Origin: an uncultured Chloroflexia bacterium
GTDB lineage: Bacteria > Chloroflexota > Limnocylindria > Limnocylindrales > CSP1-4
NCBI GenBank assembly: GCA_963746845.1
Contig: CAVVCZ010000005.1
Coordinates: forward strand, 448,001 to 512,000
Direction of reading: 5' to 3'
Length of the DNA: 64,000 nucleotides
Shown: positions 1-64,000 of the stretch, piece by piece
How positions within the stretch are numbered: the stretch's first letter is position 1
Layout of the letters: every line of letters starts with the position of its first letter
Notes under the pieces: generated by a model
What the model saw: the letters and a program-made list of their open reading frames with translations, nothing else
Database searches by the model: none
What the model was told of the DNA's origin: nothing
Position numbers and translations under genes: made by a program

Positions 1-95
1 TGTCGATCATGTTCGCCTTCGCCGCGGATGCACTGCTCGTCCGGATCGAGCGGTTCGTGACCCCATGGGCGCGAGCTCGCGCGGAGACCGCCTGA
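1..95 (+). CDS. 3' end of an ABC transporter permease (partial, osmoprotectant family)
   Basis: Frame 3 reads SIMFAFAADALLVRIERFVTPWARARAETA*, a typical OpuBB/ProW C-terminus; TGA overlaps the next ATG (TGATG at 93-97). Confidence 0.75.
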   Translation, partial: SIMFAFAADALLVRIERFVTPWARARAETA

Positions 96-829
96 TGGAC
101 GTCATCAACTGGTTCCTGGACCCGGCCAACATCTCCGGGCCGACCGGCTACGTCCAGCGCCTCCTCGAGCACGTCGTGCTGTCGGCCGCCGCCCTGCTGA
201 CCGCGACGGTCATCGCCCTCCCGGCCGGGCTCTACATCGGCCACACGCGGCGGTTCGCCAACACCGCGATCAACATCGCGAACATCGGCCGCGCCCTGCC
301 GTCGTATGCCCTCGTCGTGATGATCCTGCCGATCTCGTTGACGCTCAGCCCGGAGTACGGGCTCGATCCGATCCCGACCTTCGTGGCCATGACGCTCCTC
401 GCGATCCCGGCAATCCTGATCGGCGCCTACGCGGGGTTGCGGTCGGTCGATCGCGACCTGCTGGAGGCGGGGCGCGGGATGGGACTCCGGGAGCGCCAGA
501 TCCTGACGAACCTCGAGCTGCCAATCGCCTCGCCGGTGATCGTCGGCGGCTTCCGGACCGCGACCCTCCAGGTCATCGCCACCGCGACGATCGGGGCGAT
601 CGTCTCCGGCGGCGGGCTTGGCAGGTTCATCGTGGACGGGATCCACAACCAGGACTTCACGATGGTGATCGCCGGCGTCATCCTGGTCGCGACGCTGGCG
701 ATCTTCGCGGACATCCTTCTAGCCATCGTCCAACGGCGCCTGACACCGCGCGGGCTTCGCGTGGAGGCCGCGAGCCGGAACGAGCCGCCGGACGTGGCGC
801 CGCCGATGCCGGAGCCGGCCCGCGCCTGA
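95..829 (+). CDS. Osmoprotectant (glycine betaine/choline-type) ABC transporter permease
   Basis: Multiple TM helices, EAA loop EAGRGMG, GGGLGRFI motif; translationally coupled start at 95. Confidence 0.9.
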   Translation: MDVINWFLDPANISGPTGYVQRLLEHVVLSAAALLTATVIALPAGLYIGHTRRFANTAINIANIGRALPSYALVVMILPISLTLSPEYGLDPIPTFVAMTLLAIPAILIGAYAGLRSVDRDLLEAGRGMGLRERQILTNLELPIASPVIVGGFRTATLQVIATATIGAIVSGGGLGRFIVDGIHNQDFTMVIAGVILVATLAIFADILLAIVQRRLTPRGLRVEAASRNEPPDVAPPMPEPARA

Positions 830-938
830 CGGCCGTGATCGGCCCGAACCATTCATGACGGGGATCGGCAACGATGCTGGTACCCTAGCCGCTCTTCGGC
901 GCGTGGGCGCCGAGGTTGGACAGAGGAGGAAGTTACCC

Positions 939-1952
939 ATGCGGTTGAACCGCACGCTCGCCCTTGGGGCGTCCATGCTGGTGCTGCTCGGCGCCTGCTC
1001 GACGGGTGGGGGCAGCACGCCGTCCCCGTCGACCCCGGCCGCGTCGGCGCCAGCCTCGGCTCCGGCATCGGCTCCCGCGGAATCGCCCGCGGCTTCCCCG
1101 TCCGCTGCCGCGGCGCTGACCCCGGCGGACATCAAGATCGGCTCGGATGACTTCTACGAGTCGTCCGTCGTCGCCGAGATGTGGGCCCAGGTGCTCGAGA
1201 AGAACGGCTTCAAGGTCGATCGGCACTTCAATATCGGCGCCCGCCAGGTCCGCCAGCCGGCCCTGGAGCAGGGCCAGATCGACCTGGTCCCTGAGTACGT
1301 CGGCTCCGGCCTCAACTACTACAAGGGCACCGCGACCGGCGACGGTGAGGGGAACCGCACAGCGCTGCAGGCGATCATCACCGGCAAGGGCGGCGGCCTG
1401 ACGCTGTTCAACATCAGCCCCGGCCAGGACCAGAACGCATTCGTCGTCCGCGCCGACACCGCGACCGCCGACAACCTGTCGAAGATCAGCGATCTCCTGC
1501 CGAAGCAGGCGAACTACAAGTGGGGCCTGCCGGCGGACTGCGACACGAACCCGTCGTGCTCCGGCGCGCTGAAGGACGGCTACGGCTTCACCTATCCACC
1601 GGCCAACCGCAAGGCGCTCGACGCCTGCTCCGCGCCGATGGCCCAGGCGCTCCAGGGCAAGGCGATCGACATCGCGGAGCTCTGCTCGACCCAGCCGGCG
1701 ATCGCGCAGTTCGGCTTCAAGCTGCTCGACGACGACAAGAAGACCCAGGGGGCCGAGAACCTCGCCGCCGAGGTCCGGAACGACTACCTGGCCAAGGTCG
1801 GCAATCCAACCGCCTTCCAGGCGCTCATCGACGCCGTCAGCGCCAAGCTGACGACCGAGGAGCTGACGAAGATCGGCGTCTCGATCCAGGTCGATCACAA
1901 GGACATCCCGGCTGTCGCCACGGATTGGCTCAAGGCGAACGGCCTGCTCTAG
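939..1952 (+). CDS. Osmoprotectant ABC transporter substrate-binding lipoprotein (OpuAC/OsmF-like)
   Basis: RBS AGAGGAGGA, lipobox LGAC, Ala/Pro/Ser linker, motifs IKIGSDDFYES and DLVPEYVGS. Confidence 0.9.
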   Translation: MRLNRTLALGASMLVLLGACSTGGGSTPSPSTPAASAPASAPASAPAESPAASPSAAAALTPADIKIGSDDFYESSVVAEMWAQVLEKNGFKVDRHFNIGARQVRQPALEQGQIDLVPEYVGSGLNYYKGTATGDGEGNRTALQAIITGKGGGLTLFNISPGQDQNAFVVRADTATADNLSKISDLLPKQANYKWGLPADCDTNPSCSGALKDGYGFTYPPANRKALDACSAPMAQALQGKAIDIAELCSTQPAIAQFGFKLLDDDKKTQGAENLAAEVRNDYLAKVGNPTAFQALIDAVSAKLTTEELTKIGVSIQVDHKDIPAVATDWLKANGLL

Positions 1953-1971
1953 CACCATCAAGTCACTGATC

Positions 1972-2000
1972 GAAGCCCGCCCGGTCCCCGGGCGGGCTTC
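1972..2000 (+). terminator. GC-rich hairpin after the ABC operon (terminator-like, no U tract)
   Basis: GAAGCCCGCCCGG-TCC-CCGGGCGGGCTTC, perfect 13-bp stem about 20 nt after the stop codon. Confidence 0.65.
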
Positions 2001-2056
2001 GTGCTGTCCCGGCACCGGGATGGTTCGCCAAAGATGTCGCGTTCGGGCCGGCGTCC

Positions 2057-2941
2057 GTGAGACGATCGGGGCCCGGTCGCTCATCCGCGGGCACGCCGGG
2101 GACGAAGAACGATGCATGGGGGACCGCCTTGCGCGCCGAGCTTGATCGATCGACCGCCCGCGACCGACCGCCCGAGGAGGCGGCCGAGGACACCTCGTTC
2201 GCCCGCGGCCTGCGCGTCCTGCTGACGGTCGCCGACCGGGGCGAGATCCGGGCCGACGAGCTGAGCGTGCTCCTCGAGACCCCGGTCTCGACGATCTACC
2301 GCTACCTCCGGACGCTCGCGTCGTTCGGCTTCGTCGATCGATCCGGGGCGGGCTACCGGCTCGGGCCGCGGCTGATCATCGGCAGCGGCGCGAACGTCAC
2401 GGCCGAGGAGCTGATCCGGACGGCCGCGCCGGTCCTCCGCCTGCTGGCCGAAGAGACCGGCGAGACCGCGGTGATCGTGCGTCGGATCGGGCTGGCGGCC
2501 GTCTGCCTCCACGAGATCCCGTCGCACCACGCCCTCCGGGTGACGGTCCCGGCGGAGACCTCGCTGCCGCTCGAGAGCGGTGCCCTCGGCAAGGCCCTGC
2601 TCGCCTTCGCCCCCGACGAGATCCTCGACGAGATCCTCGCCGGGGACACCGGCCGCGACCCGGCCCTGGACCAGGACCGCCTGCGGGCCGAGCTGGCCGA
2701 GGTCGTCACCAGCGGCGTTGCCCGATCGGTCGGTGAGGGCATGTCCGGCGCCGTGGCGATCGCGGTTCCCATATTCCGAGAGGACGGGATCGTCGCGGCG
2801 ATCGGAGTCGTCGGGCCGGAGTCCCGCTGCGGGCTGGCCTGGCGGACACGTGTCGCCCGGTTGCTGCCTGGCGCCGCGAGCTCGGTCGTCGGCGCGCTCG
2901 GACCGGGACTTTCGTCCGAGGACTCCCGCGATCCGGAATAG
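2057..2941 (+). CDS. IclR family transcriptional regulator (true start possibly TTG near 2129)
   Basis: RGLRVLL...STIYRYLRTL HTH, YRLGP, EETGETA, GALGKALLAF effector domain. Confidence 0.9.
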   Translation: MRRSGPGRSSAGTPGTKNDAWGTALRAELDRSTARDRPPEEAAEDTSFARGLRVLLTVADRGEIRADELSVLLETPVSTIYRYLRTLASFGFVDRSGAGYRLGPRLIIGSGANVTAEELIRTAAPVLRLLAEETGETAVIVRRIGLAAVCLHEIPSHHALRVTVPAETSLPLESGALGKALLAFAPDEILDEILAGDTGRDPALDQDRLRAELAEVVTSGVARSVGEGMSGAVAIAVPIFREDGIVAAIGVVGPESRCGLAWRTRVARLLPGAASSVVGALGPGLSSEDSRDPE

Positions 2942-2955
2942 CTCGATCTCAGTAT

Positions 2956-2983
2956 TTGACAATCCGGTGATCGTCTCTATGCT
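2956..2983 (+). promoter_or_regulatory. Sigma70-type promoter, probably leaderless
   Basis: TTGACA (2956-2961), 16 nt, TATGCT (2978-2983); ATG 8 nt downstream and no SD sequence. Confidence 0.7.
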
Positions 2984-2991
2984 CCGCCTCG

Positions 2992-3504
2992 ATGGACGCG
3001 CTGCAGCGCCTCGGGCCGGTCTCGGTCGATTACGCGACCCTGCCGGTCGCCGACGCGTTCAACTGGGCCGACGGGGCGAGCGAGCTCGGCGACGGTGACT
3101 GGTATCTCGTCGCGTTCCGATCCGTCCGCCGACCCGGCGCGGACGAGGAGCGCCTCGCCACGTATGACGAGCTGGCCCACCAGGAGGCCGCGGGCTCGCC
3201 GGGCTTCGTCCACTACCTCAAGGGTCCGGCCGCAACCGACGGCAGCTGCATGTCGTTCTGCCTCTGGCAGAGCCGCGAGGACGCGCGGGCCGCGGCCCGG
3301 CAGCCGGCCCACGTCCAGGCGGTGAGCCTGCTCGACGAGATGTACGCGACATATACGCTCGAGTTCCACCACGTCCGGCGCCTGGCGGGCGGGCCGTTGA
3401 CGTTCGAGCCGTACCGGCCGCCGGCCCTCGTGATCGGCGATCCCGCGGAGCCGGCACCGGCCCAGCCCACGCCCGGCTTCTCGATCCGCCCCGCGATCTC
3501 CTGA
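2992..3504 (+). CDS. Dimeric alpha+beta barrel (ABM-like) protein resembling the UPF0643 family
   Basis: FNW...WYLVAFRS...AHQEA...CLWQSREDA...PAH pattern; own promoter. Confidence 0.55.
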   Translation: MDALQRLGPVSVDYATLPVADAFNWADGASELGDGDWYLVAFRSVRRPGADEERLATYDELAHQEAAGSPGFVHYLKGPAATDGSCMSFCLWQSREDARAAARQPAHVQAVSLLDEMYATYTLEFHHVRRLAGGPLTFEPYRPPALVIGDPAEPAPAQPTPGFSIRPAIS

Positions 3505-3557
3505 ACGCGCCCCGCCGAGCAGCGGCGCTCGCGCCCGGCCTGATCGTCGCGGCCGTC

Positions 3558-4526
3558 GTGGCGGCGGTGGCCCGGTTCGCGACCGGGTTCCTGCCTCCGG
3601 TCATCTCCGAGGTCACCGTCGCGATCCTCATCGGCCTCGCCGTCGGGTGGCTCCCGATCGTGCGGGGTGCCGGTCTCGGACCCGGTCTGGCGTTCGCGGC
3701 GCAGCGCCTCCTCCGGCTCGGGATCGTCCTCCTCGGCGCGCGGCTCAGCATCCAGCAGGTTGTCGGCATCGGGCTGCCGGCCGCGGTCGTGATCGCGGTC
3801 ACGATGGCCGGCGCGCTGATCGTCGTCCTGCTGCTGTCGCGCATCGCCCGGATCGACGCCCGGCTGGCGACGCTCCTCGCGGTCGGGGCGGCGGTCTGCG
3901 GCAACTCGGCGGTCGTGGCGACCTCGCCGGTCATCTCGGCTCGCGCGCGCGACACGGCGTACGCGGTCGCGACGGTGACGCTGTTCGGGACGATCGCCGT
4001 GTTCGCCTATCCGCTGATCGGGCACACGCTGCGCCTGGGCGATGCCGCGTTCGGGCTGTGGTCCGGGATCGCGATCAACGACACGAGCCAGGTCGTCGCC
4101 GCGAGCTCCGCCTACTCGGCCGGAGCGTTCGAGGTCGCGACGGTCGTGAAGCTGATCCGGAACGCCCTGATGGCCCCACTGATCCTCGGGATCGCGTGGG
4201 TCTGGAGCCGCCGGACGGGCGAGGCCGGGGACACGCGGGTCGGTCTGCGACGCGCGATCCCGCTGTTCGTGTTCGGGTTCCTCGGGATGGCCGCCCTGAC
4301 GAGTATCGGCGTGATCGGACCGCAGGCGGCCCTCACGTTCGAGACGGTGGCGCGGATGCTGATCCTCGTCGCGCTCGCGGCGGTGGGCCTGAGCGTGCGG
4401 GTCGACGACCTCCGCTCGATGGGATCGCGGCCACTCCTCGTGGGTCTCGGCGCCGCGCTGATCATCGGGATCTCGACGCTCATCGCGATCCAGACGCTGA
4501 GGTTGGCCGCCGGCCTGACCGTCTGA
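3558..4526 (+). CDS. YeiH/PSE family putative sulfate exporter (start may be near 3501)
   Basis: LLRLGIVLLG, GAAVCGNSA, INDTSQV, VKLIRN motifs; about 10 TM helices. Confidence 0.9.
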   Translation: MAAVARFATGFLPPVISEVTVAILIGLAVGWLPIVRGAGLGPGLAFAAQRLLRLGIVLLGARLSIQQVVGIGLPAAVVIAVTMAGALIVVLLLSRIARIDARLATLLAVGAAVCGNSAVVATSPVISARARDTAYAVATVTLFGTIAVFAYPLIGHTLRLGDAAFGLWSGIAINDTSQVVAASSAYSAGAFEVATVVKLIRNALMAPLILGIAWVWSRRTGEAGDTRVGLRRAIPLFVFGFLGMAALTSIGVIGPQAALTFETVARMLILVALAAVGLSVRVDDLRSMGSRPLLVGLGAALIIGISTLIAIQTLRLAAGLTV

Positions 4527-4527
4527 T

Positions 4528-5538
4528 TCAGCGGGGCTGGATCGCCTCCGCCGAGCCCGGCGCGGACGAAGGCGCGGTCACTGGCGTCTGTTGCCAGCCC
4601 AGCCGGATCAACGAGATCCCGCCGCCGACCGATGTCACGACGAGGATCGACACGTGGACGATCAGGGCGAGGGCGAACGCCTCGTCCCGTGGGATGCCGA
4701 TCGTCGCGCCGACGGCGACGGCGGCGAACTCGAACGTGCCGAGGTTCGCCGGGCCGGCCGGGACGGCGGCCGCGAGGGCAACGCCCGACGCGATCAGGGC
4801 CGCCTGGCCGATCGACAGCTGGATGCCGATGGCCTGCCCGGCGGCCGCGGCGGCGAGGATGGAGCACGACCACGAGAGCGAGCTGCAGGCGAACGCCTCA
4901 ACGAGGGTCCGCGGCCGGCCGGCGACGGCGAGCCCGTCCTGGAGCCGCCGGGCGAGCTCCTGGATCTTCGGCCAGCGCGCGGCGAGTGCCCGGAGGCGAT
5001 CGGCACCCGGCAGGCGGTGGGCCATGAGGCCGATCGCGAGGACGATCACGAAGAGGCCCGCCACGGCGAGACCCACGAGCACCATGCTCGAGAGGACGCC
5101 GCGGACGTTGAGGACGAGCAGGGAGACCGACGCGATCCCGACCACGGCAACGAGGTCGACGAACCGCTCCACGACGACGGTGCCGAGGGCGGATGTCCGG
5201 CTGATCCCCTCGCGATCTCCGAGGTAATGGCTCCGGACCAGCTCGCCCAGCCGGGCCGGCAGGACGTTGTTCATCAGGTAGCCGATGAGCAGGTATCCGA
5301 GCATGTGGAGGTACTTGACGGCTTTGATCGGCCGGACCAGACGCTGCCAGCGGAGGCCGCGGATCGCGAGGTCCAGGCAAAGGAACACCACGGTCACGAC
5401 GATCCAGCGCGGATCGGCCGAGCGCAGGACCTCGCCGACCTGCTTGAGGTCGACGCCGTACAGCACGAGGCCCAGGGCGACGAGGGAGATGATCCCGCCG
5501 AGCAGGGCCCTCGGCGCCGGACCGCGCAGCATGGTCAA
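4528..5538 (-). CDS. Lysylphosphatidylglycerol synthase TM domain / flippase-like protein (UPF0104)
   Basis: [40 protein letters not shown] motifs. Confidence 0.85.
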
Positions 5539-5557
5539 GCTCGGAGACCTGCCGCGT

Positions 5558-6376
5558 TCATGCCGCGGGCCGCGGCGGCTCGGGGGTCCGGGCCGTCAGC
5601 TTCGGGGAGCGTCGGACTCCGACCCGATGCAGGGCGTAGCGCAGCACGACCCGCAGGGTCGAGGCGCCGTAGACGACGCTCCGCTTGAACCCGACCGAGC
5701 TGGCTTCTTCGAAATAGCGCGTCGGGACCGCGATCTCGCCGATCCGGCGGCCCATCCCGGCCGCGACGACCTGGGCGATCAGCTCCTGGTCGAAGACGAA
5801 GTCGTTGCTGTTGAGCTGGTACGGGATCGTCTCGAGCAGCCGCCGGCTGTAGGCCCGGAGACCCGTGTGGTACTCGGACAGGTGCAGCCCGAACGCGATG
5901 TTCTCGACGGTCGTCAGGAACCGGTTGGCGATGAACTTCCACTTCGGCATGCCACCGGCCAGCGGGTCGCCGAGGAACCGGCTGCCGAGCATCAGGTGCT
6001 TCTCGCCGGACAGGATCGGGGCGATCAGGTCGGGGATCCGGGTCGCGTCGTACTGGTAGTCGGGGTGGAGCATCACGACGACGTCCGCGCCCTGCTCGAG
6101 CGCAGCGCGGTAGCACGTCTTCTGGTTGCCGCCGTAGCCCAGGTTCTGCTGGTGGATGATCACGTCGAGCCCGAGCTGACGGGCGACGTCGACGGTCTCG
6201 TCCTTCGACACGTCGTCGACGAGGATGATCCGACTCACGATGTCGTGGGGGATGTCGGCGTAGGTCCGCTCGAGGGTCTTCGCCGCGTTGTACGCGGGCA
6301 TGACCACGACGACCCGCGGGTGCGTGTCCGGGAGAGCGGATCCGGCGCCGCTCGCGGCGTCGATGGGGCGGTCCAC
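5558..6376 (-). CDS. Glycosyltransferase family 2 (polyprenol-phosphate glycosyltransferase, DPM1-like)
   Basis: [36 protein letters not shown]; GTG start chosen 8 nt after TAGGCT -10 box. Confidence 0.9.
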
Positions 6377-6538
6377 GAGTTCGAAGCCTACTCGATCGGT
6401 CGACCGTTCAGGCCGATCGGGCATCGTTCGATCGTCCCACGCGCCCGGCGGATGGTCCGGGCCCCGTCATCGGTTCGACACCGGTTTCCGAGCGGCCTGT
6501 GGCACGATGACGCCCGAAGCCCAACTCGGAGAACCCGC

Positions 6539-7141
6539 ATGTTCGAACGCCTCTTCGGCGGCCGGGAGATGGATCCCGCGCTCGCCGAGCGCATCCCGCC
6601 AGGCCAGTACAAGACCGACAAGTTCCCGGTCCTCCATTACGGGTCGGTTCCGCGGACCGACCTCGCCACGTGGGACTTCAAGGTCTACGGCGAGGTCGAC
6701 AACCCGTTCACGCTCACGTGGGACCAGTTCAAGGCGCTCCCGCGCAAGCGCGTCCACACGGACATCCACTGCGTGACCCGCTGGACGAAGCTGGACACCG
6801 ACTGGGAGGGCGTGGCGATCCAGGAGATCCTCAAGCTCGCCCAGGTCCGGCCGAGCGCGACCCACGTCGTGTCGCATGCGGAGCAGGGCTACACCGCGAA
6901 CGTCCCGCTGTCCGTGCTCGACGACGACGATGTCCTGCTCGCCGACACGTTCGACGGCAAGCCGCTCGAGCTCGAGCACGGCTACCCGCTCCGGCTGTTC
7001 GTCCCGAAGCGCTATTTCTGGAAGAGCAGCAAGTGGGTCCGGGGCCTGGAGTTCCTCGACCACGACCAGCTCGGCTTCTGGGAGCGATACGGCTACAACA
7101 ATGATGCGGATCCGTGGAAAGAGGAGCGGTTCTCCGAGTAA
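6539..7141 (+). CDS. Sulfite oxidase-like molybdopterin oxidoreductase (YuiH-like)
   Basis: [15 protein letters not shown] (Mo-ligand Cys), [24 protein letters not shown]. Confidence 0.9.
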
Positions 7142-7230
7142 CCGAGGCGGGACTTCCGGCTGCCGCGCATGGCCGTCCATCCGCGACGAACGCAGTCGGG
7201 GACGGGATTCGGGGTGTTGCGTCGCCGCGC

Positions 7231-8076
7231 TCAACCCTTCGGGGCGACGTCCTCGAGAAAGGACTCGACGAGCGGCAGGACGGTGTCTCTGGCCACGAAC
7301 GCGCCGATGTGATCGAGATCGTCCAGGTGGTGGAACGGGACGCCGAGCGCCGCAGCCGTGCGGGCGACCAGCGCCGGATCGTCGTGCTCGCCGCCGTACA
7401 CGAGCGCCGGCTGGCCGATCCGGTCCAGGCGGATCGACCGCCCGAAGCCCGACATCCGTCCGCCGAGGTTGACCGCCCCGAGCGCCCGCGGATCGAGGCA
7501 CTCGGCGGCGAACAGGACGTCCTCCCGCGGACCGGGCATCACCCCCCACAGCGCCGACCAGTCGCCGTGCCACAGGCGGTCCGCCCAGTCCCCCGTCCGC
7601 AGCGGATCCGGCGGCGACAGCAGGTCCTCGCCGCCCAGCACGAGCGCGGAGACGCGGTCCGGGTAGTCGATCGCCGCGACCGCGGCCAGGCTCGACCCCC
7701 GCGAGTAGCCCCAGATCGGCGCCCGGTCGACGCCGGCCGCATCCAGCACGGCGATCACGTCGCGCGCGACGTGCGGCCAGAGGTAGTCCTCGCGCTCGTG
7801 GGGACGATCGCTGAGCCCGTGCCCGAGCGGGTCGACGACGATCACCCGACGGGTCGCCGCCAGGGCCTGGGTGTAGCCCATCTCGCGCCAATCGGCCGCG
7901 AGCATCGTGTACCCGGGCACGAGGACGATCGGCGGACCGCTGCCGTGATCCTCGTAGCTGATCCGGAAGCCGCGCGACCGGGCCGACCCGAGCGTGATGT
8001 CGGCCGGATCGTTGCCGGCGGGCGTGCGCCACGACGGCCATCCCCAATTCGCGGAGACGAGCGTCGACGTGCTCAT
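7231..8076 (-). CDS. Alpha/beta fold hydrolase
   Basis: DPLGHGLSD, nucleophile elbow GYSRG, C-terminal Asp/His. Confidence 0.85.
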   Translation of the reverse strand: MSTSTLVSANWGWPSWRTPAGNDPADITLGSARSRGFRISYEDHGSGPPIVLVPGYTMLAADWREMGYTQALAATRRVIVVDPLGHGLSDRPHEREDYLWPHVARDVIAVLDAAGVDRAPIWGYSRGSSLAAVAAIDYPDRVSALVLGGEDLLSPPDPLRTGDWADRLWHGDWSALWGVMPGPREDVLFAAECLDPRALGAVNLGGRMSGFGRSIRLDRIGQPALVYGGEHDDPALVARTAAALGVPFHHLDDLDHIGAFVARDTVLPLVESFLEDVAPKG

Positions 8077-8089
8077 GACCCCCTCTCGT

Positions 8090-11000
8090 TCAGTGCAGGA
8101 CCGCGATCGCGTCCAGATCGATCCGCGGTCTGCCGGCGGTGCCGTCGACGATCAGCTTGATCGTGTGCGTGTGGCTCGACGACCAAACCGTCTGCCAGGC
8201 GATGCCCTGGTACATCGTCGGCGACGTGAGCATATCCACTCGCGTGACGTACGTTCCATCGAGATAGACGCGGACGGTCCCGCGCGTCGTCGCAAGCGTG
8301 GAGATCAGGCCGATCCCGCGGCCGGTGAACGTGTACGAGGCGGAGCTGCTCGTGGCGGACGAGGCCAGAACGGACCCGCCCGAGTAGAGCGATGACGTGG
8401 CGGCGGTCCACGACCCGGCGTAGTGGATCGCCGTCGAGGTCTGCTGGACCAGGCCCCCGGTCACGGTCGGGCCCGATACCCACGTCCCGGCGTTCCCGGA
8501 CGCGTCGATCGCCCGGACCCGGAGCTGGATCGACACGCCGGACGAGAGGCCCATCGCCATCGACGGCGTCGTCAGGCTCGTCGAGAGCTTCTTCCACGGC
8601 CCGCTGTCGATCTTCCGCTGGAGCTCGTACCTGACGATCCCGCTGCCGACATCGGCACCGCTCCACGACGCCAGGACCGGAATCGTGCTGCCGGACATCG
8701 CCATGTGCAGGCGCGGCCGGACGGTCGGAACGCTCGTCGTCGGCAGGCCGTGGTCGACGAAGACGGATCCGGCCGCGACGACCCCGACGGGTGAGACGTT
8801 CCCCGCGAGATCGAGGACCGACGACGCCTTCAGGTTGAGCAGCACGGTCCCGGTCCCGCAGCCGCTCGCCCCGACCGACCAGGTCGTCGCGGTGGTCTGG
8901 ATCGGAGTCGCGATCTTGCAGCCGGTTGCCGTGCCCGACCGGGTCAGGTCGCCCGCCGAGAACCCGCTGATCGCCTCGTCGAAGGTCACCGTCCAGGCCG
9001 GCGTCGTCGCGTGGGTCGGGGACGGCGGACCGGTGAGCGTCGCCGCTGCGGGCGTCCGGTCGATCGTGACGAAGCTCGACGCCGCCGGCGCGGACGGGCC
9101 GTCGTTCGACGACCGATCGACGACCGACCCCGGCCCCAGGGTCAGCCCGACCGTCCCCTCGCCGCAGCCGCTGATCTGGACGGACCACGTCACGTGGTCG
9201 GGGAGCACGGCGGGCGTCCCGATCCCGCAGCCCGCGGCGGTGCCGCCCAGGGTCAGGTCGCCCGCGGTCAGGCCGGTGACCGGCTCGCTGAAGATCACGT
9301 TGGCCGTCAGCGTCGCGGCCTTCGTCGGGCTGTGGGGCATCGCGATGGCGGCGCCCGGGGGCGTACGGTCGATGTGGACGGTCGGCCCGACCGCGGCCGA
9401 GGCCGGACCCGTCGAGGTCCCATCGCTCACGGTGGCCGGCTTGAGGGTCAGGATGACCGTCCCGTCCGTGGGTCCGCCGGACGCGAGATTGACGGCGTAC
9501 GGTCCGCTCCCCGAGCCGGACACGCCCGTCACGCCCCACCCGTCGGATGTCCCCGTGACGGTGAAGTCGTCCGTGGCGAGACCCGTGATGCTGTGGCTGA
9601 ACCAGACGGTCTCGTCGAAGGTCGACCCCACGCCGACGCCGGACGGCCCGGTCACCAGGGCGGTCGGCGGCGCCGTCGGGGCGCACCGGGCGGCGGTCAA
9701 CGCCCCGATGTTGAGCCGGCGACCCGTCGATGTCACGCCGGCGAGCCCCGCCGTTGCCGTCGCGGTCGTCAGCACGTCGGAGCGGAGGAGGTTGGCCGGC
9801 CGGCCGTACTCGCACGATGCCGCGAGGGCGATCGCGCCCGTCACGTGCGGCGCGGCCATCGAGGTCCCGTCGGCGATCGCGTAGGCCGACGGGGGGAACG
9901 TCGACACGATTCCCGCGCCCGGGGCTCCGAGGTCGACGCTCGTCGCCCCGTAGTTGGAGAAATCGGCGAGGGCGCCGGTCTTGCCGATCGCGGCCACCGA
10001 CACGATGCAGTCCCAGCCGCGCGCGGCACCATTCGGGTAGTGCTTGTCGCACTTGTTCGCGGCCGGGTAGAACGGGTTGGCCCCGTCGTCGTTGACGTGG
10101 TCGTTGCCGGCGGCGGCGACGAACAGGATGTTCTGGTCGCCGCCGCGGTTGATCGCGTCGACCAGCGCCTGGCTGAAGGCGCCGCCGCCCCAGCTGTTGT
10201 TCGTCGCCACGATGTCCAGCCCGTGACGGACCTTCAGATCCGTGAGGTAGTCGAGGGCGCGGATGGCGTTCGCCGTGTCCCCCGTGTCCTCGAGGAACTT
10301 CGCGCTGATCATGCTGACGGACCAATTGACCCCGACGACGCCGATGCCGTTGCCGCCGACCCCGCCGATCGTCCCGGCAACGTGGGTCCCGTGGCCGTCG
10401 TTGGCCGCGCCATCGTCGACGGTGTTGTCGTTGTGCAGGAAGTCCCAACCGTGGACGTCGTCGACGTAACCGTTGCCATCGTCGTCGATCCCGTTCACCG
10501 GGTCCCACGGGTTCGTCCAGATATTCGCCGCGAGATCCGGATGGTCGATCTGGATGCCCTCATCGACGATGCCGACCACGACAGTCGGGCTGCCCGTGAC
10601 GTCGGCGGCCCACGAGTCGACGGCGCCGGTCCCGAACGGGCTGGCGGGTCCGGCCAGCATCGCCCACAGGTTGTTCGGAGGCGGGGCGAGGAGGAACGGA
10701 TCGTCTGAGGTCGCATCCGTCGAGACGAGGTAGTCGGGCTCGGCGAACCGGACATCCGGGTCGGCCTCGAGGGCGGCGATCGCCGCGTCGACCGACGTCC
10801 CGGCGGGCAGCGTCAGCTTCTCCGAGGAGCCCGAGAGGGGCGACAGCCGATGCGCCGACGTGGCATTGACGGATCGCCGGGCCATGACCTGCCCGGAGGT
10901 CGACGTCCCGAGCCGGTACCCGACGAGGACGACGCCGGGGACGCGCGGCAGGTTCGGGTGGGGCCGCGCCGTGACTCGCGGGAGAGACGGGGTCCGGCCG

Positions 11001-11215
11001 GCGGGCGGCGTCGCGCGGACCGCTGTCGCGGCGACCACCGTGGCCGTCGGCGCGACGAGGGCCCAGGCAAGCGTGGCGGCCACGGCGACCGACGCGACGC
11101 GGCGGAGACGCTGAACGTGGGCACGGGGGCGTGCGCGGGCGGCGATGGCGTCCGGGCGGCGCTGGGTCTGCACGAGGGTCGAGCCAGTCTCCATCAACGC
11201 GCGAGATGCTCTCAT
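8090..11215 (-). CDS. Secreted S8 subtilase with Ig-like repeats and a C-terminal beta-rich domain (start uncertain)
   Basis: Catalytic triad VGIVDEG / HGTHVAG / GTSMAAPHV, oxyanion AAAGN, signal-like N-terminus, three FSxxxTG-type Ig-like repeats. Confidence 0.92.
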   Translation of the reverse strand: MRASRALMETGSTLVQTQRRPDAIAARARPRAHVQRLRRVASVAVAATLAWALVAPTATVVAATAVRATPPAGRTPSLPRVTARPHPNLPRVPGVVLVGYRLGTSTSGQVMARRSVNATSAHRLSPLSGSSEKLTLPAGTSVDAAIAALEADPDVRFAEPDYLVSTDATSDDPFLLAPPPNNLWAMLAGPASPFGTGAVDSWAADVTGSPTVVVGIVDEGIQIDHPDLAANIWTNPWDPVNGIDDDGNGYVDDVHGWDFLHNDNTVDDGAANDGHGTHVAGTIGGVGGNGIGVVGVNWSVSMISAKFLEDTGDTANAIRALDYLTDLKVRHGLDIVATNNSWGGGAFSQALVDAINRGGDQNILFVAAAGNDHVNDDGANPFYPAANKCDKHYPNGAARGWDCIVSVAAIGKTGALADFSNYGATSVDLGAPGAGIVSTFPPSAYAIADGTSMAAPHVTGAIALAASCEYGRPANLLRSDVLTTATATAGLAGVTSTGRRLNIGALTAARCAPTAPPTALVTGPSGVGVGSTFDETVWFSHSITGLATDDFTVTGTSDGWGVTGVSGSGSGPYAVNLASGGPTDGTVILTLKPATVSDGTSTGPASAAVGPTVHIDRTPPGAAIAMPHSPTKAATLTANVIFSEPVTGLTAGDLTLGGTAAGCGIGTPAVLPDHVTWSVQISGCGEGTVGLTLGPGSVVDRSSNDGPSAPAASSFVTIDRTPAAATLTGPPSPTHATTPAWTVTFDEAISGFSAGDLTRSGTATGCKIATPIQTTATTWSVGASGCGTGTVLLNLKASSVLDLAGNVSPVGVVAAGSVFVDHGLPTTSVPTVRPRLHMAMSGSTIPVLASWSGADVGSGIVRYELQRKIDSGPWKKLSTSLTTPSMAMGLSSGVSIQLRVRAIDASGNAGTWVSGPTVTGGLVQQTSTAIHYAGSWTAATSSLYSGGSVLASSATSSSASYTFTGRGIGLISTLATTRGTVRVYLDGTYVTRVDMLTSPTMYQGIAWQTVWSSSHTHTIKLIVDGTAGRPRIDLDAIAVLH

Positions 11216-11330
11216 GACGCGAGACGTTCGCCGGACGCTTCGGTGCGCGGAGCCGATCGGAGGCTACCCGGTCCGGTCGAGCGAATCAATCCACCACATC
11301 CAGGGAGCCGCGGCACGGCAGAATCGCGTG

Positions 11331-12137
11331 ATGCAGTACGGCTTCCTGGTGACCACCGGCGACCCGCGGATCGCCGCGGAGCTCGCCGCCGACGCGGAGA
11401 ATCACGGCTGGGACGGCGCCTTCAGCTGGGACGGGATCGCGGTCGGCGATGTCGACACGTACGACCCGTGGATCCTCATGGCGGCGATGGCCATGCGGAC
11501 CGAGAGGGTCCGGCTCGGTGCGATCCTGACCCCACCGGCCCGCCGGCGCCCGTGGAAGCTGGCCCGCGAGACGATGACGCTCGATCGCCTGTCCGGCGGC
11601 CGGCTCGTCCTGCCGGTGGGTCTCGGCGCGCTCGACGACCTTGGGTTCGGGAACGTCGGCGAGGCGACCGGGGCCCGGGCACGTGCGGAACGGCTCGACG
11701 AATCACTCGAGATCCTGCAGGGGCTCTGGACGGGCGAGCCATTCGCATTCGAGGGCCGCCACTTCCGGTTCGACGCGATGACGTTCCACCCCACGCCGAT
11801 CCAGCGCCCGCGGATCCCGATCTGGGTCGCCGCGACGCTCGCCAGCGACCGGTCGGTCGCGCGTGCCCTCCGGTTCGACGGCATCCTCCCGCAGACGGCC
11901 GACCCGACCGCGATCCGCGAGCTCGCGACCCTCGTCGCCGCGTCACGGCAGGACACGGATCGCACCCCGTTCGACATCGTCGTCGAGGGCACGACGGACC
12001 CGCGTGAGGAGGCCGACGTCGCGCGGGTGACCGGCCTCGCCGATGCAGGCGCCACGTGGTGGATCGAGTCCAACTGGCAGGGCGCGACGGTCGACTCGCT
12101 GCGCGAGCGCATCGCCGGCGGCCCGCCGCGTCGGTAG
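11331..12137 (+). CDS. LLM-class flavin-dependent oxidoreductase
   Basis: DPWILMAAMA, TERVRLG, RRRPWKLARE, TLDRLSGGR, PRIPIWVA. Confidence 0.9.
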   Translation: MQYGFLVTTGDPRIAAELAADAENHGWDGAFSWDGIAVGDVDTYDPWILMAAMAMRTERVRLGAILTPPARRRPWKLARETMTLDRLSGGRLVLPVGLGALDDLGFGNVGEATGARARAERLDESLEILQGLWTGEPFAFEGRHFRFDAMTFHPTPIQRPRIPIWVAATLASDRSVARALRFDGILPQTADPTAIRELATLVAASRQDTDRTPFDIVVEGTTDPREEADVARVTGLADAGATWWIESNWQGATVDSLRERIAGGPPRR

Positions 12138-12168
12138 GCGGCCGCCCGGCCCGGACGGACCCGTTGGC

Positions 12169-14217
12169 TCAGACCGCCTCGGCGAGCGCCCCGGAGAACT
12201 GGCTCTGGTACAGGTCGGCGTAGGCGCCGCCGCGGGCCAGCAGCTGGTCGTGGGTCCCCTGCTCGACGATCCGGCCCCGCTCCATCACGAGGATCGTGTC
12301 GGCGTCGCGGATCGTCGACAGCCGGTGGGCGATGACGAACGTCGTCCGGCCCTTCATCAGCCGGGCCATCGCGCGCTGGATCAGGACCTCGGTCCGCGTG
12401 TCGACCGAGGACGTCGCCTCGTCGAGGATGAGGATCGGCGGGTCGGCCAGGAACGCCCGGGAGATCGTGAGGAGCTGCTTCTCGCCGGCCGACACGTTCG
12501 TCGCGTCGTCGTCGATCACGGTGTCGTAGCCGTCGGGCAGCGTCCGGACGAAGTGGTCCACGTGGGCCGCCTCGGCCGCCGCGCGGATCTCGTCCTCGGT
12601 CGCGTCGAGCCGGCCGTAGGCGATGTTCTCGCGGATCGTGCCGTGGAACAGCCACGTGTCCTGGAGGACCATCCCGAACGCGTGCCGGAGCGCGTCGCGA
12701 CGCAGGTCGCGCGTGTCGATCCCGTCGATCGTGATCTTGCCGCCGTCGAGCTCGTAGAAGCGCATCAGCAGGTTCACGAGGGTCGTCTTGCCCGCGCCGG
12801 TCGGACCGACGATCGCCACGGTCCGCCCCGCATTGACGTTGAGGTTCAGGTCGTCGATGAGCGGCTTGTCGGGCTCGTAGCGGAAGGAGACGTCCTCGAA
12901 CGTGACGGCGCCGACGGGCTCGCGGAAGGCCGGGGCGACGACCGGATCGGCCGACTCCTCCTTCTCGTCGAGCAGCTCGAACACCCGCTCGGCCGACGCC
13001 ACCGCCGACTGGAGGACGTTGACGACGCTCGCGAGCTGGATGATCGGGAACGTGAACTGACGCGAGTACTGGATGAACGCGACGACGTCGCCGAGGCTCA
13101 TCGCGCCGGAGGCCACCTGGAGGCCGCCGACGACCGCGATCGTGACGTAGTTCAGGTTCGAGATGAACGTCATCACCGGCTGGATCGTCCCGGAGATGAA
13201 CTGCGCCTTGCGGCTGGCCTCGTACAGCCGGTCGTTCTCCTCCTGGAAGCGTTCGATGGCCTCCGGCTGGCGGCCGAAGAGCTTCACGATCGAATGGCCG
13301 GTGTGCATCTCCTCCACGTGGCCGTTCAGGGCGCCGGTTGATGCCCACTGGGCGACGAACTGCTGCTGCGACCGCTTGACGATGAAGACCGTGGCGAACA
13401 GCGAGACCGGGACGACGAGCAGGGACACCACAGCGAGGAGCGGGCTGATCAGGAACATCAGGATCAGGACGCCGACGATCGTCAGGAGGGAGGTGACGAG
13501 CTGGGTCAGGCTCTGCTGGAGCGACTGGCCGATGTTGTCGATGTCGTTCGTGACCCGGCTCAGCAGGTCGCCGCGGGGATGACCGTCGAAGTAGCGCAGC
13601 GGCAGTCGGCCCAGCTTCTCGTCGACCTCCGTGCGGAGACGCAGGACGCTGCGCTGGGTGACGCCGGCCATGATCCAGGCCTGTGCCCAGCTGAAGATCG
13701 CGCTCGCGATATAGACCCCGGCGAGGGTGAGCAGGACCGCCCCGAGCTGTGCGAAGTCGATGCCGACGCCGGGCGTCAGGGTCATCCCCGACAGCATGTC
13801 GGCCTGCTGGGTCTGGCCCGCGGCTCGGAGCCCGGCTTCGATCTGGGCCTGGGTGGCCCCGGCGGGGAGCTGCTTGCTGATCGCCCCCTCGAAGATGATG
13901 TTGATCGCGTTGGACAGGATCTTCGGGCCGAGGACCGCAAAGAAGACGCTCACGACGGCGAACAGGAACACGAAGGCCACCCGGAGCGCCTCCGGCCGCA
14001 GGAACCCGAACAGCCGGATCAGCGAGCCTCGGAAGTCCTTCGACTTGGCCGGCGGCAGGCCCATGCCCATGCCGAACATGCCGGGGCCGCCGCCCGGACG
14101 GCGAGGGCCGCCCGGGCCACCGGGGCCGCCAGGACCGGCACCGGCGGGAGGCGCTGCCGGAGCCGCCGGGCGCGTGCCCGTGCCGTTGCCGCTCGGTCCG
14201 CCGGTCGGCCCGCTCAC
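12169..14217 (-). CDS. Heterodimeric ABC exporter subunit (TMD+NBD)
   Basis: GPTGAGKTT, degenerate signature VSAGEKQ, LDEATSSVD, IAHRLSTI. Confidence 0.95.
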   Translation of the reverse strand: MSGPTGGPSGNGTGTRPAAPAAPPAGAGPGGPGGPGGPRRPGGGPGMFGMGMGLPPAKSKDFRGSLIRLFGFLRPEALRVAFVFLFAVVSVFFAVLGPKILSNAINIIFEGAISKQLPAGATQAQIEAGLRAAGQTQQADMLSGMTLTPGVGIDFAQLGAVLLTLAGVYIASAIFSWAQAWIMAGVTQRSVLRLRTEVDEKLGRLPLRYFDGHPRGDLLSRVTNDIDNIGQSLQQSLTQLVTSLLTIVGVLILMFLISPLLAVVSLLVVPVSLFATVFIVKRSQQQFVAQWASTGALNGHVEEMHTGHSIVKLFGRQPEAIERFQEENDRLYEASRKAQFISGTIQPVMTFISNLNYVTIAVVGGLQVASGAMSLGDVVAFIQYSRQFTFPIIQLASVVNVLQSAVASAERVFELLDEKEESADPVVAPAFREPVGAVTFEDVSFRYEPDKPLIDDLNLNVNAGRTVAIVGPTGAGKTTLVNLLMRFYELDGGKITIDGIDTRDLRRDALRHAFGMVLQDTWLFHGTIRENIAYGRLDATEDEIRAAAEAAHVDHFVRTLPDGYDTVIDDDATNVSAGEKQLLTISRAFLADPPILILDEATSSVDTRTEVLIQRAMARLMKGRTTFVIAHRLSTIRDADTILVMERGRIVEQGTHDQLLARGGAYADLYQSQFSGALAEAV

Positions 14218-15956
14218 GCGACGGCCTCCGTCTCGGACAGCTGCGAGTACACGATCTCGCGATAGGTCTCGTTCGTCTCGAGCAGCTCGCGGTGGGTCCC
14301 GATCCCGACGATCGCGCCGTCGTCCATGACGATGATCTGGTCGGCATGGAGGATCGTTCCGACGCGCTGGGCGACGATGATCACGGTCGCGTGGCCGAGC
14401 TCCCGCTCGAGCGCGGCCCGGAGCCGCGCGTCGGTCGAGAAGTCCAGCGCACTGAAGCTGTCGTCGAAGATGAAGATCGGGGCGTCCTTGACGATCGCCC
14501 GGGCGATGGACAGGCGCTGTCGCTGCCCGCCCGAGACGTTCGAGCCGCCCTGCACGATCGGCGCGTCGAGCCCCCCGTCCATCTCGCCGACGAACTCCTT
14601 GCCCTGGGCGATCTCGAGGGCTCGCCAGATCTCGTCGTCGGTGGCGTCCGCCTTGCCGAACCGGAGGTTCGAGCCGACCGTCCCGGAGAACAGGAACGCC
14701 TTCTGGGGGATGACGCCCATCCGCGACCAGAGCTCGTCGCGGTCCATCGCCCGGACGTCGACGCCGTCGACGAGGACGGTGCCGGTCGTCGCGTCGTAGA
14801 ACCGCGGGATCAGGTTGATCAGGGTCGTCTTGCCGCTGCCGGTGCTGCCGACGATCGCCGTGGTCTGACCAGGCTCGGCCCGAAAGGTGATCGACCGCAG
14901 GACCGCCTGCTCCGCGCCCGGGTAGCGGAACTGGACGTCGCGGAACTCCACGACGCCGGCGTCCGGACCGTCGACGGCGGGGGTGACCGGGTGCTCCGGG
15001 TCGTGAATGGTCGGCTGGGTGTCGAGGACCTCCTGGATCCGGGCCGACGACACGGCCGCGCGCGGGATGAGGATGAACATGAAGACGGCCGTGAGGACGG
15101 CGAACAGGATCTGGAACAGGTACTGGAGGAACGCCGTCAGGTTGCCGATCGGCAGATCACCGGACTCGACCCGCATCGCCCCGAACCAGAGCACGGCGAC
15201 GGTCGACAGGTTGAAGATCGCGAAGATCAACGGCTGGGTGATCGCGAAGATCCGCGTCGCCTGGAGCTGAACGCCGTAGAGATCGCGGCTGGCGGTCTCG
15301 AACCGGGCCTCCTCGTGCTTCGTCCGGACGAACGCCCGGATGACGCGGACGCCGGACAGCGTCTCGCGCATCACCTGGTTGATCCGGTCGATCTTCGTCT
15401 GGGTGGCGCGGAACAGGGGAATGAGCCGGAGCATCGTCAGGGCGATGATGACGGCCATGACCGGCAGGATGATCAGGAGGAGCCCGGACAGGGGGACGTC
15501 GGTCCGGAGCGCCATGAAGACCCCGCCGACGATCAGGATCGGGGCGGAGACCATGATCGTCAGGGCCACGAACACGACCTGCTGGACCTGCTGGACGTCG
15601 TTCGTGTTGCGGGTGATCAGGGTGGCCGGTCCGAACGTGTTGACCTCGACCTGGCTGAAGGTCTCGACCTTCGCGAACACGGCCGCGCGGACGTCGCGCC
15701 CGAAGCCCATCGCGACCCGGGAGCTGTAGTAGACGGCCACGATCGCGGACAGCCCGATGACCGCCGTGACGAGGAGCATCAATCCGCCGATCCGGAGGAT
15801 GTAGTCCGTGTCGCCCTTCACGACGCCGTTGTTGATGATGTCGCCCTGGAGGTCCGGCAGGTACAGGTTGCCGATCGCACCGACGAGCAGCAGCCCGATG
15901 ACGATGACGAGCTGGGTCGTGTACGGGCGCAGGTAGGTCCGGAGGAGGGCGATCAC
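14214..15956 (-). CDS. Heterodimeric ABC exporter subunit (TMD+NBD, degenerate site)
   Basis: GSTGSGKTT, VSGGQRQR, FDDSFSALD, AQR switch; overlaps partner gene by 4 nt. Confidence 0.95.
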   Translation of the reverse strand: MIALLRTYLRPYTTQLVIVIGLLLVGAIGNLYLPDLQGDIINNGVVKGDTDYILRIGGLMLLVTAVIGLSAIVAVYYSSRVAMGFGRDVRAAVFAKVETFSQVEVNTFGPATLITRNTNDVQQVQQVVFVALTIMVSAPILIVGGVFMALRTDVPLSGLLLIILPVMAVIIALTMLRLIPLFRATQTKIDRINQVMRETLSGVRVIRAFVRTKHEEARFETASRDLYGVQLQATRIFAITQPLIFAIFNLSTVAVLWFGAMRVESGDLPIGNLTAFLQYLFQILFAVLTAVFMFILIPRAAVSSARIQEVLDTQPTIHDPEHPVTPAVDGPDAGVVEFRDVQFRYPGAEQAVLRSITFRAEPGQTTAIVGSTGSGKTTLINLIPRFYDATTGTVLVDGVDVRAMDRDELWSRMGVIPQKAFLFSGTVGSNLRFGKADATDDEIWRALEIAQGKEFVGEMDGGLDAPIVQGGSNVSGGQRQRLSIARAIVKDAPIFIFDDSFSALDFSTDARLRAALERELGHATVIIVAQRVGTILHADQIIVMDDGAIVGIGTHRELLETNETYREIVYSQLSETEAVA

Positions 15957-16495
15957 GTCGGGGTCTCCGTGCTCGGGGGCGGCTCGACCGCGGCTTCGGC
16001 GTGGACCGCCTCGCGCGCGGCGCCGACCGCACGGAGACCGGTCTGGAAGGCGCGGAGCTCCTCGTCGGTCAGGTGCTCGAGGAGCCGCGTCAGGTGCTCG
16101 CGACGCTGGGTCATCATGTCGCGGAAGACGGCCTTGCCGGCGTCGGTCGGCACGACGAGGACGACGCGCCGGTCTTCCTGGTCATGGCGGCGCTCGACGA
16201 GCCCGCGCTCCTCCATCCGGCTGACAATGCCGGTCGCGCTCGCGACCGAGACGTCGAGGCTGTCCGCGAGCCGGGACATCGGCAGGGGCCCGTCGACCTC
16301 GAGGATCGTCAGGACATGGACGTGGATCAGGCTCAGCGAGCCCTTGAGCCACGACTTGAAGACGTGCATCCGGTCACGCGGGCTCCACGACGTCATCTCG
16401 TCGACGAGCTCGACGATCACGACACCGCGCGATCCGAGCTCGCCGGTGGCGGGGGTGACCTTCAAGGTCTTCCTGGGCCTGATATTCAATGACAC
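15953..16495 (-). CDS. MarR family transcriptional regulator
   Basis: MSRLADSLDVSVASATGIVSRMEERGLV...DRRVV; first gene of the exporter operon. Confidence 0.92.
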   Translation of the reverse strand: MSLNIRPRKTLKVTPATGELGSRGVVIVELVDEMTSWSPRDRMHVFKSWLKGSLSLIHVHVLTILEVDGPLPMSRLADSLDVSVASATGIVSRMEERGLVERRHDQEDRRVVLVVPTDAGKAVFRDMMTQRREHLTRLLEHLTDEELRAFQTGLRAVGAAREAVHAEAAVEPPPSTETPT

Positions 16496-16533
16496 GTTGA
16501 CAATCTACGTCATGTGCAATGACGCTGTCAACG
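16495..16533 (-). promoter_or_regulatory. Promoter overlapped by nested palindromes (putative MarR operator)
   Basis: Minus strand TTGACA-18 nt-TAGATT, 6 nt before GTG; inverted repeats CGTTGACA...TGTCAACG and CGTCAT-N5-ATGACG. Confidence 0.7.
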
Positions 16534-16626
16534 AATCGCGGCGGCGGCGGCAACGTCGAGCATCCGGTCGTGGTTCGCCGACGACAGGACGGATGACGAT
16601 GCCGGTCCGCCTGGCCGCCGACCCGA

Positions 16627-17418
16627 TCAGCTCCGGCGGGAGCCCAGCAGCCTCGCATCGGGGTGGAAGATCCGGAGGCGTCGCTCGAGGAGGAAGGTCT
16701 CGCGGTCGATGATCCCGAGGAGGGACCGCAGGCGGCCCTCGCTCGTCGCGGCCTCGAGGAGGGCCTGGCGCCGCGGTGACTCGACCTGGATGATGCCGGC
16801 GAGGAGGTAGGACAGGATCGTCGGGTCGTCCGGGATCGTCACGCGCCGCTTGCGCGCGCCCTCCTCGGCGTCGTCGTCCACCTCGCCGGCCACGGTCTCC
16901 GATGCGGTCTCGATCGCGGTCCCGGTGGATGGCTCGTCCGGCTCGTCGTCCGTCTCGACCTCGACCCGGACGTCGATCTCCTCGGCGGTCTCGCCCTCGC
17001 GTGGCTGGAGAAGCTCGAGGTAGTGGACGAACCGGCGCGTAGCCGTCATCGCCAGCCGCTGGGCCGTCGTCTCGTCGCCGACCTCCTCGTCGAGCAGCTC
17101 GACGTCGGCGACCAGGTACGGTCGTCGCGCCCCGAGGACCTTCTGGATCTCGAACCGGCGCGTACCGACGATCAGCAGGTCGTACCGGCCGTCCTCGTAG
17201 CGGCCCGCGTCCCGGATCTCGGCCACCGTGCCGATCCCGGTGAACGAGATCGCCCCGGTCCCGACCTCACGGCCCTCCCGGATCAGGACGACCCCGAAGG
17301 GCGATGTCGTGTCGATGCAGTGCCGGACGAGCGCCCGGTAGCGGTCCTCGAAGATGTGGAGGGGCAGGGCGATGCCCGGACAGAGGACCGTATTCAGCGG
17401 AAACAGGGGCAGCTCCAC
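16627..17418 (-). CDS. LON peptidase N-terminal substrate-binding domain protein
   Basis: LPLFPL..VLCPG..LPLHIFEDRYRALV, FGVVLI, GTRRF; no ATPase or protease domain. Confidence 0.88.
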   Translation of the reverse strand: MELPLFPLNTVLCPGIALPLHIFEDRYRALVRHCIDTTSPFGVVLIREGREVGTGAISFTGIGTVAEIRDAGRYEDGRYDLLIVGTRRFEIQKVLGARRPYLVADVELLDEEVGDETTAQRLAMTATRRFVHYLELLQPREGETAEEIDVRVEVETDDEPDEPSTGTAIETASETVAGEVDDDAEEGARKRRVTIPDDPTILSYLLAGIIQVESPRRQALLEAATSEGRLRSLLGIIDRETFLLERRLRIFHPDARLLGSRRS

Positions 17419-17491
17419 CGGCGGTCACCCCCACGGGACGTCGGGTCGCGGCTCCGGGAGCGTCCGGCCCCGGGCGTCTGGCCGCAGTCTA

Positions 17492-17526
17492 GAGAATCGA
17501 ACAGCCGCCGGGGAGGCCGGCGGCTG
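17492..17526 (-). terminator. Intrinsic terminator downstream of the HesB/IscA gene
   Basis: CAGCCGCCGG-N5-CCGGCGGCTG 10-bp stem followed on the minus strand by TTCGATTCTC. Confidence 0.65.
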
Positions 17527-17571
17527 GCGGTGCGGCGGGTCGGGCCGGCGGGATCGCCGGCTCCGCGTCTG

Positions 17572-17961
17572 TCAGTGGGAGCAGCCCTTGGCCGAACCGG
17601 CGTCGTCGGCGGTCCGGAAGCTCGAGCCGCAGCCGCAGGCGGCGACCGCGTTCGGATTGTTCACCGTGAAGCCGGCGCCCATCAGCGTGTCGACGTAATC
17701 GATCTCGGAGCCCTTGAGGAGGCTGATCGAGCTGCCGTCGACGTAGACCTTCACGCCGTTCGCCTCGAGGACGTTGTCCTCGGCCGTGGGGGCGTCCTCG
17801 AGCATCATCCCGTAGCGGAAGCCCGAGCAGCCGCCGGAGTAGACGTAGACGCGCAGCCCGATCGCCGGGTTCGTCTCCTCGGCCGTCAGCTCGCGCAGCT
17901 TCGCGGCGGCGGCGTCGGTGAGGTTGACGACGGTCGGCTGGACTTCGAGCATCTGGATCAT
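17572..17961 (-). CDS. Fe-S cluster assembly A-type carrier (HesB/IscA/ErpA)
   Basis: GGCSGFRY and [14 protein letters not shown] motifs; RBS GGAGGG. Confidence 0.95.
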
Positions 17962-18070
17962 CCCTCCGGGAGGCGGTGTCGCGATCGTCGCATGACGCAC
18001 TGGGCGCGTCGATGGGCCAATCGTACGCACGGCAACCAGTTTCGACAAGCGGTGCGTCTGAACCGGCCCG

Positions 18071-19300
18071 CTACGCCTCGACCCGCTCGATGACCGTCGC
18101 GATGCCCTGCCCCACGCCGATGCACATCGTCGCGAGGCCCCAGCGCCCGCCGGTCCGGCACAGCTCGTGGCTGAGCATCGTGATCAGCCGCGCCCCGCTC
18201 ATCCCGAGCGGGTGTCCGAGGGCGATCGCCCCGCCGTTCACGTTGACCGTGCCGGGATCGAGGCCGAGCTCGTCGATGCAGACGAGGGACTGCGAGGCGA
18301 AGGCCTCGTTCAGCTCGACGAGGTCCAGGTCTCCGACGCCGATCCCGGCCCGCTCGAGCGCCTTGCGCGTGGCGGGCACCGGGCCGTAGCCCATGATCGC
18401 GGGGTCGACGCCGGCCACCGCCGTGGACACGATCCTCGTCATCGGTCGAAGGCCCAGCTCGCGGGCCCGGTCCGCCTCGACGAGGAGTACCGCCGAAGCG
18501 CCGTCGTTGATCCCGGAGCTGTTGCCGGCGGTGACCGAACCGCCGTCGCGGAACGCCGGCCGGAGGCGGGCGAGGGCCTCCGCCGAGGTGTCGGCGCGGG
18601 GGTGCTCGTCGCGTGCGACGACGACCGGCTCGCCCTTCTTCGCGGGGATCGAGATCGGGACGATCTGATCGTCGAACCGGCCGCCGTCGATCGCCGCGAC
18701 GGCTTTCTGCTGCGAGGCGAGGGCGAACGCGTCCTGGCGCTCCCGATCGACGTTCCAGCGCTCGGCCACGTTCTCCGCGGTCTCGCCCATCGAGTACGGG
18801 TAGTGCTCCGCCGCGAGGGCCGGGTTGAGGAACCGCCAGCCGAGGGTCGTGTCCTCCAGCTCCCGCGGTCCGCGGTCCCAGGCGGCCTCCGGCTTGGCCA
18901 TGACGTACGGCGCCCGGGTCATCGACTCGACACCACCACCGATGAACACGTCCCCGTCGCCCACCGCGATCGCGTGGGCGGCGGAGTTGACGGCCTGCAG
19001 CCCCGAGCCGCAGAGCCGGTTCACCGTCAGCCCGCCGACCTCGACGGGGAGGCCGGCGAGAAGCAGCGCCATCCGCGCCACGTCCCGGTTGTCCTCGCCC
19101 GCCTGGTTGGCACAGCCGAGGATCACGTCCTCGACCAGGCCCGGGTCGATCCCGGACCGATCGACGACGGCGCGGATCGCGGCCGCCGCGAGGTCGTCGG
19201 GACGGACCGCAGCCAGGGCTCCGCCGTAGCGGCCGATCGGGGTCCGGACGGCCGCGACGACCCAGGCCTCGCGAAGAGGCCGGTGGAGATCTCGTGTCAC
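18071..19300 (-). CDS. paaJ: 3-oxoadipyl-CoA thiolase (PaaJ/PcaF type)
   Basis: [36 protein letters not shown]; next to paa genes. Confidence 0.85.
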
Positions 19301-19363
19301 CGCCCGATTGTATGGGGCAGCGCGGTCAGCTCCGCGGAGCGATGCCGCCGCGCCGTCCGACCG

Positions 19364-20011
19364 TCAGGGCATGTCCTTGAGGATCGACGCCGCATGGTCG
19401 TCGTCCTTGGCCGAGACGAACAGCATCGCGTCGCCGTGGAAGTAGACGTAGGTGCTCCCGGACGACTCGTCGGTCACGTAGACGTCCTTGCCGCCGACCG
19501 ACTTCTGCGTTGCGGTCTGGCCGGACTTCTGGGCGGCCTGGATCATCGCGTTCTTCAGCGTGTTCTCGTCGACGCCCTGGACCCGCAGGATCCCGGCCGT
19601 GCAGTCCGCGTCGGCGGCGATCGCGATCGCGAACGTCACGTCGTTGACCGTCTTGCCGATGGCCTTGAGCGCATCGATCATGTCGCTCTGGCCGGACTGC
19701 GCGAACGCCGCGCCGGTCACGCTCGCCTTCGTCGACGTCTTGCCACACATCGTCCCGGGGAGGAGGGCCTCGAGGTCCTTGACCTCGCTCGGGAGCGAGA
19801 AGCCGGGGACGGGCTCGCTCGGGGCGGCGACGCTCGGCTCGGCCGCGCTCGGCTCGGCGACGCTCGGCGCGGCGACCGACGGCGCCGCCGCGGACGGCAC
19901 CACGGCGGCCTCGCTGTTCGAGGGCGACGGGCTGGCGCCACCGGAACAGGCACTCAGCACCACGGCCATTGCGACGGAGGCAAGCCCTCCGACGATGGTT
20001 CGGCGAACCAT
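19364..20011 (-). CDS. Hypothetical lipoprotein with Ala/Pro/Ser-rich linker
   Basis: Lipobox LSAC, RBS GGGGAGG, coding-like codon usage. Confidence 0.75.
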   Translation of the reverse strand: MVRRTIVGGLASVAMAVVLSACSGGASPSPSNSEAAVVPSAAAPSVAAPSVAEPSAAEPSVAAPSEPVPGFSLPSEVKDLEALLPGTMCGKTSTKASVTGAAFAQSGQSDMIDALKAIGKTVNDVTFAIAIAADADCTAGILRVQGVDENTLKNAMIQAAQKSGQTATQKSVGGKDVYVTDESSGSTYVYFHGDAMLFVSAKDDDHAASILKDMP

Positions 20012-20081
20012 GGAATATTCCTCCCCGAGGCGAGCCATCGGCGCGGGTCCAGCGAGCACTGGACGGGACGATGGACGGAGT

Positions 20082-21194
20082 CTAGCCATCTCCCGTCAAC
20101 GTGCCATCGGGCGCAGCCCCGACGGTCGTATCACGCTCGAACGGCCCCTGTGGATGGGCCGCTCCGAGCCGGAGCGCCCGGTCGATGTCGGCCTCGGAGG
20201 CCACGCCCTCGGCCACCGCGATGCCTGCCTCTGCGTCGATCGCGGCCAGGATCCGGGCCCGGATCGCCGCGGCGTCGGCCGCGGGTGCGGGCGCGTCCCG
20301 GAACCGGTCCGAGACCGCCGTCACCCGGCCGGCCTCGTAGCGATAGAACCCCTGACCGGTCTTGCGGCCGAGCTGCCGGGCCTCGACGAGCTCGGTCTGG
20401 ATCGGCGACGGACGGAGCCGGTCCGGCCGGCCTAGCCCTTCCCAGATCGCGGCGGCGGCGGCGGTCGTGACGTCGATCCCCGTCAGGTCCATCAGCTCGA
20501 AGGGGCCGAGGGGGAAGCCGCCGTCACGCATCGCGTCGTCGATCGCCTCGACGCCGGCCCGGCCCTCCTCGAGGATCCGGAGGGCCTCGATCGTGAACGG
20601 GCGGTTCACCCGGTTGACGATGAAGCCGGGGGTGTCCGCCGACCGGACCGCCGTTCGACCCCACGACTCGACGAGGCGCGTCAAATCGGCCACGACGGCC
20701 GGGTCGGTCGCGGGTGTCGGGACGACCTCGACCAGGCGCATGACCGGTGCCGGGTTGAAGAAGTGGAGCCCGAGGACGCGCTCCGGGCGCCGCGTGGCCG
20801 ACGCGATCGAAGCGATCGAGAGCGCGCTCGTGTTCGTCGCGAGGACCGTCCCGGGGTCGGCGACGCCGTCGAGGGTCCGGAAGATCGTCTGCTTCAGCTC
20901 GAGATCCTCGAGCGCCGCCTCGACGACGACGTCCGCTTCGTCGCCCAGCGCCTCGAGGACGTCGGTCTCGCGGAGCCGGGCGATCCGCTCGGCGACCCAG
21001 TCGTCGATCCCCGCCGGGTCCCCGACGAGCTTCGCCGCGCGGCGGGTCAGCCCGCCGGCGATCCGGTCCCGGCCCCGTCGCAGGGCCGGCTCGTCGACAT
21101 CGTGCAGGACGGTCTCGTGACCGGCTTCCAGGGCAAGTTGGGCGATCCCGGCGCCCATCACGCCTGCCCCCACGACGCCGATCACCTCGTTCAT
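20082..21194 (-). CDS. paaH: 3-hydroxyacyl-CoA dehydrogenase (PaaH type)
   Basis: GVVGAGVMGAGIA, ATNTSALS, GLHFFNPAP, PGFIVNR, GPFELMD; coupled to paaD. Confidence 0.85.
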   Translation of the reverse strand: MNEVIGVVGAGVMGAGIAQLALEAGHETVLHDVDEPALRRGRDRIAGGLTRRAAKLVGDPAGIDDWVAERIARLRETDVLEALGDEADVVVEAALEDLELKQTIFRTLDGVADPGTVLATNTSALSIASIASATRRPERVLGLHFFNPAPVMRLVEVVPTPATDPAVVADLTRLVESWGRTAVRSADTPGFIVNRVNRPFTIEALRILEEGRAGVEAIDDAMRDGGFPLGPFELMDLTGIDVTTAAAAAIWEGLGRPDRLRPSPIQTELVEARQLGRKTGQGFYRYEAGRVTAVSDRFRDAPAPAADAAAIRARILAAIDAEAGIAVAEGVASEADIDRALRLGAAHPQGPFERDTTVGAAPDGTLTGDG

Positions 21195-21655
21195 CAGATC
21201 GGTTTGAAGGCCTCGAACGGATTTCGGCAATCGCGGCAGTAGAAGAGGGATCGACAGAGGGTCGGGCCGAAGGCGCTGTCCATCGCGACCCGCGACGAGG
21301 CGCAGTACGGGCAGCGGACGTCCGCCGGTTCCGCGGGCGGGGCGATTCCGGCGGCACGGAGCCCGGCATGCCCTGCAGGGGTCAGGCGGTCGGTGGTCCA
21401 CGGGACCGCGAACGTGAAGTCGACCGTGACCGGGCGCCCGAGGCTCGCGAGCGCATCGGTCACCGTCGCGCGGATGACCTCGAGGGCCGGGCACGCGACG
21501 AACGTCGGGAGGAGCTCGATGCGGATCCCGTCATCGTCGACGCGGACGTCGTGGACGAGGCCGAGATCGACGATCGAGACGGTCGGGATCTCGGGGTCGT
21601 GGACCGTCCCGAGGACGTCCGTCACCACTGCCGCCGACACTGGCGCCGTCATCAC
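21194..21655 (-). CDS. paaD: Phenylacetyl-CoA epoxidase maturation subunit PaaD (MIP18 family)
   Basis: DPEIPTVSIVDLG, PTFVACPA, WTTD, CPYC...FGPTLCRS..YCRDCRNPFEAFKPI. Confidence 0.93.
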   Translation of the reverse strand: MMTAPVSAAVVTDVLGTVHDPEIPTVSIVDLGLVHDVRVDDDGIRIELLPTFVACPALEVIRATVTDALASLGRPVTVDFTFAVPWTTDRLTPAGHAGLRAAGIAPPAEPADVRCPYCASSRVAMDSAFGPTLCRSLFYCRDCRNPFEAFKPI

Positions 21656-22485
21656 CACGTCGCGCCGACCTCGGACCGGCGAACCATGGTGAACTCGGCG
21701 TGGAGGGCACGGAACGCGTCGGAGTGGGCCGTGCGGGCAGTGCCGGGATCGCGGGTCGGCGGCAGCGGCGCCAGGCCGAGACGCGCGAGCTGCGCGTTCG
21801 CCTCGACGCGCCAGCGCGCCTCGACGGCCGGAAAGGGCTCCGCGATGATCCCGTGCCGGACGAGTGCCGGCTCCCCGGGGAGTGGCGTCAGCACCGTGCC
21901 GGCGTCCGGCCCCATGACGTCGAGCGCCGCGATCAGGCGCCGACGCGGTTCGCCGCCCGCATCCGCGAGCCGCTCGAGCCACGCGTCGACGTGCATCCGG
22001 TGATAGCGCTCCTCGCGCCGGATCTTGGCGACGAGCTCACGGAGCGGCGCGTGCGTCGTGTCCGCGAGGGCCGTCAGACGCGCCGCGTCGGCCGTCTCGT
22101 AGAGCCAGCGCCGGGCGATCGTCGCCGCCCAGTCGCCGCGCGGATGGTCGAGCAGGCGAGCGTGGAGGTAGCCTTCCGGCGGCCGGTCGTAGGCGACCGC
22201 GTCCGCGTCCGGGCCGTCGGCGACCGCGTCCGCGTCCGGGCCGTCGGCGACGAGGTCCGCGAACAGCCCGTACAAGGCCTGGGCATGACCCAGCTCGTCC
22301 TGGGCGAGCGAGCTGATCGCAACGTCCTCCTCGAGGATCGGTCCGATCCCGGTCCACTCGGAGTCGCTGAACCCGATGACGAACTCGTCGTCGGCCATCG
22401 ACAGGAGGAGCACGGCGAGCGCCCGCTCGCGGCCGTCGCCGGCACCGGTGAAGTCCATCGCGATCTTCGGGTACTCCGTCGTCAT
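21652..22485 (-). CDS. paaC: Phenylacetyl-CoA epoxidase subunit C
   Basis: ADDEF..G...SEWTG..PILEED..QDELGHA, KIRREERYH; ferritin-like. Confidence 0.92.
   Translation of the reverse strand: MTTEYPKIAMDFTGAGDGRERALAVLLLSMADDEFVIGFSDSEWTGIGPILEEDVAISSLAQDELGHAQALYGLFADLVADGPDADAVADGPDADAVAYDRPPEGYLHARLLDHPRGDWAATIARRWLYETADAARLTALADTTHAPLRELVAKIRREERYHRMHVDAWLERLADAGGEPRRRLIAALDVMGPDAGTVLTPLPGEPALVRHGIIAEPFPAVEARWRVEANAQLARLGLAPLPPTRDPGTARTAHSDAFRALHAEFTMVRRSEVGATW
22192..22251. repeat. Exact 27-bp in-frame tandem duplication inside paaC
   Basis: GGCGACCGCGTCCGCGTCCGGGCCGTC twice (22192-22218, 22219-22245) plus a partial third copy; encodes (VADGPDADA)x2. Confidence 0.9.
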
Positions 22486-22823
22486 CGATCGCCCGCGTTC
22501 GCCTTCGGCTTCGCCTGCCCCGACTGCTCACGTGCCGCTGCCAGCTTGTCGCGCATGACGTAGCCGCCCGGCTTCTTGAACGACCGATCGAGCGGCGGCT
22601 GGAGGAGGTCCGGATCGGCCAGGTCGTGGATGTCCGCCCGCCGGACGACCCAGAGGTGGACGCTCTCTTGGCGCCGTCCGTACATCTCGCGGGCGTAGTG
22701 GAGGGCGAGCGTGGCATCGGGCGCCATCACCGAACCGCCGTGACGCATCGGGTCGCCGTCCTTCTCCCGGCGGAAGACCTCCCAGGGCTCGAGGACGCCC
22801 GCCGGCGCCGTCGCGTCTGTCAT
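22482..22823 (-). CDS. paaB: Phenylacetyl-CoA epoxidase subunit B
   Basis: WEVFRR...HGGSVMAPD..LALHYAREMYGRRQES..LWVV. Confidence 0.92.
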   Translation of the reverse strand: MTDATAPAGVLEPWEVFRREKDGDPMRHGGSVMAPDATLALHYAREMYGRRQESVHLWVVRRADIHDLADPDLLQPPLDRSFKKPGGYVMRDKLAAAREQSGQAKPKANAGDR

Positions 22824-23812
22824 GCGGCGGCTCGGGGCGCCGAGAGAATCGCGTCGCGGACCCACTGCGTGGCGGCCCAGTTGTCGCGGCGGAACTGGAG
22901 CCGCTCCTGGGACATCGGGCCGTGGTTCGTGACGACCGTCCGGAGCTCGTTCCAGTCGGGCTCCGCGTAGCGCCAGTCGCCGGTGGCGACGTCGAGACCC
23001 AGCTCGGGATCGGGCAGCGTCAATCCGAGCTCCCAGATCCGCGGCACGTAGATGCCGAGGAACTCCTGGCGCAGCTCCTCGCTCGTCTTCGCCTTGATCC
23101 GCCAGTGGATGTCACGGTCCTTGGAGCGGTCGCTGCGTGGGCCGTGCATCTGCATCAGCGGGCCCCACCAGCGGTCGAGCGCCTCCTGGATCGCCCCCCG
23201 CTGGGCCGGCGTGCCGGTCGCCATCGTCACGACGACGTCGCGCCCGTGCATGATGTGGACGCTCTCCTCCCAGCAGATCTTCCGCATCGTCCGGGCATAC
23301 GGGGCGTAGCTGCTGTCGCGCAGCGCCTGCTGGGCGACGATCGCCGCCGCGTCCACGAGCCAGGCGATGATCCCGATGTCGGCCCACGACTTCGTCGGGT
23401 AGTGGAAGACGTTGTGGAACTTCGTCTTCCCGTCGAGCAGGTCCTGGATCATCGCCTCGCGCGGCTTGCCGAGGTCTTCGGCGACCCGGTACAGCAGCTG
23501 GGCGTGCCCGACCTCGTCCTGGACCTTCGCGGTGAGGGCGAGCTTCCGGCGGAGGGTCGGCGCCCGCATGATCCATTCGCGCTCGGGCAGGACGCCCATG
23601 AGCTCGCTGTTCGCGTGCATCTCGACGAACCGGAGCACCTGGGTCCGGTACTCGTCGGGCATCCAGTCGGACGCCTCGACCTTGCCGCCGCCCGTCACGT
23701 GCTCCTCGAAGTGCCGGTAGCGCTCGTCGTGATCGAGCGCCTCGTCGTTGAACGGCAGCTGGCTGCGCTCGCGGGCCGGCAGAACAGGATCGAGTGCGAG
23801 CGGATCGGTCAT
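22820..23812 (-). CDS. paaA: Phenylacetyl-CoA epoxidase catalytic subunit A
   Basis: DWMPDEYR, HANSE, AKVQDEVGH, ICWEESVH diiron ligands. Confidence 0.96.
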   Translation of the reverse strand: MTDPLALDPVLPARERSQLPFNDEALDHDERYRHFEEHVTGGGKVEASDWMPDEYRTQVLRFVEMHANSELMGVLPEREWIMRAPTLRRKLALTAKVQDEVGHAQLLYRVAEDLGKPREAMIQDLLDGKTKFHNVFHYPTKSWADIGIIAWLVDAAAIVAQQALRDSSYAPYARTMRKICWEESVHIMHGRDVVVTMATGTPAQRGAIQEALDRWWGPLMQMHGPRSDRSKDRDIHWRIKAKTSEELRQEFLGIYVPRIWELGLTLPDPELGLDVATGDWRYAEPDWNELRTVVTNHGPMSQERLQFRRDNWAATQWVRDAILSAPRAAA

Positions 23813-24399
23813 CGGTGGTCCTCCGAGAGGGCGCGGAGCGCGAGGTCGACGTAGTGGTCGGCGATCCGGTCGGCGGTCAGGCGGCCGTCCGGGCGGTACC
23901 AGGTCGCGATGCCGTTGAGGGCGGTGAGGACGAAGGTCGCCGCGAGGGCGACATCGGTCGCCCCGAAGGCCCCGACCGCGATCCCATCCTCGATCGTCGT
24001 CCGGAACCTGGCTTCGTAGGCGTCCCGGCGAGCGGCGATGGCGGCCCGGCGCTCTGCGGAGAGGTGGCGCCATTCCGTGAGGAAGACGCTCGAGCGCTGC
24101 GGGTCGGCGGTCACGACCTCGACGTGGGCCTCCACGAGGGCGGCCAGCCGGTCGACGGGGTCCGTGCCGGCGGCTTCGGCGACGGCCGACTCGGCCGCCC
24201 CCTCGAAGGTCGTCGCCGCCCGATCGACGATCGACCAGAGGACATCCTCCTTCGACGCGACGTGGGCGTAGAGGCTGGCCCCCTGGATGTCGAGCGCCTT
24301 CGCGATGTCGCGGACGCTCGTCGCCGCGTAACCGTTCGCATGGAACAGCTCGCTAGCCACGTCGTCGATCTCGCGGCGTCGCGTTCCGGTCTCGATCAT
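23809..24399 (-). CDS. paaR: TetR family regulator of the paa operon (PaaR type)
   Basis: GYAATSVRDIA...ASLYAHVASKE HTH, WYRPDG; first gene of the paa operon. Confidence 0.8.
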   Translation of the reverse strand: MIETGTRRREIDDVASELFHANGYAATSVRDIAKALDIQGASLYAHVASKEDVLWSIVDRAATTFEGAAESAVAEAAGTDPVDRLAALVEAHVEVVTADPQRSSVFLTEWRHLSAERRAAIAARRDAYEARFRTTIEDGIAVGAFGATDVALAATFVLTALNGIATWYRPDGRLTADRIADHYVDLALRALSEDHR

Positions 24400-24405
24400 C
24401 TGGCC

Positions 24406-24434
24406 ATGATCCAACCGAACGTTCGTTAGGTCAA
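24406..24434 (-). promoter_or_regulatory. paa operon promoter with PaaR-type operator in the spacer
   Basis: Minus strand TTGACC-TAACGAACGTTCGGTTG-GATCAT-6 nt-ATG; CTAACGAACGTTCG fits the CNAACNNNCGTTNG PaaR box I recall from Thermus. Confidence 0.8.
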
Positions 24435-24476
24435 GATCTCGGTTCGGCGGTTGCTCCCCCCTCGGAGCTTTCCGAT

Positions 24477-25151
24477 CTACGGGAAGTGAACGCTGTCGAG
24501 CATTGCCTGCAGCGCCGCGCGATCGTCCGGGTCTGCCGCGGCATGCACGCCGAGGTCTCGCATCCCGAATAGATAGGCCACGTGGTCGTGGACCGTGATC
24601 GCGTTGTTGATCAGGATCCCGCAGTTCCATTCGAGAAGAACGCCCGGCTCGCCGCCGATCCTGATGTTGTGCTGGGCTTCCGGGGCGTCCGGGCACGTGT
24701 CGCCGTGGTACTTGACCGTGTCCGAGATCGTCTGGCTGACTACATCGGCCAACCCGCCCTTCGTCGGTGCAACGTTGGCCCACGCGCTCCTCGCGGAGGA
24801 GTCGATGAACTGGTCGGACTCGCGAGCGTCATGGCTCAGGCCCGACACCCCGTCCCAGGCCACGGTGGCCTGGATCGTCGTCCAGTTCGCCGGCACCGTC
24901 AGGGAGTACCCGTACAGGGCCGACGTGAACGTCGTCGGAACCGTCGCCGCGCTTGGAGCCGCCGTCGGCGTCGGCGTCGGATTCGACGGCGCGATGGTCG
25001 GTTTCGGGCTTGCGGCGGCGGACGACGGCAGGGCCGACGCGTCCGAACCGGCGTCGGAAGATGAACTCGCCCCGGCCCCGCCGCCCGAGCACGCGCCGAG
25101 CGCCAGCACGACGGCGGCCAACGCCGTCATTCGTGTCCTGGTTGTCATCAT
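24477..25151 (-). CDS. Hypothetical lipoprotein (possibly PsbP/Mog1-like fold)
   Basis: RBS GGAGG, lipobox LGAC, Ser/Pro/Thr linker, FTSALYGYSLTVPANW. Confidence 0.75.
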   Translation of the reverse strand: MMTTRTRMTALAAVVLALGACSGGGAGASSSSDAGSDASALPSSAAASPKPTIAPSNPTPTPTAAPSAATVPTTFTSALYGYSLTVPANWTTIQATVAWDGVSGLSHDARESDQFIDSSARSAWANVAPTKGGLADVVSQTISDTVKYHGDTCPDAPEAQHNIRIGGEPGVLLEWNCGILINNAITVHDHVAYLFGMRDLGVHAAADPDDRAALQAMLDSVHFP

Positions 25152-25230
25152 CGCCTCCAGGTGGATCGTCCAGCGGCCGGGGACTTGCTCTCCGTCCTCG
25201 AGACCGCACTTCCCGACCGACCTTCGCCGG

Positions 25231-25277
25231 ACCGTGTCCAGCCCCGCCCCACGCTCGCTCTATCCGCCCTCTACGGC
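25231..25277 (-). promoter_or_regulatory. SARP-type activator boxes upstream of the lipoprotein gene
   Basis: Minus-strand heptamers TAGAGGG, TAGAGCG, TGGGGCG at 11-bp period, then 8 nt, then -10-like CACGGT. Confidence 0.6.
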
Positions 25278-25289
25278 GGTCCGCCCATG

Positions 25290-28200
25290 TCAGAGGCCGC
25301 ACGGGCCGACGTCGGGGCCGAACGTTCGGGCCGCGTCGACGCGGTCTTCGGGAACGCACGGGACATCGATCGCGCCGGCGACGATCCGAGCACCAAGTGT
25401 CTCGAGACGCGGACGGAGGTCGTCGATGAACCCGCCGCTGTACGAGAGGGCAACGCCCTGGGAGGCGAGGTCGAAGATGCGGGTGCCAGAACGAAACTCG
25501 CCCTTCGCGAATTCCTTCAGCAAGGTGTAGACGGCCAGGTCCTGGTGGAGGACCACCGACGTCAGGATGTGGCTGCGCCACGCGTCCGGATCGACCGCGC
25601 CAGTCAAGGATCGGACCGTCTCGAACTGGTCGCTGTCGACGCCGATCGCCCAAAGTTGCCGGCCGGGCCGGGACATCGTCGTTGCCGCGTCGAAGACGCC
25701 GATGCCGGACCCGCCGGCAGCGTGGAAGATGACGTCGGCACCGGCGTCATACATTGCGCGGGCCGCGTCTCGGGCGCCCATCGGATTGTCGAACGCGCGA
25801 TGGAAATCGGCTCGCGACAAGTACGTCGAGAGGATCCGCACCTCCGGATCGATGCTCCGCGCTCCGGCCTCGAACCCCGCCTGGAATCTCCACAGATACG
25901 GGTGGTCGAGGCCCCCGATGAAGCCGATCACCCTCCCGTTGCTCGTCAGGGCCGCGGCCGCTCCGGCGAGGAACGACCCTTCCTTCGTGGCGAACGCGAT
26001 CGTCGACACATTCGGCGCCACGACCTTCGCGTCGACGACGAAACGCGTCGCCGGGTAGTCGTGAATGACCGGCCGGACGTCGTCGACGACGGCTCCCGAG
26101 ACGATGATGAGCTCGGCGCCTTCGGCTGCCAGGCTCCGGAGCTCCGTCGCGGCCCCCTCGCTCTCGTCGTACAGGCGCTCCTTGCCGGCGAGGCTGAAGT
26201 CGGCAACCGCGCGATCGAACCCGTCCTCATTGAGGTCGTCGAGGGCGGCCACGCCGGGCTTCAACAGGGCCACGCGCGGGACATGGGCGATCGCCGTCGC
26301 CCAGACGCCATAGCCAACCGCGCCGCCGAGCAAGGCAATCGCGATCACAAGGGCGACCAGCCGGATCCGCGCGCGGCCCTCGAGCCGTCGGTTCGTGTCG
26401 CGTCGCGCGGCCTCCTCGCGCTGCTCGAGATCGCGCCGAGCGACGCCCGCGTCGAGGAACGCTCGTTCACGGTCGTTCAGGTGGAGGACACCCTCCCGGC
26501 TCAGCGTCTCGAACTCGGCCAGTCGCCCACCCGCAAGGAGGTAGTCCGGGTCGCGCCCGGACAGCTCCCATTCCTCGACCGCACCTGCAAACGCCTCGTG
26601 GCGTCTCAGGGCACTTCGGTGTCGGTCGATCCAGCCGGCGAGTCGTTCCCACTCCCGGAAGAGCGCCTCATGGGCGACCTCGACCATCGCCTTGCCCGTG
26701 ACCATGTCGCGATCGAACGAGAGGAGACGATGGCGCCCGAATGCCCCGAGCACCTCGGATAGCACGACCGGATCGAGGTCCAATCCGGTCAGGTCGGAGA
26801 GGGGGACTCGCTGCCGCGAGTCGACCGGGCCGCCGCCCAGCCGGACGAGGCGAAGGAACACCTGCATCGCGGCCCGCTGCTCATCGGGGCTCAACGCGGC
26901 GTACAACCCTTCGGCTCGTCTCGAGAGGATCCCGTTCAGGCCACCGAGGGCGCGGTAGCCGGAGAGGGTGAGGCCGGCCGGCGCCCGCTGATCGAACAGC
27001 TCGGTGAGGGCGTACTGAAGGAGGGGCAGCGCGCTGGATCGATCGGCGGTCTCGGCGACGATCTCGGCGACCAGAGCCGGCTCCACGGGCACGCCGACCC
27101 GCGCCGCGGGACCGACGATTGCCGCCTCGAGCTCGGTCCGGGTCATCGGCAACACGTTCACGACCGCGGGAATGAACACCTCGGCGAACGGCGGGTCGTT
27201 GAGGGGTCGGTCGTAGAAGTCGGCCCGGAGCGCGAGGACGACGACGAGCTGGCCCTCCGGCTCCGCGACGGCGGCGGCGAGCGCACCGAGGAACCGCCGC
27301 CGGACAGGCTCGTCAGTGACCGAGAAGACCTCCTCGAACTGATCGATGGCCAGGACCAGCCGCCCGTCGTCCGGCATGGTCCGAAGGGCCGGCGGACCCG
27401 AGCCCGCCGCCCGTTCGTCGAGCAGCTGCGCGAGCCCGACCGGCAGGCCCGCAATCTTCGAGACCACGGCCTCGACCTGCTCCAGCGGGTGCGGGCCCGG
27501 GATGAACGGTGCGATGAGCCACCGTTCCGATCCGGGGATCGCCCCCGCCCGCAGGCTGCGCAGCAGGCCGGCCGCCAGGACGCTCGACTTCCCCGATCCC
27601 GACGGCCCGACGAGGGCGATCAGGCGCGACCCCTCCCGGAGTCGATCGAGCAGCCTCGTCAGGAGCTCCTCTCGTCCGAAGTAGTCGGCCGCGTCGGATT
27701 CGGCGAAGGGCCGCAGGCCCTTGTACGGATTGCGCGACTCGCGGGGGTCGGCCGCGAGGTCGGCGGGCACCATGAGTGCCGGGTCGTGGACCAGGATCCG
27801 CTCGTGCATCCGCTGGATCGGCGGGGACGGCTCGAGACCCAGCTCTTCGTCGAGGATGGCCCGGAGTCGTTCGTACGACCGCAGGGCCTCGGCATGTCGC
27901 CCGGATCGGTACAGCGCCAGCATCAGCAGCTCGCGGGACCGTTCCCGCATCGGATCCTCGCGGATGGCCGAATCGAGAAGCGAGATCACGTCGGCCGCCC
28001 GGCCGGATGTCAGCTCCGCGGATGCCAGGGCCTCGATGCCGTCGAGGTGCACGTCGTGCAACCGACGAATCTGGGGTTGGGCGAACTCGTCGTAGGCGAA
28101 GTCGGACAGAGGCGGACCGCGCCACAGGTCCAGGGCGGCGCGGACGATGGCCGCGCCGTCGTCGCGCTCGCCCGCCTCGATCCTGCGCGTTCCGTCCTCG

Positions 28201-28520
28201 ATCAGTCGCTCGAACCGGCGGGCGTCGATGGCGTCCGGGTCGGCCCCCAGCATGTAGCCGGGTGGACGCGTGACGATGAGGCGATCGCCGGCGAATGGCT
28301 CGAGCGTCTTCCGGAGCTCGGAGACGTAGATCTGGATCGAATGCAGGGCGGTCCGTGGAGGGCTGTCCCCCCACAACAGGTCGATCAACCGGTCTGCCGG
28401 GACGATCTCCCCGACGTGCAGGAGGAGGATGGCCAGGACGGCCCGCTGCTTGGGCGGACCCAGCTCGGCCCGCGCCCCGTCGGTCCCCGCCTCGAGTGTC
28501 CCGAGGATCCGGAACTGCAT
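25290..28520 (-). CDS. SARP (wHTH+BTAD) - STAND NTPase - TM - BMP-family sensor fusion regulator
   Basis: FRILG/QRAVLAILLL/LWRGPPL (SARP), NPYKGLRPF, GPSGSGKSS, IDQFEEVF, LRADF, AHEAL (nSTAND1-type), one TM helix, GSFLAG/GADVIFHAAG/IGVDSDQ (BMP). Confidence 0.88.
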   Translation of the reverse strand: MQFRILGTLEAGTDGARAELGPPKQRAVLAILLLHVGEIVPADRLIDLLWGDSPPRTALHSIQIYVSELRKTLEPFAGDRLIVTRPPGYMLGADPDAIDARRFERLIEDGTRRIEAGERDDGAAIVRAALDLWRGPPLSDFAYDEFAQPQIRRLHDVHLDGIEALASAELTSGRAADVISLLDSAIREDPMRERSRELLMLALYRSGRHAEALRSYERLRAILDEELGLEPSPPIQRMHERILVHDPALMVPADLAADPRESRNPYKGLRPFAESDAADYFGREELLTRLLDRLREGSRLIALVGPSGSGKSSVLAAGLLRSLRAGAIPGSERWLIAPFIPGPHPLEQVEAVVSKIAGLPVGLAQLLDERAAGSGPPALRTMPDDGRLVLAIDQFEEVFSVTDEPVRRRFLGALAAAVAEPEGQLVVVLALRADFYDRPLNDPPFAEVFIPAVVNVLPMTRTELEAAIVGPAARVGVPVEPALVAEIVAETADRSSALPLLQYALTELFDQRAPAGLTLSGYRALGGLNGILSRRAEGLYAALSPDEQRAAMQVFLRLVRLGGGPVDSRQRVPLSDLTGLDLDPVVLSEVLGAFGRHRLLSFDRDMVTGKAMVEVAHEALFREWERLAGWIDRHRSALRRHEAFAGAVEEWELSGRDPDYLLAGGRLAEFETLSREGVLHLNDRERAFLDAGVARRDLEQREEAARRDTNRRLEGRARIRLVALVIAIALLGGAVGYGVWATAIAHVPRVALLKPGVAALDDLNEDGFDRAVADFSLAGKERLYDESEGAATELRSLAAEGAELIIVSGAVVDDVRPVIHDYPATRFVVDAKVVAPNVSTIAFATKEGSFLAGAAAALTSNGRVIGFIGGLDHPYLWRFQAGFEAGARSIDPEVRILSTYLSRADFHRAFDNPMGARDAARAMYDAGADVIFHAAGGSGIGVFDAATTMSRPGRQLWAIGVDSDQFETVRSLTGAVDPDAWRSHILTSVVLHQDLAVYTLLKEFAKGEFRSGTRIFDLASQGVALSYSGGFIDDLRPRLETLGARIVAGAIDVPCVPEDRVDAARTFGPDVGPCGL

Positions 28521-28590
28521 CGACTGCCTCGCTGGCGCCGCGACTGTGGCCGATGGTGGGCGCGGCCACACGCGCGGTCAACTCCGGGAC

Positions 28591-28626
28591 AGGCTGGTGA
28601 CGGGCGTTCTAGGGACGCTCTACGGC
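28591..28626 (-). promoter_or_regulatory. SARP-type boxes upstream of the SARP gene (putative autoregulation)
   Basis: Minus strand GCCG-TAGAGCG-TCCC-TAGAACG, 8 nt, then -10-like CAGCCT. Confidence 0.6.
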
Positions 28627-28766
28627 CGACGGACGCGGTTGGTGTGCAGGTCCGCACGCTTCGCACGCGAGGCCGATCGCGATCCGGAGTACGCTTGTGG
28701 CCTGACCGGTCGGTGTACCGGCGTCCGCTGTGGACGCCCTCGGCCCTTCTTGAGCAAGGACCGACC

Positions 28767-29750
28767 ATGGTGACCGACGACTCCGTGCGCGCCACTGCGC
28801 TCACGCCAGCTCCCACTGTGGCATCCCTCGCGGATGATCGTGCCCTCCTCGAGGAGCTCGAACCCGAGGCCGCCCGCCTGTACGACCGCCACGCGAAGGT
28901 CGCCCAGGAGTGGTTCCCCCACGACTACATCCCGTACCGGCTCGGGCGCGACTTCGACAAGGAGCCCTGGACGCCCGACCAGCCGCGGCTGACCGGCGTC
29001 GCCCAGATCAGCTTCGAGGTCAACCTCCTGACCGAGGACAACCTGCCCTCCTACCACCGCCTGATCCACGGGATGTTCGGATCCGGCGACGGCGCGTGGA
29101 TCAACTGGATCGGGCGCTGGACGGCCGAGGAGGGCCGCCACGCGATCGTCCTCCGCGACTACCTCACGGTGACCCGGAACCTCGACCCGATCGCCCTCGA
29201 GCGCGGCCGGATGACGCAGCTCCAGCAGGGCTACGACCGCGAATCGATCGACACGCTCCGCGGCCTCGCCTATGTCGCGTTCCAGGAGCTCGCAACGCGG
29301 ATCTCGCATCGGAACACGGGGCGCTACTCACAGGACCCGGTCGCCGACAAGATCATGACGAGGATCGCGGCCGACGAGAACCTCCACATGGTCTTCTACC
29401 GCGACATCCTCGCCGCGGCGCTGAAGATCCAGCCGTCGCGAGCGGTCCAGGCGATCGTCGCGGAGGTCCTCGCGTTCGAGATGCCCGGCAACGGAATCCC
29501 CGGGTTCCTCCGGAAGGCCGCCGCGATCGCGCGGGCCGGGATCTACGACATCCGGATCCACCGCGACGAGGTCCTGCTGCCGATCCTCAACCACTGGCGG
29601 ATCTTCGAGCTGACCGGGCTCGATGCGGCCGCCGAGGACGCCCGCCGGGTCCTCGCCGAGCATCTCGACAAGCTCGAGGTCGCCGCGAAGCGGTTCGAGG
29701 AGAAGATGGCCCTGACCGGGGACCGCGAGCGACTGATCCGCGTCGGCTGA
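28767..29750 (+). CDS. Acyl-ACP desaturase (DesA-like diiron enzyme)
   Basis: NLLTEDNLPSYH, WTAEEGRH, FQELAT..SH, IAADENLH; RBS AAGGA. Confidence 0.93.
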   Translation: MVTDDSVRATALTPAPTVASLADDRALLEELEPEAARLYDRHAKVAQEWFPHDYIPYRLGRDFDKEPWTPDQPRLTGVAQISFEVNLLTEDNLPSYHRLIHGMFGSGDGAWINWIGRWTAEEGRHAIVLRDYLTVTRNLDPIALERGRMTQLQQGYDRESIDTLRGLAYVAFQELATRISHRNTGRYSQDPVADKIMTRIAADENLHMVFYRDILAAALKIQPSRAVQAIVAEVLAFEMPGNGIPGFLRKAAAIARAGIYDIRIHRDEVLLPILNHWRIFELTGLDAAAEDARRVLAEHLDKLEVAAKRFEEKMALTGDRERLIRVG

Positions 29751-29822
29751 CGACAGAGGTCCGTCGACGGCCCGCCCGCCCTCGTAGGATTGGCCGACCA
29801 GCCGATCAGACACGAGGACCTG

Positions 29823-31130
29823 ATGGCCGAACCCCTGACCATCCTGTTCATGCCCGAGTCGGCGTACGGGCCGACGAACAACTGCATCGGGATCGGCGAC
29901 GTGCTCCGGCGCCGCGGGCACCGGGTCGTGTTCGCCGCGGAGGCGTCGTGGGCCGGCCGGCTCGAGCCGCTCGGGTTCGTCGAGGATCTGGTCGACCTCG
30001 CGCCGCCCCCGCCTTCGGACGCACCGGCCCAGGACGCCGGTCAGTTCTGGAAGGACTTCATCCGCGACACCGCGCCGGAGTTCCGCAAGCCGACGATCCA
30101 GCAGCTCGACACGTTCATGGTCCCGACGTGGCAGGCCCTGATCGACGGAGCGAGGTACTGCGAGCCGCACCTGCGCGAGATCATCGCCCGCCAGGGGCCG
30201 GACGTCATCGTCGAGGACAACGTCGTCGCCTTCCCGGCGCTCGAGACGGCCGGCAAGCCGTACGTCCGGATGGTGTCGTGCAATCCGCTCGAGATCCGCG
30301 GGCCGGGGATCGCGCCGACCTACTCGGGCCTGCCGGCCGATGACCCGTCGGAATGGGAAGCCTTCCGCGAGGAATATGACCGCACGCATCGGCCGACCTG
30401 GGAGGCCTTCGACGCCTGGTGCCGCGAGCATGGCACGGAGCCGCTCCCCGAGCTGGAGTTCGAGCATCCGTCGCGCGACCTGAACATTTACGTCTACCCG
30501 CAAGTCGCCGATTACGTCGACCGCCGCCCGCTCGATCCGCGGCTGTGGCAGCGGCTGGACTCCTCGGTCCGGGCGACCGACGCCGCCTTCGAGCTCCCGG
30601 AGGCGATTGCAGACCGGCCTGCCGGGTCCGGGCTCGTCTACCTGTCGCTCGGCTCGCTCGGCAGCGCGGACGTCTCGCTGATGCGGCGGCTGGTCGAGGT
30701 CCTCGGCGACACGCCCCACCGGTACATCGTCTCCAAGGGGCCCCAGCACGCGGACTACGACCTCGCGCCGAACATGTGGGGTGCGGAGTTCCTGCCGCAG
30801 ACCTCGATCATCCCGCTCGTCGACCTCGTGATCACCCACGGCGGCAACAACACGACGACCGAGGCATTCCACTTCGGCAAGCCGATGGTCGTGCTGCCGC
30901 TGTTCTGGGACCAGTACGACAACGCCCAGCGGGTCGACGAGACCGGGTTCGGGGTCCGGCTGCCGACGTACGCGTTCGAGCCGGCCGACCTGGCGGGCGC
31001 GATCGACGGCCTCCTGACCGACGGCGAGCTGCGGACGAGGATGGCCGGGATCGGGGCGGAGATCCGGGCACGGGACGGGGTCGCGAAGGCCGCGGCCGCG
31101 ATCGAGTCGGTGGGGCTGGCGCACCGGTGA
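29823..31130 (+). CDS. GT1 family UDP-glycosyltransferase (MGT-like)
   Basis: RRGHRVVF, VYLSLGS, FLPQ..I....DLVITHGGNNTTTEA, PLFWDQ. Confidence 0.9.
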   Translation: MAEPLTILFMPESAYGPTNNCIGIGDVLRRRGHRVVFAAEASWAGRLEPLGFVEDLVDLAPPPPSDAPAQDAGQFWKDFIRDTAPEFRKPTIQQLDTFMVPTWQALIDGARYCEPHLREIIARQGPDVIVEDNVVAFPALETAGKPYVRMVSCNPLEIRGPGIAPTYSGLPADDPSEWEAFREEYDRTHRPTWEAFDAWCREHGTEPLPELEFEHPSRDLNIYVYPQVADYVDRRPLDPRLWQRLDSSVRATDAAFELPEAIADRPAGSGLVYLSLGSLGSADVSLMRRLVEVLGDTPHRYIVSKGPQHADYDLAPNMWGAEFLPQTSIIPLVDLVITHGGNNTTTEAFHFGKPMVVLPLFWDQYDNAQRVDETGFGVRLPTYAFEPADLAGAIDGLLTDGELRTRMAGIGAEIRARDGVAKAAAAIESVGLAHR

Positions 31131-31954
31131 GTCCCGCCGCCACGGCGACACCCGTCCACGAGATGCGCGCCGTCCGCGCGACCCGCTACGTCACCGCGTT
31201 CCGCGAGGGCGGGTCGCTGCCCGGGCTCGTCGAGGCGGACGATGACGGGATGTACGTCGTGAAGTTCCGCGGCGCCGGGCAGGGCCCGCGCGTCCTCGTC
31301 GCGGAGTGGCTCGCCGGCGAGATCGCCCGCGCGCTCGGGCTGCTCGTCCCGGACATCGTCTCCGTCGATCTCGTCAAGGCGATCGCGGACCCCGAGCCCG
31401 ACCCGGAGATCCACGACCTGCTCGTCGCGAGCGTTGGGCGCAACATCGGCCTCGACTTCCTGCCGGGCTCGCTGACCTTCAACCCGGCGGTCGACCGGGT
31501 GGCCGATCCGGACTGGGCGGCCGCGGTGGTCTGGCTCGACGGGCTGGTGACGAACCCCGATCGCTCGCCGAAGAACCCGAACCTGCTGACCTGGGGCGGC
31601 CGGACCTGGCTGATCGACCACGGGGCGTCCCTGTACATCCACCACACCTGGCGCGCTCCATCCGCGCACGCGCGTCGGCCGCACGCCGAGCGGCTGTCCG
31701 ACCACGTCCTGCTGCCGTTCGCGTCGTCGATCGCCGACACCGATGCCCGTCTGGCTTCGCTGCTGACGGCCGAGCTGCTGGAGTCGCTGGTCGCGGCCAT
31801 CCCCGATGACTGGCTGGCGCCGGATCCGGTGATCGGGTCCGCCGCCGATCAGCGGCTGGCATACGTCGCCTACCTCCGAGGCCGGTTGGAGGCGCCGCGG
31901 CCGTTCGTCGAGGACGCCGATCGCCTCCGCCTCGCCGCCGGGGCAGCTGCGTGA
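31127..31954 (+). CDS. HipA-like (HipA_2 type) Ser/Thr kinase
   Basis: REGGSLP loop, YVVKFRGAGQG, VAEWL, NPDRSPKNPNLL, LIDHG; GTGA overlap with the GT1 gene. Confidence 0.85.
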   Translation: MSPAATATPVHEMRAVRATRYVTAFREGGSLPGLVEADDDGMYVVKFRGAGQGPRVLVAEWLAGEIARALGLLVPDIVSVDLVKAIADPEPDPEIHDLLVASVGRNIGLDFLPGSLTFNPAVDRVADPDWAAAVVWLDGLVTNPDRSPKNPNLLTWGGRTWLIDHGASLYIHHTWRAPSAHARRPHAERLSDHVLLPFASSIADTDARLASLLTAELLESLVAAIPDDWLAPDPVIGSAADQRLAYVAYLRGRLEAPRPFVEDADRLRLAAGAAA

Positions 31955-32334
31955 TGGCCGGCCACTCGTTCCAGTACGCCATCGTCCGCATCGTCCCGCG
32001 GGTCGAGCGGGGCGAGACGCTGAATGCCGGCGTGATCCTCCTCTGCCGGCCGAAGCGGTTCCTCGCCGCCCGCGTTGCGCTCGACGCGGACCGCCTGCGG
32101 GCGATCGCGCCGGAGGTCGACCCGGCGACGATCGAGACGCACCTCGCAGGCATTCAGCGGATCGCCGCCGGAGATGCCGCCGGCGGCCCGATCGCGGCGC
32201 TCGGCCAGGCGGAGCGGTTCCACTGGCTCGTCGCCCCGTCCTCGACCGTGATCCAGCCGTCCGAGGTCCACACCGGGGTCTGCGACGACCCCGCCGACGA
32301 GCTCGACCACCTGTTCGACCGCCTCGTCCGCTGA
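31951..32334 (+). CDS. DUF3037 domain protein
   Basis: FQYAIVRIVPRVERGE..NAGVIL, ERFHWLVAPSSTVIQPS..HTG. Confidence 0.88.
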   Translation: MMAGHSFQYAIVRIVPRVERGETLNAGVILLCRPKRFLAARVALDADRLRAIAPEVDPATIETHLAGIQRIAAGDAAGGPIAALGQAERFHWLVAPSSTVIQPSEVHTGVCDDPADELDHLFDRLVR

Positions 32335-32532
32335 GGCTGGCGCGATCCGGCCTGCCCGGCGGCCGGCTGCCGGAGGGATGACCCGGCGCCGGCACCTGGC
32401 GCATTGAAGGTGCGGTCACGGCCGCCGTTCCAGCCTCGACGCCAGCGCTCGATCACGGACCAAGAGTGGGCCGTTGCCAGTACGGCTGGTCGATGGCCCG
32501 GTCGGGGCGCCGTTCGTACGGTCGGCGGCGCG

Positions 32533-33309
32533 ATGGATGCCGCCTCTCCGACCACGACCCCGGTGCCGGCCGCGACCTCGGTGGATGCGCCGGTCTTTGC
32601 CCGGATCGGCGCGCCGCGCTGGACGGCGCTCATCGTCGCGGCGGCGATCGGGTTCGCCGCGCTCGGGATCGGGTCGAGCCGCCTTCCTCCGTCCGCAGCG
32701 CCGGCCGCGACCCTCGTCACGGCGACTGCGACGACGGTGACCCACCTCGGCCGCGCGTCCGTCGCCCGCCCGGGGAACGACCTGGCGGCGGGCGACACGG
32801 TCACCGTTGGCGGCGCGGGTTCGGCCACGGTCGTTCTGGGCGACGGGGAGGCCCGTCTGGCACCCGGGGCCGTGATCCGGATCGACGAGCTGGACGCGGA
32901 CGGCATCGCCCTCGAGCAGCTCGAGGGACACGTCTACCACCGGATCGCCCCGGCCGCCGGGCCCTACGTGGTCCGGACCGGCTCGGTGTCGTGGGCGGCA
33001 CGCGGCACCGCGTTCGACCTCGATCGGAAGCCGGTCGTCGGGACGACGCTCGAGCAGGTCACCGCGATCGCGGTCGCCGGTTCGATCCTCCTCCACGAGC
33101 CGACCGTCGACGGAACGCTCGTCGAGGGTCGGCAGGCGATCGTCCGGATCGGCACCGAGTCCCCGGAGATCACGACGGCCGAGGTGCCGGACGGCTGGCT
33201 CGGCAACCCGTGGGTGATCGAGAACGCCGCACGGGATGAGGCGGAGGGGGCGGACCCCGGCATCCTTGCGCCGTTGCGCCGCGACGTCAGGGCGAGCCCG
33301 GGCCGGTAG
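32533..33309 (+). CDS. Membrane-anchored FecR-domain protein
   Basis: One TM helix, L..GD.V.VG..GSA.V, LEGHVYHR, Y.VRT....ARGTAF. Confidence 0.65.
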   Translation: MDAASPTTTPVPAATSVDAPVFARIGAPRWTALIVAAAIGFAALGIGSSRLPPSAAPAATLVTATATTVTHLGRASVARPGNDLAAGDTVTVGGAGSATVVLGDGEARLAPGAVIRIDELDADGIALEQLEGHVYHRIAPAAGPYVVRTGSVSWAARGTAFDLDRKPVVGTTLEQVTAIAVAGSILLHEPTVDGTLVEGRQAIVRIGTESPEITTAEVPDGWLGNPWVIENAARDEAEGADPGILAPLRRDVRASPGR

Positions 33310-33327
33310 CCTCCCGCCGCTCCTCCC

Positions 33328-34104
33328 CTACTCCCCGCCGAACCGCGGCGGCCGTCGCTCGAGGAACGCCGCGATGCCCTCCGCGTGGTCCGCTGTCGCA
33401 CCGGCCAGACCCTGGAGCTCCGCCTCTCGTTCGAGCTGCTCCTCGAGGGTCGCGTCCCAGCTTCGCTCGAGGGCGTCCTTCGTGAGGGCGAGGGCGACGG
33501 GCGCACCGGCGGCCAGCCGCGCGGCCAGCGCCTGCGATTCCGCGAGCAGGTCGGCCGCCGGCACGACTCGCGCGACCAGCCCGAACCGCTCGGCGTCGAC
33601 CGCCGAGAGCGGATCCGTCGTCAGAACCAGCTCGGCGGCCTTCGCACCCCCGACCAGCCGTGGCAGGAGCCACGTCGCCCCCGTGTCCGGGATCAGCCCG
33701 ACCCGCCCGAAGGCGAGGATGAACGACGCGCCTTCGGACGCGATCCGGATGTCGCAAGCGAGGGCCACTGACGCTCCGGCGCCCGCCGCGACCCCGTTGA
33801 TCGCGCCGACGATCGGCTTGCCGAGGCGGCGCATTGCGAGGACGAGCGGGTTGTAGCGCGTCCTGATCTCGTCCGCGAGGGGCAGCGTGTCGGGCTCGAG
33901 CCGCTCGCGCAGATCCTGGCCGGCGCAGAACGCGCGCCCGGCCCCGGTGAGGACGACCGCCCGGACGGAGCCCTCGCCGGCGAAGCCCTCGAAGGTCGCC
34001 CGGAGCGCCTCCTTGAGCGGGACGGTCAGCGCGTTGAGAGCATCGGGGCGATCGAGCGTGACCGTCGCGACGCCATCGACGACGTCGACGCGGAGGTCCG
34101 TCAC
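33328..34104 (-). CDS. paaG: Enoyl-CoA hydratase/isomerase, PaaG type
   Basis: GRAFCAGQDL, YNPLV, NGVAAGAG, GLIPDTG, DHAEGIAAF. Confidence 0.8.
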   Translation of the reverse strand: MTDLRVDVVDGVATVTLDRPDALNALTVPLKEALRATFEGFAGEGSVRAVVLTGAGRAFCAGQDLRERLEPDTLPLADEIRTRYNPLVLAMRRLGKPIVGAINGVAAGAGASVALACDIRIASEGASFILAFGRVGLIPDTGATWLLPRLVGGAKAAELVLTTDPLSAVDAERFGLVARVVPAADLLAESQALAARLAAGAPVALALTKDALERSWDATLEEQLEREAELQGLAGATADHAEGIAAFLERRPPRFGGE

Positions 34105-34153
34105 CGGTCGTGGCGGCCGCGTGCGCGCCGTCGAGCCGTCGGACCCGGTTCCG

Positions 34154-34954
34154 TCAGGCAGGCGTCGCGAGGCCTGCGGCCTCGACCAGCCGCCCGTCGA
34201 CGAGCTCGAACACCCGCCGGTCGACCGGCTCGTCGGCCCCACCGGACGCCTCGAGGACGAAGTCGACGAACAGGCCCGCGAACTCCGGGTCGGTCGAGCG
34301 AAGGGCGCCCGCGACGAGCAGGTGCCGCTCCGGCAGCCCGATCAGGACGCGCCCAGCGCCGCCGAGCTCCGACCCGAGCTTCTCGACGACGTCGGGCAGC
34401 AGGATCCGCGCCGCGTCCCAGCCGTCGCCGGTGTCGCTCGAGATCAGGCGCCGCTCGCCGGAGACCTCGTCGGTCCACGGTGCGGTCGCCGACCACGTCG
34501 CGAGGTTCGCCAGCGCCGCCTCCTGGATCGCCCCGGTGGTCACCCCCCACGACAGCAGGTGGTCGCCGTTGACGATCACGTCGAAGCCGCCCGCGTGGAG
34601 GACGTAGACCACCGCGAGCCCGCCGGGCCCGTCGTCGACGAGTGGCTGGGAGTGGCTGCGCGCCGCGTCGGCCGCCAGCGCGTCGGGGTCCAGGTCCGCG
34701 ACCCGCAGCCCCTGGGCACCGGGCGGCCGGAGGGCCGGAAAGATGATCGCCGAGGCGGCGTCCCAGCTCTGCTCGGGGGAATCCGCGATCGAGGTCGTCG
34801 ACTCCGGCGCCGGCTGGTGGCCCGATACGGGCGACGACGCGTCGATCGGGGAGAGGAAGTCCGGCGCGGTGTCGCGGATGCTCCCCGGCGGCTCGTCCCC
34901 GAGATCCCGGGTGTCCGCGCCGTAGTCGCTGGCCTCGTTGGGCTCACGTTCCAT
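34154..34954 (-). CDS. Hypothetical protein, DUF1444/YtpQ-like
   Basis: LAVVYV, EAALANL, DGWDAARILL and IGLPERHLL resemble DUF1444 motifs; acidic N-terminus. Confidence 0.55.
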   Translation of the reverse strand: MEREPNEASDYGADTRDLGDEPPGSIRDTAPDFLSPIDASSPVSGHQPAPESTTSIADSPEQSWDAASAIIFPALRPPGAQGLRVADLDPDALAADAARSHSQPLVDDGPGGLAVVYVLHAGGFDVIVNGDHLLSWGVTTGAIQEAALANLATWSATAPWTDEVSGERRLISSDTGDGWDAARILLPDVVEKLGSELGGAGRVLIGLPERHLLVAGALRSTDPEFAGLFVDFVLEASGGADEPVDRRVFELVDGRLVEAAGLATPA

Positions 34955-34957
34955 CGG

Positions 34958-35798
34958 TCAGCGTCCCTTCCACTCCGGTCGGCGCTTCTCGACGAAGGCC
35001 GCCATCCCTTCTGTTTGGTCCTCGGTCGCGAACAGGGCGAAGAACGCGCGACGCTCGTGCAGGAGGCCGGCCGACATGGGCAGCTCCTCCGCGAGCCGGA
35101 CGGCCTCCTTGGCCGCCAGGATGGCGACCGGCGCCTGGGCGGCGATCGCCGAGGCCAGCGCGAGCGCCGCCGGGACGGTCTCCTCGGCCGGGACGACGCG
35201 GCTGACGAGCCCCATCGACTCGGCCTCGCGGGCGCTGATCGTCCGTCCGGTCAGGATCAGGTCCATCGCCCGGGCCCGGCCGATCGCCCGGGTCAGCCGC
35301 TGGGTCCCCCCCGCGCCGGGCATGACGCCGAGGTTGATCTCGGGCTGCCCGAACCGTGCGTCCTCCCCGGCCACGATCAGATCGGAGCTCAGGGCGAGCT
35401 CGCAGCCGCCACCGAGGGCGAACCCGCGGACCGCGGCGACGACGGGCTTGCGAACGGCCGCGATCCGCTCCCAGACGGCGAACCGGTCCTCGACGAGGAG
35501 CGTGACCGGGGTCTGCCGGCCCAGCTCGCGGATGTCGGCGCCCGCGGCGAACGCCCGATCGCCCGAGCCGGTGAGGACGATCGCCCGACAGACCGGGTCC
35601 CGATCGAGAGTGCGCGAAGGCGTCGGCAATCGCATCTAGCAGGTCGAAGCTCAGGGCGTTGAGGACCTGCGGACGCTGGATCGTGACCAGTGCGACGCCG
35701 TCGAGCGGACCGTCCGCGCCGACCGCGGGAATGGCGACGCTCACGAGCCGGTCGTCGGCCGGCTGATCCGTGGCGGTCGGCGAGGTCTGGGTCAACAC
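34958..35798 (-). pseudogene. paaF: Enoyl-CoA hydratase, PaaF type, split by a frameshift near 35612
   Basis: VALVTIQRPQVLNALS lies in one frame; AFAAGADI, ALGGGCEL, FGQPEI lie in another; removing one base at GCG[C]ACT joins them. Confidence 0.75.
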
Positions 35799-35871
35799 GC
35801 TCCCTCCGTCGACGCCCACAGTACCAGCGCGCGGGGCCGAACGAAACAGCCCGGATCGTGTCGGCCGGTTG

Positions 35872-36195
35872 TCAGGCGCCGGGGTCGGAGTCCTCGAGGA
35901 CGAGCAGCGTCGAGAGCCCCGGGGCGATCTCGCGCAGGTTCCGGCCGGCCTGGCGCATCGCGTCGGAGGCCAACCCGGCATCGAGCGCGGCGCGGTCGTC
36001 GAAGTCCATCGCGGTGATGATCACGAGGTCCGTCTCGGCGCCGAGCGCCGCCTCGACCCGCTGGACGCGGGTCGCCTGGAGGCCCGGCGTCTGCGCCACG
36101 AGCGGCAGGTGCTCCGCGTGGTATCGGCTCAGGAACGTCGCGAGGGCGGCCTCGCCACCGTCGGGCCGGCGGAACAGCGCGAGCAGGGTCGTCAT
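35872..36195 (-). CDS. EthD family protein
   Basis: F..RY..EHLPLV..TPGL, MDFDDRAAL..GLAS. Confidence 0.85.
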   Translation of the reverse strand: MTTLLALFRRPDGGEAALATFLSRYHAEHLPLVAQTPGLQATRVQRVEAALGAETDLVIITAMDFDDRAALDAGLASDAMRQAGRNLREIAPGLSTLLVLEDSDPGA

Positions 36196-37004
36196 GCGGT
36201 CTCCTCGTGGCCGGTGGTCGCGCCGCGGGTGGCACGGTCGCGGGCGATCGGTTCGGTCGTGCGGAGGAACCCGCTGACCGCCTCGTTGAACAGCGCGGGC
36301 TTGCGGGACATGACCTCGTGCCCGCAGTCCGGGGCGACGAACAGCCGCCCGTCGCCGAGATGCCGGCGCAACCCGTCCGCGTGCTCGATCGGGACGAACG
36401 GATCGCGATCGCCGCAGACGACGAGGCTCGGAGCGTCGATCCCGCGCAGGTCACGAGGCGTCAGGAGCGGCTGGCTCCCGATGTCGGCGGCGATCGCCGG
36501 CAGGAGCCGGCGCCAGGCCCCGACGCCCTGGCCCTCGTCATGACGGCGGCCGAGCAGCGCCGCCCAGGCCGGGTCCTCGCGATCCGCCCGGTCCGGATCC
36601 ATCAGCCGGCGCCCGACCGACGTCCTCGGCTCGCGCTCGCTCGTGATCCCGACGATGGTCATCGTCCGGAGCCGCTCCGGGTGCCGGGCCGCGAACATCA
36701 GCGCGGTCATCGCGCCCATCGAGAAGCCGATGACATGGAACGTCTCGAGCGCCAAGGTGTCCGCGAACGCCGTCAGGTCGTCGACGAGCCAGTCGTACCG
36801 GAAGCCGTTCGTCACGTCCCAGCGGGTGAGCCCGTGTCCGCGCGCGTCGGGCACGAAGCACGTGAACGCCTTCCGGAGGAGCGGGATCTGCGCGGCGAAG
36901 TCCTCGCGCCCGAGTGACGTCGCGCCATGGAGCAGGAGCAATGGGGGGCCGGCGCCATGGACCTCGTAGGCGATGTCGAGGCCGTTCGCCCGGATCGTCG
37001 GCAC
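36192..37004 (-). CDS. Alpha/beta fold hydrolase
   Basis: LLLHG, DARGHG, GFSMG, GDRD, GH. Confidence 0.9.
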   Translation of the reverse strand: MPTIRANGLDIAYEVHGAGPPLLLLHGATSLGREDFAAQIPLLRKAFTCFVPDARGHGLTRWDVTNGFRYDWLVDDLTAFADTLALETFHVIGFSMGAMTALMFAARHPERLRTMTIVGITSEREPRTSVGRRLMDPDRADREDPAWAALLGRRHDEGQGVGAWRRLLPAIAADIGSQPLLTPRDLRGIDAPSLVVCGDRDPFVPIEHADGLRRHLGDGRLFVAPDCGHEVMSRKPALFNEAVSGFLRTTEPIARDRATRGATTGHEETA

Positions 37005-37095
37005 GCGGATGGCTCCTCCCGGTGGATGGTGGGAAGAGAGTCTAGGACTGCGCTCAGCAAGCCGATCCCCTGACCCCGCCGCCTACAATCCGGGG

Positions 37096-38517
37096 ATGAC
37101 CCCCGAGCCGACCTCGGCCACCCGCATCGAGCGCGATTCGATGGGCGAGATGGACGTTCCCGCGGACGCGCTGTACGGCGCGTCGACCCAGCGGGCCGTC
37201 CTGAACTTCCCGATCTCCGGCCAGCGATTCCCGCGCGCGTTCATCCGGGCCCTCGCCCTCATCAAGCAGGCCGCGGCCGAGACCAATGGCCAGCTCGGCC
37301 TGCTCGAGCCGGACGTGGCCGCTGCGATCGCGGCCGCCGCCGCCGAGGTCGCCGATGGTGGCTACGACGAGCAGTTCCCGATCGACATCTACCAGACCGG
37401 CTCCGGCACGTCGACGAACACGAACATGAACGAGGTCGTGGCGCACCTGGCGACGGAGCGACTGGCCGCGTCCGGCAACGCGACGAAGGTCCACCCGAAC
37501 GACCACGTCAACAAGTGCCAGTCCTCGAACGACACGATCCCGACGGCGCTCCAGCTGTCGGGAGCGACGGAGATCCAGGAGCGGCTGCTTCCCGCGCTCG
37601 ACCGCCTGCACGGCGCGCTCGACGCGAAGGCGGATGAGCTGTGGCCGGTCGTGAAGACGGGGCGGACGCACCTCCAGGACGCGACCCCGATCCGGCTCGG
37701 CCAGGAGTTCCGCGGCTATGCGGGCCAGGTCGAGGAGTCGATCCGCCGGGCACGGGCCGCACAGGCCGAGCTGCTGTCGGTGCCGCTCGGGGGCACGGCC
37801 GTCGGGACCGGGATCAACGCCCATCCGGCGTTCGCCGCGGCAGCCACGCGCCGGCTGTCCGGGCTGACCGGCCTCGAGGTCCGCGAGACCGACAACCACT
37901 TCCACGCCCAGGCGTCGCTCGACGCGGCGATCGCGGCCCACGGCGCGATCCGGACGATCGCCCTGTCGCTCTGGAAGATCGCGTCCGACCTCCGCCTGCT
38001 CGCGATGGGCCCACGGGCCGGCATCGCCGAGATCGCGCTGCCGGAGACCCAGCCCGGGTCGTCGATCATGCCCGGCAAGGTCAACCCGGTGATCCTCGAG
38101 AGCCTGACGATGGTCGTGGCCCGGGTCGTCGGCAATGACGCGACCGTCGCGTTCGGGCAGACCGGCTCGTTCCTCGAGCTGAACGTCATGCTGCCGGTCA
38201 CCGCGGCCGCGCTGCTCGAGTCGATCACGCTCCTCGGAGCGGCGGCCGGCAACGTCGCGGAGCGCGCGGTGACCGGGCTGACGGCCACGGAGCGTGGGCC
38301 GGCCCTCGTCGAGCAGGGCCTGATGCTCGCGACGGCGCTCGCCCCGGAGATCGGCTACGACGCGGCGGCCGCCCTCGCCAAGGAGGCATTCAAGACCGGT
38401 CGCACGATCCGCGAGCTGGCCACGGAGCGCGGCATCGCCGCGGACCGCCTCGACGAGCTGCTCGATCCCGCGGCGATGACCGAGCCGGGCCTCGGCGGCG
38501 GTCCCGCGGGAGGCTGA
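37096..38517 (+). CDS. fumC: Class II fumarate hydratase
   Basis: QTGSGTSTNTNMNEV, HPNDHVN, KTGRTHLQDATP, GSSIMPGKVNP; TACAAT 6 nt upstream of ATG. Confidence 0.92.
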   Translation: MTPEPTSATRIERDSMGEMDVPADALYGASTQRAVLNFPISGQRFPRAFIRALALIKQAAAETNGQLGLLEPDVAAAIAAAAAEVADGGYDEQFPIDIYQTGSGTSTNTNMNEVVAHLATERLAASGNATKVHPNDHVNKCQSSNDTIPTALQLSGATEIQERLLPALDRLHGALDAKADELWPVVKTGRTHLQDATPIRLGQEFRGYAGQVEESIRRARAAQAELLSVPLGGTAVGTGINAHPAFAAAATRRLSGLTGLEVRETDNHFHAQASLDAAIAAHGAIRTIALSLWKIASDLRLLAMGPRAGIAEIALPETQPGSSIMPGKVNPVILESLTMVVARVVGNDATVAFGQTGSFLELNVMLPVTAAALLESITLLGAAAGNVAERAVTGLTATERGPALVEQGLMLATALAPEIGYDAAAALAKEAFKTGRTIRELATERGIAADRLDELLDPAAMTEPGLGGGPAGG

Positions 38518-38541
38518 CCTCCGGGCCGGACGCGAGCCCGA

Positions 38542-39117
38542 TCAGCCGCCGCACCCCCGGGCGACGCGGGGCGGGATCAGCCCGATCTCGCCGAGCGGAA
38601 CCGGCTGTGGTCCCTTCGTGATCCGGTTCGGCAACACGGTCAGGACGCCCCGGTCATCGACCTCGATGGCCAGCCGATCCATCCCACGATCGGCCGGTCC
38701 GAGACCCGCGGCCTTGATCCCGTGCCCGTCGTAGCGCGACTGATGGCACGGGCAGTGGAACCAGAAGTCCTCGACGCACGGGTTCGGCCGGCAGCCGAGG
38801 TGCGGGCAGACCTGCGAGAGGACACGCACGTTCAGTGCCGTGCCGTCCCCGCTCGGGTCGATCCCGGCCTGCCAGGGCCGGCCGGGATCCAGGGTCAGGA
38901 CGAAGGCCCGGGCGTCGGCGACGTACACGGGGAACCCGTCGCGGACCGGCAGGGCCGGGTTGGCCGCCACGAGATCGCCGAGGGTCCCGACCCGGACGCG
39001 GATCGCCGCGGCGGACGATGACGGCCAGAGGAACCCGAGGGAGCCCGCGAGGCCCTCGATCGCGACCACCCCCATTCCTGCGCCGAGCGATCGGCGGAGC
39101 AGCGTCCGCCGCGACAT
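38542..39117 (-). CDS. Tat-exported Rieske [2Fe-2S] protein (QcrA/PetC-like)
   Basis: MSRRTLL twin-arginine motif plus TM helix, CPHLGC and CPCHQSRY boxes. Confidence 0.88.
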   Translation of the reverse strand: MSRRTLLRRSLGAGMGVVAIEGLAGSLGFLWPSSSAAAIRVRVGTLGDLVAANPALPVRDGFPVYVADARAFVLTLDPGRPWQAGIDPSGDGTALNVRVLSQVCPHLGCRPNPCVEDFWFHCPCHQSRYDGHGIKAAGLGPADRGMDRLAIEVDDRGVLTVLPNRITKGPQPVPLGEIGLIPPRVARGCGG

Positions 39118-39135
39118 CGGGGCCATCGTGCCGGC

Positions 39136-39816
39136 TCAGACGGGCGTCGGGACCGGCGGTCGCCGCACCTGCGAGGCGGCGACGGCGATCCACGCGAGCC
39201 CGAACGGGATCGCGAGCAGGGCAAGCGCATTCTGCGTGTTGAAGCCGAGCAGCAGGAGTGAGGCGATCACCAGGCCGACGCCGACCCCGGCGGTCGAGCC
39301 CCGCGCGATGAGCGCACCGAAGAGCAGCGCCGACAGGCAGAAGCCGAAGAAGCCGACGACCAGGAGCGGCCAGGGCGTGAGCAGCAGGAACACGGACCCG
39401 ATCATCGCCGCCGCGACGGCAAGCGCCACCGGGGTCCGGCCGGCGACGGCGGGACCGATCGACACCGCGGCAACCCCGCACAGCAATCCTCCGGCAAAGA
39501 GCAGGAGCCACGGCACCTCGGCTTCCTTGTAGCCGTCCGGCCCGAAGCCCGCCGTGTGCATGGCGACGCCGCCGAGGATCCAGAGCAGTCCGCCGAGGGT
39601 CGCGGCGAGCGCGGCCAGCGGCTGGCGCGACCCGTCATCGGCGGCCGATCCGGCGGTCCGCGGGACGACCTGGGGGTGCAGGCGCGCATCGGCGGCGCCG
39701 CGGACCAGGTCGAACCGGTCGCCGATCGACAGCGGGCGGGACGCGATCAGATCGGTGACCTCGGCCTCGTAGCGCTCGCGCCACGCGCGCGGGTACAGGG
39801 ACAGCAGGCGGCTCAT
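39136..39816 (-). CDS. PadR-associated multi-pass membrane protein (copy 2)
   Basis: N-terminal LYPRAWRERYEAE motif, about 5 TM helices; ATGA overlap with padR. Confidence 0.8.
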   Translation of the reverse strand: MSRLLSLYPRAWRERYEAEVTDLIASRPLSIGDRFDLVRGAADARLHPQVVPRTAGSAADDGSRQPLAALAATLGGLLWILGGVAMHTAGFGPDGYKEAEVPWLLLFAGGLLCGVAAVSIGPAVAGRTPVALAVAAAMIGSVFLLLTPWPLLVVGFFGFCLSALLFGALIARGSTAGVGVGLVIASLLLLGFNTQNALALLAIPFGLAWIAVAASQVRRPPVPTPV

Positions 39817-40136
39817 GTCGGACTCCCTCCGATCCGTTCGAGGCCTGTCTTCAGGAATCCCTCGAGCTGGGTGAGCTGGGCACGCAGGGTCGTCGCACCC
39901 AACCCGGTCAGGCGGTACGGGCGGCGGCGCTCCTCGGGCTCCAGGGCCTCGATCAACCCGCGCCGCTCGAGGCGGGCGAGCGCGCCGTACAGCGTGCCAG
40001 GCCCGAGGGGCGATCCGGACATCTGCTCGACGTCGGTCATGATCGCGTAGCCGTGGCGCGGTCCGGCGCTCAGCGACACGAGGATGTAGAGCGACGGTTC
40101 GGCGAAGCGACCGAGCTGGCCGATCGGCTGGTTCAT
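39813..40136 (-). CDS. PadR family regulator (copy 2)
   Basis: ILVSL..GPRHGYAI, GPGTLYGALARL, RRRPYRLT. Confidence 0.92.
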   Translation of the reverse strand: MNQPIGQLGRFAEPSLYILVSLSAGPRHGYAIMTDVEQMSGSPLGPGTLYGALARLERRGLIEALEPEERRRPYRLTGLGATTLRAQLTQLEGFLKTGLERIGGSPT

Positions 40137-40870
40137 GCAGGTGTCTCCGTGTGACCGGTGGTGAGCGGGACGATGACGTCCGGTGGGTCGACGATCGTGG
40201 GCGATCCGCGGAGGGTCATCCGGACCCCGATCGCCATCCAGGCAAGCCCGTAGGGAACGGCCAGGAGCGCCGCCCAGCGGGGCGGATCGTGCTCGAAGAG
40301 GCCGAACGCCGTGCCGGGGATCACGAACGCCGCGGGGACGAGCAGGGTCGAGGCCAGGAGCGTCCATCGCCATCGCGCACCGATGTCCGCCCGGATGGCC
40401 GCAAGCGTGAGCCCACCGCCGAGGAACCAGACGATCGCCGCGATGTAGGTGAGGAAGGCAATCCCCCACGGCGCCAGGTTGACCACCATGAAGGCCACCG
40501 CGAGCACCCCGAATCCGACGCCCATCGCCCGTCGAACCATCATGAGGTAGTCACCGGCCAAGGCGATCAGCATCGTCATGACGGCCAGACCCGCGAGGGT
40601 CCCGGAGACCGAGGACCAACCCGGGATCGCGAGGCAGACCGCGGACAGGGCCCACAGGGCGCCGGTCCCGATCGTCACCGAGCCCGGGATGCGGTGCGTC
40701 CAGGGGATCGGTGCGTCGGCCAGCTGCGGGTGGAGGTGGGCGTCGACCGCCCCGCGGATCAGGTCGACGAGATCCCGTGCGGCCGTCGGCCGCTGGGCGA
40801 GGACGTCGAGCATCTCGGCCTCGTACCGGTCGCGCCACGCCGCCGGATAGAGCCGGATCAGCCTCGTCAT
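40133..40870 (-). CDS. PadR-associated multi-pass membrane protein (copy 1)
   Basis: N-terminal LYPAAWRDRYEAE motif, DLIRGAVDAHLHPQ, about 6 TM helices. Confidence 0.8.
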   Translation of the reverse strand: MTRLIRLYPAAWRDRYEAEMLDVLAQRPTAARDLVDLIRGAVDAHLHPQLADAPIPWTHRIPGSVTIGTGALWALSAVCLAIPGWSSVSGTLAGLAVMTMLIALAGDYLMMVRRAMGVGFGVLAVAFMVVNLAPWGIAFLTYIAAIVWFLGGGLTLAAIRADIGARWRWTLLASTLLVPAAFVIPGTAFGLFEHDPPRWAALLAVPYGLAWMAIGVRMTLRGSPTIVDPPDVIVPLTTGHTETPA

Positions 40871-41139
40871 GGAAGTGCCCCTCCGGGAGCCGCAACGGGC
40901 GACGGCTCGCGCCCGGTCAGACGATACGCCGCCCCGCCGTCCTGGTTGGCCACCGGCTCGATCAGGCGACGCCGCTCGAGCCGGGCGATCGCCGCGTACA
41001 ACGACCCGGGCCCGATCGGCCCGTCGAGCCGGCGAACCTCATCGAGGAGGAGGACCGCCGGCCGCGGGCCGTCGCGGAGCGCGACGAGGACGAGCCTCGC
41101 CGGCTCCGCGAACCGACCGAACCGGCCCGGGTCGATCAC
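40867..41139 (-). CDS. Short PadR-like regulator (copy 1)
   Basis: GRFAEP..LVLVAL, GPGSLYAAIARLERR.LIE, YRLT; lacks HGY motif and C-terminal helix. Confidence 0.75.
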   Translation of the reverse strand: MIDPGRFGRFAEPARLVLVALRDGPRPAVLLLDEVRRLDGPIGPGSLYAAIARLERRRLIEPVANQDGGAAYRLTGREPSPVAAPGGALP

Positions 41140-41140
41140 C

Positions 41141-41707
41141 TCAGTCGGCCACGATCACGCCGCACGCCACGCGCGCGCCGCTGTTGCCGTTCGTCGCATC
41201 GGTGACCTGGTCGTCCTCGTTCGCGTGGATGATGAACGCGCTACCGACCGCCCCGGCCGTGGTGTCGAACAGCGTCGTCGGGCCGTTCGTGAGGGTGACC
41301 CGATCCGTGGTCGCGTCCAGGTGAGCGACGCCGGCCCGGTTCACGATCAGGTTCGGCAGGTCGCCCGCGTGAGCACCCGCCGGGTTCAGGAGGCCGTGCT
41401 GATGCACGAGCGGGTTGTAGTGCCCGCCGGCCGCCGCGAAGGTCGGCGTGCAGGACGCGACTGCATGGATGTGGATCCCGTGCAGTCCCGGCGTCAGGCC
41501 CTTCACATGGACGTTGACGTGCACGATCCCGCTGCCGTCCTGGACGAGCTTTGCCCAGCCGATCTCCGCTCCGCCCGCGTCCACGAACGTCGCGCTCGCG
41601 TGGGTCGCGCCACCACCGGCCACGGACGTCGCGGCAAACGCCGCGGCCACCGCCAGCGCGGCGCTCGCCCCGGCCACCCCGGTCAGGATCTTCCTGCGAC
41701 CGTTCAT
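41141..41707 (-). CDS. sodC: Cu/Zn superoxide dismutase, exported
   Basis: HGIHIH, GGHYNP, HAGDLPN, IIHANEDD, GNSGARVACG; signal peptide; RBS GGAGGGG. Confidence 0.95.
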   Translation of the reverse strand: MNGRRKILTGVAGASAALAVAAAFAATSVAGGGATHASATFVDAGGAEIGWAKLVQDGSGIVHVNVHVKGLTPGLHGIHIHAVASCTPTFAAAGGHYNPLVHQHGLLNPAGAHAGDLPNLIVNRAGVAHLDATTDRVTLTNGPTTLFDTTAGAVGSAFIIHANEDDQVTDATNGNSGARVACGVIVAD

Positions 41708-41737
41708 CACACCCCTCCGTCGAGGCTCCGCACATGA

Positions 41738-41796
41738 TATACCGGATGTCGATATATCGGTTGACGATATACTAGCGGAACGGCGCACCGTGTCAA
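41738..41796 (-). promoter_or_regulatory. sodC operon promoter with two overlapping palindromic operators
   Basis: Minus strand TTGACA-16 nt-TAGTAT; TATACCG-N5-CGATATA (41738-41756) and TATATCG-N5-CGATATA (41753-41771). Confidence 0.75.
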
Positions 41797-41852
41797 GGCG
41801 GAGATCACCGGAGCTGTCCGGCGCGGCCCGGAGCGCGGCTACAATCGCGGCG

Positions 41853-42647
41853 ATGACCGAGACGCGACGATGGGCCGGCGCGGCCGACCTGACCCCCGTT
41901 CCCCAGGGCCGGCGACCGCGACCGGAGATCATCGCGCTGCCCGAGGGGTTGCCCTCGCTCGACGAGCTGTTCACGTTCATGCGCGACGCCGAGCTCCGCT
42001 TCGACACGCTCCGGATGCAGATCGAGGAGCGGTCCTTCACGGTGAGCGGCGAGCACCTCGTCGTGTCCGACGTCGTCCTCCGCCACCCGAACGAGGCGAA
42101 GGTCACGACATCGACCCCGGGCCACGGCGCCCAGGGCAGTTACGAGATCTGGCTCGGCGACGGCGACATCGTCCGGACGTACAGCAGCACCCACAAGCTC
42201 GGAACGGAGCGACCGGTCCGACGAACGCTGGTCGGCGTCAGCGGGCCTACGAGCCGCGAGCTGCCCGGCACGTCCCGCGTCTATCAGCCGTTGACGGGGC
42301 TGCCGATGGAGACGCTGCCCGAAGCCTTCATCCACCCGGCCGGTTACTGCCAGAACGTCCTCTCGACCGGGGCGTGTCGGGTCGTCGGGCCGGGCGAGGT
42401 CGCCGGACGGCAGGCGATCGTCGTCGAGTGCGACCACCCGCGGACGATCGAGATGGCGGCCGACCGGCCGGACTTCCGGATCCGGATGGCGGTGGACCGA
42501 GCCGACGGCGTGATCCTCCGACTCGAGGAATCGATCGGCGGCGTCCCGACGCGCGATGCGCGCGTGACCGAGTACGCGCCGGACGCGCCGCTGACCCCGA
42601 ACGCGTTCGACTTCGTGTTCCCGACCGGGACGACGATGCTCTACTGA
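41853..42647 (+). CDS. Hypothetical protein, LolA/RseB-like beta fold without signal peptide
   Basis: W.GDG.....Y, GEVAGRQA, VDRADGVILR, C-terminal FDFVFPTG; TACAAT 7 nt upstream of ATG. Confidence 0.6.
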   Translation: MTETRRWAGAADLTPVPQGRRPRPEIIALPEGLPSLDELFTFMRDAELRFDTLRMQIEERSFTVSGEHLVVSDVVLRHPNEAKVTTSTPGHGAQGSYEIWLGDGDIVRTYSSTHKLGTERPVRRTLVGVSGPTSRELPGTSRVYQPLTGLPMETLPEAFIHPAGYCQNVLSTGACRVVGPGEVAGRQAIVVECDHPRTIEMAADRPDFRIRMAVDRADGVILRLEESIGGVPTRDARVTEYAPDAPLTPNAFDFVFPTGTTMLY

Positions 42648-42728
42648 CCCTCGCCGTCGGCGCGGCACGAATCGGAACGCCCGGCCGGTGGCCGGGCGTT
42701 CTCGTTCAGCAGCGGGAGGTGAACGACC

Positions 42729-44351
42729 TCAACCGCCGGCAAGCTCCAGGTCGCGCTCGATCGCTACGAGCTCTTCCGGTGTGCCCTGGACCTTCGGCCC
42801 CTTGAACCAGTTCCTGGCCGAGACCGCATACCAGAGCGCGGCCCCACCGAGCACCACGAGGAACACGACCGGCGCGTAGTTGAACGTGCTGATGGTGATC
42901 GGCTGGGCCTGCGGCAGCATGAACAGGATCGAGACGAAGACGACCCAGATCGTCGCCACGATTCCGATCGGCCGGCCCCAGCGGCCGAGCGTCCACGGTC
43001 CGGCCTCGAATTTCGAGCCCGCGCGCACCCTCAGGAACACCGGCGCGATGTAGGCGATGTAGAGACCGATCACCGCGATCGAGGTCACGGCCGCGTAGGC
43101 GACCGAGCTGTACAGGTACGGCAGGCCGAGGATGAACGCGCCGACCGCGGCCAGCCAGATCGAGTTCGTTGGTGTCCGGGTCCGCGGGTTGATCCGGTGC
43201 CAGAACGAGCTGCCGGGAACGGCGCCGTCGCGCGAGAACGCGTAGATCATCCGCGAGTTCGCCGTGACCGACGACATCCCGCAGTAGAACTGGGCGCCGA
43301 TCACCAGCAGCAGGATGAACAGGCCGCCGGTCTGGCCGACCGCATCGATCCAGATCGTGACCGGTGGGCCTGCGTTGGACAGCGTCGCGTACGAGTCGAG
43401 CGCGTGCTGATAGCCGGCGGCGCCGTTCGGCGTGCCGTCGGCGGCCGGGAAGACCATGTCCGGGGTCGTGCCGATGTTCATCGCGACGAGGAGGATGAAC
43501 CCGAAGATGACCGACACCACGACCGAGAAGACGATGCCTCGTGGCGCGGACCTCGCCGCCTCGTGGGTTTCCTCGGACATGTGCGCCGATGCGTCGTAGC
43601 CGGTCAGCGTGTACTGCGCGTTGAGCAGCCCGATCAGCGCGACGTACAGCGGGATCCCGAAGATCAGCGGCCCGGGCCACTGCGGGTTGGTCCCGCCGCT
43701 GCCGGTGTTGTTGACGAAGGTCGAGAAGACGGTCCCGACGTCGGTCCGGCTGTGCTGGTTGAGCACGACCGTGACAAGGACGATCGCCGACACGCCGACG
43801 ACGTGCCACCAGACCGAGATGTCGTTGAGCAACGCGACCAGCCGGATGCCGAAGGTGTTCAGCAGCCCATGGATGAACAGGACGATCCCGAAGATCAGGA
43901 TCGTGACCGGCGGCGCAGTCGAGACGCCCCACACGATGTTCAGGAAGGCGTTGATGAAGAACGCGAGCCCGAAGTCGATGCCGGCGGTGACCGCGACCTG
44001 TCCGACGAAGTTGAACCAGCCGACGAACCAGCTCCAGGCCGCCGCGTTGCCGCCGGACTCCGGCGCCAGCTTGGCGGCCCAGTAGTAGAGACCGCCGGCG
44101 GTCGGGTAGCTCGACGCGACCTCGGCCATGCCGAGCGCGACCAGCGTCACGAAGAACCCGACGACGAGCCAGCCGAGCGTCATGACCGCGGGCCCGCCGG
44201 TGTTCATCGCGAACGCGTAGAGCGTGAGGCAGCCCGACAGGATCGAGATGATCGTGAACGAGACCGCGAAGTTGGAGAACGTCCGCATCCCGCGGCGCAA
44301 CTCCTGGGCGTACCCGAGCTGGTGGAGTTGCTCGGTGTCCGAACCTGCCAT
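42729..44351 (-). CDS. APC-family amino acid/amine permease
   Basis: LGYAQELRR, FSNFAVSFTIISIL, YPTAGGLYYW, GYDASAHMSEET, AFSRDG. Confidence 0.93.
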   Translation of the reverse strand: MAGSDTEQLHQLGYAQELRRGMRTFSNFAVSFTIISILSGCLTLYAFAMNTGGPAVMTLGWLVVGFFVTLVALGMAEVASSYPTAGGLYYWAAKLAPESGGNAAAWSWFVGWFNFVGQVAVTAGIDFGLAFFINAFLNIVWGVSTAPPVTILIFGIVLFIHGLLNTFGIRLVALLNDISVWWHVVGVSAIVLVTVVLNQHSRTDVGTVFSTFVNNTGSGGTNPQWPGPLIFGIPLYVALIGLLNAQYTLTGYDASAHMSEETHEAARSAPRGIVFSVVVSVIFGFILLVAMNIGTTPDMVFPAADGTPNGAAGYQHALDSYATLSNAGPPVTIWIDAVGQTGGLFILLLVIGAQFYCGMSSVTANSRMIYAFSRDGAVPGSSFWHRINPRTRTPTNSIWLAAVGAFILGLPYLYSSVAYAAVTSIAVIGLYIAYIAPVFLRVRAGSKFEAGPWTLGRWGRPIGIVATIWVVFVSILFMLPQAQPITISTFNYAPVVFLVVLGGAALWYAVSARNWFKGPKVQGTPEELVAIERDLELAGG

Positions 44352-44501
44352 CCCTTCCTCCATTCGTCGCATCTGACGATTCGCCGGGACGCGGGGACTC
44401 CCCCGTCGCAACAATAGGCCTCGCCGAACGGCGCACACAAGACGAGGCGCAGCGTGCGACCCACTGAACGGGGTCGCGGCGCGGGCGCCGGGAGGTGGGC
44501 G

Positions 44502-45260
44502 ATGGGCGACCGGCTGGCCGGCAAGGTGACGATCGTGACGGGTGCCGGGTCCGGGATCGGCCGCGCGACGGCGATCCGGTTCGCCGAGGAGGGCGCGCGG
44601 GTCACCTGCGTCGACATCGCCCGCGACGCGGTCGAGGCCACCGCGGCGTCGATCGGCGAGGCCGCCCACGCGGTCACCGCCGACGTGTCGGACCCGGCCC
44701 AGGTCCGCGCCTACACGGACGCGACCGTCGAGCGCTGGGGCGGGCTCCACGCCGTCTTCAACAACGCCGGGGTGAACATCCCGGGCGTGTTCCACGAGGT
44801 CCCGGACGAGATCATCAACCGGACCCTGGACGTCAACGTCAAGGGCTGCATCTACGGCTGTCGGTACGCGATCCCCCACATGCTGCGCGGCGGCGGCGGA
44901 TCGCTGATCAACACGAGCTCGGTGAACGGGCTCGTCGCGGAGCCGTTCCTCGCGATCTACGCGACGTCCAAGGGCGCGATCGTCATGCTCAGCAAGGGGA
45001 TCGCCCTCGACTACGCCAGGCAGGGGATCCGGTGCAACGCGATCGCGCCGGGCTGGGTCGACACCCCGATCAACTACGCCCACGCGGAGATGCTCGGCGG
45101 TCTCCAGGAGGTCTATGCGACGATCGACTCGTTCCAGCCGATCGGCCGGCCCGGTGAGCCGCGGGAGATCGCCAACGTCGCGCTCTTCCTCGCTTCGGAC
45201 GAGTCCTCGTTCGTCACCGGGAGCGTCGTCGTCGCCGACGGTGGGATGACCGCGAAATGA
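44502..45260 (+). CDS. SDR family oxidoreductase
   Basis: TGAGSGIG, NNAG, YATSKG. Confidence 0.93.
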   Translation: MGDRLAGKVTIVTGAGSGIGRATAIRFAEEGARVTCVDIARDAVEATAASIGEAAHAVTADVSDPAQVRAYTDATVERWGGLHAVFNNAGVNIPGVFHEVPDEIINRTLDVNVKGCIYGCRYAIPHMLRGGGGSLINTSSVNGLVAEPFLAIYATSKGAIVMLSKGIALDYARQGIRCNAIAPGWVDTPINYAHAEMLGGLQEVYATIDSFQPIGRPGEPREIANVALFLASDESSFVTGSVVVADGGMTAK

Positions 45261-45303
45261 CGTCCACGGCACGACACCGCCGGCGCGGCGGAGGAGGGTT
45301 CCC

Positions 45304-46722
45304 ATGACCACCGCGGCCCACGGCGACCATGGCGCGCACCAGGGCGGCTCCGATCATCCCCGTCTGCAGGAGCTGCAGGCCATGGTCCGCGACGGCCGGA
45401 TCGACACGCTGATCGTCGCGATCACCGACATGCAGGGCCGGCTGATGGGCAAGCGCGTCCAGGCCCAGGCGTTCCTGAACGGCGTCATCGACCACGGCGC
45501 CCACTTCTGCACGTACCTCCTCGGCACGGACATGGAGATGAACACGCCCGAGGGGTTCGCCCTGATGAACTGGGAGACGGGCTACGGCGACTGGATCGCC
45601 GAGCCGGTCTGGGACACGCTGCGCGTCCTGCCGTGGCTCGAGAAGACGGCCCTCGTCCTGTCCGACACCTACACGGACGAGGACCACCAGGAGATCGCCG
45701 TCTCGCCGCGGACGATCCTCAAGCGCCAGGTCGCGCGGGCCGCCGACGCCGGGATCGCGGTGAAGGCCGGCTCGGAGTTCGAGTACTACGTCCTCAAGGA
45801 GTCGTGGGAGGAGTCGGCCCGGTCCGGCTGGGGCATCCCCCAGCGGTTCGGCTACTACAACGAGGACTATCACCTGCTCCAGGCGACCAAGGCCGAGCCG
45901 CTCCACCGGCTGCTGCGCAACCAGATGACCGAGGCGCGGATCCCGATCGAGTTCAGCAAGGGCGAGGCCGCACCCGGCCAGCACGAGGTGAACATCCGCT
46001 ACGACCACGTCCTCGAGTCGGCCGACCGGAGCGTGCTGTTCAAGCACGGCGCGAAGGAGATCGCCTACCTCAACGGCTGGGGGATCACGTTCATGTCCAA
46101 GCCCGACCACACCTGGACGGGCTCGTCGGGCCATCTCCACATGAGCATCTGGGACGCCGCCGGCGACCACCCTCTGACCCACGATGAGACGGCCGGACTG
46201 CCCTACGGGATCAGCCGCCAGTTCAGCCAGTTCGTCGCCGGGATGATGGCCCACTCCCGGGAGCTGGCCGTCTTCATCGCCCCGAACATCAACTCCTACA
46301 AGCGCTACGCGTCGCTGTCGTGGGCTCCGGTGAACATCGTCTGGGGCCGCGACAACCGCACGACCGGCTTCCGGATGGTGGGTCACGGGCCGGCGCTCCA
46401 CGTCGAGGACCGCTTCCCCGGCGGCGACATGAACGCCTACCTGACGTACGCCGCGATGATCGGGGCCGGCCTCCGGGGCATCGAGAAGGAGATGACCCTC
46501 GTCGACGAGTTCAAGGGCAACGGCTACATCGCGAAGGGCGTGCCCCGGATGCCGCGGGCGCTGTACGAGGCAATCGCCGAGCTCGAGAAGAGCGAGGCGG
46601 CGGTCGACATCTTCGGCCAGGACGTCGTCGATCACTACCTGAATGCGGCGCGCGTCGAGCAGGAGACCTACGACGCGATGGTCCACGACTGGGAGCGCGA
46701 GCGGTACCTCGAGCGCTCCTAG
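45304..46722 (+). CDS. Glutamine synthetase-like gamma-glutamyl-amine ligase (GlnA4/PuuA-like)
   Basis: DMQGRLMGKR, WETGYGD, EFEYY, GQHEVN, GSSGHLH, NSYKR, DNRT. Confidence 0.88.
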   Translation: MTTAAHGDHGAHQGGSDHPRLQELQAMVRDGRIDTLIVAITDMQGRLMGKRVQAQAFLNGVIDHGAHFCTYLLGTDMEMNTPEGFALMNWETGYGDWIAEPVWDTLRVLPWLEKTALVLSDTYTDEDHQEIAVSPRTILKRQVARAADAGIAVKAGSEFEYYVLKESWEESARSGWGIPQRFGYYNEDYHLLQATKAEPLHRLLRNQMTEARIPIEFSKGEAAPGQHEVNIRYDHVLESADRSVLFKHGAKEIAYLNGWGITFMSKPDHTWTGSSGHLHMSIWDAAGDHPLTHDETAGLPYGISRQFSQFVAGMMAHSRELAVFIAPNINSYKRYASLSWAPVNIVWGRDNRTTGFRMVGHGPALHVEDRFPGGDMNAYLTYAAMIGAGLRGIEKEMTLVDEFKGNGYIAKGVPRMPRALYEAIAELEKSEAAVDIFGQDVVDHYLNAARVEQETYDAMVHDWERERYLERS

Positions 46723-46826
46723 ACCACACGGCGAGGGTCGCGTGACGGACAGCGACGGGATCGTCCCGGGCGCTATGCTCGCCGCCACGAGCGCGGCGCG
46801 GAGACCGCCTGCAACCCGGGAGCAGC

Positions 46827-49800
46827 GTGGCGTCGAAGCGTCAACGATCGACCAGCCCACCGCCTGCACCTGACGACGTCGATGCGCTGCGCGCACGGGT
46901 GACGCAGCTCGAAGCCCGCGAGGCGGAGCACGCCCGGTCGGAACGGGTCCAGGCCGCCCTCTACCGGATCGCCGAGGCGGCCAGCGCGGCGACCGACCTC
47001 CCGTCGTTCTACCGGACGGTCCATGAGATCGTCGGCGGGCTGATGTACGCCCAGAACTTCTACATCGCCCTCCACGACGCGGAGCGCGGGCGGATGAACT
47101 ACCCGTACTTCGTCGATGAATTCGACAAGGACATCCCGGACCCGAACGCCTGGGAGCCGTTCGGCGAGGGTCAGGCCCGCGGGGTCACCGCGTACGCCCT
47201 GCGCCTGGGCCGCCCGCTCCGGATCGACGGTGCGACGTACCGAGCCCTCATCGAGAGCCACGAGATCGAGCTGCTCGGTGTCGTGACGGACGAGGCCGTC
47301 TGGTTGGGTGTCCCACTCCCTGCCGAGGGACACAGCCAGGGCGTGCTCGTGATCCAGAGCTACTCCGCGGACCACCGCTACTCGGAACGAGACCTGGACC
47401 TGCTGACGTTCGTCGGCCAGCACGTCGGGTCCGCCCTCAGCCGGGTCCGCGCGATCGAGGAGACCCGCCAGCGCAATGCCGAGCTGGGCCTGATCAACGA
47501 GATCGGCGCCGCCCTCGCGAAACAGCTCGACTTCGACGCGATCATCCAGCTGGTCGGCGATCGAGTCCGCGACCTGTTCGCCGCCAACTCGATGTTCATC
47601 GCCCTCCACGACCCGGCGACGAATCTGGTCACCTTCCCCTACGACCTCGACGAGGGCAAGCCGTTCGAGCGCGGCCACTGGCCGCTCGGGCCGGGCATGA
47701 CGTCCCAGGTGATCACGACCGGGGAGCCACTCCGAGTCGGCGATGCAGCCGAGCAGGCGGCGGCCGGCGCGATCCAGGTCGGCGGGGCGGACACCCTGTC
47801 GTGGCTCGGCGTGCCGATCACCGGGGCCAGTCGGGTGATCGGCGTGCTTGGCCTCGAGAGCCTCCAGGAGCACGCCTACACCGAGGCCGACGAGCGCCTC
47901 CTCGGGACGCTCGCGGCGAGCATGGGCGTCGCCCTCGAGAACGCCCGCCTGTTCGACGAGACGACTCGACTGCTGACGGAATCGAACGAACGGGCCGCCG
48001 AGCTCTCGGTCGTCAACGAGATCGGCGCCGCCCTCGCCGACCAGCTGGAGTTCCAGGCGATCATCGACCTGGTCGGGGCGAGGGTCGACCAGATCTTCGA
48101 GCCGGTGTCGATGTACATCGCGCTCTACGACGCCTCGACGAACATCGTGGAGTTCCCGTACTCGACGGACTTCGGCCACGACGTCCGGACGACGGTCGGC
48201 CGGACCGCGATGGAGCTCGGCCCGGGCCTGACATCGCGGATCATCGAGATGCGCCGGCCGGTCCGGGTGGGATCCAACGACGAGGCGGACGCGCTCGGCG
48301 CCATCCAGGTCGGTGGACCCGACACGGAGTCGTTCCTGGGCGTCCCGATCATGAGTGGCGATCGCGTGACCGGCGTTATCGCGATGGAGCGCCTGGAGCG
48401 CGACGCCTACACGGCGAACGACGAACGGCTGCTGTCGACGCTCGCGTCCAGCATGGGCGTCGCGCTCGAGAACGCCCGCCTGTTCACCGAGACCAACGAA
48501 CGGGCCGCCGAGCTCGCTGTCATCAACGAGGTCCAGGCCGGGCTGGCCGAGCAGCTCGACTTCGACGCCATCGTCCACCTCGTCGGCGACCGGATCCGCG
48601 GGATCTTCAAGGCGCGGACGATCTACATCGGCGTCCTCGACGCGGCCACACGGACCTTGTCGTTCCCGTACGACCTGACCGACGGCAAGCCCGTCCACAC
48701 GGAGCCGTATGTGGTGGGGCCGGGGCCCGTGTCGACCGTCGTGGAGACCGGCAAACCCGTCCTGCTCCGGAGCGCGGATGAGGCGCGGCAGGCCGGTCAC
48801 GTCGACTACGGCACGCCGACCGAGTCGTGGCTCGGTGTCCCGATCGTCACGGCGGACCGCGTCCTGGGTGCGCTGGTGGTCGAGTCGCCGGACCGCGATG
48901 CCTACGACGAAGGGCATCAGCGACTGCTCTCGACCCTGGCCTCCAGCATGGGCGTCGCGCTCGAGAACGCCCGGCTGTTCGACGAGACCCGTCGCCTGCT
49001 GACCGAGACGAACGAACGGGCCGCCGAGCTCACGGTCATCAATGAGATCGGCTCGGCCCTCGCCGAGCAGCTCGAGTTCGACTCGATCATCGAGCTCGTC
49101 GGTCGCCGGATCGCCGACATCTTCCATGTCGACGCGCTCCAGATCCTGCAGTACCACGAGGTCGAGGGCCGGATCGAGCGCCGGTACGGGATCGAGGGCG
49201 GCAAGCGGAGCGAATCAATGGCCTTCCCGTTCGGCGAGGGGCTCACCTCGAAGGTCATCCGGTCCCGGACGCCGCTGAACATCGGATCGGACGACGACAT
49301 GAACGCCGCCGGGGCGATCCGGACCGGACTCCGGAACGAGTCCTGGCTCGGCGTCCCGATCCCCGCGGGCGATCGGATCTTCGGCGTGATCGCTCTCGAG
49401 AGCATGGAGAAGCGGACGTTCGACGACGCCCATGTCCGGCTGCTCAGCACCCTCGCGACGAGCATGGGCGTGGCCCTGGAGAACGCCCGACTGTTCGACG
49501 AGACCCGCCGGCTTCTGACCGAGACGAACGAACGGGCCGCCGAGCTCGCCCTGATCAACGACATCCAGGCGGGCCTCGCCCAGAAGCTCGACATCCAGGC
49601 GATGTACGACCTCGTCGGCGACAAGATCCAGGAGATCTTCGACGCCCAGGTCGTGGACATCGGGATCTACGACACGAGCGCCGGCCTCGTTCGCTTTCCG
49701 TACACGATCGAGCGCGGCGTTCGGTTCCCCGACGAGCCGGTCGAGATCGGCGGGGCAAGCGGCTGGGTCTACCGTCATCGGCAGCCACTCCTCGTGAACC

Positions 49801-52800
49801 GTGACGTCGCCAACTGGTACGAAACGGAGGGCAAGGGGTTCGCGGCCACCCAGGGCGAGCCCTCCCGGGCGATGCTCTTCGCCCCGATGATCGTCGGCGA
49901 CCAGGTCCGCGGCCGGATCTCGCTCCAGAACCTGGATCGCGAGGACGTCTTCACCGAGGCGGATGTCCGCCTGCTGACGACACTGGCGTCGAGCCTCAGC
50001 GTCGCCCTCGAGAACGCCCGCCTGTTCGACGAGACCCGCCGGCTCCTGACCGAGACGAACGAGCGGGCTGCCGAGCTGGCCCTGATCAACGATGTCCAGC
50101 ACGGCCTCGCCCAGAAGCTCGATCGGCAGTCGATGTACGACCTCGTCGGTGACCGGATCCAGGCGATCTTCGACGCGCAGATCGTGGACATCGGCGTCGT
50201 CGAGTCGGAGATCAGCCAGATCCGCTTCCTCTACACGATCGAGCGCGGCGTGCGGTTCCCGGAGGAGACGCTGCCGATCATCGGGCCACGCCGGCACGTG
50301 ATCGAGACGCGCAAGCCGCTCCTGATCAATCGTGACGTGATCGCCCGCGTCACCGAGCTCGGCCAGGAGCCGGGCCTCACGTCCGGCGAGTCTCCGAAGT
50401 CCGCCGTCTGGGTGCCGTTGGTCGTCGGCGGCGAGACACGCGGCGTGATCTCCCTGCAGAACATCGATCGGGAGGACGCGTTCAGCGATTCCGACGTGGA
50501 GCTGCTGACCACGCTCGCGGCCAGCCTGAGCGTCGCCCTCGAGAACGTGCGCCTGATCGACGAGACGCGACAACGGCTCGCCGAGCTGGCGACCGTCAAC
50601 GAGGTCAGCCGGGCGCTGTCGACCCAGCTCGACCTTGACGCCCTGCTGGAGCTGGTCGGCGAGCAGATGCGGCGGACGTTCGAGGCCGACATCTGCTACG
50701 TCGCGATCCACGATCTCGCGAACGGGCAGATCGCCTTTCCGTACTACTACGAGGCAGGAGCCCGCGGGGCACAGGAGCCCTTCCCGTTCGGGGAGGGACT
50801 CACGTCGCGGATCATCCTCGAGCGCGAGCCGCTCCTGTTGAACCGTGAGGCGGACTGGACCGATCTGCGGTCCCAGTCGCTCGGGACGCAGGCGAAGTCG
50901 TACCTCGGCGTCCCGATCCTCTCCGGCGACACCGCGATCGGCGTGATCAGCGTCCAGAGCACGACCCGCGAGGGACGGTTCGGCGACAGCGACGTCCGGC
51001 TCCTCTCGACGATCGCCGCGAACGTCGGCGTCGCGATCCAGAACGCGCGGCTCTACCAGGAAGCACACCGCCGAGGCGACGAGATGGCGGTGCTCGCCGA
51101 GGTCGGCCAGGAGATCTCGGCGACGCTCGACGCGCGCACCGTCCTCGAGCAGATCGGCGAGCGCGTGCACACGCTGCTGGCGGCCGACACGACCGCGCTC
51201 TATCTGGCCGACGCGGACGGCCGGACGTTCCGCGCGATCCTCGCCATCGGCGAGCTGGCCGACGCGATCAGGGCGGACGCGATCACGGTCGGCGAGGGGC
51301 TCGTCGGGGATGTCATCCGGACGCGCGTCCCGGAGTACGTCAACGACGCCTTCGCGGACCCGCGGGTGCGCGACATCCCGGACACCGACGAGCACGAGCC
51401 GGAGATCGACCGGATGATGATCGCCCCGCTGACCGCCCGAGACCGGGTCACCGGCGTGGCGGTCGTCTGGCGATCGGCCGGCGTGCCGTTCGTCGAGGCG
51501 GACCTCGATTTCCTCGTCGGGATCGCGCGGCAGGCCTCGATCGCGCTCGAGAACTCGCGCCTGTTCACCGAGGCCCAGGAGGCCCAGGCCGCGGCCGAGG
51601 CGGCCAACCAGGCGAAGAGCGCGTTCCTCGCGTCGATGAGCCACGAGATCCGGACCCCGATGAACGCGGTCATCGGGATGAGCGGATTGCTGCTCGAGAC
51701 CGAGCTGGACACGGAGCAGCGCGACTTCGCCGAAACGATCCGGACGTCCGGCGACGCTCTGCTGACGATCATCAACGACATCCTCGACTTCTCGAAGATC
51801 GAGGCCGGCAAGGTCGACCTGGCCGCCGAGCCCTTCTCGCTCCGGACATCGATCGAGAGCGCCCTCGACGTCGTGGCCCCGATCGCCGCGAAGAAGGAGG
51901 TCGAGCTCGTCTACGCGATGGGTGACGGCCTGCCCGAGGCGATCGTCGGCGACGCCGGCCGTCTCCGACAGATCGTCCTCAACCTCCTGTCGAACGCGAT
52001 CAAGTTCACCGAGCAGGGCGAGGTCGTCCTGTCGGTCGAGGCCGAGAAGGGAGCCCACGCGCGCGACCCCTGGACGATCACCGTCGACGTGCGGGACACC
52101 GGGATCGGCATCGCGCCGGACCGGATGGACCAGCTCTTCCAATCGTTCAGCCAGCTCGACGCATCGATCAGCCGGCGGTACGGCGGGACCGGTCTCGGAT
52201 TGGCGATCAGCCGGCGCCTGGCGGAGTCGATGGGCGGCACGCTGACCGCGACAAGCAGTGGCGTGGCCGGCGAGGGCAGCACGTTCCGGCTGGTCCTGCC
52301 GGCCCGGGCGACGACGCTGCCCGACGCGCCGGCGCCGGCACCCGAACGAAGCATCCGCGGGTGCCGGATCCTCGTGGTGGACGACAACGCGACGAACCGC
52401 CGGATCATCACCAGCTTCCTCGCGCGCTGGGGCGTCGAGGGTGAGGCGACCGCCTCGCCGAAGGAGGCGCTGAAGTGGGTCCGGGCAGGACGGAAGTTCG
52501 ACGCCGCGATCCTCGACTTCCTGATGCCGGAGCTGGACGGCGTGGAGCTCGCAGAGGGACTCCTGAAGCTGCGACCGGAGCAGCCGATGCCGGTCGTCAT
52601 CCTCTCGTCGATCGGCCAGCATGCCCGGACGGCCGCGAACATCTCGTCGACGCTGGTCAAGCCGGTCAAGCCGTCCGCCCTGCACGACGCGCTCGCCGAT
52701 GCGCTCGCCGGGTCCGCATCGGACGACGTCACCGAGGCGGCTCCGGCGGCCCGGCCCGCGAAGCCTCGAAGCCGCCGCGCGGCGACCACGGGCGAGGACG

Positions 52801-53195
52801 CACGCGCCGCCGCGCCGCGGATCCTCCTGGCCGAGGACAATGCGGTCAACCAGAAGCTGGCGCTGCGGCTGCTGGAGCGGATGGGCCTGAGCGCCGAGGT
52901 CGTCGGCGACGGGCAGGCGGCCGTCGCGGCCATCGCGGAGCGCGACTTCGACGTCGTCCTGATGGACGTCCAGATGCCCGAGATGGACGGCCTGGAGGCG
53001 ACCCGCCAGGTCCGCTCCCGCTGGCCGGATCGACCGATCCGGATCATCGGGCTGACGGCGAACGCGATGGCCGGCGACCGCGAGGCGTGCCTTGCAGCCG
53101 GCATGGACGACTACGTGAGCAAGCCGATCCGCCCCGAGGAGCTCCAGGCGGCGATCGAGAAGGCACGACCGAGCCTCATCGGAGGACCTGCATGA
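46827..53195 (+). CDS. Cytoplasmic hybrid histidine kinase: 9 GAF + HisKA + HATPase + 2 REC
   Basis: Nine GAF units linked by ENARL-type helices; [29 protein letters not shown]; REC motifs LDFLMP and MDVQMP. Confidence 0.95.
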
Positions 53196-54817
53196 CGCCA
53201 CCGTCGGGTGACGGACTGAACCAGCCGGGCCGGATCCTCGTCGTCGACGACACGGCCTTCAATCGGCAGCTGCTCGCGCGGCTGCTGCGCGGCATCGGCC
53301 ACGAGCCCGTCGAGGTCGAGGACGGCCGTCAGGCGCTCGACCGACTGCGGGACCTGGACGCCCCGCCGATCGACGTGATCCTGCTCGACATCCTCATGCC
53401 CGAGATGGACGGCTACCAGGTGCTCGAGGCGCTGGCCGCCGATCCCGCTCTTCAGCATCTCCCGGTGATCGTGATCTCCGGCGTCGACGAGCTCGACAGC
53501 GTCGTCCGCTGCCTCGGGATGGGCGCGGCCGACTATCTCCCGAAGACCGTCGATCCGGCGATCCTGCAGGCCCGGATCGCCTCGTCGCTCGCGCGCAAGC
53601 GCCTCCACGACGCGGAGCTCGAGGCCGGCGACCGGCAGGCCGCGACGAACGAGGTGCTGGCGATCATGAGCCGGTCCGCGTTCGACCTCCAGGTGGTCCT
53701 CGACGCGGTCGTGCGCGCTGCCGTTCGTCTGTGCCGGGCCGACTACGGCGTCGCCTACGTCCTCGACGGCGGCGCCTACCGCGTCGCGTCGTCCTCCGGC
53801 GGGACGCCCGAGCTCGACGCCTGGGAGCGGGACCACCCGATCCTGCCGGGCCGCGACAGCGTCGTTGGCCGGGTGGCGCTGATCGGTGAGGCGATCCGGG
53901 TCGACGACGTGCTCGCCGATCACGAGTACGCCACGACGCCGGGCCAGCAGGTCGGCGGCTATCGGAGCCTGCTCGGCGTCCCGATCCAGCAGGACGGGAT
54001 CGTCAGCGGGGTGCTGGCCCTGACCCGCAACGACGTCCGCCGGTTCGACGATCCGGAGACCGCCCTCGCGATCGGCTTCGCCGAGCAGGCGGGGATCGGC
54101 ATCGCCAACGCCCGGCTGCTCGAGACGATCGAGCGCCAGCGCGGCCAGCTCGCGCGGTTCCTTTCGCCCCAGGTCGCGGCGCTCGTCTCGAGCCCGGAGG
54201 GCGAGGCGATGCTCGCCGGACACCGACGGGAGATCACCGCGATGTTCTGCGACCTGCGGAACTTCACGACGTTCTCCGAGGCCGCCGAGCCGGAGGAGGT
54301 CCTGGGGTTCCTTCGCCGCTATCACGCGACGGTCGGATCGCTCGTCGTCCAGCATGAGGGCACCCTCGAGCACTTCGCCGGCGACGGGATCATGGTCTTC
54401 TTCAACGACCCTGAGCTCCAGGCAGACCATGCGGCGCGCGCGGTCCGGATGGCGGTCGCGATCCGGGAGCTGTTCGCCGAGATCAGCGAGGAGTGGCGTC
54501 GGCGCGGCCACGTCCTGCAGGTCGGGATGGGCATCGCGACGGGCTACGCGACGATGGGCCGGATCGGGTTCGAGGGCCGCTACGACTACGGCGGGATCGG
54601 CAACGCGATCATCCTCGCTTCGCGGCTCAGCAGCGAGGCGAAGGCCGGCGAGATCCTGATCGCCCAGCGGACCTACGCGGCCGTCGACGGGCAGGTGCCC
54701 GCGGAGCCCGCGGGCGAGCGCCAGCTCAAGGGTTTCAGCCGGCCGATGGCCGTCTACAGCGTCACGACGCCGGGCGTCGCCGCCGGCGCGGACGCCGAAG
54801 CCATGGAAGCGTCGTGA
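53192..54817 (+). CDS. REC-GAF-class III nucleotidyl cyclase
   Basis: [17 protein letters not shown]; GAF; [18 protein letters not shown]; ATGA overlap with the kinase gene. Confidence 0.92.
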
Positions 54818-55182
54818 GCGCGGGGCCGCCGATCGATCCGGCGACGTTCGCGAACCTGCTCGAGATGACGGGCGACGACGATGCGTTCGTCGACGACCTC
54901 GTCGACACCTACCTCGAGGAGGGGGCCGGGCTCGTCGACGCGCTGCGGGCGGCCGCGGCGGGCGGTTCGGTCGACGATCTCGTCCGGCCCGCCCACTCGC
55001 TGAAGTCGAGCAGTCAGAACGTGGGGGCGACGGGCCTCGCGGACCTGTGCCGCGGTCTCGAGGAGGCCGCCCGCGGCGGCGCCGTCCCGGATGCTCCGGA
55101 ACGGGTCGCCGCCATCGGCACGGCCTTCGACGAGGTGCGGATCGCCCTGTTGGGCGAGCGGGCCCAGCGCGAGACGCGCTGA
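54814..55182 (+). CDS. Hpt phosphotransfer protein
   Basis: LVDTYL, AHSLKSSSQNVGA..L..LC..LE; GTGA overlap. Confidence 0.93.
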   Translation: MSAGPPIDPATFANLLEMTGDDDAFVDDLVDTYLEEGAGLVDALRAAAAGGSVDDLVRPAHSLKSSSQNVGATGLADLCRGLEEAARGGAVPDAPERVAAIGTAFDEVRIALLGERAQRETR

Positions 55183-55286
55183 GGGTCTACTGGGCGAGCC
55201 GCTGCCAGTCGTCGATCCGGTCGACGGGCCCACTCTCGAGCGTCGACGTTCCCGTGGAAATGGTTCAGCCGCGGCTGTGGCCGGGT

Positions 55287-55895
55287 TCAGCGCAGGCGCG
55301 CGGCGAGCTCCGGGTGCCCGGCCGCCTCGGCGAGGTCGGCCGGGGTCCGCCCGTCGTCGGTTCGGGCCGCCTTGTCCGCTCCTGCCGCGAGCAGGCGGTC
55401 GACGGTCGCGTCCGCGCCGTTCTGCGCGGCGCCGTGGAGCGGCGTGTACCCGTGGCGCTGGACCGCGTTGACGTCGGCGCCCGCGGCGAGCAGCACCGCC
55501 ACGACGTCGTCGTGGTCCCCGGCGCAGGCCGAGTGGAGCGGCTGGACCCAGAGGTCGTTCCGGGATCGGGCGTTGACGTCCGCGCCGGAATCGAGGAGCA
55601 CCCGGGCGGCCTCGGCGGCACGCGCCCCGCCGAAGAACGCGGGGTAGTGGAGCGCCGTGAACCCGTCCGGGCTCCACGCGAGCGCGAGGGACGCATCCGC
55701 GGCCACCACCTCCCGCGCCCGATCGGGGCGAGCGAGCGCGGCCGCCTCGAAGATGTCCAGCCCGGGGAGCTCGCCGGCCAGCCCCTCGGCGACGTCGCGT
55801 CGCCCTCGATACAGCGCGTCCATGACCGCGCTGACCCCGTCCCCCACCCGTGCCTCTGTCGCCATGTCGAGCCCCACGATAGCGATCCGGGTCAT
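55287..55895 (-). CDS. Ankyrin repeat protein
   Basis: DGFTALH, QPLHSA, GYTPLHGAA, GADVNA repeats. Confidence 0.9.
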   Translation of the reverse strand: MTRIAIVGLDMATEARVGDGVSAVMDALYRGRRDVAEGLAGELPGLDIFEAAALARPDRAREVVAADASLALAWSPDGFTALHYPAFFGGARAAEAARVLLDSGADVNARSRNDLWVQPLHSACAGDHDDVVAVLLAAGADVNAVQRHGYTPLHGAAQNGADATVDRLLAAGADKAARTDDGRTPADLAEAAGHPELAARLR

Positions 55896-56019
55896 CGAGG
55901 ATCGCCTCCTCCGCGACGGCTGACCGCGAGTACCATCGTCGGACCGCGCGGGTCGCGGTGCATCCGGCGCCCGGCCCACGCCGCCGACGGCGCCCACAGC
56001 CGCAGGGAGGCCTTCGACC

Positions 56020-56787
56020 GTGCGTCTCCAGGACAAGGTCACGATCATCACCGGTGCCGGAGGCGGCATGGGACGGACGGCGGCCCGGATGTTCGCCGCC
56101 GAGGGCGCCCGCGTGGTGTGCGTCGACGTCACCGAGGAGATGGCCGAGTCGGCCGCGGCCGAGGTCGTCGCGGCCGGCGGCCAGGCGACGGCCGTCGCGG
56201 CGGACGTGTCGCAGGACGACCAGGCGAAGCGGATGGTCGACCACGCGGTCGCGACGTACGGCCGGGTCGACGCGCTCTACAACAACGCCGGGATCATGCC
56301 GGCCGCCGACCACTCCGTCGTCGACACGGATGTCGCGACCTGGGACAAGGTCATGGCGGTCAACGTCCGCGGCGTCTACCTCGGCTGCAAGTACGCGATC
56401 CCGAAGATGGTCGATGGGGGCGCGGGCTCGATCATCAATGTCGCCTCATTCGTCGCGATCCTGGGCTGCTCCGTGCCGCAGGACGCGTACACCGCGTCGA
56501 AGGGCGCGGTGCTCGCCCTCACGAAGAGCCTGGCCGTCCAGTTCGCGCCACAGGGCGTCCGGACGAATTCCATCTCGCCCGGCCCGATCGAGACGCCGCT
56601 CCTGATGGACTGGCTGGTCAAGGACGAGGAGGCGAAGCGGATCCGCCTCGCCCGGAACCCGACGGGCCGGTTCGGCAAGCCCGAGGAGATCGTCCACGTC
56701 GCGCTGTACCTCGCGTCGGACGAGAGCCGCTGGACGAACGGGGCCAACCTCGTGATCGACGGCGGGATCACCGTCAACTACTTCTGA
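56020..56787 (+). CDS. SDR family oxidoreductase (type found in GlnA4-like clusters)
   Basis: TGAGGGMG, NNAGI, ASFVAILG...QDAYTASKG. Confidence 0.9.
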   Translation: MRLQDKVTIITGAGGGMGRTAARMFAAEGARVVCVDVTEEMAESAAAEVVAAGGQATAVAADVSQDDQAKRMVDHAVATYGRVDALYNNAGIMPAADHSVVDTDVATWDKVMAVNVRGVYLGCKYAIPKMVDGGAGSIINVASFVAILGCSVPQDAYTASKGAVLALTKSLAVQFAPQGVRTNSISPGPIETPLLMDWLVKDEEAKRIRLARNPTGRFGKPEEIVHVALYLASDESRWTNGANLVIDGGITVNYF

Positions 56788-56798
56788 GGGACGAGGAC

Positions 56799-57611
56799 AT
56801 GGAGGCACCGTCGGCCGATCGGATCGCGGTCGGGGTGGACGTCGGGGGCAGCGGGATCAAGGCGGCGGTCGTGGATGTCGACCGCGGGGTGCTCGTGGGA
56901 CCGCGCCACCGGGTCGCCACGCCACAGCCGTCGACCCCGGACGTCGTCGTGCCGATCATCATCCGGACCGTCCGGCTGGCCCTGCGCGGTGCGGGGTTCC
57001 TGCCGAGCCGGACGACGGCCGTCCGGTTTCCGATCGGGGTGGGGATGCCGTCGGTCATCCTCGACGGGGTGACGAAGACGGCGGCGAACATCGACCCGGG
57101 CTGGGTCGACTACGACCTGGGGTCGCGCCTCCGGGAAGCGTTCATGGGCACGGTGGTCGTCCTGAACGACGCCGACGCCGCGGGCCTCGCGGAGATGCGG
57201 TTCGGCGCAGGCGTCGGGGAGCGCGGCGTCGTCTTCGTCCTGACCCTCGGCACGGGTCTGGGATCCGGGATGTTCAACGACGGAGTCCTCGTCCCGAACA
57301 CCGAGCTCGGCCACATGGAGATCCGCGGGCGCGACGCGGAGCGACGGTCGGCGGCGGTCGCGCGCACGCGGCGCGGCCTGTCCTGGAAGGCGTGGGCGGC
57401 CGATCTCGACGAGCACCTTCACGCGATCGATCGGCTGTTCTGGCCGAACCTGATCATCCTCGGTGGCGGCGTCAGCAAGAACGCCGACAAGTTCCTCTCC
57501 CGGCTGACGGTCCGGCCGCGGGTCGTGCCGGCGACGCTCCGCAACGACGCGGGGATCGTCGGCTCGGCGATGGCGGCCGCGGAGAAGCTCGTCGAGGGCG
57601 CCCCGGGCTGA
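56799..57611 (+). CDS. ppgK: ROK family polyphosphate glucokinase
   Basis: [48 protein letters not shown]. Confidence 0.88.
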
Positions 57612-57662
57612 GCCGCGGCGCCGGGTCGAGCCGGCAAGTCCGTCGGCGCGCGGGCCCGGTGC

Positions 57663-58763
57663 TCAGGCCTGGTCGCGCAGGGCGCGCAGCCGCTCGGTCG
57701 AGCCCGACACGACGAGCGAATCGCCGTCCGTCAGGACGCGGTCGCGGCCTGGATTGGCCTCGTAGTCGGTGTCGCCGCGGACGATCGCGAGCGCAAACAC
57801 GCCCTCGTCAAGGAGCTGGCCCACGGTCCGCCCGTCCAGATACCCGCCCTGCGCGACCTGGACCTCCTCCAGCGAGAACCGCAGGTCGCCGTGCGAGAGT
57901 GCCGCATCGATGAAGTCCGCCACCCGCGGCCGGATCGCCAGCTCCGCCATCCGCCGACCGGCCATGGTGTACGGCGAGACGACGCGATCCGCGCCGGCCT
58001 GCAGGAGCTTCGCGTCGGACCCCTCGGCGTTCGCTCGACCGACGACGAACAGACCGGGATTCATCGTCCTCGCCGACAGCGTCACGTAGACGTTGTTGGC
58101 ATCCGAATCGATGGTGGCGACGAGGCCTCGAGCCCGCTCGATCCCGGCCCTTCGGAGCGTGTCGTCGGACGTCGCGTCCCCCTCCACGACGAGGTGACCG
58201 TCGCGTCGGGCCCGCTCGAGCGATGCGGGCTCGATGTCGATGACGACGAGCTTCTGGCCGGCATGGACGAGCTCGCGGGCGACCGTCGAACCGACACGGC
58301 CATAGCCGCACAGCAGGTAGTGGCCCGTGAGGTCCGCTACGGCGTCCGTCATCCGTCGTGCCTCCCGTCTCCCGCTGGAGACCTCGGCCACCACCGCCTC
58401 CGCGACGATTCCGATGCTCCCGTAGATGATGCCGACCCCGGCGATCGCGACAAGCATCGTCCACAGCCGCTCCGACCAGTCGGTCAGCTCGCGCACCTCG
58501 CGGAAGCCGACCGTCGTCAAGGTGATCACCGTCATGTACACGGCGTCGCCGGCGGGCCACCGGAACAGGACGACGTATCCCGCCGACCCGATGACTGCTG
58601 TCATCACGATGATGGCGAGCCACACCCGGACATGGCGGCCGCTGACGATGTCGGCGACGTTCCTGAACATGCGCGGCACGTGCCAGCGCGTCGGCCGTCG
58701 CATGGTCGAGCCCGTGGCCGGATCGATCGGATGAGCCTCCTTGGTCGCGGGCCGAGCCGTCAT
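57663..58763 (-). CDS. Two-TM potassium channel with RCK (TrkA-N/C) domains
   Basis: [15 protein letters not shown] pore, [20 protein letters not shown]. Confidence 0.9.
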
Positions 58764-58925
58764 CCGCCGAGTATCGCCCTCCCGGCGCCCTCGAAACCGA
58801 CCGAAGTGGCGGTCTGGCTCGGCCGGGATGAGCTGCCGTCGCGGTCTCGGAGCGCGGGGGCGGACTACCATGGGACCAGCCACCCGCGGCCGTTCGCCGC
58901 CCGATCCCGAGGCGAGGATTCGACG

Positions 58926-60419
58926 ATGACCACCGAGCAGCAGGCCGCCGCATCCGCGACGGCCGAAGGGCCCCAGATCGCGAGGATGATGATCGGCGGG
59001 GAGTCCGTGGACGCAGCGGACGGGCAGACCTTCGAGGTCGTCAACCCCGCCAACGGGGCGACGATCGCGACCGCGCCGCTCGGCGGGCGTGAGGACGTCG
59101 ACCGGGCCGTGGCGGCGGCGCAGAAGGCGTTCGAGGATCGCAAGGGCTGGGCGAGCTGGGCGGCCGGCAAGCGGGGCCGGTCCCTGTCGAAGCTCGCCGA
59201 TCTGATCAAGAAGAACAGCGAGGAGCTTGCCTGGCTCGAGAGCCGCAACGTGGGCAAGCCGATCGGTGGCGCCCGCGGCGAGGTCATCGGCGCGAGCCTC
59301 GTCTTCGACTATTACGCGGGGGCGGCGAACAAGGTCTTCGGCCAGACGATCCCGGTGTCGAAGCCGGGTCTCGACCTCACGCTCCGCGAGCCGATCGGCG
59401 TCGTCGGGCTGATCGTGCCGTGGAACTTCCCGATCCTCATGGCCTCGTGGAAGGTCGCGCCGGCCCTCGCAGCCGGGAACACCGCGATCCTCAAGCCCGC
59501 GTCGTACTCGCCGCTGACCGCGATCCGGCTCGGCGAGCTGGCGCTGGAGGCGGGCATCCCGGCAGGGGTCCTGAACGTCGTGACCGGCCCGGGCGGGACG
59601 GCCGGCGCCTCGATCGCCGCGCACCCGGGGATCGGCAAGGTCGCCTTCACGGGCGAGACGACGACCGGCCAGGAGATCATGCGGCTGGCCTCCGGCAACG
59701 TGAAGAAGATCAGCCTCGAGCTCGGTGGCAAGAGCCCGAACATCGTCTTCGCCGATGCGGACCTCGAGAAGTTCGCCCGCGAGTCGCCCTACTCGGTCTT
59801 CGACAACACCGGCCAGGACTGCTGCGCCCGGAGCCGGATCCTCGTCGAGCGATCCGTCCACGAGCGGGTCGTCGAGCTGTTCGCCGAGGCGACGCGGAAC
59901 GTGAAGGTCGGCGATCCGGCCGACGACGCGACGGAGGTCGGGACGCTCGTCAGCTTCAGGCAGCGCGACCGCGTGAAGGACTACATCGAGATCGGCCAGG
60001 CCGAGGGCGCGACCATCGTCGTCGGCGGGGTCGAGCCGGATGATCCGGCGCTGGCCGGCGGTGCGTACCTGATGCCGACGGTGTTCGACGGGGTCTCGAA
60101 CGACATGCGGATCGCCAAGGAGGAGATCTTCGGGCCGGTGGTCTCGGTCATCCCGTTCGACACCGAGGAGGAGGCGCTGCGGCTCGCGAACGCGACCCCG
60201 TACGGCCTGTCCGGCTCGATCTGGAGCCGCGACATCGGCAAGGCCCTGCGGGCGGCGAAGGCGCTCCAGTCCGGCGTGATCTCGGTCAACTCGAACAGCT
60301 CCGTCCACACCGAGGCGCCGTTCGGCGGCTACAAGATGTCGGGCATCGGGCGCGAGCTCGGGATGTCCGCGCTGGATCTCTACACCGAGACGAAGAACGT
60401 CTTCATCGACCTCTCCTGA
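58926..60419 (+). CDS. Aldehyde dehydrogenase
   Basis: PWNFP, FTGET, LELGGKSP, GQDCCAR, EEIFGPV, PFGGYKMSGIGRE. Confidence 0.95.
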   Translation: MTTEQQAAASATAEGPQIARMMIGGESVDAADGQTFEVVNPANGATIATAPLGGREDVDRAVAAAQKAFEDRKGWASWAAGKRGRSLSKLADLIKKNSEELAWLESRNVGKPIGGARGEVIGASLVFDYYAGAANKVFGQTIPVSKPGLDLTLREPIGVVGLIVPWNFPILMASWKVAPALAAGNTAILKPASYSPLTAIRLGELALEAGIPAGVLNVVTGPGGTAGASIAAHPGIGKVAFTGETTTGQEIMRLASGNVKKISLELGGKSPNIVFADADLEKFARESPYSVFDNTGQDCCARSRILVERSVHERVVELFAEATRNVKVGDPADDATEVGTLVSFRQRDRVKDYIEIGQAEGATIVVGGVEPDDPALAGGAYLMPTVFDGVSNDMRIAKEEIFGPVVSVIPFDTEEEALRLANATPYGLSGSIWSRDIGKALRAAKALQSGVISVNSNSSVHTEAPFGGYKMSGIGRELGMSALDLYTETKNVFIDLS

Positions 60420-60446
60420 CGGGTTCGCCGCCCCCGTCCACGCCGC

Positions 60447-60598
60447 CGACGCGCCGACCGCGTCAAACGACTTACGACACCCCGTGAGGACGCTCGACAA
60501 CCCGGCAGATTGCCCATCCGGGGTCGTTGGCCGCATTGGGCGCGTCGCTTGACGCTCGGTTGGCGGTCCAGGCGCCGTTTGACGCGCTGAGCGCGTCG
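60447..60598. repeat. 152-bp palindromic element, copy A (downstream of nuclease gene)
   Basis: Ends CGACGCGC-N4-CGCGTCAAACG and CGTTTGACGCG-N4-GCGCGTCG are inverted repeats; colinear with copy B at +870. Confidence 0.85.
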
Positions 60599-60609
60599 CC
60601 ACGGCCTCG

Positions 60610-61260
60610 TCAGAGCAGAACGACGGCGCTGTCTCCCGGTTCGAGACCCTGACCGAGCGCACCGAGCACGCGCCGGGCATGGCCGCGCATCCCGACGAAC
60701 GCGGCCGGCGCCGCCGCGAGGGCTCGGCGGTTTCGGCGGGTGTTCGCGACGACGAGGATCACCCGAGCCATGCCGCTGTCACGCTTCTTGAGGGCGATCC
60801 GACGCTCGAGCGCCTGCAGATCGTCAAGGACGGTCTCGGCCTCCACGGCGATCGCCCAACCGTCCCCGCTCACGACCGCGTCCCACGCGCGAAGGTCGCC
60901 GTCAAGCGGCAACGGGACCTCGGTACGCCACCGGAGTCGCGCTCCGACGCGCGGGCGAAACCGCGCGAGCAACCGCTGCTGCCCGACGTCCCGGATCGGA
61001 TCGCCCGACGGGAACACGCGGAGCCGGAGCTCTTGACCGACGGTGGCCGCCATCGCCGCGAGCAGTCGGAGGTCCGGGTTGAGGGTTTCGCCGGATACGA
61101 CCCGAGCCGCGGTCGAGCCGTCGACGTGACACGCCGCACCGATCGTGTCGAAGCTCAACCCGGCATTGCGACGACCCGAGCCGATGTCCAGGAGGACACG
61201 GTGGAGGTCCTCCTCGATCCGACGAACCGCCCGATCGACGGGCCGCGAACGAGTTCCCAT
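60610..61260 (-). CDS. XRE-like HTH fused to a Vsr/DUF559-like restriction-endonuclease fold
   Basis: RRNAGLS..TIG....V..ST..RV..GE HTH; EVPL...RAWD.......AVEAET acidic motif; CATGAT -10 box 6 nt before ATG. Confidence 0.65.
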   Translation of the reverse strand: MGTRSRPVDRAVRRIEEDLHRVLLDIGSGRRNAGLSFDTIGAACHVDGSTAARVVSGETLNPDLRLLAAMAATVGQELRLRVFPSGDPIRDVGQQRLLARFRPRVGARLRWRTEVPLPLDGDLRAWDAVVSGDGWAIAVEAETVLDDLQALERRIALKKRDSGMARVILVVANTRRNRRALAAAPAAFVGMRGHARRVLGALGQGLEPGDSAVVLL

Positions 61261-61316
61261 GATCCGATCATGCCGGTCCTGCCTTCGCTGGCGGTTCGCT
61301 CGTCATGACCTGCCAA

Positions 61317-61468
61317 CCACGCGCTGGCTGCGTCAAACGACCGGCCAACGGCTGGTGAGGCGCCAGAAGACTCGACAGATCACTCCTCCCGGGTCATTTG
61401 CTGCATCGAACGCGTCCGATGACGCCTTGTTGGCGGACCGAGCGTCGGTTGACGCGCTCTGCGCGTCG
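61317..61468. repeat. 152-bp palindromic element, copy B (upstream of nuclease gene)
   Basis: Ends CCACGCGC-N4-TGCGTCAAACG and CGGTTGACGCG-N4-GCGCGTCG; direct diverged copy of 60447-60598. Confidence 0.85.
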
Positions 61469-61520
61469 GGCGCGCGGAACGGCGGCTGGCGCGCGCGAGT
61501 CGGCGGCCGGACGACCCCGG

Positions 61521-62192
61521 TTACTCGTCCCAGTGGCGGTCGGCGGGGTGGATGTCCGGGCGTCGGCGATGGAGCCAGTCGCGGATCGCCCAGTACGAGG
61601 TCTTGAACGCGATCCCGGGCCACGGGATCGCCTCGGGGGAGAACGCCTGGATCTCGAGCGCCTCGGGGTTGAGACGCGGCGTGCCGCCGACGACACGCGC
61701 TTCGAACGCCAACACCACGACGGCCGCCTCCAGCCGCGAGTACAGCCCGACGATCTCGCCCGGCTCGACGACCAGACCGGTCTCCTCGAGCGTCTCGCGG
61801 ACCGCGGCCTCACCGACGGTCTCGTCGACCTCGAGGAAGCCGCCGGGCTGCGCCCACCACCCGCGGCCCGGATCGATCCCGCGACGAAGCAGGACGACCT
61901 CGCCGGCATCGGTCACCGGGATCGTCGTGACGACGAGCCGCGGATTGACGTAGGCGATGTGCCCGCACGCCGGGCAGCCGAGCCGGTCGCGGTCCTCGCC
62001 CTCGATCGGGCCGAAGGTCAGCTCGGTGCCGCAGCGCGAGCAGTAGTTGAGCATCGCGGCCATCCACGACGGGACGCCGCCGCCGGACGGGATGCCCGTC
62101 GAGCGAGCGTCCGGGCCGCGACCGAAGACGTCGAGCAGCTCGCCCGCCTCGTCGGGCATGCCACCGAGCGACGAGTTGCCGGATCCGATCAT
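61521..62192 (-). CDS. NUDIX hydrolase with N-terminal zinc ribbon
   Basis: YCSRCG...CPACG..AYVNP, Nudix box GGFLEVDETVGEAAVRETLEETG. Confidence 0.92.
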   Translation of the reverse strand: MIGSGNSSLGGMPDEAGELLDVFGRGPDARSTGIPSGGGVPSWMAAMLNYCSRCGTELTFGPIEGEDRDRLGCPACGHIAYVNPRLVVTTIPVTDAGEVVLLRRGIDPGRGWWAQPGGFLEVDETVGEAAVRETLEETGLVVEPGEIVGLYSRLEAAVVVLAFEARVVGGTPRLNPEALEIQAFSPEAIPWPGIAFKTSYWAIRDWLHRRRPDIHPADRHWDE

Positions 62193-62650
62193 GCGATCAG
62201 GACCGCGAACGACGCGGCGACGAGGGCGGACAGGCCGATGACGCTGACCGCGACCCAGGCGAGGCGGAACAACCCCTTCGTGCGATCGACCGGCATCCAC
62301 GCCCAGGCCGACCGCCAGATCCGGACGAGCGCATCGGCGGTGGTGACGACGAGGAGCGGCGCCGCGATGAGCACGCACAGCTTGATCAGGGGGCTGCCGA
62401 GCGGGGCGCCAAGCTCCAGCGCGGTGATCGCGATCGCGCCGAGGATCAGGACCGGCACCGACAGCAGGACGTAATGCTTCTGGAGCGGCGTCGGGGCGGT
62501 CTCGGGGACGGATCGCGGCGGAAGGCCCTGGAGGCTCGGCGGAAGGCTCGGCGCCGCGACCGGACGGCGGCTGGGTACGGCCGCGGGCGCAGTCGCGACC
62601 CCCTGCCGATCCAGGACCGGCATCCCCTGCTCCCAGCGCTCGTCGTCCAT
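62189..62650 (-). CDS. Hypothetical membrane protein (3 TM)
   Basis: Pro-rich N-terminus, three hydrophobic segments, ATGA overlap with NUDIX gene, TACACT upstream. Confidence 0.7.
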   Translation of the reverse strand: MDDERWEQGMPVLDRQGVATAPAAVPSRRPVAAPSLPPSLQGLPPRSVPETAPTPLQKHYVLLSVPVLILGAIAITALELGAPLGSPLIKLCVLIAAPLLVVTTADALVRIWRSAWAWMPVDRTKGLFRLAWVAVSVIGLSALVAASFAVLIA

Positions 62651-62721
62651 CAGGGGCCGAGTGTACGACCGGCCGTTGAACAGCCTCTGGCGCACTTGCG
62701 TCGCCTGCCACACTGCGGCCC

Positions 62722-63471
62722 ATGGACCATCGCAGCGGGTATGCCGACGTCAACGGGATCCGGATGTATCACGAGATCCACGGGGATGGGCCTCCGTTGC
62801 TCGTCCTGCACGGCGGGACGTGCACGATCGACCTGCCCGGGATGGAGATCCCGTTCTTTGCGACTGCCTTCGAGGTCATCGCGCCCGAGCAGGTCGCGCA
62901 CGGCCGGACCTCTGATCGCCCGGACCGGGACCTCCACTACCACGACATGGCCGAGGATACGGTCGAGCTCCTCCGACAACTGAACATCGGTCCGGTCTCG
63001 GTGTTCGGGTTCAGCGACGGGGGCATCGTCGGGCTCGACCTCGCGATCCACCATCCGGACCTCGTGTCGAAGCTCGTGGTGACGGGTACGAATTTCCGCA
63101 CGGATGGCCTCGTGTCCGGCACGGCCGCGTGGCTCGCGACGGTCAAGCCCGAGGACTGGCCCGAGGAATTCCGGCTCGAATACGAGCGACTTTCCCCCGA
63201 CGGCGCCGCCCACTGGCCCGACGTGATCGGGCGCCTCAAGCAACTGTGGGCGAGCGAGCCGAACTACACCGACGAGGAGATGGCGAGCATCTCCGCGCCG
63301 ACGCTCGTCGTCGCAGGAGACCGCGACGCGATCACCGCGGAGCATGCCGTTGCGATGTACCGGGCGATCCCCGATGCACAGCTGTGCATCGTTCCGCATG
63401 CCGGGCATGGCGCCATGGCGCGAGAGCAGGTCGCCGCATTCCTCCAGGAGCCGGCCGCGGTCGTCGCCTGA
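62722..63471 (+). CDS. Alpha/beta fold hydrolase
   Basis: LLVLHGG, HGRT, GFSDGG, AGDRD, AGH. Confidence 0.9.
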   Translation: MDHRSGYADVNGIRMYHEIHGDGPPLLVLHGGTCTIDLPGMEIPFFATAFEVIAPEQVAHGRTSDRPDRDLHYHDMAEDTVELLRQLNIGPVSVFGFSDGGIVGLDLAIHHPDLVSKLVVTGTNFRTDGLVSGTAAWLATVKPEDWPEEFRLEYERLSPDGAAHWPDVIGRLKQLWASEPNYTDEEMASISAPTLVVAGDRDAITAEHAVAMYRAIPDAQLCIVPHAGHGAMAREQVAAFLQEPAAVVA

Positions 63472-63492
63472 GCGTCGGCCGGAGGCAGGCCA

Positions 63493-63990
63493 CTACAACC
63501 CGTCGTTCGCGGGGTCGGCCGCGATCGCGGCGGACTGGGCGGCCCGCCGCGCGACGATCCGATCCCGGAGTCCGGAATCGGACACGGCGAGGATCGCGGC
63601 GGCGAGCAGGCCGGCGTTCTCCCCGTTACCGACGCCGACCGTCGCGACCGGGACGCCCTTGGGCATCTGGACGATCGCGAGCAACGCGTCGAGGCCATCG
63701 GAGACGCCCCCTGGCATCGGGACGCCGATGACCGGCAGGGTGGTCTGCGAGGCGACGACCCCCGGCAGGTGCGCGGCGAGCCCGGCGATCGCGATCACGA
63801 CGCCGATCCCCCGCTCGTCGAAAGACCCGATCCACGCAGACAGCAGGTCCGGAGCGCGATGGGCGGAGATCACCCGCGTCTCCGACCCGACACCCAGCTC
63901 GTCGAGGACCGCTGCGGCCTTCTCGGCCGCGGCGATGTCGCTCCGGCTGCCCACCACGATCCCGACCCGGTTCGAACCCTGCACGCTCAA
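63493..63990 (-). CDS. purE: N5-CAIR mutase PurE
   Basis: [39 protein letters not shown]. Confidence 0.95.
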
Positions 63991-64000
63991 CTCCCGTCTG

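Follow-up and report, generated by a model that had tools for sequence, protein, structure and literature searches.

A predicted membrane-spanning SARP-nSTAND1 transcription activator with an extracytoplasmic BMP-type sensor domain

In the window, the whole stretch of 64,000 nucleotides that was analysed, one gene encodes a SARP head, an nSTAND1 NTPase, a transmembrane (TM) helix and a BMP/PnrA-fold domain in a single chain. We consider that the protein is probably a membrane-spanning one-component transcription activator, with the BMP domain as its outside sensor and with a predicted regulon of its own gene and one neighbour. The parts of the gene are as follows.

25290..28520, minus strand: SARP-nSTAND1-TM-BMP gene, ATG at 28520, stop TGA at 25290-25292, 1076 aa
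28248..28454, minus strand: Trans_reg_C, OmpR/PhoB-type winged-helix DNA-binding domain (wHTH), residues 40-108, Pfam E 1.3e-10
27792..28229, minus strand: BTAD (bacterial transcriptional activation domain), residues 115-260, Pfam E 1.8e-42
26544..27728, minus strand: nSTAND1 NTPase module, residues 282-676, Pfam E 2.6e-106, profile positions 1-379 of 379
27582-27608, minus strand: Walker A, GPSGSGKSS, residues 322-330
27330-27359, minus strand: Walker B, hhhhDQFEE (D410/E413), within the nSTAND1 module
26292..26363, minus strand: single TM helix, residues about 737-760, from hydropathy and the AlphaFold2 model
25323..26276, minus strand: extracytoplasmic BMP/PnrA-fold domain (periplasmic-binding-protein type I), residues 766-1083

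One open reading frame spans 25290..28571 on the minus strand, begins with GTG and encodes 1093 aa; residue numbers of domains and motifs follow this numbering. The family-consensus start is the ATG at 28520, which is preceded by GAGG and gives 1076 aa. The codon-position GC of the frame (0.75/0.49/0.86) is coding-like. The single frame of about 1076 aa that the sequence-only reading had described is borne out and intact, as is its four-part order, since Pfam recognised Trans_reg_C, BTAD, nSTAND1 and Bmp in addition to one hydrophobic helix. A search for relatives yielded 2348 matches among the 8000 candidates scored. Of the best 120, 118 carry all four Pfam domains, with 53-83% identity and, in all but two, lengths of 1041-1112 aa; the remaining two are shorter and have no Bmp domain. 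An assembly artefact is ruled out by these 118 homologues, and the architecture is a conserved one.

The N-terminal part is a SARP module, an OmpR-type wHTH followed by a BTAD, according to both Pfam and Foldseek. It superposed on AfsR of Streptomyces coelicolor (8K60, 8HVR) at TMt 0.88-0.89 with about 40% identity, the value for the AfsR promoter-complex structures being 0.89, and it also matched EmbR. The family profile likewise matched EmbR as well as AfsR, the latter at E 1.8e-56 over positions 2-312 only. The head had been called AfsR-type, which needs correcting: it is no more than a generic SARP, and the protein scored 185 bits over residues 11-329 only against the cut-off of 1430 of the NCBIfam AfsR equivalog NF053617. 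Like AfsR (also 8JKE), it continues from wHTH and BTAD into a P-loop STAND NTPase, but this NTPase is nSTAND1 and that of AfsR is NB-ARC. AfsR is soluble and has a TPR sensor; the present protein has instead a TM helix that leads to a BMP domain outside the cytoplasm, and TPR Pfam matches fall within the BTAD and below the cut-off. EmbR of M. tuberculosis, a SARP joined to an FHA domain, is a large-SARP relative.

The nSTAND1 domain (PF20703) is full-length. Its Walker A and B motifs, which had been described as intact, are indeed so, and K328, D410 and E413 are invariant in 117/117 family members. For this part, Foldseek found weak structural similarity to the NLR resistosomes of plants and to ORC/Cdc6, and no solved structure was matched by sequence.

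The hydrophobic segment that follows has a Kyte-Doolittle 19-mer value of 2.38 (family median 2.32), against 1.68 for the runner-up segment of the protein. In the AlphaFold2 model, of which the mean pLDDT was 87.8 and the pTM 0.53, so that the arrangement between domains is uncertain, a long charged helix (700-746) runs into the membrane segment, and a tether of only about 5 residues leads from the TM helix to the first BMP strand. When K/R residues were counted in the 25 aa on either side of the helix across the 117 family members, the median was 8 on the N-terminal and 1 on the C-terminal side, and 104 members had more before than after. The median number of Cys residues is 0 in the cytoplasmic 740 aa, and the ectodomain has exactly 2 Cys at conserved positions in 95/117 members (1072 and 1091 in the BMP domain here). 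By prediction, the charge bias and the conserved Cys pair put the BMP domain outside the membrane. The claim of one TM helix with an extracellular BMP domain is therefore supported as a prediction by hydropathy, K/R bias and Cys pattern.

It is conceivable that the segment is not a membrane span, or that its orientation is inverted, which would place the BMP domain in the cytoplasm as in a sister soluble SARP-BMP form. That form has neither NTPase nor TM helix and keeps the conserved Cys pair. It fuses SARP directly to BMP, which shows that a BMP domain can function in the cytoplasm as the sensor of a SARP. The topology was derived from hydropathy, charge counts and Cys pattern computed here. 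The hydropathy value and its family median, the K/R-rich stretch before the helix and the near absence of K/R after it all speak for a membrane span. The wHTH and NTPase need the cytoplasm to work, and the hydrophobic segment is wholly absent from the short SARP-BMP form. We regard a cytoplasmic BMP domain as very improbable.

The extracytoplasmic domain was recognised as Pfam Bmp (PF02608) at residues 803-1071 (E 1.5e-37). The model shows the complete BMP fold at 766-1083, including a first beta-alpha-beta unit outside the Pfam match. Pneumococcal PnrA was matched by sequence at E 1e-30, and at 3e-52 with a 10-sequence family profile. By Foldseek, the domain gave TMt 0.75-0.82 to the BMP/PnrA lipoproteins TmpC (2FQW), PnrA (6Y9U), BmpD (6SHU) and Lbp (7X0R), and 0.75-0.84 when Med (2HQB) is included. 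In contrast to these lipoproteins, the domain is anchored by its own internal TM helix and not by a lipid, and no ABC genes are adjacent. The two true BMP transporter proteins of the genome do have a lipoprotein signal peptide and an ABC operon. Recent duplication of a transporter BMP is ruled out, the identities to these two proteins being 30% and 24%.

The nucleoside pocket of TmpC, as described in PMC13325309 and PMC7093131, has an aromatic sandwich of Phe36 and Phe186 and ribose contacts from Asp108, Asp238 and Lys260. In the present protein, 4/7 of the PnrA pocket positions are kept, and the equivalents of TmpC Phe161, Phe186, Asp238 and Asp108 are present (F896, F927, V978-D979 and D847). 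Three of these are well conserved among the 117 family members: F896 (F in 90, W in 23), F927 (F in 107) and D979 (D in 113). Asp is found at the Asp108 position in only 35. The Phe36 stacking position is Leu here and V/L/I across the family, with Phe in 12/117; in the profile alignment to Lbp it falls at L777, and F785 was rejected for this role. Leu also stands in place of the ribose-binding Lys260, as in only 3/117 members, while 103/117 have Lys. The equivalent of Asp27 could not be aligned.

The closest solved homologues are all nucleoside-bound (PnrA, TmpC, BmpD, and Lbp with guanosine). The ligand of the BMP cleft would most likely be a nucleoside, or else a ribosyl or hetero-aromatic compound related to one. 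The earlier proposal that the protein senses nucleosides is unproven: the homologues support it, and the Leu residues at the Phe36 and Lys260 positions count against it. A different ligand acting through the same mechanism is less likely but deserves consideration; it might be a flavin, a sugar, a purine base or a nucleoside with a modification, e.g. methylthioadenosine, and specificity may differ between subclades. The two Leu residues agree with this, as do the 771-779 loop and position 847, which vary widely across the family. The BMP structures matched by the family profile and by fold also include RfuA (4IIL), which binds riboflavin, and AtzT (6PI5). In G005, moreover, the short SARP-BMP gene has next to it a BMP-ABC transporter and a gene cluster with IF-2B/MtnA-like, class II aldolase, cupin and PNP_UDP_1 members. 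This metabolic context, however, comes from one locus only. Nucleoside-bound proteins account for all of the best matches in sequence and fold, and the equivalents of Phe186, Phe161 and Asp238 are kept in most members, which argues for the nucleoside-type ligand.

The putative regulatory elements and the second predicted target are the following.

28607..28622, minus strand: box 1, TAGAGCGTCCCTAGAA, a directly repeated pentamer with 11-bp spacing, about 86-100 nt upstream of the regulator ATG
28576-28581, minus strand: TTGACC, -35-like hexamer, 25 nt downstream of box 1
25258..25273, minus strand: box 2, TAGAGGGCGGATAGAG, starting 16 nt after the regulator stop and ending about 106-107 nt upstream of the lipoprotein ATG
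24477..25151, minus strand: predicted target gene for a 224-aa lipoprotein with a signal peptide, Cys lipobox, low-complexity linker and PsbP/Mog1-fold domain

The window has two copies of the motif TAGAG-N6-TAGAR where 0.01 would be expected, and these two boxes are its sole matches in the 3.56-Mb genome. Both lie on the sense strand of the regulator and are conserved in G016, the genome with the closest locus (83% identity), where box 1 is retained while its flanks diverge. When one mismatch was allowed genome-wide, 12 matches were found against 24 for the reversed control, and no wider regulon was visible. The motif is also present in G023, G015, G013, G005, L002, L003 and L005, either at 86-105 nt before the homologue of the regulator gene or upstream of an adjacent gene for a small exported protein. 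Among 72 WD40-type loci it was found once. Distant members show the same period with other units, TTAGC x3 (L004) and CTTGGA x3 (L008). Exact 5-mer direct repeats were also counted between -170 and -20 in 37 family loci, among them the near-duplicates L102/L106, L002/L084 and L097/L006/L115: 20 loci had one at 11-bp spacing, against 0-2 loci at spacings of 7-10 and 12-16.

Direct repeats one helical turn apart are typical of SARP sites, and box 1 is read here as a candidate autoregulatory SARP site. Classical SARP sites overlap the -35 hexamer; box 1, in contrast, does not overlap the good -35-like hexamer that follows it at a distance of about 25 nt. A scan of 25050-28900 for a consensus sigma-70 promoter or a terminator found neither. 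In all cases examined, the gene that follows a downstream box encodes a small exported protein, and the box-controlled neighbour differs between genomes. The PsbP-fold domain of the lipoprotein matched CyanoP (2LNJ) at TMt 0.64 and also Apa, LpqN, Mtc28 and DcrB. The arrangement suggests a local circuit, in which a regulator that senses the outside would express an exported protein, with the regulator's own gene and the adjacent lipoprotein gene as its predicted targets. A nutrient or cell-lysis cue, as proposed from the sequence alone, gains no support from these predicted targets, which are not genes of nucleoside metabolism.

There is another possible interpretation of the tethered BMP domain. 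It may read a partner protein and not a free ligand, the partner being either a BMP-type ABC permease (transport-flux or co-sensing) or the co-regulated exported protein. Two ordinary operons for BMP-ABC transporters are present in the genome, the box-controlled exported-protein gene adjoins the regulator in 9/9 box-carrying loci examined, and the very short tether would keep the BMP domain at the membrane surface. However, the regulator here has no adjoining transporter gene, and its BMP domain has only 30% and 24% identity to the two transporter BMPs. The exported neighbours come from unrelated families, which argues against a conserved protein-protein interface, and the cleft residues are conserved as for a small ligand. 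We consider this interpretation unlikely.

Returning to a small ligand in the cleft, we propose the following mechanism. The SARP module (wHTH and BTAD) and the nSTAND1 NTPase would reside in the cytoplasm, one helix would span the membrane, and the BMP/PnrA-type Venus-flytrap domain would sit directly on the outer face. Binding of a small molecule in the cleft may be relayed by the TM helix, and then by the long helix next to the membrane, to the NTPase, which would exchange nucleotide and oligomerise, as other STAND proteins do. Oligomerisation would gather the SARP domains head to tail on the two TAGAG repeats 11 bp apart, giving positive autoregulation through box 1 and switching on the lipoprotein gene through box 2. 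A membrane-tethered, NLR-like activator with an extracytoplasmic BMP domain, as first suggested, agrees with the in silico data; the nucleoside assigned to it is not established. What these data show is the order of the domains, the signals of topology, and the conserved sites with their positions, whereas the binding of a ligand, the transmission of the signal, oligomerisation and activation are inferred.

STAND/NLR switches are known as cytosolic sensors, and ToxR and CadC are simple wHTH-TM-sensor chains. The present family joins a STAND switch to this membrane-bound one-component design, and would show an NTP-driven oligomerisation switch gated from outside the cell. By prediction, the protein has the cytoplasmic OmpR-type wHTH, the single TM helix and the extracytoplasmic sensor of ToxR and CadC in one chain, so that DNA would be bound at the membrane; CadC (5JU7) was a weak wHTH match of the family profile. 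Unlike those proteins, it has about 650 aa of BTAD and NTP-dependent STAND switch between the DNA-binding domain and the membrane, and its sensor has a periplasmic-binding-protein fold. A type-I fold of this kind also serves as the outside sensor of BT1754, a Bacteroides hybrid two-component sensor that binds fructose (2X7X; fold-match rank 37). The output of BT1754 is histidine-kinase phosphotransfer in place of STAND NTPase and SARP, and its binding-protein subfamily differs. The present analysis thus specifies a predicted operator (a pair of TAGAG repeats at 11-bp spacing), its predicted targets and the ectodomain as an isolated unit, which makes the proposal directly testable.

The sequence-only reading noted that AfsR-like STAND regulators are normally cytoplasmic. 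In this nSTAND1 clade, a TM helix is general and no peculiarity of the present protein: it follows nSTAND1 in 75/80 relatives from genome contigs, with 4-9 K/R before and 0-6 after, and the other 5/80 are frames cut by contig ends or frame breaks. In most relatives of this clade the outside part is WD40, and the inside part is a kinase, LuxR or SARP domain; the outputs of 61 sister proteins include kinase in 45, LuxR in 10 and SARP in 9. Such kinase-, LuxR- and SARP-linked proteins are common in Chloroflexota and Actinomycetota, and we know of nothing reported on the function of TM-nSTAND1-WD40 proteins. We tentatively suggest that the gene belongs, as a single branch, to a large class of transmembrane STAND receptors in bacteria that is so far undescribed, although the case for so broad a class is somewhat less than even. 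Each would consist of an output domain (SARP, LuxR HTH, Ser/Thr kinase or cyclase), an nSTAND1 NTPase, one TM helix and an outside sensor (tandem WD40 propellers or BMP), and an external ligand would drive nucleotide-dependent oligomerisation. The BMP branch would be a self-contained autoregulated module with 11-bp-spaced repeats and a variable exported protein.

The long form was found in 4/36 other genomes of the genus and, in a phylum sample of 401 genomes, in 2, its own included. The paa, TetR, desaturase and glycosyltransferase genes around it are shared only with G016 and are absent from seven more distant loci. A conserved gene neighbourhood is thus ruled out, and the neighbours say nothing on function.

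The patchy distribution and the variable neighbouring cargo would also suit a biological-conflict or self-nonself system, with the exported protein as the deployed factor. Kaur et al. (2021, PMC8195603) name nSTAND1 in the context of conflict systems, and the NTPase family is shared with the proteins described there; bacterial NACHT proteins with TM regions (Kibby et al., preprint 10.1101/2022.07.19.500537) are a further comparison. These proteins are discussed as immune systems whose effectors are death-type or enzymatic, and with multiple TM regions. The present protein, in contrast, has a single TM helix, a defined ectodomain of a small-molecule-binding fold, and as output a transcription activator with predicted sites of its own instead of a death-like domain, EAD adaptor or enzymatic effector. 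Its neighbours do not form a multi-gene conflict neighbourhood, the gene is single-copy with no signs of diversification, and the sister proteins carry signalling outputs. A role in conflict is accordingly quite unlikely, and we retain the reading as a ligand-responsive activator.

A full-text literature search outside subscription journals and supplements found no paper on a SARP-nSTAND1-TM-BMP protein, in agreement with the earlier statement that no characterised example was known. Architectures of this type may figure in the supplementary tables to Kaur et al. (2020, 2021) and to Kibby et al.

The gene of the regulator, a protein that joins SARP, nSTAND1, transmembrane (TM) and BMP parts, and its Pfam domains were located as follows, with residues numbered in the GTG frame.

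25290..28571, minus strand: open frame of 1093 codons from GTG (ORF analysis)
25290-28520, minus strand: regulator gene, 1076 aa from the ATG at 28520, the family consensus Met
Residues 40-108: Trans_reg_C (Pfam)
Residues 115-260: BTAD (Pfam)
Residues 282-676: nSTAND1 (Pfam, E 2.6e-106, whole 379-position profile)
Residues 803-1071: Bmp (Pfam)

The family consensus start corresponds to the Met at residue 18, and GAGG precedes this ATG. The codon-position GC values of the gene (0.75/0.49/0.86) are typical of real genes in its 70% GC genome. The single gene of 1076 aa proposed in the sequence-only reading was thereby confirmed, with its start set by the family consensus. The proposal of an NTPase with intact Walker A and B motifs also held, since Walker A (residues 322-330) and Walker B (D410, E413) showed no variation in 117 of 117 aligned members of the family.

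A search of a collection of 5.8 billion proteins gave 2348 matches among 8000 candidates scored. All four Pfam domains were present in 118 of the best 120 of these matches (53-83% identity), and all but two of the 118 were 1041-1112 aa in length. An assembly artefact was therefore ruled out, and the earlier surmise that the architecture might already exist in databases proved correct. Where the homologues were named at source, the labels were 'BTAD domain-containing putative transcriptional regulator' or 'BMP family ABC transporter substrate-binding protein'. A full-text literature search found no published work on the SARP-nSTAND1-TM-BMP architecture.

A single hydrophobic helix was found at about residues 737-760 (Kyte-Doolittle 19-mer score of 2.38, versus 1.68 for the next best segment). 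In the AlphaFold2 model, calculated from the 117-sequence alignment (mean pLDDT of 87.8), helix 700-746 leads into this membrane segment, and about five residues separate the end of the TM helix from the first strand of a complete BMP fold (766-1083). By domain content and fold, the regulator belongs to the SARP family. The AfsR-type head suggested earlier is thus a SARP head, but the regulator is not an orthologue of AfsR. It has the topology of the ToxR/CadC regulators with an inserted STAND switch, and its sensor shares the fold of BMP-type binding proteins but lacks their lipoprotein and transporter context. A preprint on the bacterial NACHT proteins remarks in passing that those with TM regions may sense periplasmic signals (10.1101/2022.07.19.500537).

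On balance, we favor the view that the regulator is a ligand-gated, membrane-spanning SARP. The BMP cleft would close on a ligand outside the cell, and the closure would be relayed via the short tether, the TM helix and helix 700-746 to nSTAND1. The nSTAND1 module would swap its nucleotide and oligomerise, and the SARP domains would line up on two repeats, activating the regulator's own promoter and that of the neighboring gene.

The topology was assessed in the 117 members from our own hydropathy, charge and Cys counts, which are not a trained predictor. The median number of Lys/Arg residues was 8 in the 25 residues before the TM helix and 1 in the 25 after it, with an excess on the N-terminal side in 104 of the 117. 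Together with the positive-inside rule, this bias places the N-terminal 736 residues in the cytoplasm and the BMP domain outside; independently of this, the DNA-binding domain and the NTPase have to be cytoplasmic. In the cytoplasmic part the median Cys count is zero, and the ectodomain (the BMP part beyond the TM helix) has exactly two at conserved positions in 95/117 members, C1072 being conserved in 100/117 and C1091 in 98/117. This pair would be compatible with an extracytoplasmic disulfide; it is likewise carried by the short form, a soluble SARP-BMP protein without NTPase and TM helix. A cytoplasmic BMP domain is highly improbable beside a prediction from hydropathy, charge bias and Cys pattern that agrees with the earlier claim of one TM helix and an extracellular BMP domain.

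The surrounding nSTAND1-TM clade was surveyed in the 80 nearest relatives on genome contigs. One strong hydrophobic helix with the same charge bias directly follows nSTAND1 in 75 of them; the remaining five are ORFs truncated at contig ends or frame breaks. The region beyond the helix contains WD40 repeats in 64/73 and is of the BMP type in five/73 (L001, L003, L004, L005 and L008), and the N-terminal region is a Ser/Thr protein kinase in 45/61, a LuxR-type HTH in 10/61, a SARP in 9/61 and, more rarely, HTH_3 (5/61) or a nucleotide cyclase (1/61). These three surveys suggest a general plan that runs from a signalling output through nSTAND1 and a TM helix to an outside sensor. The BMP form appears to be a branch in which a small-molecule-binding fold takes the place of the propellers. 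Many proteins of L009-L080, loci on Chloroflexota and Actinomycetota contigs, are 1200-2300 aa long and consist of a kinase, LuxR HTH or SARP, nSTAND1, one TM helix and WD40 repeats of about 700 aa with a predicted location outside the cell. No description of such a receptor-like class was found in the literature.

In the homologue of genome G005 (locus L098), wHTH and BTAD are fused straight to BMP, without NTPase and without a hydrophobic segment. This short SARP-BMP subfamily (about 613 aa) is recurrent: full-length proteins make up about 60 of the best 120 clusters, and about 20 more are shorter BMP-containing pieces (48-96% identity). Judged from these sequences, the short form appears to show that the BMP domain can act as a SARP sensor without the STAND switch, and that it has changed compartment within the SARP-BMP family. 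The neighbors at L098 (G005:C1:267000-285000, 400-9922) are an IF-2B/MtnA-like protein, a class II aldolase, a cupin and a PNP_UDP_1 phosphorylase, and the same cluster has a BMP binding protein and ABC transporter parts; this one locus hints at methylthioadenosine or nucleoside salvage.

The nearest solved proteins are nucleoside binders, namely pneumococcal PnrA, T. pallidum TmpC, C. thermocellum Lbp, BmpD and BmpA. The Lbp crystal contained guanosine (PMC9601137). Pocket residues listed in PMC7093131 and PMC13325309 were mapped via HMMER alignments (in TmpC, published number = chain index + 15, verified on Ser86/Phe87).

Pocket positions of TmpC, their equivalents in the regulator and the residues in the 117 members
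TmpC Phe161: F896; F in 90, W in 23
TmpC Phe186: F927; F in 107
TmpC Val237-Asp238: V978-D979; D in 113
TmpC Asp108: D847; D in 35 only
TmpC Phe36 (stacking): L777; V in 35, L in 28, I in 22, F in 12
TmpC Lys260: L1008; K in 103, R in 8, L in 3

The Leu at 1008 is common to the regulator and its orthologue in G016, the closest relative (83% identity), and the base-reading Asp27 loop of TmpC has no alignable equivalent in the regulator. From the kept and lost positions, a nucleoside-like candidate ligand is plausible for the family; for this particular regulator it is less certain. A variant in which a non-nucleoside ligand drives an otherwise identical mechanism is possible, if doubtful. The genome also encodes two ordinary BMP lipoproteins, with ABC transporter genes after each; they share 30% and 24% identity with the BMP domain of the regulator. 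Co-sensing with a partner protein or transporter is unlikely, and we keep to the ligand-gated SARP in what follows.

Alignment of the flanks with the G016 orthologue revealed two conserved islands amid diverged intergenic DNA, which are the predicted SARP boxes.

28607-28622, minus strand: box 1, TAGAGCGTCCCTAGAA, upstream of the regulator gene, conserved with G016
25258-25273, minus strand: box 2, TAGAGGGCGGATAGAG, conserved with G016
24477-25151, minus strand: predicted target, gene of a 224-aa lipoprotein, with box 2 upstream

Each box consists of two direct repeats at a spacing of exactly 11 bp on the sense strand of the regulator; SARP binding sites are characteristically made of direct repeats that lie one helical turn from each other. 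The TAGAG-N6-TAGAR pattern has two matches in the window (0.01 expected), and the whole 3.56-Mb genome holds only boxes 1 and 2 (reversed control, 7), a count that is no independent test since the pattern was derived from those two sites. It was found near the homologue in G016, G023, G015, G013, G005, L002, L003 and L005, either 86-105 nt upstream of the homologue or upstream of an adjacent small exported-protein gene, and in 1/72 WD40-type loci. In the metagenome set it precedes the gene at 7/31 evaluable loci and comes right after the stop at 8/38, all among the closer relatives. Distant members have other repeat units with the same period: TTAGC x3 (L004), CTTGGA x3 (L008) and TAAGT x2 (L133, L136).

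The spacing was tested with exact 5-mer direct repeats containing at least two A/T in 37 upstream regions. Such repeats occurred at spacing 11 in 20/37 loci, versus 0-2 loci at every other spacing between 7 and 16. With TAGAA as its second repeat, the window does not count among the 20. Even with near-duplicates (L102/L106, L002/L084, L097/L006/L115), there are at least 15 distinct boxes.

The end of box 1 is 86 nt from the regulator ATG. TTGACC lies 25 nt downstream of box 1, followed after 17 nt by CACCAT, and is repeated at the own-promoter sites of G016, G023, G013 and G015/L002. We infer that TTGACC/CACCAT is a putative promoter of the regulator, which would place box 1 at about -76 to -61; a consensus promoter scan around the regulator found nothing. 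Classical SARP boxes overlap the -35 region, whereas the predicted box 1 does not. Box 1 lies inside the 246 bp that separate the regulator gene from a divergent acyl-ACP desaturase gene (28767-29750), and was assigned to the regulator because its distance to the regulator gene is fixed despite other neighbors elsewhere.

A block of about 75-80 nt right upstream of the desaturase start (about 28690-28766) is identical to G016 amid diverging intergenic DNA; it matches no Rfam family, and may serve the desaturase gene as a leader or a regulatory element. Within that gene, antisense, lies a match to ASdes (RF01781; 29130-29197, minus strand; 51.7 bits versus a gathering threshold of 40, E 2.7e-10), a mycobacterial sRNA that runs antisense to a desaturase gene. 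The match may be mere conserved coding sequence.

Box 2 starts 16 nt past the regulator stop, and 106 nt lie between its end and the lipoprotein ATG. The lipoprotein family comprises about 70 clusters without a Pfam domain; the model of the lipoprotein (pLDDT of 82.9) has a PsbP/Mog1 fold, matching CyanoP (TMt 0.64) as well as Apa, LpqN, Mtc28 and DcrB. In other genomes, the genes after downstream boxes encode small exported proteins in every case examined, of differing families (lipoproteins, signal-peptide proteins and a single DctP-type binding protein). The product behind the box is a membrane-anchored peptide with GYPxHGGLAGPS repeats in at least five loci (L097:11178-11540, L099:7971-8282, L098:9965-10354, L128:2297-2677 and, after its box, L163). 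These proteins have 103-129 aa, an N-terminal membrane anchor, two or three repeats and no Pfam family; each gene has a TAGAG box before it and a SARP-BMP gene alongside. A one-mismatch genome scan for boxes gave 12 versus 24 in the control, and this lack of excess points to a local predicted regulon, made up of the regulator itself and one exported neighbor. A role in a conflict system, instead of ligand-gated activation of these two genes, is quite improbable.

The distribution of the regulator gene is patchy. Homologues come from metagenome bins of Actinomycetota and Chloroflexota (Limnocylindrales). Among 36 other genomes of the genus, G016, G023, G015 and G013 have the long form, and G005 has a short form. 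In an even sample of 401 phylum genomes, a TM+BMP part within a frame of >1000 aa was found only in the window's genome and G016. The regulator is the one nSTAND1 protein of its genome. The G013 homologue (L099, G013:C12, 8409-11646, minus strand) is split into two overlapping frames with a break near residue 517, and represents a pseudogene with a frameshift or, alternatively, an error in the assembly.

Elsewhere in the window, an ORF at 30419-31954 (plus strand) matches HipA_2, a HipA-like kinase (E 6e-14); its 5' part overlaps a glycosyltransferase ORF (29790-31130), and its start position is uncertain. Downstream of the lipoprotein gene lie phenylacetate catabolism genes (PaaA/PaaC-like, PaaD-like) and a TetR-family regulator (21194-24783, minus strand), the synteny of which is shared with G016 only.

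Follow-up and report, generated by a model that had tools for sequence, protein, structure and literature searches.

A lone gene for a 216-residue protein, flanked by two elements that each carry three short palindromic boxes, lies in the window (the whole stretch of DNA analyzed, 64,000 nucleotides). At somewhat under an even chance, this arrangement is interpreted as a coupled gene-repeat system of the REP/BIME-RAYT type, built on a nuclease-fold protein that is not an HUH enzyme. Conservation within the elements is confined to the boxes, repeated palindromic boxes are enriched just upstream of genes of this family, and the box sequence tracks the recognition helix of the helix-turn-helix (HTH) domain. 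The protein itself is predicted to be a dimer formed through that HTH domain, and its C-terminal domain may be an active nuclease.

Locus Organization

The gene sits alone between convergent genes for an aldehyde dehydrogenase (ALDH) and a NUDIX hydrolase, an arrangement already described in the sequence-only reading and recovered here from the open reading frame call (60610-61260, minus strand) and the Pfam matches of the neighbors. The main features are the following.

58926..60419, plus strand: ALDH gene (PF00171, E 4.7e-172), left border of the variable spacer by synteny
60447..60598, minus strand: downstream three-box element, oriented as the upstream element and starting 11 nt past the stop codon
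60610..61260, minus strand: 216-aa gene, XRE-type HTH plus PD-(D/E)XK-fold domain (open reading frame call, family sizes, structure models)
61317..61468, minus strand (the gene's sense strand): upstream three-box element, direct repeat of 60447-60598 (nhmmer matches of the end motifs, E 1.7e-4 and 3.5e-3)
61521..62174, minus strand: NUDIX hydrolase gene (PF00293 and PF14803, Zn_ribbon_Nudix), right border of the variable spacer by synteny

According to the list of open reading frames, the cassette holds no methyltransferase or antitoxin gene. A promoter and terminator scan of the locus returned nothing, and a terminator-like T-run is absent. The only Rfam match in the region 60300-61700, to mir-3960, was dismissed as chance, being inside the coding region and sub-threshold (E 0.75; it scored 24.5 bits, the gathering score being 73). 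No sequencing run contained more than 0.20 of the sampled words of the locus; contigs built from two RNA runs are limited to the conserved ends in ALDH and NUDIX, and two DNA runs cover parts of the 216-aa gene at low depth.

The direct repeats that had been placed at 60447-60598 and 61317-61468 are indeed found there. A repeat search aligned 60491-60598 with 61361-61468 at 72% identity and a spacing of 870, and the earlier figure of 94/140 identical bases (60461-60600 vs 61331-61470) was reproduced exactly by an ungapped count. Over the whole elements, 104/152 positions are identical (ungapped), compared to a mean of 44.0 (sd 5.9) when the left element was set against all other 152-nt windows on both strands of the 64-kb window, the runner-up reaching 80. 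Terminal inverted repeats of about 23 bp, also noted before, are present in the left element with 20/23 complementary positions (60447-60469 vs 60576-60598), and in the right element with about 19/25, counted by eye. The pair is therefore as real as the sequence-only reading had it, but the picture of two elements did not hold in full, as these are not two copies only but members of a family dispersed in the source genome (referred to as G000).

Architecture of the Three-Box Element

Alignment of the family members revealed that the conserved unit is not the 152-bp sequence, as had been assumed, but a box of about 23 bp that occurs three times per element, with an interior that has diverged as far as the flanks. 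In G000, the box consensus is a 17-bp palindrome, GACGC-N7-GCGTC, followed by an AAACGAC tail. The boxes of the two elements at the locus, placed by motif alignment together with the evidence given, are listed below.

60447..60471, plus strand: box M3 of the downstream element, CGACGCGCCGACCGCGTCAAACGAC (nhmmer)
60523..60547, minus strand: box M2 of the downstream element, degenerate (inverted-repeat search)
60576..60598, minus strand: box M1 of the downstream element, perfect palindrome GACGCGC-TGA-GCGCGTC (60581-60597)
61319..61341, plus strand: box M3 of the upstream element, inverted relative to M1, ACGCGCTGGCTGCGTCAAACGAC (nhmmer)
61393..61417, minus strand: box M2 of the upstream element, internal and degenerate, orientation as M1
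61446..61468, minus strand: box M1 of the upstream element, perfect palindrome GACGCGC-AGA-GCGCGTC (61451-61467), then an AACCGAC tail

Mean pairwise identity among the elements is 0.80 for M1, 0.78 for M3 and 0.55 for M2, compared to 0.42 for the interior and 0.38 for the flanks, and element length is constant at 143-164 bp. Since the interiors of the G000 elements have diverged like random flanks and the elements share only 55-77% pairwise identity, recent copy-and-paste of whole elements has not taken place in this genome. Among paired elements, the closest relative of each is its own partner, a pattern that local duplication or gene conversion fits as well as transposition does. Neither a target-site duplication nor a sharp insertion boundary was seen at six copies with flanks or in pairs of filled and empty sites.

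Dispersal in the Source Genome and Turnover among Congeners

The suggestion that the elements belong to a dispersed repeat family proved correct in a genome-wide nhmmer search and an exact 12-mer count. Full-length elements in G000 comprise 12 strong and 4 weak ones, to which 2 partial copies are added; they are intergenic by open reading frame call, 3 of the 18 being overlapped by a doubtful call. Solo elements outside the cassette number about 16. Most of these are found immediately 3' of genes, often between convergent ones, without a consistent orientation to start codons. The exact 12-mer GCGTCAAACGAC occurs 17 times in G000 and 0-4 times in each of 40 congeners (reversed-pattern control, 0), a count that exaggerates the specificity for G000, as the congener G020 has orthologous elements with one-base box variants. 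Allowing up to one mismatch gives 49 matches in G000 and 4-28 in the other genomes, where a large part is coding-like noise. Paralogues 1 and 2 of the gene in G000 have boxes only beside themselves, and a search of G000 for dispersed copies of their flanks found none.

The ALDH-NUDIX spacer, proposed earlier as a place to look for empty sites, exists among congeners in filled, solo-element and empty states. The HTH cassette is present in G000, G020, G015 and G018; the spacer is 13-24 nt long in four congeners and 87 nt in one, and it contains a solo element in one (G006) and a small open reading frame only in four. Conversely, two HTH cassettes of G020 have counterpart spacers of 78 and 80 nt in G000, and a site where G000 and G020 share a solo element measures 12 nt in G011. 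Array length varies between close relatives, and fragments, stops and frameshifts occur among copies of the family. The 216-aa gene shares 71% nucleotide identity with its G020 counterpart, compared to 91% and 86% for the neighboring genes.

Protein Architecture

The protein consists of two domains, the coordinates of which are as follows.

61033..61173, minus strand: HTH domain core, residues 30-76 (HTH_31 match, HigA profile match, structure match to 3f6w)
60613..60999, minus strand: PD-(D/E)XK nuclease-fold domain, residues 88-216, with conserved D122, D127, E140, E142, K158 and D161 (domain model)

An XRE-like HTH had been recognized at the N-terminus, and three lines of evidence place it in the XRE family (HTH_3/HTH_31 domain): a Pfam match to HTH_31 (E 0.0026; 18.5 bits, under the 27-bit cut-off), a PDB profile match to HigA (E 1.8e-4) and a VIA structure comparison with the XRE protein 3f6w (Z 10.1). 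Homologues exceed the HTH cut-off (L144, 31.6 bits), and many family entries carry PF13560 or PF01381. The structural neighbors of this domain include C.AhdI, C.BclI, C.Esp1396I, HipB and HigA. The homodimer prediction scored 0.75 against 0.00 for the best control, with runs agreeing in at least 92% of contacts and a partner pLDDT of at least 86; in a benchmark, this mark was attained by 20 of the 30 solved homodimers and by 1 of the 23 monomers. The predicted interface involves residues 7-91, that is, the HTH domain.

The expectation of a C-terminal nuclease fold was likewise supported by the domain model (pLDDT 90.8, pTM 0.86), VIA and Foldseek. The order of secondary structure in the model, an alpha-beta-beta-beta-alpha-beta core, is that of the PD-(D/E)XK superfamily. 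The top VIA matches are AF1548 (Z 8.7, rmsd 3.4, 101 residues aligned), XisH (Z 8.4) and NucS (Z 7.8), with many restriction enzymes ranking below them; among the best 50 matches, most are restriction-endonuclease-fold proteins as judged by entry titles, and Card1 is also among the best fold matches. The best Foldseek match has an E of 5e-3, and the matches include McrC, OkrAI and BamHI. The more specific assignment to a Vsr/DUF559-type fold was not confirmed: the domain is a generic PD-(D/E)XK fold, with Vsr (1cw0) at rank 29 (Z 5.8) and no Pfam match to DUF559. A Pfam scan of the whole protein with E up to 1 yielded HTH_31 alone and no nuclease family, NCBIfam, PADLOC and PHROGs gave no match, and the ESM Atlas returned only hypothetical Chloroflexota clusters for this domain. 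As the Z-scores are middling (8.7 at most) and there is no family at the sequence level, the domain shares a fold and is not a member of a named family.

D127 lies at the start of strand 2, and E140-x-E142 at the end of strand 3. All three residues are unchanged throughout a set of 31 sequences, and in a further 29 more distant sequences their conservation is 90% or higher. The lysine position of the catalytic motif is occupied by glutamate, with an invariant K158 in the next helix; because the motif reads D...ExE instead of D...ExK, nuclease activity is not assured. The acidic motif of BamHI has a D...ExE arrangement like that of the 216-aa protein.

Gene Family, Upstream Boxes and Recognition Helices

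The gene family comprises more than 1000 clusters, mostly from Limnocylindria-type Chloroflexota, at 0-7 copies per genome, and homologues in other genomes carry matching palindromic elements, a point that the sequence-only reading had proposed to check. In 80 homologue loci (458,733 nt), 19 of 21 weak motif matches fall within 410 nt of the gene, a zone of about 14% of the sequence. A best inverted repeat of at least 18/22 was detected upstream of the gene in 17/78 cases, compared to 14/781 control windows and 4/234 shuffles, and a palindrome with a perfect 6-bp stem repeated at least twice in 12/78, compared to 6/781 and 1/234. As at the 216-aa gene, where 56 nt separate the end of the upstream element from the ATG, the element lies upstream of the start codon in fixed orientation in L035 and L040. 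Direct repeats also bracket the gene in loci L031 and L046 and in five further genomes (G008, G009, G013, G049 and G051). Flank-to-flank BLAST of 78 loci found clear upstream/downstream repeats in a minority only (strongest in L104 and L110); therefore, the double bracket is not universal, and the upstream element is the common feature. Iterative nhmmer searches of G000 and the loci did not widen the element family, giving one or two locus matches per round.

The box type differs with the recognition helix of the adjacent gene. Briefly, SHQQLxRFERG is paired with GGTCCG-N5-CGGACC (five loci and five further loci), IDHARIWRFERG with ATGTTGC..., MSRWxVARI with GAGCA..TGCTC and SHxxVGRxERG with GAACGC..GCGTTC. 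In the compared loci, the half-sites of the boxes are conserved and the center is variable. For the first of these types, counts of GGTCCGNNNNNCGGACCA per strand in 41 congeneric genomes range from 0 (10 genomes including G000) to 105/108, with controls at 0-2. The five richest genomes (G013, G051, G008, G009 and G049) are exactly those with an SHQQL-type orthologue at 87% identity or more, and in all five the gene has the same boxes on both sides. An SHQQL-type gene is also present in G042 and G048, where the boxes per strand number just 4 and 1. In G013, the most box-rich of the genomes, there are about 35-40 box loci and 3 gene copies, and the match of the cognate gene is confined to residues 1-167. 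The boxes form arrays with periods of 51, 61 and 72 nt, among them arrays of 4-5 boxes, and some tandem units are identical. Linkage and common descent confound both the correlation of box with helix and that of box number with gene copies; the five genomes rich in boxes may form a single clade, i.e., reflect one event.

Comparison with Known Systems

The system is reminiscent of REP/BIME-RAYT partnerships (REPtron, REPIN-RAYT), the features of which are taken from the portions available of PMC3337134, PMC3116915, PMC5581495 and PMC3733652. Both have a gene of low copy number (one or a few per genome) placed between short palindromes that are also scattered in the intergenic DNA of that genome; the repeats lie mostly downstream of genes and between convergent genes, form inverted pairs and regularly spaced arrays, and are of a lineage-specific type with wide variation in copy number. 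A gene flanked by genome-dispersed palindromes, the defining layout of RAYT loci, is seen here in G000, in the five box-rich genomes and at L031 and L046. The initial analogy to a REP/RAYT-like system with a different nuclease class is apt because the HUH transposase is absent from both the gene and G000; a search for PF01797 in this genome (92% complete) found none, whereas the same search was positive in six control genomes. Unlike RAYTs, the protein combines an XRE HTH with a PD-(D/E)XK fold instead of an HUH/Y1 transposase domain, several paralogues per genome each have their own box type, and the gene is gained and lost, while RAYTs are strictly vertical. In contrast to REP/BIME elements, boxes alone are conserved, not the whole element, and copies number tens, not hundreds. 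RAYT proteins cleave and rejoin REP hairpins in single-stranded DNA. REPs are palindromes of 20-40 bp with a conserved GTAG (or CGTC) head and high copy number. The boxes here are palindromes of 17-19 bp with a tail of 6-8 nt; that of G000 has a CGTC end and no GTAG, and the copies amount to 16-18 elements in G000 and to about 105 boxes in G013.

CGTC-tagged REPs are, in the part available of Di Nocera et al. 2013 (PMC3733652), palindromic intergenic repeats with a stem that ends in CGTC, mostly arranged as head-to-head dimers and mainly found in Alphaproteobacteria. Their stems of 8-9 bp start with A/T pairs, the loops measure 4-5 nt and the tail is CCA, and the families "apparently lack a dedicated transposase". 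By that description, the G000 box, which starts with GACG and ends with CGTC, resembles them, but it differs in its stem, its AAACGAC tail and the three-box layout.

The N-terminal half is similar to controller (C) proteins, HipB and HigA, all of them small XRE HTH proteins that act as dimers on palindromic operators before their own gene. C proteins of restriction-modification systems bind C-boxes in this position. Here, however, the HTH is fused to a nuclease-fold domain, a methyltransferase or toxin partner gene is missing, and operator-like boxes are dispersed. The C-terminal half has its core in common with AF1548, XisH, NucS, Card1/Can2 and BamHI/OkrAI. Correia and ERIC elements are small palindromic intergenic repeats without a known mobilizer; together with MITEs, they resemble the present elements in size (about 150 bp), terminal inverted repeats, intergenic position and hairpin potential, but here the interior is unconserved, no target-site duplication is seen, the boxes come in threes or arrays, and a gene with matching specificity is linked. 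MITE copies share their full sequence, have target-site duplications and match the ends of an autonomous IS; a MITE was rejected on the interior identity of 0.42 against 0.38 for the flanks and on the missing duplication at six copies and filled/empty pairs. The outermost core sites of integron attC follow the consensus RYYYAAC ... GTTRRRY, and an integron integrase accompanies such cassettes in the genome; an integron cassette was ruled out because in each terminal arm the conserved AAAC/GTTT motif is on the inner side, the outer parts being conserved too. A CRISPR-like array was rejected because the spacers share end and center motifs, some tandem units are identical and there are about 35-40 mini-arrays per genome. 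In a limited literature search, no account of palindromic repeats linked to an HTH-PD-(D/E)XK gene came up.

Alternative Explanations

The main rivals are autoregulation and an addiction or defence module. Under the former, which we place on the unlikely side, the protein is an autoregulated XRE transcription factor, the boxes are its operators, the nuclease-like domain serves oligomerization or ligand sensing, and the solo elements are regulon sites or decaying copies that do not propagate. XRE regulators commonly bind palindromes in their own promoters, so palindromic operators before the gene are what autoregulation predicts, and the fixed orientation of the element 56 nt upstream of the start codon (as in L035 and L040), the dimer predicted via the HTH domain, the conserved half-sites around a variable center and the two G000 paralogues with boxes beside themselves only are all in line with it. 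It does not account well for the family-wide conservation of the acidic triad D127/E140/E142, unexpected for a purely structural domain, nor for solo elements that lie mostly 3' of genes in no consistent orientation to a start codon, a box number that varies between 0 and about 105 in a single genus, including arrays with periods of 51, 61 and 72 nt, and a gene that is gained, lost and broken. Cassettes that differ in presence between close genomes, several copies per genome with fragments and frameshifts, and the fast evolution of the gene (71% identity to G020 against 91% and 86% for its neighbors), would suit a selfish module in which a restriction- or toxin-like nuclease is fused to a controller-type HTH that shuts its own promoter, with solo elements as scars, similar to solo LTRs, of gene deletion through recombination between the two direct repeats around it. 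The direct repeats around the gene here, in L031/L046 and in five further genomes, the solo element of G006 at the ALDH-NUDIX locus and the fold neighbors among restriction enzymes and McrC also point this way. However, PADLOC and PHROGs yield no match, the cassette lacks a methyltransferase or antitoxin gene, the 35-40 or so box loci of G013, with 3 gene copies in that genome, would call for a large number of earlier cassette insertions, and scars leave arrays of 4-5 boxes and identical tandem units unexplained; we consider such a module quite unlikely.

Far less probable is a reading in which the elements function as RNA (UTR structures, terminators or small RNAs) and their link to the gene is at the RNA level or coincidental. 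The elements do fold well (mean z -3.7 relative to shuffles; -2.8 and -2.1 for the two at the locus), many lie just downstream of genes, and their consensus fold contains some G-U pairs. Nevertheless, folding is strand-symmetric (mean z -3.71 sense and -3.63 antisense, the sense strand being more stable in 7/10), there is neither an Rfam match at gathering level nor a terminator-like T-run at the elements, the boxes alone are conserved while the stems between them are not, and the box type follows the DNA-binding helix. The structured-RNA partner raised as an option in the first reading thus found no support, given the lack of an Rfam match and of strand asymmetry in folding.

Proposed Mechanism and Implications

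The coupled gene-repeat reading starts from features that were computed, namely the fold, the predicted dimer, box conservation, gene-box association, box/helix pairs, copy-number swings and insertion/deletion differences, and adds that the HTH would bind the boxes, that the nuclease would be active and that it would propagate the repeats. The boxes would be putative recognition sites of the 216-aa protein itself; through the element directly upstream, it may control its own promoter, and in trans it may act on the about 16 solo elements of the same box type. The nuclease domain would cut or nick DNA in or next to the boxes that the protein has bound, and the ensuing repair or recombination could duplicate boxes into regularly spaced arrays, spread them to new intergenic sites, and cause gain or loss of the cassette itself. 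Counting against this reading are the D...ExE motif, the diverged interiors of the G000 elements, the missing target-site duplications and sharp insertion boundaries, the two G000 paralogues whose flanks have no dispersed copies, the low box counts of G042 and G048, and the partial match of the cognate gene in G013. A broader proposition, possible though doubtful, is that the HTH-PD-(D/E)XK family represents a second, non-HUH class of domesticated nucleases that maintains and spreads REP/BIME-like box arrays, each paralogue co-evolving with its own box type.

The origin, spread and persistence of short palindromes in bacteria are understood for one partnership only, that of REP/REPIN with the HUH-type RAYT, and some repeat families have no known partner, as stated for CGTC REPs in the part available of PMC3733652. 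The present family displays the same genomic signature with a different architecture: a bracketed gene, a dispersed population, lineage-specific pairs and 0 to about 100 copies within a genus. If the proposal is true, repeat families without a RAYT, such as the CGTC-tagged REPs, could have mobilizers of this or a similar kind, and the 51-, 61- and 72-nt arrays would be the work of a protein complex able to gauge distances on DNA. The many natural helix/box variants are specificity pairs that are directly testable in vitro. Should the protein be a regulator only, this would still be an unusual spread of operator arrays, in a host lineage that is abundant and uncultured in soil and freshwater and for which the literature searched holds almost no mobile-element biology.

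A Three-Box Element Dispersed through the Genome

The sequence-only reading had described a lone 216-aa gene between convergent aldehyde dehydrogenase (ALDH) and NUDIX hydrolase genes, bracketed by two similar elements with terminal inverted repeats of about 23 bp:

60447-60598: left element
60610-61260, minus strand: ORF of the 216-aa protein (ORF call)
61317-61468: right element

This layout, including the placement of both elements, was confirmed, the NUDIX hydrolase carrying an N-terminal zinc ribbon. The manual count of 94/140 identical bases was reproduced exactly, and a repeat search of the window returned a direct-repeat family at 60491-60598 / 61361-61468 (72% identity, spacing 870), as well as 23-nt terminal arms in the left element that are 87% complementary. 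Over their full length the two elements share 104/152 bases, compared with 44.0 ± 5.9 for the left element against every other 152-nt stretch of the 64-kb window (next-best, 80).

The accompanying idea of a dispersed repeat was borne out in the genome that holds the window (G000), where the element is more than a two-copy feature. The 10-mer GCGTCAAACG occurs 24 times in 3.56 Mb, its copies frequently paired on opposite strands at a distance of about 125 nt; a simple pattern search recovered six full copies of the element, and an HMM built on the 31-nt end motif detected full-length elements of 143-164 bp, 12 of them strong and 4 weak, as well as 2 partial ones. Each aligned copy holds three boxes, M1 and M2 in the same orientation and M3 inverted, with the consensus [G/C]A[C/T]GCGC-N5-GCGTCAAACGAC; the M1 boxes of both gene-side elements are perfect 17-bp palindromes (GACGCGC-N3-GCGCGTC). 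Conservation is confined to the boxes, mean pairwise identity being 0.80 for M1, 0.78 for M3, 0.55 for M2, 0.42 for the interior, and 0.38 for unrelated flanks, and length is kept within about 20 bp despite the diverged interior. The elements are intergenic by ORF call (3/18 are overlapped by an ORF whose call is doubtful) and mostly lie directly 3′ of a gene, often between convergent genes.

Close element pairs in G000
60447-60598 and 61317-61468: around the 216-aa gene; direct; 71% identical
C4:198556-198706 and C4:200006-200159 (locus L003, a different contig): AlkZ-like pair; inverted; 77% identical
Third pair: 5.3 kb apart; 69% identical

In two of these pairs each member's closest relative is its own partner; in the third, each is nearer to the element at C4:1326038 (73% and 72%). 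The inverted pair encloses a single AlkZ-like DNA glycosylase gene that could be truncated or frameshifted, since PF06224 matches it over no more than profile positions 1-209 of 329. A second, unrelated dispersed repeat of G000, a long imperfect palindrome of about 128 nt, gave 28 blastn matches at 76-91% identity (outside the window, e.g., C7:95388-95514, C5:137690-137816, and C4:97918-98045) and no match in Rfam; it is present in the congener G020 (L147:5703-5831) and absent at C4:1140817-1140852 of G000, an insertion difference.

Protein Family and Predicted Fold

The family comprises 1228 proteins at E ≤ 1e-3 among the candidates of one search and 1028 clusters at 50% identity in another, almost entirely, by record titles, in Limnocylindria-type Chloroflexota. 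Of 41 sampled genomes of the genus, 39 carry it; copy number runs from 0-7 per genome, counting fragments and versions with stops or frameshifts, and G000 has three. A distant fourth relative at C1:126839-127375, matched over positions 28-188 (profile E 3.4e-6), is a hint of a wider superfamily. Several members look broken through a truncated match, frame change, or in-frame stop (G013 C16:206301-206801 (L160), which is the cognate gene of the genome with the most boxes; G053 C2:77186-77846; G042 C4:1014468-1014806; G054 C332:11835-12482), and could be true pseudogenes or MAG assembly errors.

For the 216-aa protein, Pfam gave a sole, sub-threshold match (HTH_31, E 0.0026), and NCBIfam, PADLOC, and PHROGs gave none. 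A 31-homologue profile searched against the PDB found XRE-type HTH proteins only (HigA, E 1.8e-4), and the N-terminal part of the full-length model (pLDDT 83.8) forms an HTH domain that matches an XRE protein at VIA Z 10.1. Modelled separately, the C-terminal domain (pLDDT 90.8, pTM 0.86) follows an alpha-beta-beta-beta-alpha-beta order, and its best 50 VIA matches are mostly restriction-endonuclease-fold proteins, judged from entry titles: AF1548 (Z 8.7), XisH (8.4), NucS (7.8), and Card1 (7.7), with Can2, Bax1, several type II enzymes, Hjc, and Vsr ranking lower. Foldseek agrees weakly (best E 5e-3; McrC, the R2 endonuclease domain, OkrAI, BamHI). The domain is accordingly predicted to have a restriction-endonuclease fold, with no named family claimed at such middling Z values; of the Vsr-like nuclease fold proposed earlier, the nuclease fold stands and the specific likeness does not, Vsr reaching just Z 5.8. 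In the model, strand 2 opens with D127 and strand 3 closes with E140 and E142. All three residues are invariant among 31 close homologues and reach at least 90% conservation in a further 29 that are more distant. Glutamate stands where the classic motif has lysine, as in BamHI. Homodimer prediction scored 0.75 against 0.00 for the best control (runs agreeing on at least 92% of contacts, pLDDT at least 86), which supports, short of demonstrating, self-binding of the protein through a predicted interface at residues 7-91, the HTH domain.

Boxes beside Homologues and Their Relation to the Recognition Helix

When 80 homologue loci in other genomes were scanned with the G000 end motif, 19/21 weak matches fell within 410 nt of the gene, a zone making up about 14% of the sequence. 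Motif-free palindrome tests agree with this clustering; of the two nulls, the shuffles are the fairer because the control windows are mostly coding sequence.

Palindromes at homologue loci
Best inverted repeat, 22-nt arms, score ≥18: upstream 17/78; downstream 6/78; control windows 14/781; shuffled upstream 4/234
Perfect 6-bp-stem palindrome recurring in 330 nt: upstream 12/78; downstream 1/78; controls 6/781; shuffled upstream 1/234

The search for flanking elements at homologues that the sequence-only reading had proposed thus found upstream enrichment. Each arm at these loci consists of a small palindrome and, after it, a tail of the AAAC or AAG type; half-sites vary between loci, and box type goes with helix type when aligned recognition helices are compared.

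Recognition helix and adjoining box
SHQQLxRFERG: GGTCCG-N5-CGGACC
IDHARIWRFERG: ATGTTGC...
MSRWxVARI: GAGCA..TGCTC
SHxxVGRxERG: GAACGC..GCGTTC
DGSTAARVVSG (window gene): GACGC-N7-GCGTC

The other two G000 paralogues have palindromes of their own close by (GGAAC-N7-GTTCC and TGCAY-N3-RTGCA). Such pairing is what binding predicts and does not prove it, as shared ancestry alone would give the table, gene and boxes being linked.

Box Numbers among Congeners

G000 contains 17 exact copies of the 12-mer GCGTCAAACGAC, against 0-4 in each of 40 congeners (reversed control, 0); with one mismatch, the counts are 49 and 4-28. One-base box variants in the orthologous elements of G020 indicate that the G000 box family is shared, although G000 has its largest and most uniform set. 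Numbers of the GGTCCG box vary far more: GGTCCGNNNNNCGGACCA is absent from 10 genomes, G000 among them (controls 0-2), and abundant in five, in a comparison of genomes 58 to 93% complete.

GGTCCGNNNNNCGGACCA per strand
G013: 105/108
G051: 79/76
G008: 51/53
G009: 37/40
G049: 24/22

These five, which may be one clade, coincide exactly with the genomes that encode a ≥87% identical orthologue of the SHQQL-type protein (the variant with helix SHQQLxRFERG); in all five its gene has three-box GGTCCG elements on both sides, a layout like that of the window. G053 has 33/36 boxes and a frameshifted copy at 69-71%; G041 and G040 have about 14, with relatives at 71% and 62%; G042 and G048 possess the gene and few boxes. 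Paralogues with different helices (G016, G039, G019, and the second G013 copy) have different boxes. The match of the cognate G013 gene is limited to residues 1-167. The G013 boxes are nearly uniform, 5-nt centre included, and form arrays, either three boxes with a 72-nt period or four to five with a period of 51 or 61 nt, whose spacers have only end and centre motifs in common; array length at orthologous sites varies among close relatives. L169 (C1:102978-103150) and L190 (C2:63170-63432) depart from the usual 72-nt period, being 51-nt and 61-nt arrays of 4 and 5 boxes, the latter made of near-identical tandem units. One extra row in the comparisons, G014, is flagged unpublished, and no conclusion depends on it.

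Turnover of Cassettes and Elements

A comparison of the ALDH-NUDIX interval for empty sites, also proposed earlier, returned filled, solo-element, and empty spacers.

ALDH stop to NUDIX stop
G005, G008, G009, G013: 13-24 nt; empty
G011: 87 nt; empty
G006: 216 nt; one solo element of another box type
G010, G017, G019, G022: 352-475 nt; small ORF only
G018, G015, G020: 1364-1543 nt; small ORF, HTH gene, upstream element
G000: 1101 nt; element, gene, element

The small ORF (about 110-150 aa, unannotated), with a conserved '...VNRFTIDD...', follows ALDH in the spacers (L131-L138) of G020, G015, G018, G010, G022, G017, and G019; G000 lacks it and has the downstream element in its place. The G000 layout recurs at loci L031 and L046, where the protein is 65% identical. 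Between G020 and G000, DNA identity is 71% for the HTH gene, compared with 91% for ALDH and 86% for NUDIX, and the G018 boxes (GAGCAGC..GCTC) bear no relation to the G000 type. G020 has another two HTH cassettes, of 1054 and 921 nt, at sites that in G000 are spacers of 78 and 80 nt, and a solo element is present in G000 and G020 where G011 has a 12-nt spacer and no element. Neither a target-site duplication nor a clean boundary turned up in these comparisons among congeners. Opposite the G000 solo element C4:362934-363087, G020 (L150:240-460, C1:183320-183540) has two elements side by side that differ in box type, one being GGAACG..CGTTCC, and G006 has an element of a further type (..GAGCACAAGCGAC).

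Interpretation

An ordinary autoregulated regulator, which we think unlikely, accounts for the upstream boxes and leaves unexplained the conserved acidic triad, the solo sites 3′ of genes, and swings in box number from 0 to 100. It is also rather improbable that the protein is a selfish addiction or defence nuclease with solo elements as deletion scars: the direct-repeat bracket, the G006 solo element at the ALDH-NUDIX locus, and the fast evolution of the gene would follow, but neither the arrays nor the surplus of box loci over genes would. An RNA role of the elements is very improbable; they fold well (mean z -3.71 and -3.63), but both strands are stable, giving no pointer to one transcribed strand.

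The reading we tentatively favour is a coupled gene-repeat system, whose genomic signature resembles that of REP/BIME and RAYT, the likeness drawn in the sequence-only reading together with a different nuclease class. RAYT has a defining HUH domain, whereas Pfam detected none in the 216-aa protein and none was found in G000, so the system would be a REP/RAYT analogue and not a member. The literature searched gave no account of an HTH plus nuclease-fold architecture tied to palindromic repeats; CGTC repeat families are treated by Di Nocera et al. 2013 (PMC3733652). The weakest part of the coupled reading is the step from binding to propagation, because whole G000 elements are not faithfully copied, no insertion signature was found, and two of the three G000 paralogues lack a dispersed population of their flanking sequences in that genome. 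In a coupled system, the dimeric HTH would recognise the palindromic box, of the type that populates intergenic DNA in the same genome, the array before the gene would provide self-control, and the conserved nuclease-fold domain would be the obvious candidate for duplicating, spreading, and deleting boxes and cassettes.
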